Positions 1 through 17,201 of a DNA stretch of 17,201 nt are shown here, piece after piece. Within the stretch, counting starts at the first letter, position 1. Each line of letters opens with the position of its first letter. This stretch comes from Candidatus Thorarchaeota archaeon. Lineage in GTDB: Archaea; Asgardarchaeota; Thorarchaeia; Thorarchaeales; Thorarchaeaceae. A model generated the notes under the pieces. The model was given only the letters and a program-made list of their open reading frames with translations. It had not been told where the DNA came from and ran no database searches. Both the position numbers and the translations under genes were made by a program. The stretch spans positions 1 to 17,201 of the forward strand of contig JAEOUG010000055.1 in assembly GCA_016839445.1 (NCBI GenBank), written 5' to 3'.

Positions 1-942
1 GCAACGGCTCTGCTGCACGTCAGCGCCATCATTGCTCTTGATTGGAGACGTATTCTCCTCCTTCCAGTGATCATCTCAATCGCACCGTTCTGGGTTATCG
101 TGGACGGTCTTCTCCGTCAGGTGCCGCCTGACAGTGTGTCGATGATCGCAATGACCATGGCTATAAGCGGCCTTCTCAACTCTGCAGTCCCCACGTTTCT
201 CTACGGGACTCTCTGGTGGCGCATGAGGAAAGCGTCTGCACCTGGAAGGGGCCGAGCTCTCTTCCTGACCTTGGGCGTTCTGCTCCTCATCTTCTCGACC
301 GCCGGCGGCAACTTGGTGACTGTGATCTCCTCTATACTCCTGTTCTCAGCCTACAGTGTCTGGTGGCTTGGTGTGACCGGCCGTGCAGACAACCTGCTTG
401 GCACAGCGGTAGAGGAGGTGCCCAACATGGCTGCGAGACTACCAGTCTACAAGACAGTACTCATTGGCGAGGGCGGTGTTGGGAAGACTAGCATCACGCT
501 TCGCTACACTGAGGATCGCTTTGACGACGAAATGAAGATGACCATTGGCGTGAACTTCGCATCCAAGAAGGTCGCGGTCGGAGATGATATCGCTACACTC
601 ATGCTATGGGATATGGGCGGCCAACCTCGATTCCGTGAGGTTGTGAGTGACTATTTCAGAGGTGCGAGGCTTGCCTTGGCAGTCTACGATTCAACGAGGT
701 ACTTCTCGCTTGAGCGGCTCCGGGAGTGGATAGGCCGTGTCAAGGAGAACGCTCCTGAGTGCAGGTTCATCTTCGTAGCCAACAAGACTGACCAGCGGCT
801 CAATGGGTCTGGAGTGCGGTTCGAAGACGGGCAGGCATTCGCTCAGGAGTACGACGCGCCTCTCATGGAGGTCTCAGCCAAGACCGGTGCCGGTATCACT
901 GAGATGTTCGAGGCCGCCGCCAGCATGCTTCTCAACCAATAG
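1..942 (+). CDS. Multi-pass membrane protein fused in frame to a C-terminal Rab-like small GTPase (5'-truncated by the window edge)
   Basis: Frame 1 is open from base 1 (ATALLHVSAIIALDWRRILLLPV...) to TAG 940-942. About 4-5 hydrophobic segments precede a GTPase domain that starts near 448. Motifs: G1 GEGGVGKTS, switch I TIGVNF, G3 WDMGGQ, G4 NKTD, G5 SAK, and RabF-like RFREV, YFRGA, AVYDST. A possible separate start is ATG 427, preceded by SD GGAGGTG. Confidence 0.9.
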   Translation, partial: ATALLHVSAIIALDWRRILLLPVIISIAPFWVIVDGLLRQVPPDSVSMIAMTMAISGLLNSAVPTFLYGTLWWRMRKASAPGRGRALFLTLGVLLLIFSTAGGNLVTVISSILLFSAYSVWWLGVTGRADNLLGTAVEEVPNMAARLPVYKTVLIGEGGVGKTSITLRYTEDRFDDEMKMTIGVNFASKKVAVGDDIATLMLWDMGGQPRFREVVSDYFRGARLALAVYDSTRYFSLERLREWIGRVKENAPECRFIFVANKTDQRLNGSGVRFEDGQAFAQEYDAPLMEVSAKTGAGITEMFEAAASMLLNQ

Positions 943-981
943 ACAAAACCCAAGATCTTTGTGCCCAACAAAGACAGAACC

Positions 982-1030
982 GGACCGGGTCTTTCCCGGT
1001 CCACCTCTTTCTCCCCTCCGTTTCTTTCCA
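982..1030 (+). terminator. Hairpin plus pyrimidine tract, probable terminator of the GTPase gene
   Basis: GGACCGGG-TCTTT-CCCGGTCC (982-1002, perfect 8-bp stem) followed by ACCTCTTTCTCCCCTCCGTTTCTTTCC. A second 7-bp stem TCTTTGT/ACAAAGA lies at 956-974. Confidence 0.55.
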
Positions 1031-1172
1031 TCCATCTGCAGTGGACCTAGTCTTGACTCCTCGCTGGGATATTACATCTGGAGAATGAGTTGTGGACTGA
1101 GGAGGCTGTCTCCAGCCTCGTTCTCAGCCCCTCGGTAGGCTCGCAGCCAAGTACGAGTTGCGCCTGTTCTTG

Positions 1173-1310
1173 CTATCCTTGCATGGCAAACCTTGGACAC
1201 TTTTCCTTGGTTATGCCAGGGGTCTCACAGGGTTTGTTCATGCCCGTGTAAAACTTGAATCCGTCAACGCCGCACTTGCCTTCGGCCGCATTATATTCGG
1301 GACAGGTCAT
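1173..1310 (-). CDS. Small four-cysteine protein, 45 aa (MTCPEYNAAEGKCGVDGFKFYTGMNKPCETPGITKEKCPRFAMQG), putative metal-binding
   Basis: Not in the ORF track because it is below the size cutoff. ATG 1310 to TAG 1173, GGAG SD about 11 nt upstream, TATA/BRE-like element at 1396-1410. Cys spacing is C-x9-C-x14-C-x9-C with CPxY/CPxF ends, and the ORF sits in an otherwise empty 510-nt gap. Confidence 0.7.
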   Translation of the reverse strand: MTCPEYNAAEGKCGVDGFKFYTGMNKPCETPGITKEKCPRFAMQG

Positions 1311-1395
1311 TTTTAGACTTACTCCGGTTCGTTCAAGTCCACGGCCCCAACATTGAGTCCGCTATGGACTTCACTTGGGACCACCCTCCAGCCAC

Positions 1396-1412
1396 ATATT
1401 AACGTATTTTGG
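1396..1412 (-). promoter_or_regulatory. Archaeal BRE/TATA-like promoter for the 45-aa gene
   Basis: Minus strand reads CCAAAATACG-TTAATAT, an AT-rich island in GC-rich context. The predicted TSS is near 1372. Confidence 0.5.
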
Positions 1413-1452
1413 ATATTCACACCTAGTGGAATCTCCCGCGGATACAGACAGG

Positions 1453-2262
1453 TCACAGAAGGCCTCGGCCTGTCATCACTTCCCGGAGTAGTCCTGGTCT
1501 ATCAGTGAAGATCCCGTCTACTCTCTGGTCCAGTAGGAACTCCATCTCCTGCCTCTCGTTTATGGTCCATACATGAACCGCAATACCGCGGCTATGGGCC
1601 GCATCAATGAACCTTTGGTCAACCACCTTTGTCGAGCCGCTCTGCAAGGGGACCTGAAACGCGGCGAAGGGTGTCTCTCGTGCTAGGAGGGGTAGCATCC
1701 TCAGTCTGAGTCCAATCACGAACCTCTTGACCTGGCTCGGATTGGCGGCCATGGCGATATCGGGAGCAATCTCATGGAATCTGCGAGCTTGAGCAGGATG
1801 AAATGAAGCCACGACGACTGAGTGTTCCATCCCCTCATCTCGAAGTAGATTCTGAAGGATACTCGGCACCTCGGGAATCGTGTCCTTCATGTCTATGTTG
1901 AAGCGCATCCCCGGGAATGCTTTGAATACCTCTCGAAGAGTGAGCACCCTCAGACCCTTTCCACGGAAAGGGTAGGTCTCTCCATCAATCGTGAACATCT
2001 CACCCAAGTCTATCTGTCGTAGCTCCTCGAGAGTGCGCTCACGGATAGTGCCCTGTTCTCCCGTTGTACGCTGGATGTCCTCATCGTGGAAGAGCACAAA
2101 CTCCCCGTCCTTCGTCAGATGTACATCCGTTTCCAGAAGATCAACGCCTATCTTCACGGCTGATTCCATTGAGGCCATAGTGTTCTCGGGGAAGTTGGCA
2201 GAGTCGCCGCGATGGGCCATGATGAGCGGCCGGTCAATGTCGAAGAGTCTGTAGGGCTTCAT
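1453..2262 (-). CDS. Glycerophosphodiester phosphodiesterase (GDPD, UgpQ/GlpQ family, cytoplasmic type)
   Basis: Motifs AHRG, PENT, ETDVHLTKDG, HD, NIDMK, VHVWTIN, VDGIFTDRP. Start moved to ATG 2262 (MKPYRLF) because the longer ORF overlaps thyX head to head. Confidence 0.93.
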   Translation of the reverse strand: MKPYRLFDIDRPLIMAHRGDSANFPENTMASMESAVKIGVDLLETDVHLTKDGEFVLFHDEDIQRTTGEQGTIRERTLEELRQIDLGEMFTIDGETYPFRGKGLRVLTLREVFKAFPGMRFNIDMKDTIPEVPSILQNLLRDEGMEHSVVVASFHPAQARRFHEIAPDIAMAANPSQVKRFVIGLRLRMLPLLARETPFAAFQVPLQSGSTKVVDQRFIDAAHSRGIAVHVWTINERQEMEFLLDQRVDGIFTDRPGLLREVMTGRGLL

Positions 2263-2383
2263 TTGGCACTGGAATGATGCACATGGGCATAAGTCCTGCG
2301 CTTCTTCCGTCCCAAAGGGCGCGCGACTGGTTCTAGATGCGATAGACATAATGCTGGCCGCTGCTCGAAGCGCTTGAACTCGA

Positions 2384-3028
2384 ATGGCTCCGCACACTGA
2401 GAAAGTCGCCAATGTGCTTGTGGAATGGACAGAGTCTGGCATTCCGTCCCTTCAGAGTATCATAGACGCGGCTGCCGCAGGGATGGTTTCGAGGAAGGAT
2501 GAGCCCTACAGAACCTTCGTGGCTGACCTGACCCTTGAGCGAGCCAAGGACTTCCTCTCCAAAATGATTCGTCTGGGTCACGAGAGCGTACTTGAGCACA
2601 TCAACTTCCAGTTCTGGGTCAGCATGTCCCGGGTTGCATCTCACCAGCAGGTGCGCCATAGAATGGCGTCCTACACTCAGATGAGCCTTCGAAAGAAACG
2701 GAGTCTGACTCCTGACGACTTCGTAGTACCTCCTCAGATTCGTCCGGAAGACCTTGATGAATGGATTGCAGACACTAAGAACGTCATTGCCACCTATGAG
2801 AAGTGGCTTGCCAAGGGCTACGATGTGGACGTGGCCCGGAGAAAGCTGACCCAGGAAGCCAGAACTGACATGGTCATCACAATAAACGCACGGTCTCTGA
2901 GGAACTACTTCAATCTGCGAGCCAAACATGACGCGGACTTCGAGATCAACACTGTGGCCAAGAAGATGTACAATCTCATCGAGAAGCAGGGCCTCGCCTT
3001 CCTGTTCGATGACATTGGGTTCTCGTGA
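2384..3028 (+). CDS. thyX: Flavin-dependent thymidylate synthase ThyX
   Basis: GHESVLEH, SRVASHQQVRHRMASYTQMS (ThyX signature RHR-x7-S), DVARR, NARSLRNYFNLR, A-x-x-EI. Confidence 0.92.
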   Translation: MAPHTEKVANVLVEWTESGIPSLQSIIDAAAAGMVSRKDEPYRTFVADLTLERAKDFLSKMIRLGHESVLEHINFQFWVSMSRVASHQQVRHRMASYTQMSLRKKRSLTPDDFVVPPQIRPEDLDEWIADTKNVIATYEKWLAKGYDVDVARRKLTQEARTDMVITINARSLRNYFNLRAKHDADFEINTVAKKMYNLIEKQGLAFLFDDIGFS

Positions 3029-3133
3029 CTTCCGAAAAATCTTCAGCTTGAGCAGCTAGAGACAGAAAAAACATGGATTTCTTTCTGCTTCTGTCGGATG
3101 ATGTTCTTTAGTCCATTGTACATCCTCTAGTCT

Positions 3134-4039
3134 ATGGTTTCTTCAAGACTGATAGCTGCCCTCCAAATACAGAGCAAGGCGCTGCAGGAGATTCACGAGT
3201 ATCTCCGTAGTCGAAGGTTCCTTGAGATAATGCCGATTATCCTGAGTACTACCACCGACCCCTTAGGGCCCGATCCCGGAAGCAGCATCATTACAACTCC
3301 ACATATCGACTATCTTGGTCAGAGCCTTGTTCTCACACAGAGTATGGTCTTACATAAGCAAATCCTCGTGTCATCGGGCATTGAGCGCTTCTATGTGATG
3401 TCCCCGAATGTCCGTCTTGAACATCCTGATAGGAATTCAACCAAGAGGCACCTCTTCGAGTTCAGTCAAGTCGACTTCGAAATTGCCCATGGCACAATGG
3501 AGGATGTCTTCATGATTGTTGAGGGCCTCCTCAAGTCTGTTACTCGACGAGTTCTCTCAGACTGTGCAGATGAGCTTGACGAGTGGTCTCGACTATTGAA
3601 GTGTCCCGCCAGATTCAAGCGCTACTCGTCTGTAGAACTCCTCGACAGGTACGGAGAAGACTGGGAAACAGCCGCCAGCCTAGATGCTACTGACCCCTTC
3701 TGGGTCATTGACCTGAAGCGTGAGTTCTATGACGCAGAGGAGCCAGAAAGACCCGGATCGTATCGCAACTACGATCTGATATATCCTGAGGGCTACGGGG
3801 AAGCTCTGAGTGGTGGCGAACGCGAGTGGGAGTACGAACGTCTTGTGAAGAGGATACTGCATGATGGACTCCCCCTAAGCCGGTTCTCAAGCTACCTGGA
3901 GCATGCCCGGGAAGGTTTCGTGCCCAGCGCAGGGGCTGGTCTAGGAGTTGAACGTCTCACGAGATATCTGGTTGGAGCTGATCATGTTGGCGATATCCAG
4001 ACCTTTAGGCGAGTTCCAGGTGAACGTGTTGTAGTATAG
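3134..4039 (+). CDS. asnA: Archaeal asparagine synthetase A (AspRS-like, lacking the anticodon-binding domain)
   Basis: Class IIb aaRS catalytic core only (301 aa): TDPLGPDP, LTQSMVLHKQ, SPNVRLE, RHLFEFSQVDFE, GYGEALSGGERE, PSAGAGLGVERL. Confidence 0.92.
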   Translation: MVSSRLIAALQIQSKALQEIHEYLRSRRFLEIMPIILSTTTDPLGPDPGSSIITTPHIDYLGQSLVLTQSMVLHKQILVSSGIERFYVMSPNVRLEHPDRNSTKRHLFEFSQVDFEIAHGTMEDVFMIVEGLLKSVTRRVLSDCADELDEWSRLLKCPARFKRYSSVELLDRYGEDWETAASLDATDPFWVIDLKREFYDAEEPERPGSYRNYDLIYPEGYGEALSGGEREWEYERLVKRILHDGLPLSRFSSYLEHAREGFVPSAGAGLGVERLTRYLVGADHVGDIQTFRRVPGERVVV

Positions 4040-4107
4040 ATGAGACTCGCGCACTTGTCATGATTTATTAGGCTCCAAGCTGAAAAAGTTAGACAAGACT
4101 AAGTTAG

Positions 4108-5535
4108 GTGTCGACGATGGTGGAGCAGGAGACCTCACTGGACAATCTCTGGGACTTCTCCGAACAGGAGGTCCGACGTCGCAGTGCTCGGAGCGAGCGA
4201 GGAATAACGAATGTCATGAAGGGAGATCCTGCTGAAACTCTCCTTCATGCAGTGTTGTGCAGCATCTATGAAGGCTTCACAGAGAGAGAGCGGCTATATG
4301 CTCATCTTGGTTCCATGTTCGCCGTGAGACTCTCTCGCATGACAGTTTCACCACTCGATGTAGATGAAGCAATTCAGCACGGTGTCAACGAGAAGCTGAT
4401 TGCTTCCGCCGACGACCCACTGGCCCTGACGGACAGAGGGAGGACTACTCTTCGAGAGTCCCGAATGCAGATTGTGCACGAGGGCTACTGGATGAGCCGC
4501 TTTCTTCAAGAGAGGAATGTCGTGGCCACCTCAGCTGTCTTTCTTCTCCTCCTCGTAGTGATCAAGACCTGGACTGGGCTCTCGATTGGCAGTCGAGCAA
4601 TGATGACTGACGGGCTTGAGAATCTAACGGATCTGATTGTAGTTGGCATCATCGGTCTCAGCCTCAAATACAAGAGGGACAAGCTTGGCGCCATCGCCAT
4701 CATGGTGTTCATGCTGATTTCAGGGGCGCTCTTGGGTATCAACGGACTCATGAGGCTGATGGAACCAGAAGTGGTCACTGTCAACTTCTGGGCATACATG
4801 GTTGCGGGTCTATCAATCGCAATGAATCTCGGCCTAATTTGGTACAAGACGGTTGTCGGGAGGATGACTGGGAATCTCGCTCTTGTCAGTGATGCGAAGG
4901 AGGACCATTCCCACATCAAGATTGGGAGTGGCGTCTTGATTGGACTGGTGTTTGCGGAGTTCCATATCTACGTCATTGACTCTATCGTGGCCATCATGAT
5001 TGCCTTCCTGATCATCTGGGAAGGGATTGAGGCTCTGAGGGAGATATTCCAGGCGGGCGATGACCTCAGTGTTGACACAATTCATCTTGCAGCAGCTGAC
5101 CAGTACGATGACCTCATCACGGCCTGGATTCTCGCCCAGCTTGCTCGATCTCCCAATACTGAACAGCAGCTCAATGAGGCTTTCATTGAGGGGATCACTA
5201 TCGGGTATCGTTACTATGATGTCCATGCAGTTCTTGGTTTCAAGGACCTTGAGAAGAATGGCATATCGAAGCACATCCAGATTGCCAAGAGAAGTGGTCT
5301 GATTGCCGACAACAACGGAAACCTCTCTATCACCAACAATGGCCTGTCCATGTACTACAAGAATCGGGTGCGGGAGGTCAAGACACTCTCGAAGAGGTTC
5401 TCAAGGGAGCTGTCCCCTCTAAAGAGCGGAGCCTACGCAATCTTCGGATTTGCCATCTTCATTCTGTTTGTGTTGTATGGCTCATCGGTCTACCAAGCAA
5501 TCTTCGACATCCTTCGTGCAGCTCTCGGAATCTAG
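4108..5535 (+). CDS. Cation diffusion facilitator (CDF)-like 6-TM domain flanked by N- and C-terminal winged-helix-like domains, plus a C-terminal TM helix
   Basis: CDF-like TM motifs GSRAMMTDGLENLTD, GNLALVSDAKEDHSH and IDSIVAIMIAFLIIWEG. Flanking soluble regions end in wing-like LIA...LALTDRGR and GLIA...LSITNNG. Start is GTG 4108 or ATG 4117, with TATA-like TTTATTA at 4064-4070. Confidence 0.8.
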   Translation: MSTMVEQETSLDNLWDFSEQEVRRRSARSERGITNVMKGDPAETLLHAVLCSIYEGFTERERLYAHLGSMFAVRLSRMTVSPLDVDEAIQHGVNEKLIASADDPLALTDRGRTTLRESRMQIVHEGYWMSRFLQERNVVATSAVFLLLLVVIKTWTGLSIGSRAMMTDGLENLTDLIVVGIIGLSLKYKRDKLGAIAIMVFMLISGALLGINGLMRLMEPEVVTVNFWAYMVAGLSIAMNLGLIWYKTVVGRMTGNLALVSDAKEDHSHIKIGSGVLIGLVFAEFHIYVIDSIVAIMIAFLIIWEGIEALREIFQAGDDLSVDTIHLAAADQYDDLITAWILAQLARSPNTEQQLNEAFIEGITIGYRYYDVHAVLGFKDLEKNGISKHIQIAKRSGLIADNNGNLSITNNGLSMYYKNRVREVKTLSKRFSRELSPLKSGAYAIFGFAIFILFVLYGSSVYQAIFDILRAALGI

Positions 5536-5544
5536 AGCCCGGAT

Positions 5545-5590
5545 AAAAAGAAGTGTGACTGGAGCTCGAGAGCTCCAGTTCTATTCTGTT
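5545..5590. terminator. Bidirectional hairpin terminator between the convergent CDF gene and porB
   Basis: ACTGGAGCT-CGAG-AGCTCCAGT (5558-5579, perfect 9-bp stem). The minus strand continues CACACTTCTTTTT and the plus strand continues TCTATTCTGTT. Confidence 0.6.
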
Positions 5591-6548
5591 ACTCGACGCC
5601 ACATCGCTTCTTGAGCAGCTCCCAGTCATGGGTGACCTGCTCTTGAATGCGCTTCCTGAAGTCTTCCCACTCGGGTTTGAAGAGGTGCTTGAACTGGCCC
5701 TGAGTCTTGAAGTACTCATCAACCGGTGTCAGTTCCTTGAGCCTCTTGCTTGGACCTGACATAATCCACTCTTCTCCGTCAATGACCTCGTAGAGGGGAT
5801 GTAGGCCGGTTTCCACAGCTAGCTTCGAGAGGGACATGCTTGCCCCTGTGTCTGAACGCCAGCCTCTTGGGCAGGGTGAGAACGCGTGAATGAACGCTGG
5901 CCCCTCAACCTCAAGCGCCTTCCGGAACTTGGTGATGAAGTCACGGTAGTTGTATGGCTCCACCGTCGCCACATAGGGAATCTTGTGTGCCGCAACAATC
6001 TCGGCCAGTGGCTTCTTTCGCTCCAGCTTGCCAGGAATTGCGCTCCCGGCCCATGAGGTTGTGGTCTCTTGTCCGGGGAACGTTCCACCAGATCTCTGAA
6101 TCCCGGTGTTCTGGTATGCACCGTTGTCATAGCACATGTAGACAAAGTCATGCCCACGTTCCAGTGCACCACTGATGGCTCCAAATCCAATGTCGAAGCT
6201 GCTTCCGTCACCGCCAATGGCGATAACATCAACGTGGTCATGCTTGTAGCGTCCCTTGTCCCGCATCGCATTGATGGCTTCAACTGCTCCGGAGGCTACA
6301 GCGGCTGCGTTTTCGAAGGCTACATGTATCCACGGAATGCGCCATGCTGTGTACGGATAGATAGTTGTCGCTACCTCTAGACACCCGGTGTTCTCGCAGA
6401 CTATTGTGGGTCCTCTGAGGGCCATGCCCATCAGTTTCACCACTGTCGGCGCTGCGCATCCAGCACACATGCGGTGGCCAGAGCTCAGAATAGGCTCACG
6501 CTTGAGCATGTCCTTGATTGATACGGCTGGTTTGTCTGATTCAGTCAC
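5589..6548 (-). CDS. porB: Pyruvate (2-oxoacid):ferredoxin oxidoreductase beta subunit
   Basis: GHRMCAGC, NTGC, TPP motif GGDG...YDN, NTGIQRS, SPCP. The GTG start overlaps the porA TAG stop by 1 nt. Confidence 0.95.
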   Translation of the reverse strand: MTESDKPAVSIKDMLKREPILSSGHRMCAGCAAPTVVKLMGMALRGPTIVCENTGCLEVATTIYPYTAWRIPWIHVAFENAAAVASGAVEAINAMRDKGRYKHDHVDVIAIGGDGSSFDIGFGAISGALERGHDFVYMCYDNGAYQNTGIQRSGGTFPGQETTTSWAGSAIPGKLERKKPLAEIVAAHKIPYVATVEPYNYRDFITKFRKALEVEGPAFIHAFSPCPRGWRSDTGASMSLSKLAVETGLHPLYEVIDGEEWIMSGPSKRLKELTPVDEYFKTQGQFKHLFKPEWEDFRKRIQEQVTHDWELLKKRCGVE

Positions 6549-7741
6549 TACTTGCGCACCCCCAGGGTTTCGTAGAGGGGAGCTTCCCCTTTCTTCAGGT
6601 ACTCCTTTGTCTTCTCGTATCCCTCGACAATGGTTGTCGGTGGCACATCTCTGCCACCAAGACCGATGACAAAGTCAGTGACCAACGGCTTCTTGTCGAG
6701 ATCATAGAGTGCGGTCTTCAGCTCCAGTGCTAGCGGGTTGCTTGGGGCACCGAATGACCTGCACTTCTCAAAGACTGCTACGGCCTTAGCCTTCTTTAGG
6801 ACTTCAGCGAGCTGCTCGGCCGGGAAGGGTCTGAACAATCTCAGTCTTACTACTCCAACCTTCTCGCCCTTCTCGCGAAGAGCATCACAGACTGCCTTGG
6901 CAGTGCCTCCCGGAGTGCTATGAGTGAAGATGATGATCTCAGCATCCTCTACCCTGTAGGTCTCGAAGAGGCCGTACTTCCGACCGGTCATCTTCTCGAA
7001 CTCCTTCTCGACCTTCTCAAAGACCTCCGGCACCTTATCCATGGCCTCGTCTTGTTGCTCCTTGAACTCGAAATAGTAGTCAGTGAGGGCAAGCGGTCCC
7101 ATGGTTATTGGATTGTCTGGGTCCAAGGCAATGAAGGGCTCCCTCACGCCCAGGAACTTCTGGACCGCATCATCAGGCAACATCTCAACTCGTTCGACGT
7201 TGTGGCTCAGGATAAAGCCGTCAATTCCGACGATGATTGGCAGGAGCACCTTGTGGTCCTCGGCAATCTTGAATGCCATGATGGTAGTGTCGTATGCCTC
7301 CTGGCAGCTCTGGCAGTAGACTTGGATGAAACCGCTGTCACGGGCGCCATACGTATCACTCCAGTCGTTGTGAATATTGATAGGAGCCGACAACGCTCTG
7401 TTGGCCACAGTGAATACAATTGGCATTCGCATGGATGCGGCACAGTACAGAATCTCCCACATCAGGGCCAGCCCTGCTGAGGCCGAGGCTGTTGCCACTC
7501 TGGCACCCACAGCGGAGGCTCCCACACAGGCCGACATGGCGCTGTGCTCGGACTCCACTGGGATGACCTTTGCCTTCACTTCTCCATCTGCGGCGAAGCG
7601 CTGGTAGTCCTCCACGATGATGGTCTGAGGAGTGATTGGGTACGCTGCGAGCACATCAAGATCACACTGCTTGAGCGCGTGGGCGATGGCTGCGTCTCCT
7701 GTCAGACCCTCGATCTTGATCTTGTCTTTGGATACAGTCAT
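6548..7741 (-). CDS. porA: Pyruvate (2-oxoacid):ferredoxin oxidoreductase alpha subunit
   Basis: AAYPITPQT, VESEHSAMSA, NRALSAPINIHND, DGFILSH, LRLFRPFP, GLGGRD. Confidence 0.95.
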   Translation of the reverse strand: MTVSKDKIKIEGLTGDAAIAHALKQCDLDVLAAYPITPQTIIVEDYQRFAADGEVKAKVIPVESEHSAMSACVGASAVGARVATASASAGLALMWEILYCAASMRMPIVFTVANRALSAPINIHNDWSDTYGARDSGFIQVYCQSCQEAYDTTIMAFKIAEDHKVLLPIIVGIDGFILSHNVERVEMLPDDAVQKFLGVREPFIALDPDNPITMGPLALTDYYFEFKEQQDEAMDKVPEVFEKVEKEFEKMTGRKYGLFETYRVEDAEIIIFTHSTPGGTAKAVCDALREKGEKVGVVRLRLFRPFPAEQLAEVLKKAKAVAVFEKCRSFGAPSNPLALELKTALYDLDKKPLVTDFVIGLGGRDVPPTTIVEGYEKTKEYLKKGEAPLYETLGVRK

Positions 7742-7746
7742 CTTCC

Positions 7747-8043
7747 TTACTCACTCTCCATCCGAATGCTCTCAGTTGGGCACTCATGAGCACATATTCC
7801 GCAGCCTTTGCAGAAGTCATAGTCGTACTCGTAGAAGTACTTGCCATCCTTCTCCGTTAGCTTCACAGCATTGTCCGGACAGAAGATCCAGCAGCGGCCA
7901 CATGTACCGTTCTTTATCCACAGGCAAGCCTCAGGATTGTGGATTGGGCGCTGTGCCCGCCACCCTCCGGTCTTGTACTCTGTTGCGTTTCCCGGCTTGA
8001 CAATGTTGCCAGCGATGGGAATCTCGTTGTACTTCTCGCTCAT
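7747..8043 (-). CDS. porD: Pyruvate:ferredoxin oxidoreductase delta subunit (2x[4Fe-4S])
   Basis: YKTGGWR-x-x-RP, C...[30 protein letters not shown] overlap with porG. Confidence 0.95.
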
Positions 8044-8615
8044 CCGATCTTTGCCTCCTTGACTGCTCTCTCTATAGCTACCTTGTTGAGGTCTCCAACC
8101 TTGCCAGGATATCTCTCCTGCACCTCTTTGATGACGGTCTCAACAGCCACTACACCTGTGGCCTTGACAGCGGCAGCCATCGTGGGCATATTATAGAAGG
8201 GCCGACCCATCACTTCGAGAGCGATCTTCGTGGCATCCACCGTGACCACTTTCCCTGTGCTGAAGCCGAACTTCTTGCGAATCTCGGCTGGGTCCTTCTC
8301 ACTGTTGACTACCAGTATCCCGTCTTCCTTGAGGCCTTCGGCTGGATTCACTACGTCAAGTAGCGTCGGGTCAATGCAGACGACAACGTCTGGGCGATAG
8401 ACTTGGGCATAGACCTGAATCGGATCCTTGCTTATACGAAGGAAAGCTCGCACTGGCGCACCTGTTCTCTCAGGTCCGAACTCGGGGAAGGCTTGTATGT
8501 AGTTGCCCTCCGCAAGCGCTGCCTTGCCTAGCATCTGATTCGAGGTCACAACTCCTTGACCGCCTCGACCGTGCCATCTGAATTCTGTAATTCCCTTAGC
8601 GAAATCCAAGGCCAT
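8040..8615 (-). CDS. porG: Pyruvate:ferredoxin oxidoreductase gamma subunit
   Basis: [48 protein letters not shown] lies 7 nt upstream. The gamma-delta-alpha-beta order is the established four-subunit POR arrangement. Confidence 0.95.
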
Positions 8616-8697
8616 TGTAAATTCACCTACGTAGGTTCGTAGAAGCTTCTGAGAGGTGGGGCCCAGAGCCGTGCTTATGTATTTGTTGGAGTGAACA

Positions 8698-9069
8698 CTA
8701 GACGGATGGCCGAAGCTGGTACGCTAGGTTGGCAGAGAGAAGCAGTGTAAGGAGACAGAAGTAGTACCCTGCATCCCCCATTCTGGGAAACAAGGCATTC
8801 AGGAGAGCAATTGCGAGGACAGAGAAGAAGAGCCCTACGACGCCATCACGTCTACGTCTAAGTGAGAGGACTGAAAACACCATACAGATGCCTCCCAGTA
8901 TCAGATTGGCGAATCCGAGAACCATAAGGATGCTTCCGAAGTGCACTGAGTTCGCGGCATTGAGCAGGAGCAGATACCCTGAAAATGAGGCTAGCCACCC
9001 ACACACAATTGCAGACGTTGCAGTAACCCAAGGCCTCCTCTCAAGAGCGTACAATGGAGCACTCTCCAA
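8698..9069 (-). CDS. Hypothetical membrane protein (about 4 TM helices)
   Basis: 123-aa ORF filling the gap between the PKS and porG on the same strand. It has four hydrophobic segments and an RRRRD inside-positive loop. The TTG start is uncertain. Confidence 0.7.
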   Translation of the reverse strand: MESAPLYALERRPWVTATSAIVCGWLASFSGYLLLLNAANSVHFGSILMVLGFANLILGGICMVFSVLSLRRRRDGVVGLFFSVLAIALLNALFPRMGDAGYYFCLLTLLLSANLAYQLRPSV

Positions 9070-9162
9070 TGCTAGTTTCCTCGCCGCCTGCCATGGAACT
9101 CATTCACTCAAATACCTATGCGCGTAATGAGTCGGGGACACTAGGGGGGTTGCCGTGGCGAC

Positions 9163-10278
9163 CTAGAGGTCCAACTTCTCCATCAAGCCAACTTCGACTG
9201 TGATGCCTGGTCCAAATGCGGCCGCGAACACCCTTCCCTTTTTCTTCGAATCTCCCAGAATGTCCGCCAAGACGAACATGATGGTGGTTGAACTCATGTT
9301 CCCGTACTCCTGCATCACCCTGTATGAAGCGTCCAAGTCCTCCTTGGATATTCCCAGCGCCTCCTCTGACTTCTCCAAAATGGCCCTGCCTCCAGGGTGG
9401 ATTGCCCAGATGTCGATCTCTTCCTGTTTGATGCCAGACTCCTCAAAGAGGCCGTCCATGAGTGGTTTGATGTTGTCTTGCACGATCTTTGGAACATAGA
9501 CAGAGAGTTTCATCAAGAATCCATGGTCGCCAATCTTCCATGCCATGTCCTTCTCAGTATCGGCAGCGAAGCTTGTGGCGAAATTGTCCAGTCGATACTT
9601 CGTACCTTTGACATCATCCCTGTGGGCTGAGATCAGCGCCGCTGAAACACCGTCTGCGAAGATGGCATTCGAAACAACGATGTCCATCTCCTCCCTCTGC
9701 TGCATGTGGACTGAGCACAGTTCGACATTGACGAGGAGAACACGGGCATCTGGATCTGCAAGGCAGATATCACGAGCCAGCTTCATTCCTGGAAACGCAC
9801 CCTGACAACCCATGAATCCGATGTTGTACCTGTGAACCGTAGGCTTCAGTCCTAAATCTCGCGCGAGGAAGAAGTCCAGTCCTGGCGCTACAAATCCTGT
9901 ACAACTGACGGTTATTACGTGCGAGATCTTCCTCCGGTCGAACTCCGGAGTCTCCTCGAGGAGTTCCTCTGAAGCTTTCAGTGTGAGGCGCTTCGCCTCC
10001 TGGATGTAGAGATCGTTCCTTTGCGCGGTTGAGGGCTCAGGCTTCAGTGTGGGGTTCTTGGGATAGAAAGTGTACTCTGAAGGATCTTTGTCATAGTCCT
10101 CAATCACTGTGTGGCGCTTCTTGATCTGCGTACCTCTGTAGAGCTTGGTCAGAAGATTCCTTTTCTTCTCTGAGTCACCAACGAGCTTCAACAAGAACTC
10201 GAGGGCGAACTCCTGGGTGTAGGACTTCTCAGGAACCACAGTCACGATTCTGTGTAGGTAGACGTCGGTTGTGTTCAT
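9163..10278 (-). CDS. Type III polyketide synthase (chalcone/stilbene synthase family)
   Basis: Catalytic Cys in GFMGCQGA, His in WAIHPGGRAIL, Asn in YGNMSS, gatekeeper Phe in NAIFADG. Also ITVSCTG, ELCSVH, MAWKIGDHGF and AFGPG. Start is ATG 10278 (MNTTDV), alternatively TTG 10293. Confidence 0.93.
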   Translation of the reverse strand: MNTTDVYLHRIVTVVPEKSYTQEFALEFLLKLVGDSEKKRNLLTKLYRGTQIKKRHTVIEDYDKDPSEYTFYPKNPTLKPEPSTAQRNDLYIQEAKRLTLKASEELLEETPEFDRRKISHVITVSCTGFVAPGLDFFLARDLGLKPTVHRYNIGFMGCQGAFPGMKLARDICLADPDARVLLVNVELCSVHMQQREEMDIVVSNAIFADGVSAALISAHRDDVKGTKYRLDNFATSFAADTEKDMAWKIGDHGFLMKLSVYVPKIVQDNIKPLMDGLFEESGIKQEEIDIWAIHPGGRAILEKSEEALGISKEDLDASYRVMQEYGNMSSTTIMFVLADILGDSKKKGRVFAAAFGPGITVEVGLMEKLDL

Positions 10279-10458
10279 GATGATTGCCTCCAATGCATCT
10301 GCGCGTGCGTGTGCTCATCGAGTGCTGTGGATTATCATGTGGCCCCAGAGATTCATAGATAAGTTTCTTGATACGGAATCAATGGAGTCCTTGTGACTCG
10401 TAGGGCCCATCATTGCTGATTCTTTCAGCGGAGCGTCTAGGAGTTAACCATACACGGG

Positions 10459-10490
10459 TGAGAAAGAGACGCGGGGAGCAGTCCCCGCGT
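10459..10490 (-). terminator. Hairpin plus CU-rich tail after beta-helix gene 1
   Basis: ACGCGGGGA-GCAG-TCCCCGCGT (10469-10490, perfect 9-bp stem) 16 nt after the stop. The minus strand continues CTCTTTCTCA. Confidence 0.6.
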
Positions 10491-10506
10491 GGGTCTAAGT
10501 TCTGAC

Positions 10507-11778
10507 TTATCGCCGTTTCCTGAGGAATCCGGCCACACCAAGTAGAACGACCATGAGACCGATTGCCACGTAGGGAAAGACATCGAGATACTGGTTCCCA
10601 TTCGATGTAGTGCCCGTGGTTGTAGATGGGATTGGCCCATCGGGGTCAACTAGCGGATATGGATCGTTATTCTCTGCATCTCCCTCGATTGCGTACGGAT
10701 TGTCTACAATGTTGTTGCCGTCCACATCTGGGGATGTCCACTCGCTGAAGTAGTTGTAGAAGAATGCGTTATCTTCTCCGTCATCCTCGACCTGACATCC
10801 ATCAGCATTTTCGGTGAGAACGTTCAGAGTCACTGTTGTGTTCTCGGCGGCGCCACCGAGCTTGATCCCGTATTCCGTGCAGTTGCTCACAGTGTTCTCT
10901 TGCAGGATACCGCGGCTCCCAAGAGCGAGGTATATGCCCACCGCCGTGCAATCGCTCACGACGTTACCGGAAATCTCAATGTTGCTTCCAGAAGTCATGA
11001 TTCCTGTTCCTTGAGTCCCGGTGACATTATTGTCCGCTATGACTGTATCAACTGCGCTTGGAATCACTATCGAGTCAAACTCACCGTCTGTGACTGTGTT
11101 GTTTCGGATCTCTGCTCTCAGACATACCAATATTCGAATGGCATTAAGCCCTCCAACAAACGTGTTATCAGAGAACTCAGAGTCATTGAAGCCCCCTGTC
11201 ATCCATATGTTGTTTCCCAGGTTGCCGTGGAAGTCGTTGCCCGAGATTATGCAGTTTGACATCCCGTTGAGGGACACAATGCCCTGCTGATCATTGTCGT
11301 AGATCTCATTGTCAATAATGCTGCAGTTCCTTGTGACATCGACCGCGTTGATGCCAAGGTCTCTGTTTCTAATCACATTCCCCGAGATGACGCCGTTCGA
11401 GACGTTGCTCAGCCAGATTCCAGCAGCATACGGGGGGCCTCCTTCAAGTAGGCAATCACTCAACACCCAGTGGAGGTCCACATTCCAGATCCGAACTGCA
11501 GCCACTCCTGTGTCGGTGATTCTGTAGCCTGATATCGTTACAGGGCTCTCTGAACTCCCCGTCCCTAGCCAGCTCTCTGAGGACGCTTGAGCCAGCAAGT
11601 CTTCATTGCCATCGATGTAGATTGCTGCGTGGTCTGTGTAGGCCGCCGGGATGGCAAGGCCCCTTGCTCCTGTGGGTGTAAGCCTATCTCCTATCCCAAG
11701 AGTGAGCCCAGGGGCCACTGCCATGAGCAGCAGTACGACGAGCCCAATGGCGGGCACAATACGTCTTGTCATTTTCAT
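10507..11778 (-). CDS. Surface-anchored right-handed parallel beta-helix (NosD/CASH-like) protein, paralogue 1
   Basis: Signal peptide, YTDHAAIYIDGN...GTGS..SPVTISGYRI cap, many I-x-x-N repeats, PDVDGNNIVDNPY...NDPYPL, Thr-rich linker, TM helix and RKRR tail. Start ATG 11778 has a GGAG SD; ATG 11802 is an alternative. Confidence 0.88.
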   Translation of the reverse strand: MKMTRRIVPAIGLVVLLLMAVAPGLTLGIGDRLTPTGARGLAIPAAYTDHAAIYIDGNEDLLAQASSESWLGTGSSESPVTISGYRITDTGVAAVRIWNVDLHWVLSDCLLEGGPPYAAGIWLSNVSNGVISGNVIRNRDLGINAVDVTRNCSIIDNEIYDNDQQGIVSLNGMSNCIISGNDFHGNLGNNIWMTGGFNDSEFSDNTFVGGLNAIRILVCLRAEIRNNTVTDGEFDSIVIPSAVDTVIADNNVTGTQGTGIMTSGSNIEISGNVVSDCTAVGIYLALGSRGILQENTVSNCTEYGIKLGGAAENTTVTLNVLTENADGCQVEDDGEDNAFFYNYFSEWTSPDVDGNNIVDNPYAIEGDAENNDPYPLVDPDGPIPSTTTGTTSNGNQYLDVFPYVAIGLMVVLLGVAGFLRKRR

Positions 11779-11873
11779 CCTATCTCCAAGTCTCGGTTTC
11801 ATACCAAGATTGAAGCAGAAGATTGGGCTAATACTAAGTACATTTGCTCTTGGCGCAACGCCCTAGACCCAGG

Positions 11874-11910
11874 CAAGGGAAGACGGCTGCGGCAGTAGGA
11901 CACCGCAGCC
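11874..11910 (-). terminator. Hairpin plus CU-rich tail after beta-helix gene 2
   Basis: GGCTGCGG (11885-11892) pairs with CCGCAGCC (11903-11910), 11 nt after the stop. The minus strand continues GTCTTCCCTTG. Confidence 0.55.
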
Positions 11911-11921
11911 TCAGGTCCATA

Positions 11922-13199
11922 CTATCTTCCACGCTTCAAGAAGACTGCCACTATGACGAGAATCACAATGGCTCCCACGGCAACGAACGGAACTAGGTCC
12001 ATCGAACCTCCTGTGCCTTCGGTCGTAGATCCCGTTACTGTGTTTCCTGTTGCTGTCGGAATCGTAGGGCCATCGATGTCGACGAGCGGGTATCGGTCTT
12101 GGTTCGCGGCGTCGCCATCCAGCAGGTATGGCTCATCCACAACATTGTCAGCATTCAAGTCTGGCGCAGTCCAATCGCTGTAGTGATTGAAGTAGAAGAC
12201 GTTGTCCTCTCCATCATCTTCAATCTGACATCCATCGCTATTGTTGATGAAGGAGTTCTTAGTCACCGTGGCATTGTCCGTGGTTGGACTCAGCGAGAGG
12301 CCGTACTCTGTCGAATTCGTTACTGTGTTGTTCTGAATCACGTGGAAGCCTCCGCTTGCCACCCTGATGCCTATTTCAGAGGAGTCTGCCACCGTATTGG
12401 ACTCTACAATGAAGTTGCCACCGGAAACGAGAATCCCTTGGCCTCCACAGCAAGTCACTGTGTTTTCAGTGATTGCCATGTTGGATGAGCTAAGAACCAT
12501 GAGACCGTCCATTTCTGTTTCGGATATGGTGTTGTGATGCACCACTGACCCTATGCCACCAGCAGCGTTGATCCCGTAGGTTCCGTCTGTGATTGTGTTA
12601 TCAGAAATCAGAGTGTTCGTGTATCCACCGGTGATCCACAGATTCGCTCCGAAATTGTCATGGAACACATTGTCCGAGATTATGCAGTTCAACATGCCAC
12701 CCTGCCCTTCGAACGCGTTTGCCGTATTGTCGTATACTTGGTTTCCAGTGAAGTTGCAGTTCACAGAGCCACCGTAGGCAAGGATTCCGCTGTGCCTATC
12801 ACGGATTACGTTGCCTGAGAACTCCCCATTTGAAATGTTGACGGCCCATAATCCACACACATACGGAGGCCCTCCCTCAAGTAGGCAGTTCCTAATAATC
12901 CAGAACAGGTCAACGTTCCACAGCCTTATGCACTGGGTTGTCGAGTCGGTTATTCTGTATCCTTCTATGATGATTGGGTTGCTGGCCGTGCCATTTCCGT
13001 CCCAGGACTCAGCGGCGGCCTGACTCAAGAAGTCGGAGTTTCCGTCAATCCAAATAGCGTCATGGTCAGTGTAAGCTGCCACCACGGCCCCGTCTTGGGC
13101 TGCCATCTGGGCGGCTCTGTCTGGTCCCACAAGAGTCCCTGTTACTAGTAGCGCCAAGAGGGTTAGAGCTCCTACAAATGCTAATCCACGCAGTCTCAT
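11922..13199 (-). CDS. Surface-anchored beta-helix (NosD-like) protein, paralogue 2
   Basis: Same architecture as paralogue 1 and colinear with it (YTDH, GYRITD, CLLEGGPPY, DGCQ-x-EDDGEDN, YPLVD-x-DGP). Ends in a TM helix and KRGR. Confidence 0.9.
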   Translation of the reverse strand: MRLRGLAFVGALTLLALLVTGTLVGPDRAAQMAAQDGAVVAAYTDHDAIWIDGNSDFLSQAAAESWDGNGTASNPIIIEGYRITDSTTQCIRLWNVDLFWIIRNCLLEGGPPYVCGLWAVNISNGEFSGNVIRDRHSGILAYGGSVNCNFTGNQVYDNTANAFEGQGGMLNCIISDNVFHDNFGANLWITGGYTNTLISDNTITDGTYGINAAGGIGSVVHHNTISETEMDGLMVLSSSNMAITENTVTCCGGQGILVSGGNFIVESNTVADSSEIGIRVASGGFHVIQNNTVTNSTEYGLSLSPTTDNATVTKNSFINNSDGCQIEDDGEDNVFYFNHYSDWTAPDLNADNVVDEPYLLDGDAANQDRYPLVDIDGPTIPTATGNTVTGSTTEGTGGSMDLVPFVAVGAIVILVIVAVFLKRGR

Positions 13200-13298
13200 C
13201 TTGTCTCACATCCAACGAGTCGAGGTCGCATCCAGCGAACCACTGAGCGCATTTAACGTGGTGCTCGGCGCAACAAGGTGTAGCTTCCCGCCCCGCGA

Positions 13299-14663
13299 CT
13301 ATCGAAACTTCTTCAGGACCACCACCAATACAAGTCCTGCAATTCCCATAGCCAGTGCAATCAGGATAACGGGCATCTGGCTCTCAGTTTCTGTACCACT
13401 GGTTGTAGTTGTGGGCAATGAATACCAGGTCGGAAGGTCATGCGCCGGTAAGGCGAGTGGATACGCATCCGAATTGGCCGCAGTGCCATTGATCTGGTAG
13501 GGAATATCAACATAGGCATCTTCGTTTTCATTTGGAGTTGTCCAAATGTCCCAGAAGTTCTCATGGAAGTGATTACCGGATCCGAGATCGTATGCGTGAC
13601 TGCCCTCCCCATTACAGAGGAAGTTGTTTCCAGTGATATCGTTTCCCTGGCAGTTCTCAGAGAACTCCACGCCCCATTCCGTATTGTTGGCGACTGTGTT
13701 GCTTCTTATTGTGTTATGCGAACCAGAACGTCCCGTGAACTGCGAGTGATAGAACCTCAGACCTGTCTCGGAGTTGTGAGCTATGTAGTTGCCTATGACG
13801 CTGTTATTCTCGGTCCCAATGGATGCGCCATTCCTGTTTCCAACAAGGTTGTTTGACACAAGTGTGCCGTTGCCAGCACTGACCAGTACGCCGTTGTTAC
13901 ATGCCTCCACCGTGTTGTTCTCAATCCATACCGACCCTGACCCCACGGCTATGCCATTGACGCCCTGACTTGAGATGGAGTTGTCGGAGATTGTGCAGTT
14001 GAATGCCTCTAGCACCTTGATTCCGTCTCCCCCATTCGCGCTGACATTGTTTCCCGCGATCTCGAGATTCATGCTTGACGGAGCGCCATATGGGTTCCCG
14101 ATGTAGATGCCGCCATCTGGGTTGCCCGTGACCCGGTTGCAGCTGACAACCACGTTGCTCGAGGCATGCTCCACAACCACTCCATACATGATGTTGTCCC
14201 ATACTTCATTTCCCGAAATGACGTAGTTCTCAACATGAACAACATGGATTCCAACTGCAGCTCTTCTCACAAGGTTGCTTGCGATGGTCCCGTTTGAGGA
14301 GTCTATGATCGCTATCCCACACCAGATGCCGCTGATTCCATCAAGCGAGTTACCTGCGAAGACGTAGTGGACTCCCGAGTTGCTCACGCGGAACATGTGC
14401 TCTGCCGCTATGAACCTGTAGCCGGTGATGATGTAAGGAGCAGTCTCCGATCCATTGCCGCTCCAACCTTCCAGCGTTGCGGTGTCATGGAATTCTTGAT
14501 CCCCATCAATGAGGATAGGGTCATGATCCGTATATGCCAGACTCCTATCCAAGTCGGGCTGTAGGCTTGAGGGGCAGCCGAAACTCGCTATCGGCAATAC
14601 AACTCCCACTAACAGCAGGCTAATTGGAACAAGGCTAAGGGGTCTTCTTCCGCGTGACTGCAT
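13299..14663 (-). CDS. Surface-anchored beta-helix (NosD-like) protein, paralogue 3
   Basis: Signal peptide, YTDHDPILIDGD...WSGNGSETAPYIITGYRF, beta-helix repeats, NFWD...YVDIPYQI...SDAYPL, Thr-rich linker, TM helix and KKFR. Confidence 0.9.
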   Translation of the reverse strand: MQSRGRRPLSLVPISLLLVGVVLPIASFGCPSSLQPDLDRSLAYTDHDPILIDGDQEFHDTATLEGWSGNGSETAPYIITGYRFIAAEHMFRVSNSGVHYVFAGNSLDGISGIWCGIAIIDSSNGTIASNLVRRAAVGIHVVHVENYVISGNEVWDNIMYGVVVEHASSNVVVSCNRVTGNPDGGIYIGNPYGAPSSMNLEIAGNNVSANGGDGIKVLEAFNCTISDNSISSQGVNGIAVGSGSVWIENNTVEACNNGVLVSAGNGTLVSNNLVGNRNGASIGTENNSVIGNYIAHNSETGLRFYHSQFTGRSGSHNTIRSNTVANNTEWGVEFSENCQGNDITGNNFLCNGEGSHAYDLGSGNHFHENFWDIWTTPNENEDAYVDIPYQINGTAANSDAYPLALPAHDLPTWYSLPTTTTSGTETESQMPVILIALAMGIAGLVLVVVLKKFR

Positions 14664-14918
14664 GATCAGATGAACGCTCCTGCTTCAATAGAACAGCACT
14701 CCTCTGCCTCAATTAAGCAGATGGGGTCAACGCAATGGATGAGGCGCACTTGGAGATAGGGTGGCCGTGAGGGCCACCCGTCCCCCATACGTGAGGAGAA
14801 AACGCAATTGCGAGCAAGAGACTGGTCCTTACCCGTGGAACCTATCCGAGCCGCAAAAGCTCATTGAGGAAGTAGGACACTCCAAGTATTAATAGGTCTA
14901 CCATCCGCGCAAGCGGCT

Positions 14919-16151
14919 TCAGTACATGCGCTTGATCACGACAAGGAGTAGTACGAAGGACAGCACAGTAATACCTGACGCAATCATGACCAATTCTGTT
15001 CCCATCCCACCAAACACGAAGGAGACCGCAGTAACAGAGACGGAATCGTTTTCAGTGTTCCCCCCAGCATCCGTGACAATGAGCGTGAGATTGTGCGTTC
15101 CTGGAGCTATGGTGTCCAGCAGGACCGAGATTTCGCCGCCCGTCCATGCTCCGCTCTTCCACGAGAACGAATTGATCAGCACTGTGTATGTGAAGGGGTA
15201 GGAGTCATTAGCAGCCCACTCTATGAAGTTACCATTGCTCTCTATATCAAAGGCGAAATCATGGACTGGGTCCACGGTTGGGCGTACCGGATCATCAAAG
15301 AAAGCCGCGAAGTTGTCAATTGAACCCGAGTCGCCAGCGATCAGGTATGGCTCCGATTCATTGTAGTCCGAGTACGCATTTCCCACTCCGATACCATCAT
15401 CAAACCTGTTATCCAGTCCGCTGTCTCGTGCATGTGTTTCTATGCCATTCCTTACGAAGTTCCAGCCGAATTCGTTACGCAGAACAGTGTTGTTGTAGGA
15501 GTATGGTTCGAATTCCACACCAACGAAGGTGTTCCTATAGATACTGTTGTTCTCGACTCGGCAGTATGTGGACCCCTCAAACATTATCCCCTTGTAGTTC
15601 GCGTAGAGTTTGCAGTCAGTTATCTCGCAGTCGGTCGACTGATAGACATAGACGCCGTTCCCAGCGTTGCCCTGTGAATAGCAGCCAACCACTCTGCAGT
15701 CGTCTGACCACATGAATTGGATTCCATTTGTGGCACCTGTTAGGAAGCAGTTCTCAATGGATCCATGCTCCACGAAGGAGAACAAGACGACTGCAGCAGT
15801 CGAAGCTGAAGTTGTGCCTAAGTCGCAATCTCGAATGACAAAGAACGCAGTGGTTCCCGAGACCCTAATGGCGGGTGCTGAGGATTTGATCTGAAGGTTC
15901 GATATGACATAGGGGTCATTCCTAGTCCCAACTCCCGAAGTGGCAATCTCAACGAGCTCCTGATTGTTTTCGATGGCAATATTGCCGCTTCCAACATACT
16001 GCTTGCTCTGGCATTCCGAATCAATGAATCCGGTCGTCTGTTGCTTGGAACCAGTGCCTAGAGGCGCCGAGAAGAGAATCAGCCCTAGGATGATGACTGT
16101 CACTAGCCCAAGCCGACGCACCAAATCTATCTTCCTCTGTGAGTGGAACAT
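14919..16151 (-). CDS. Surface-anchored beta-helix (NosD-like) protein with a C-terminal Ig-like domain, paralogue 4
   Basis: N-terminal TM/signal, SGVGTRNDPYVISNL cap, a shorter beta-helix, GNAYSDY, Ig-like PGTHNLTLIVTDAGGN...VSVT, TM helix and KRMY. Start ATG 16151 (MFHSQ); GTG 16196 overlapping the upstream stop is an alternative. Confidence 0.87.
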   Translation of the reverse strand: MFHSQRKIDLVRRLGLVTVIILGLILFSAPLGTGSKQQTTGFIDSECQSKQYVGSGNIAIENNQELVEIATSGVGTRNDPYVISNLQIKSSAPAIRVSGTTAFFVIRDCDLGTTSASTAAVVLFSFVEHGSIENCFLTGATNGIQFMWSDDCRVVGCYSQGNAGNGVYVYQSTDCEITDCKLYANYKGIMFEGSTYCRVENNSIYRNTFVGVEFEPYSYNNTVLRNEFGWNFVRNGIETHARDSGLDNRFDDGIGVGNAYSDYNESEPYLIAGDSGSIDNFAAFFDDPVRPTVDPVHDFAFDIESNGNFIEWAANDSYPFTYTVLINSFSWKSGAWTGGEISVLLDTIAPGTHNLTLIVTDAGGNTENDSVSVTAVSFVFGGMGTELVMIASGITVLSFVLLLVVIKRMY

Positions 16152-16192
16152 CCGCGATACCTCTTGAAGGTTACCGCTTAAGCAGAAGGGAG

Positions 16193-16783
16193 TCACGCGT
16201 CCTCAGTCCCGACAATCTCCGCATTCAGACCATTGGCCTCAAGAAATCGCGTTCTGTACTCACGGTTTTGGATTCTCAACACGACTACATCCTTTGATCT
16301 AGCCATGTCCACAAACCTCAGTTTCCTTTCAAGTGCTCGTGGGAACAATCCATAGAGAAGGCTGCCCAGGAGAATCAGTATTGAGCCAATGAGTCCTATC
16401 CAGGTGCTCATCACGGGCTCGGAGTAGTATGATGTGGCGTTCAACTCAAGGAGGAAATAGAGGACCGGATAGAACATCACGAAGAACCCGACGATTGCCA
16501 CAAGTCTGGTGCGAAATGTCCTTACGCTCCTACTGCCATGAGACATGCACGTGGGGACTGCGAAGGTCGCATAGCCCTTGGCCGAACTTAAGGCCGACGA
16601 GATCTTGTCATCCTGGCGGCTCCAAGATGTACCAATGTGGTCATCTTGTCTTAGCCTGTCAAGGACGGTTATGAAGACAAGGTCCTCTGCGGGGTCAAGA
16701 CAGACGGGGCAGACCTCGGGGAACTCGATGACTGACAGCTTAGCCTTAACGAATTCCTTGTTTGGACGTCTCATGTGCTTCAT
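16193..16783 (-). CDS. Hypothetical membrane protein with putative Zn-binding CxxC/CxxH motif and two TM helices
   Basis: FPEVCPVC and VPTCMSH, then two hydrophobic helices and a soluble tail (LRIQNREY...FLEAN). An AGGAG SD lies upstream. Confidence 0.8.
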   Translation of the reverse strand: MKHMRRPNKEFVKAKLSVIEFPEVCPVCLDPAEDLVFITVLDRLRQDDHIGTSWSRQDDKISSALSSAKGYATFAVPTCMSHGSRSVRTFRTRLVAIVGFFVMFYPVLYFLLELNATSYYSEPVMSTWIGLIGSILILLGSLLYGLFPRALERKLRFVDMARSKDVVVLRIQNREYRTRFLEANGLNAEIVGTEDA

Positions 16784-16820
16784 GTCGTCGCTCTCCTGCA
16801 GCCTGCGATGGCTGAGAGTC

Positions 16821-17195
16821 CTACTCAGGAGGCATTACGATGATCTGGATGCTGGTCACTGGATTCCCGTCTTTGGGCTCTGCGGCCTCGAAGGTGTCAA
16901 AGGTCATCTTGTAGATGAAGCGAGTCTCTCTCTTCTTCAGTTCATGCGCGACTCGCACAGCCAGACCTGACCCCTTGAATCCAAACCCGCGTATCGCTAC
17001 CATCTTCTTCTCGGCCTTCACGAGGTCGTATATTGTGCTGCTTATTCTCGGGATGTTGACACGACCCGCATTGTGAGATATCTCGAGAAGAACGTAGTCA
17101 CTCGTTGGGAATACTTCGATGTCTTCCTTCAAAGTTATAGCTATTATGGCATCGTCAATCCTCAGCTGCTCCGGAATCCTGTCTCTGAGCGACAT
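16821..17195 (-). CDS. Divergent Alba-fold nucleic-acid-binding protein
   Basis: VAIRGFGFKGSGLAVRVAHELKKR and PVTSIQIIV resemble the Alba consensus segments V-I-K-A-R-G-x-A-I-S-x-A-V-D-V-A-E and V-S-x-I-E-I-x-L. There is an N-terminal extension of about 35 aa. Confidence 0.7.
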   Translation of the reverse strand: MSLRDRIPEQLRIDDAIIAITLKEDIEVFPTSDYVLLEISHNAGRVNIPRISSTIYDLVKAEKKMVAIRGFGFKGSGLAVRVAHELKKRETRFIYKMTFDTFEAAEPKDGNPVTSIQIIVMPPE

Positions 17196-17201
17196 AAGTC
17201 A

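Follow-up and report, generated by a model that had tools for sequence, protein, structure and literature searches.

A type III polyketide synthase gene at a fixed site in a Thorarchaeota-type archaeal chromosome

The window analyzed here (the whole 17,201-nucleotide stretch of DNA) is an entire contig of a 2.9 Mb metagenome-assembled genome (MAG; 89.8% complete, 6.45% estimated contamination). It carries a type III polyketide synthase (T3PKS) open reading frame (ORF) on the minus strand, with its start ATG at 10278 and its stop TAG at 9163-9165. The site is bounded downstream by a PorGDAB operon, of which the best NCBIfam matches are PorA/B/C/D of the pyruvate type, and upstream by the first of a series of beta-helix genes. 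The features of the site are as follows:

5589..8615, minus strand: PorG-PorD-PorA-PorB 2-oxoacid:ferredoxin oxidoreductase operon (Pfam, NCBIfam, synteny)
8698..9069, minus strand: hydrophobic ORF of 123 aa lying between PorG and the PKS, possibly not a gene
9163..10278, minus strand: T3PKS coding sequence, 371 aa
9298-9300, minus strand: codon of catalytic Asn327
9397-9399, minus strand: codon of catalytic His294
9658-9660, minus strand: codon of gatekeeper Phe207
9805-9807, minus strand: codon of catalytic Cys158
10287..10291, minus strand: Shine-Dalgarno-like GGAGG, 8 nt ahead of the ATG (from sequence only)
10355..10367, minus strand: BRE/TATA-like element GAAACTTATCTAT, the putative promoter, 76 nt ahead of the ATG
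10469..10490, minus strand: hairpin rich in G+C with a T-rich tail behind it, a putative terminator just past the stop of the beta-helix gene
10507..11802, minus strand: beta-helix/NosD-like gene, which bounds the PKS site upstream (Pfam NosD, Beta_helix)
10507-16196: four tandem beta-helix paralogues, the first being 10507..11802

We confirmed that ORF 9163-10278 encodes a genuine, intact type III PKS. All four motifs quoted in the original prediction are present in the 371-aa protein (ITVSCTG, residues 122-128; HPGG, 294-297; GNMSS, 326-330; FGPG, 355-358), and both chalcone synthase domains score far above their Pfam cut-offs of 27 bits each (Chal_sti_synt_N, PF00195, 89.4 bits; Chal_sti_synt_C, PF02797, 94 bits). 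The predicted distinction from HMG-CoA synthase and FabH was borne out by Pfam, NCBIfam, PDB sequence and structure matches alike. NCBIfam models for HMG-CoA synthase gave 20.6 and 16.5 bits (cut-offs 244 and 353), and the best FabH/KAS III model gave 56.4 bits (cut-off 249), scores so far below the cut-offs that both identities are ruled out. The NCBIfam equivalog for DpgA, the 3,5-dihydroxyphenylacetyl-CoA synthase (NF042429), also remained under its cut-off (135.5 versus 425 bits). Pfam matches were to the thiolase superfamily only, with no carrier or acyltransferase domain, which describes a stand-alone ketosynthase (~40 kDa) with a thiolase-type fold.

The predicted Cys-His-Asn triad is complete, but its cysteine had been misplaced: the catalytic residue is not in ITVSCTG but is Cys158 of GFMGCQGA, by alignment the counterpart of the MGCAAA cysteine in mycobacterial PKS18 and Ectocarpus PKS1. 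His294 and Asn327 likewise align with the triad motifs of these two enzymes. The gatekeeper Phe was correctly anticipated (F207, in IFADG), except that it is the sole one; the second gatekeeper position (F265 in chalcone synthase numbering) is what we take to be Met256. In a family alignment of 20 sequences, which comprise Asgard, bacterial and unlabelled members, C158, F207, H294 and N327 are invariant, as are the residues at the presumed cavity positions (by chalcone synthase numbering). Purifying constraint is consistent with a dN/dS of 0.018-0.032 among orthologs, a range that covers the 12 of 21 pairs with computable dS (the other nine were saturated).

An AlphaFold2 model of the protein (pLDDT 88.6, pTM 0.92) was matched by Foldseek to solved type III PKSs (7d41, 4b0n and 1tee) with TM scores of 0.88-0.90. 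These include long-chain-acyl T3PKSs of mycobacteria, namely PKS18 of Mycobacterium tuberculosis (1ted/1tee; 156.1 bits) and the M. marinum enzyme (7d41/7cb3; 147 bits), which are among the top PDB sequence matches (TM 0.88-0.90) and in which Cys, His and Asn align, although structural alignments put the archaeal protein at just 26%–28% identity to them. The best PDB sequence match is PKS1 of Ectocarpus siliculosus (4b0n; 166.6 bits, TM 0.90), which is eukaryotic and shares 28% identity with the archaeal protein when the structures are aligned. Bacterial alkylresorcinol synthases (planctomycetal enzymes, cyanobacterial HidC and SrsA of Streptomyces griseus) belong to the same family, with ~370 aa and the same triad. 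The T3PKS is an ordinary-looking member of its family.

The gene was originally proposed to have its own TATA-like element, and its stated position (10367-10355, minus strand) proved exact. Its core, CAAGAA(A/G)(C/T)TTAT(C/G/T)TAT, is kept in 7/7 orthologous upstream regions of the genus, while the flanks have diverged, and we infer that it acts as an archaeal-type promoter of the T3PKS. The hairpin at 10469-10490, weak as such evidence is when taken alone, likely separates the beta-helix gene from the transcription unit of the PKS. A terminator consensus scan gave two sites against 1.5 expected in shuffled sequence, and a sigma-70 scan, which is uninformative for an archaeal host, gave one promoter-like site against 1.5 expected. 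Public sequencing runs listed as matching the gene comprise 20 DNA runs from seven studies and zero RNA runs.

Comparison of the surroundings across Asgard loci gave no recurring partner. In an all-against-all comparison of neighbors within 5 kb, no gene family was common to all 14 Asgard loci, and the context therefore gives no handle on the product. A functional link between the PKS and the Por operon was considered and rejected: adjacency is confined to this genus, and the gene has other contexts in G375 and G317 (two other genera of the family) and in family f8, so that we read it as a coincidence of insertion site. Beta-helix/NosD-like proteins occur near the PKS in genus g1 and at f8 loci G033 and G019, as well as within two genes in G375, but the links between loci consist only of repeats with 22%–30% identity, and the genome itself has about 20 beta-helix/NosD-like places. 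We therefore rejected these proteins as a conserved PKS partner, and their proximity is regarded as clustering in variable surface-protein regions. The 123-aa ORF at 8698-9069 has no Pfam or NCBIfam match and no counterpart at orthologous loci; where it stands, other congeners have ~80 bp of spacer, and the G343 locus has an unrelated 135-aa ORF.

The contig is genuinely archaeal, and the gene is native to a Thorarchaeota-type chromosome. A bacterial contaminant or chimera carrying a non-archaeal PKS might have been suspected from the estimated contamination of the MAG (6.45%) and from the nearest non-Asgard relatives of the enzyme, which are bacterial. However, the T3PKS stands at one fixed site, between the beta-helix gene and PorGDAB, in 7/28 genomes of the genus: the order beta-helix gene, T3PKS, PorGDAB is repeated in five other congeners and, split over contig ends, in a sixth (G357). 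Among 27 PorG loci of the genus, six have the PKS upstream, 19 (from 18 congeneric genomes) have an empty site at the same place, with a beta-helix-family gene directly abutting PorG, and two are uninformative. Composition also speaks against a foreign contig, with a GC content of 0.525 (genome mean 0.526 ± 0.007) and a tetranucleotide profile of the gene that is typical of its own genome. All 20 organism-named relatives of PorA are Asgard (16 Thor, two Loki, one Promethearchaeota and one Odin; none bacterial). Moreover, the junctions of the locus are covered by contigs from other public runs: Logan contigs from two runs (possibly a single data set deposited twice) span PorG to the 3' part of the PKS, and a Logan contig of another study spans the PKS 5' end and the upstream region. 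Contamination or chimerism is hence effectively refuted, and the housekeeping context and Asgard chromosome of the original prediction stand, given the genus-wide synteny, the empty sites, the genome-like composition and the PorA relatives. Its claim that mobility genes are missing nearby also holds for the 17 other window ORFs scanned with Pfam, none of which has a transposase or integrase domain.

Orthologues of the gene, which the original prediction had proposed to survey, do exist across Asgard archaea, but they are rare and patchy. Matches were found in 22/400 genomes of the phylum; with G000 left out, these amount to 8/85 in family f1 (6/27 within the genus), 12/31 in f8 and 1/12 in f13. 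All Asgard T3PKSs form one clade in a careful tree (support 100/99), which spans f1, f8, f13 and sequences labelled Hod, Hermod and Promethearchaeota. Together with Spirochaetota-labelled enzymes this clade makes up the ingroup (support 100/98; 33 of its 57 sequences are without organism label), whereas the outgroup is drawn from diverse bacterial phyla, and the T3PKS shares 36%–48% identity with bacterial loci other than those of its own clade. Both the Asgard clade and the ingroup are well supported, but the inner branching order is unsettled, the ingroup backbone of the careful tree being a polytomy. FastTree and a quick IQ-TREE run had nested the Asgard clade among Spirochaetota-labelled sequences; this placement was dropped because of that backbone and the AU test. 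In the latter, a tree with the Asgard clade basal (all non-Asgard ingroup rows forced into one clade) was 12.7 log-likelihood units above the quick free tree (p-AU 0.744).

Gene content around the bacterial homologs is more informative about the direction of transfer. The bacterial enzymes nearest to the Asgard clade, several of them Spirochaetota-labelled, are encoded in an alkylresorcinol-type cassette: an overlapping methyltransferase gene is present at both of the bacterial ingroup loci, with an FAD monooxygenase gene upstream. On the same strand and within 3 kb of the PKS, a methyltransferase homologue was found at 42/79 bacterial loci and an FAD monooxygenase homologue at 45/79. Operons of this composition (methyltransferase, FAD-oxidoreductase and T3PKS) are described in PMC10896814 as containing alkylresorcinol synthases, on the basis of heterologous expression. 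In contrast, neither gene was found near the PKS at any of 18 short or 14 long Asgard loci, no Asgard locus examined has a phenolic-lipid cassette of the srsABC/hidABC type, and the genome has no homologue of the cassette methyltransferase. G375 alone has an ICMT/PEMT methyltransferase gene, two genes upstream of its PKS; in the genome carrying the window, five weak ICMT-like places occur elsewhere.

The tree alone cannot decide the source of the Asgard T3PKS; the cassette evidence favors a bacterial one. The direction of transfer rests on cassette parsimony and the bacterial outgroup rather than on topology, because the Asgard-basal arrangement is not rejected. The most parsimonious history would be one old transfer of the synthase alone from a bacterium to an Asgard archaeon, probably followed by inheritance with many losses across the Asgards. 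The reverse, a T3PKS clade born in Asgard archaea and then passed to Spirochaetota-like bacteria, is implied by a tree rooted on the Thorarchaeota homologue in PMC11093982. Such an origin agrees with the AU test, which does not reject a sister position of the Asgard clade to the rest of the ingroup (p 0.744), with the lack of resolution in the ingroup backbone and with the wide range of labels, from f1, f8 and f13 to Hod, Hermod and Promethearchaeota, that the Asgard clade covers. Nonetheless, we consider it very unlikely. The outgroup sequences, with 36%–48% identity, come from diverse bacterial phyla, and just 22/400 Asgard genomes have the gene. The methyltransferase/FAD-monooxygenase cassette is common to outgroup and ingroup bacteria and found at no Asgard locus, and an archaeal origin therefore needs the cassette to have been rebuilt.

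The supply of its building block is the puzzle that this enzyme poses. An acetyl-CoA carboxylase had been envisaged as the source of malonyl-CoA, and here the search was negative: the biotin carboxylase domain Biotin_carb_C was detected in 0/86 genomes of the archaeal family (positive controls, 13/14), Biotin_carb_N was not found in the genome itself, and tblastn of this genome with an Asgard biotin carboxylase query gave a best E value of 0.22. The family therefore lacks the usual source of malonyl-CoA. This argues against a plentiful malonyl-CoA pool and weakens a simple reading of alkylresorcinol synthesis from malonyl-CoA. The host family differs from the bearers of alkylresorcinol operons in lacking biotin carboxylase, just as the Asgard copies examined differ in having no methyltransferase or FAD monooxygenase beside them. 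Phenolic lipids or another polyketide, the originally suggested products, remain something that we infer, because no biotin carboxylase occurs in the family and the supply of extender is thereby a problem.

Without biotin carboxylase, the extender would have to come by a non-canonical route. It would most likely derive from a transcarboxylase-like set, for which the genome encodes a 12S/MmdA-type carboxyltransferase (664 bits; mmdA subfamily, 851 bits), a 5S-like HMGL+PYC_OADA protein and a 174-aa biotin carrier, together with a biotin ligase; no OAD_beta pump was found in it. This route presumes that a transcarboxylase can carboxylate acetyl-CoA, a reaction that the portion of PMC8085960 consulted does not state. 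Methylmalonyl-CoA would be an alternative extender, and methylmalonyl-CoA mutase (two matches) and an epimerase-like gene are also present. A native enzyme without classical malonyl-CoA chemistry has to be weighed for this reason, that is, one that extends with methylmalonyl-CoA or performs only one or two condensations and might yield a small methyl-branched pyrone or a diketide instead of a phenolic lipid. The absence of biotin carboxylase from all 86 family genomes, seen for this genome by two further tests, fits such chemistry, as does the joint presence of the mutase, the epimerase-like gene and the MmdA-type carboxyltransferase. Type III PKSs that incorporate methylmalonyl-CoA are also on record, clustering apart from malonyl-specific ones according to PMC10896814. 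Yet the f8 genomes with a T3PKS have biotin carboxylase (5/5), and the active-site columns are invariant between f8 enzymes and this one, so that the sequence shows no sign of a switch in substrate. Moreover, the transcarboxylase-like set could itself supply malonyl-CoA. Overall, we regard non-classical chemistry as unlikely.

Our preferred interpretation, which we consider probable as a whole, is of a functional stand-alone T3PKS native to the Thor chromosome, acquired by an old bacterial transfer and fed by a non-canonical extender supply. The gene would be an accessory one, transcribed from its own archaeal BRE/TATA-type promoter, which the genus would keep at one fixed site and from which it would have been lost repeatedly. 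By analogy with the family, an acyl-CoA starter would be loaded on Cys158 (the genome has four acyl-CoA dehydrogenase and five AMP-binding ligase genes related to starter supply), malonyl-CoA-derived units would be added by decarboxylative Claisen condensation involving His294 and Asn327, and the chain would be cyclized to an untailored product of the alkylresorcinol or alkylpyrone type. A more specific version is speculative and rather doubtful: the T3PKS would work without acetyl-CoA carboxylase, using either an ATP-free transcarboxylase extender or methylmalonyl-CoA, and provide an untailored lipid to an isoprenoid-ether membrane. In that case, oxaloacetate and acetyl-CoA would give malonyl-CoA through the transcarboxylase, and the product would be a phenolic or pyrone lipid, possibly methyl-branched. 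If true, this would tie polyketide synthesis to the fermentative carbon metabolism of archaea in a manner that has not been described for bacteria.

Asgard archaea are the closest prokaryotic relatives of eukaryotes. No characterized archaeal type III PKS was found in the literature searched, and the Asgard copy is selectively maintained; hence it is a legitimate target for expression and assay. Its characterization would reveal whether phenolic lipids are made by archaea that have ether-isoprenoid membranes and, in this family, by what route a malonyl-CoA-dependent enzyme obtains its extender in the absence of acetyl-CoA carboxylase. The novelty is modest and lies in the family-wide lack of biotin carboxylase (0/86), which was not found in the literature searched, nor were the site polymorphism of the genus and the conserved promoter element. 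A Thorarchaeota T3PKS homologue is mentioned in PMC11093982 (2024), which suggests an Asgard origin of type III PKSs; the rarity of the gene (22/400) and the cassette evidence bear on that suggestion. The newness of such an enzyme in an archaeon had also been overstated originally, as NCBI already gives the name "type III polyketide synthase" to close relatives from Candidatus Thorarchaeota and Hodarchaeota archaeon. Proteins with these organism labels are 78%–88% identical to the T3PKS, and further NCBI-labelled members stand under Hermodarchaeota and Promethearchaeota.

The original prediction of an intact type III polyketide synthase (PKS) was borne out by Pfam matches, an aligned catalytic triad, a structure model and dN/dS ratios. 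The features of the window discussed here are as follows:

9163-10278, minus strand: PKS open reading frame (371 aa, ATG start, GGAGG 8 nt upstream of the ATG)
10367-10355, minus strand: GAAACTTATCTAT element, 76 nt upstream of the PKS ATG
10490-10469, minus strand: G+C-rich hairpin with a T tail, 3' of the stop codon of the beta-helix gene that lies upstream
1-942, plus strand: Ras-family GTPase (domain at residues 151-309, 135 bits)

The PKS matched Chal_sti_synt_N and Chal_sti_synt_C at 89.4 and 94 bits, respectively (Pfam cut-offs of 27 each). HMG-CoA synthase and FabH were rejected as identities, with NCBIfam models scoring far under their cut-offs (only 20.6 and 16.5 bits, and ≤56 bits, respectively), as was DpgA (135.5 bits against an NCBIfam cut-off of 425). 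The top relatives of solved structure were Ectocarpus PKS1 (4b0n, 166.6 bits) and M. tuberculosis PKS18 (156.1 bits), and alignment to these two identified Cys158, in the motif GFMGCQGA, as the catalytic cysteine, which rules out the cysteine of ITVSCTG for that role. The same alignments placed His294 (HPGG) and Asn327 (GNMSS) at the expected positions. Across a 20-sequence alignment of the PKS family, C158, F207, H294 and N327 did not vary, and an AlphaFold2 model built from this alignment (pLDDT 88.6, pTM 0.92) superposed on solved type III PKSs with TM 0.88-0.90. Among orthologues of the genus (n = 7), dN was 0.008-0.087 with dS saturated; for the 12 of 21 pairs in which dS could be computed, dN/dS was 0.018-0.032. 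The enzyme is intact, and the gene is under strong purifying selection.

The predicted location of this gene in an Asgard archaeal chromosome was also confirmed, by PorA relatives, composition, genus-wide synteny and junction coverage. The window is one entire contig (17,201 bp) of a 2.9 Mb genome bin (190 contigs, 89.8% complete, 6.45% contamination). The ORF of its Ras-family GTPase runs off the start of the contig, and the ≥150 aa that precede the GTPase domain match no family; such a long N-terminal extension is a typical feature of "eukaryotic signature" GTPases in Asgards. The window further encodes a glycerophosphodiester phosphodiesterase (GDPD), ThyX, an archaeal-type asparagine synthetase A, a CDF transporter, a four-subunit Por-type oxidoreductase and four beta-helix/NosD-like proteins. 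The GDPD and ThyX ORFs are divergent, with predicted starts at 2442 (minus strand) and 2384 (plus strand), and so share 59 nt (2384-2442); the start codon of at least one probably lies further in. Among 120 PorA relatives listed, the 20 named by organism comprised 16 Thorarchaeota, 2 Lokiarchaeota, 1 Promethearchaeota and 1 Odinarchaeota, and none carried a bacterial name. The GC content of the contig was 0.525 against a genome mean of 0.526 ± 0.007. Its tetranucleotide profile ranked 19th least typical among the 83 contigs of ≥10 kb in the genome, and that of the PKS gene was nearer to the genome than 83% of equal-length random windows. Contigs from other public sequencing runs spanned both sides of the gene: one of 1339 nt covered 8111-9449 and came from X3 and X4, two runs that are possibly a single data set deposited twice, and one of 279 nt covered 10201-10479 in run X1. 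Synteny, composition, PorA relatives and these junction contigs effectively exclude a chimeric or contaminant origin of the PKS.

In four congeners, the gene order around the PKS is repeated: genes for a 124-aa protein, a 196-aa protein and one or more beta-helix proteins, then the PKS, followed by the downstream PorG-PorD-PorA-PorB operon for a 2-oxoacid:ferredoxin oxidoreductase. The same order was found in two more, on a short contig in one (G361) and divided over two contig ends in the other (G357). PorG loci surveyed in 26 of the 28 genomes of the genus (n = 27) carried the PKS directly upstream in 6 cases and a beta-helix gene without a PKS in 19; two were uninformative. Mapped onto the genus's PorG+PorD+PorA tree, PKS presence requires four changes, at least two of them forced by well-supported branches. 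Ancestral presence followed by repeated loss is the inferred history that fits best, because the window's genome is separated from the remaining carriers by a deep split, has the PKS at the identical site and holds its most divergent copy (86-88% identity; the other six share 89-98% with one another).

The PKS-PorG spacer (8616-9162) measures 547 bp in the window and approximately 80 bp in most congeners; it contains a non-conserved 123-aa hydrophobic ORF, and an unrelated 135-aa ORF occupies this place in congener G343. Upstream of the PKS lie four tandem beta-helix/NosD-like paralogues (10507-16196, minus strand; 431, 425, 454 and 425 aa). Such proteins adjoin the PKS in the genus and in two genomes (G033 and G019) of f8, a second Asgard family belonging to another class, are within two genes of it in genome G375, and occur at about 20 places in the window's genome. 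This proximity may be a matter of chance, with both genes lying where surface-protein genes vary, or it may be functional.

The TATA-like element of the original prediction was placed exactly, at 10367-10355. When the seven orthologous upstream regions were aligned, CAAGAA(A/G)(C/T)TTAT(C/G/T)TAT was the one long block close to the PKS start that was conserved. This block fits a putative BRE and TATA box. An inverted repeat (GCTGGAGAG ... CTCTCCAGC), which probably terminates transcription of the preceding gene, is conserved in the six other carriers approximately 200-250 nt ahead of the PKS start; it is absent from the window, which has the hairpin at 10490-10469 in its stead.

Across the phylum, 22 of 400 genomes had PKS matches (E ≤ 1e-30). 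The window's genome aside, these comprised 8/85 genomes of its own family (6/27 of its own genus), 12/31 of f8 and 1/12 of a third family, f13. Relatives at 78-88% identity already bear NCBI labels that name them type III polyketide synthases of Candidatus Thorarchaeota or Hodarchaeota; those at 54-62% are Spirochaetota-labelled proteins and one "Asgard group archaeon", and cluster look-ups added Hermodarchaeota and Promethearchaeota labels. A careful IQ-TREE analysis (LG+C20) used 71 hand-chosen sequences out of the 209 in a FastTree set, with bacterial type III PKSs at 36-48% identity as the outgroup (Balneolota, Verrucomicrobiota, Deinococcota, Actinomycetota, Bacteroidota and others). All Asgard-labelled sequences fell into one clade of 19 (17 labelled, 2 unlabelled; support 100/99), within which the window's family was monophyletic (100/100). 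The ingroup of 57 sequences (100/98) included six Spirochaetota-labelled ones in two separate clades, and its backbone was a polytomy. Nesting of the Asgard clade within the ingroup, as seen in FastTree and quick IQ-TREE trees, was dropped after an AU test in which a tree uniting all 38 non-Asgard ingroup sequences gained 12.7 log-likelihood units over the quick tree (p-AU 0.744). In the tree, then, the Asgard enzymes make up one clade that groups with enzymes of Spirochaetota type, and no direction of gene movement emerges from it.

Gene context bears on that direction. At both bacterial ingroup loci, a downstream class-I SAM methyltransferase gene overlaps the PKS gene, which is preceded at approximately 1 kb by an FAD_binding_3 monooxygenase gene in the same orientation. 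Among 79 bacterial PKS loci, several of them on truncated contigs, a same-strand methyltransferase homologue occurred within 3 kb of the PKS at 42 and a monooxygenase homologue at 45. Neither was found near the PKS at any of 18 short or 14 long Asgard loci, and the window's genome had no homologue of the cassette methyltransferase at E ≤ 1e-3. Because the cassette is common to outgroup and ingroup bacteria, parsimony favours a bacterial ancestor that handed the synthase alone to an Asgard lineage. The pattern argues against the suggestion in PMC11093982 that the type III PKS family first arose in Asgards.

An acetyl-CoA carboxylase as the malonyl-CoA source, the check proposed in the original prediction, failed at the biotin carboxylase: Biotin_carb_C was found in none of the 86 genomes of the window's family, including 23 with ≥90% completeness and ≤5% contamination. 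The same search was positive in 13 of 14 control genomes and all five PKS-carrying f8 genomes tested. Biotin_carb_N was likewise absent from the window's genome, where an f8 biotin carboxylase used as a tblastn query gave a best match of E = 0.22. The genome has one carboxyltransferase:

G000:C12:9112-10572 (contig C12 of the window's genome): carboxyltransferase (664 bits; MmdA subfamily, 851 bits)

Nearby are genes for a biotin ligase and for an epimerase-like protein of glyoxalase type. An HMGL-like+PYC_OADA (5S-like) protein is divided between two contig ends, and after it come a 174-aa biotin carrier and a thiolase; the genome also has two methylmalonyl-CoA mutase matches and no OAD_beta sodium pump. 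These genes make up the set for a methylmalonyl-CoA pathway of transcarboxylase type and resemble a propionate/succinate pathway built on a transcarboxylase. Carboxylation of acetyl-CoA is a property ascribed to the propionibacterial transcarboxylase, which passages of PMC8085960 do not confirm, and malonyl-CoA could come from the archaeal enzyme if it had this property; alternatively, the PKS may use methylmalonyl-CoA as its extender instead. Extender supply without biotin carboxylase is considered the single unexpected part of the finding, which is of moderate interest chiefly since the family lacks the usual malonyl-CoA source.

As to the chemistry, C126, T127, C188, H191, W247, M256 and S329, which we take to be the positions lining the chalcone synthase cavity, were invariant over the Asgard, bacterial and unlabelled sequences of the 20-sequence alignment. 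Three-gene operons of a methyltransferase, an FAD-oxidoreductase and a type III PKS contain alkylresorcinol synthases, as heterologous expression in PMC10896814 showed. The same product class is therefore expected here: an untailored alkylresorcinol or alkylpyrone made from an acyl-CoA starter. Acyl-CoA metabolism in the window's genome includes four acyl-CoA dehydrogenase and five AMP-binding ligase genes. The literature searched on type III PKSs of Asgards, Thorarchaeota and archaea contained no characterised archaeal enzyme and one paper, PMC11093982, mentioning a homologue from Thorarchaeota. The original interpretation, a possible uncharacterised archaeal secondary metabolism producing phenolic lipids or another polyketide, was right on identity and host, overstated the novelty and leaves the chemistry open.

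No partner gene was common to all Asgard PKS loci, and the context genes at the other loci (G375, G030, G014 and the main f8 group) are leads only. In G375 (locus L026, contig C14), the second gene upstream of the PKS, in the same orientation, encodes an ICMT/PEMT-family membrane methyltransferase (12616-13467, minus strand), and a 456-aa protein of no clear family is encoded between them. Some bacterial type III PKSs are presumably paired with a methyltransferase of this type. Arylsulfotransferase-family (ASST) proteins flank the PKS in two f8 genomes of different genera:

L032 (G030:C102), 2596-4209 and 6078-8192: ASST proteins flanking the PKS
L033 (G014:C70), 5274-6389 and 7806-10982: ASST proteins and an old-yellow-enzyme homologue beside the PKS

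One of these ASST proteins is fused to an SCP2 lipid-binding domain, and the old-yellow-enzyme homologue adjoins the PKS in G014. Because aryl sulfotransferases act on phenols, these neighbors are candidate tailoring enzymes. In the main f8 group, a DUF72 protein is encoded upstream of the PKS, and Fe-S and metallo-beta-lactamase proteins downstream.
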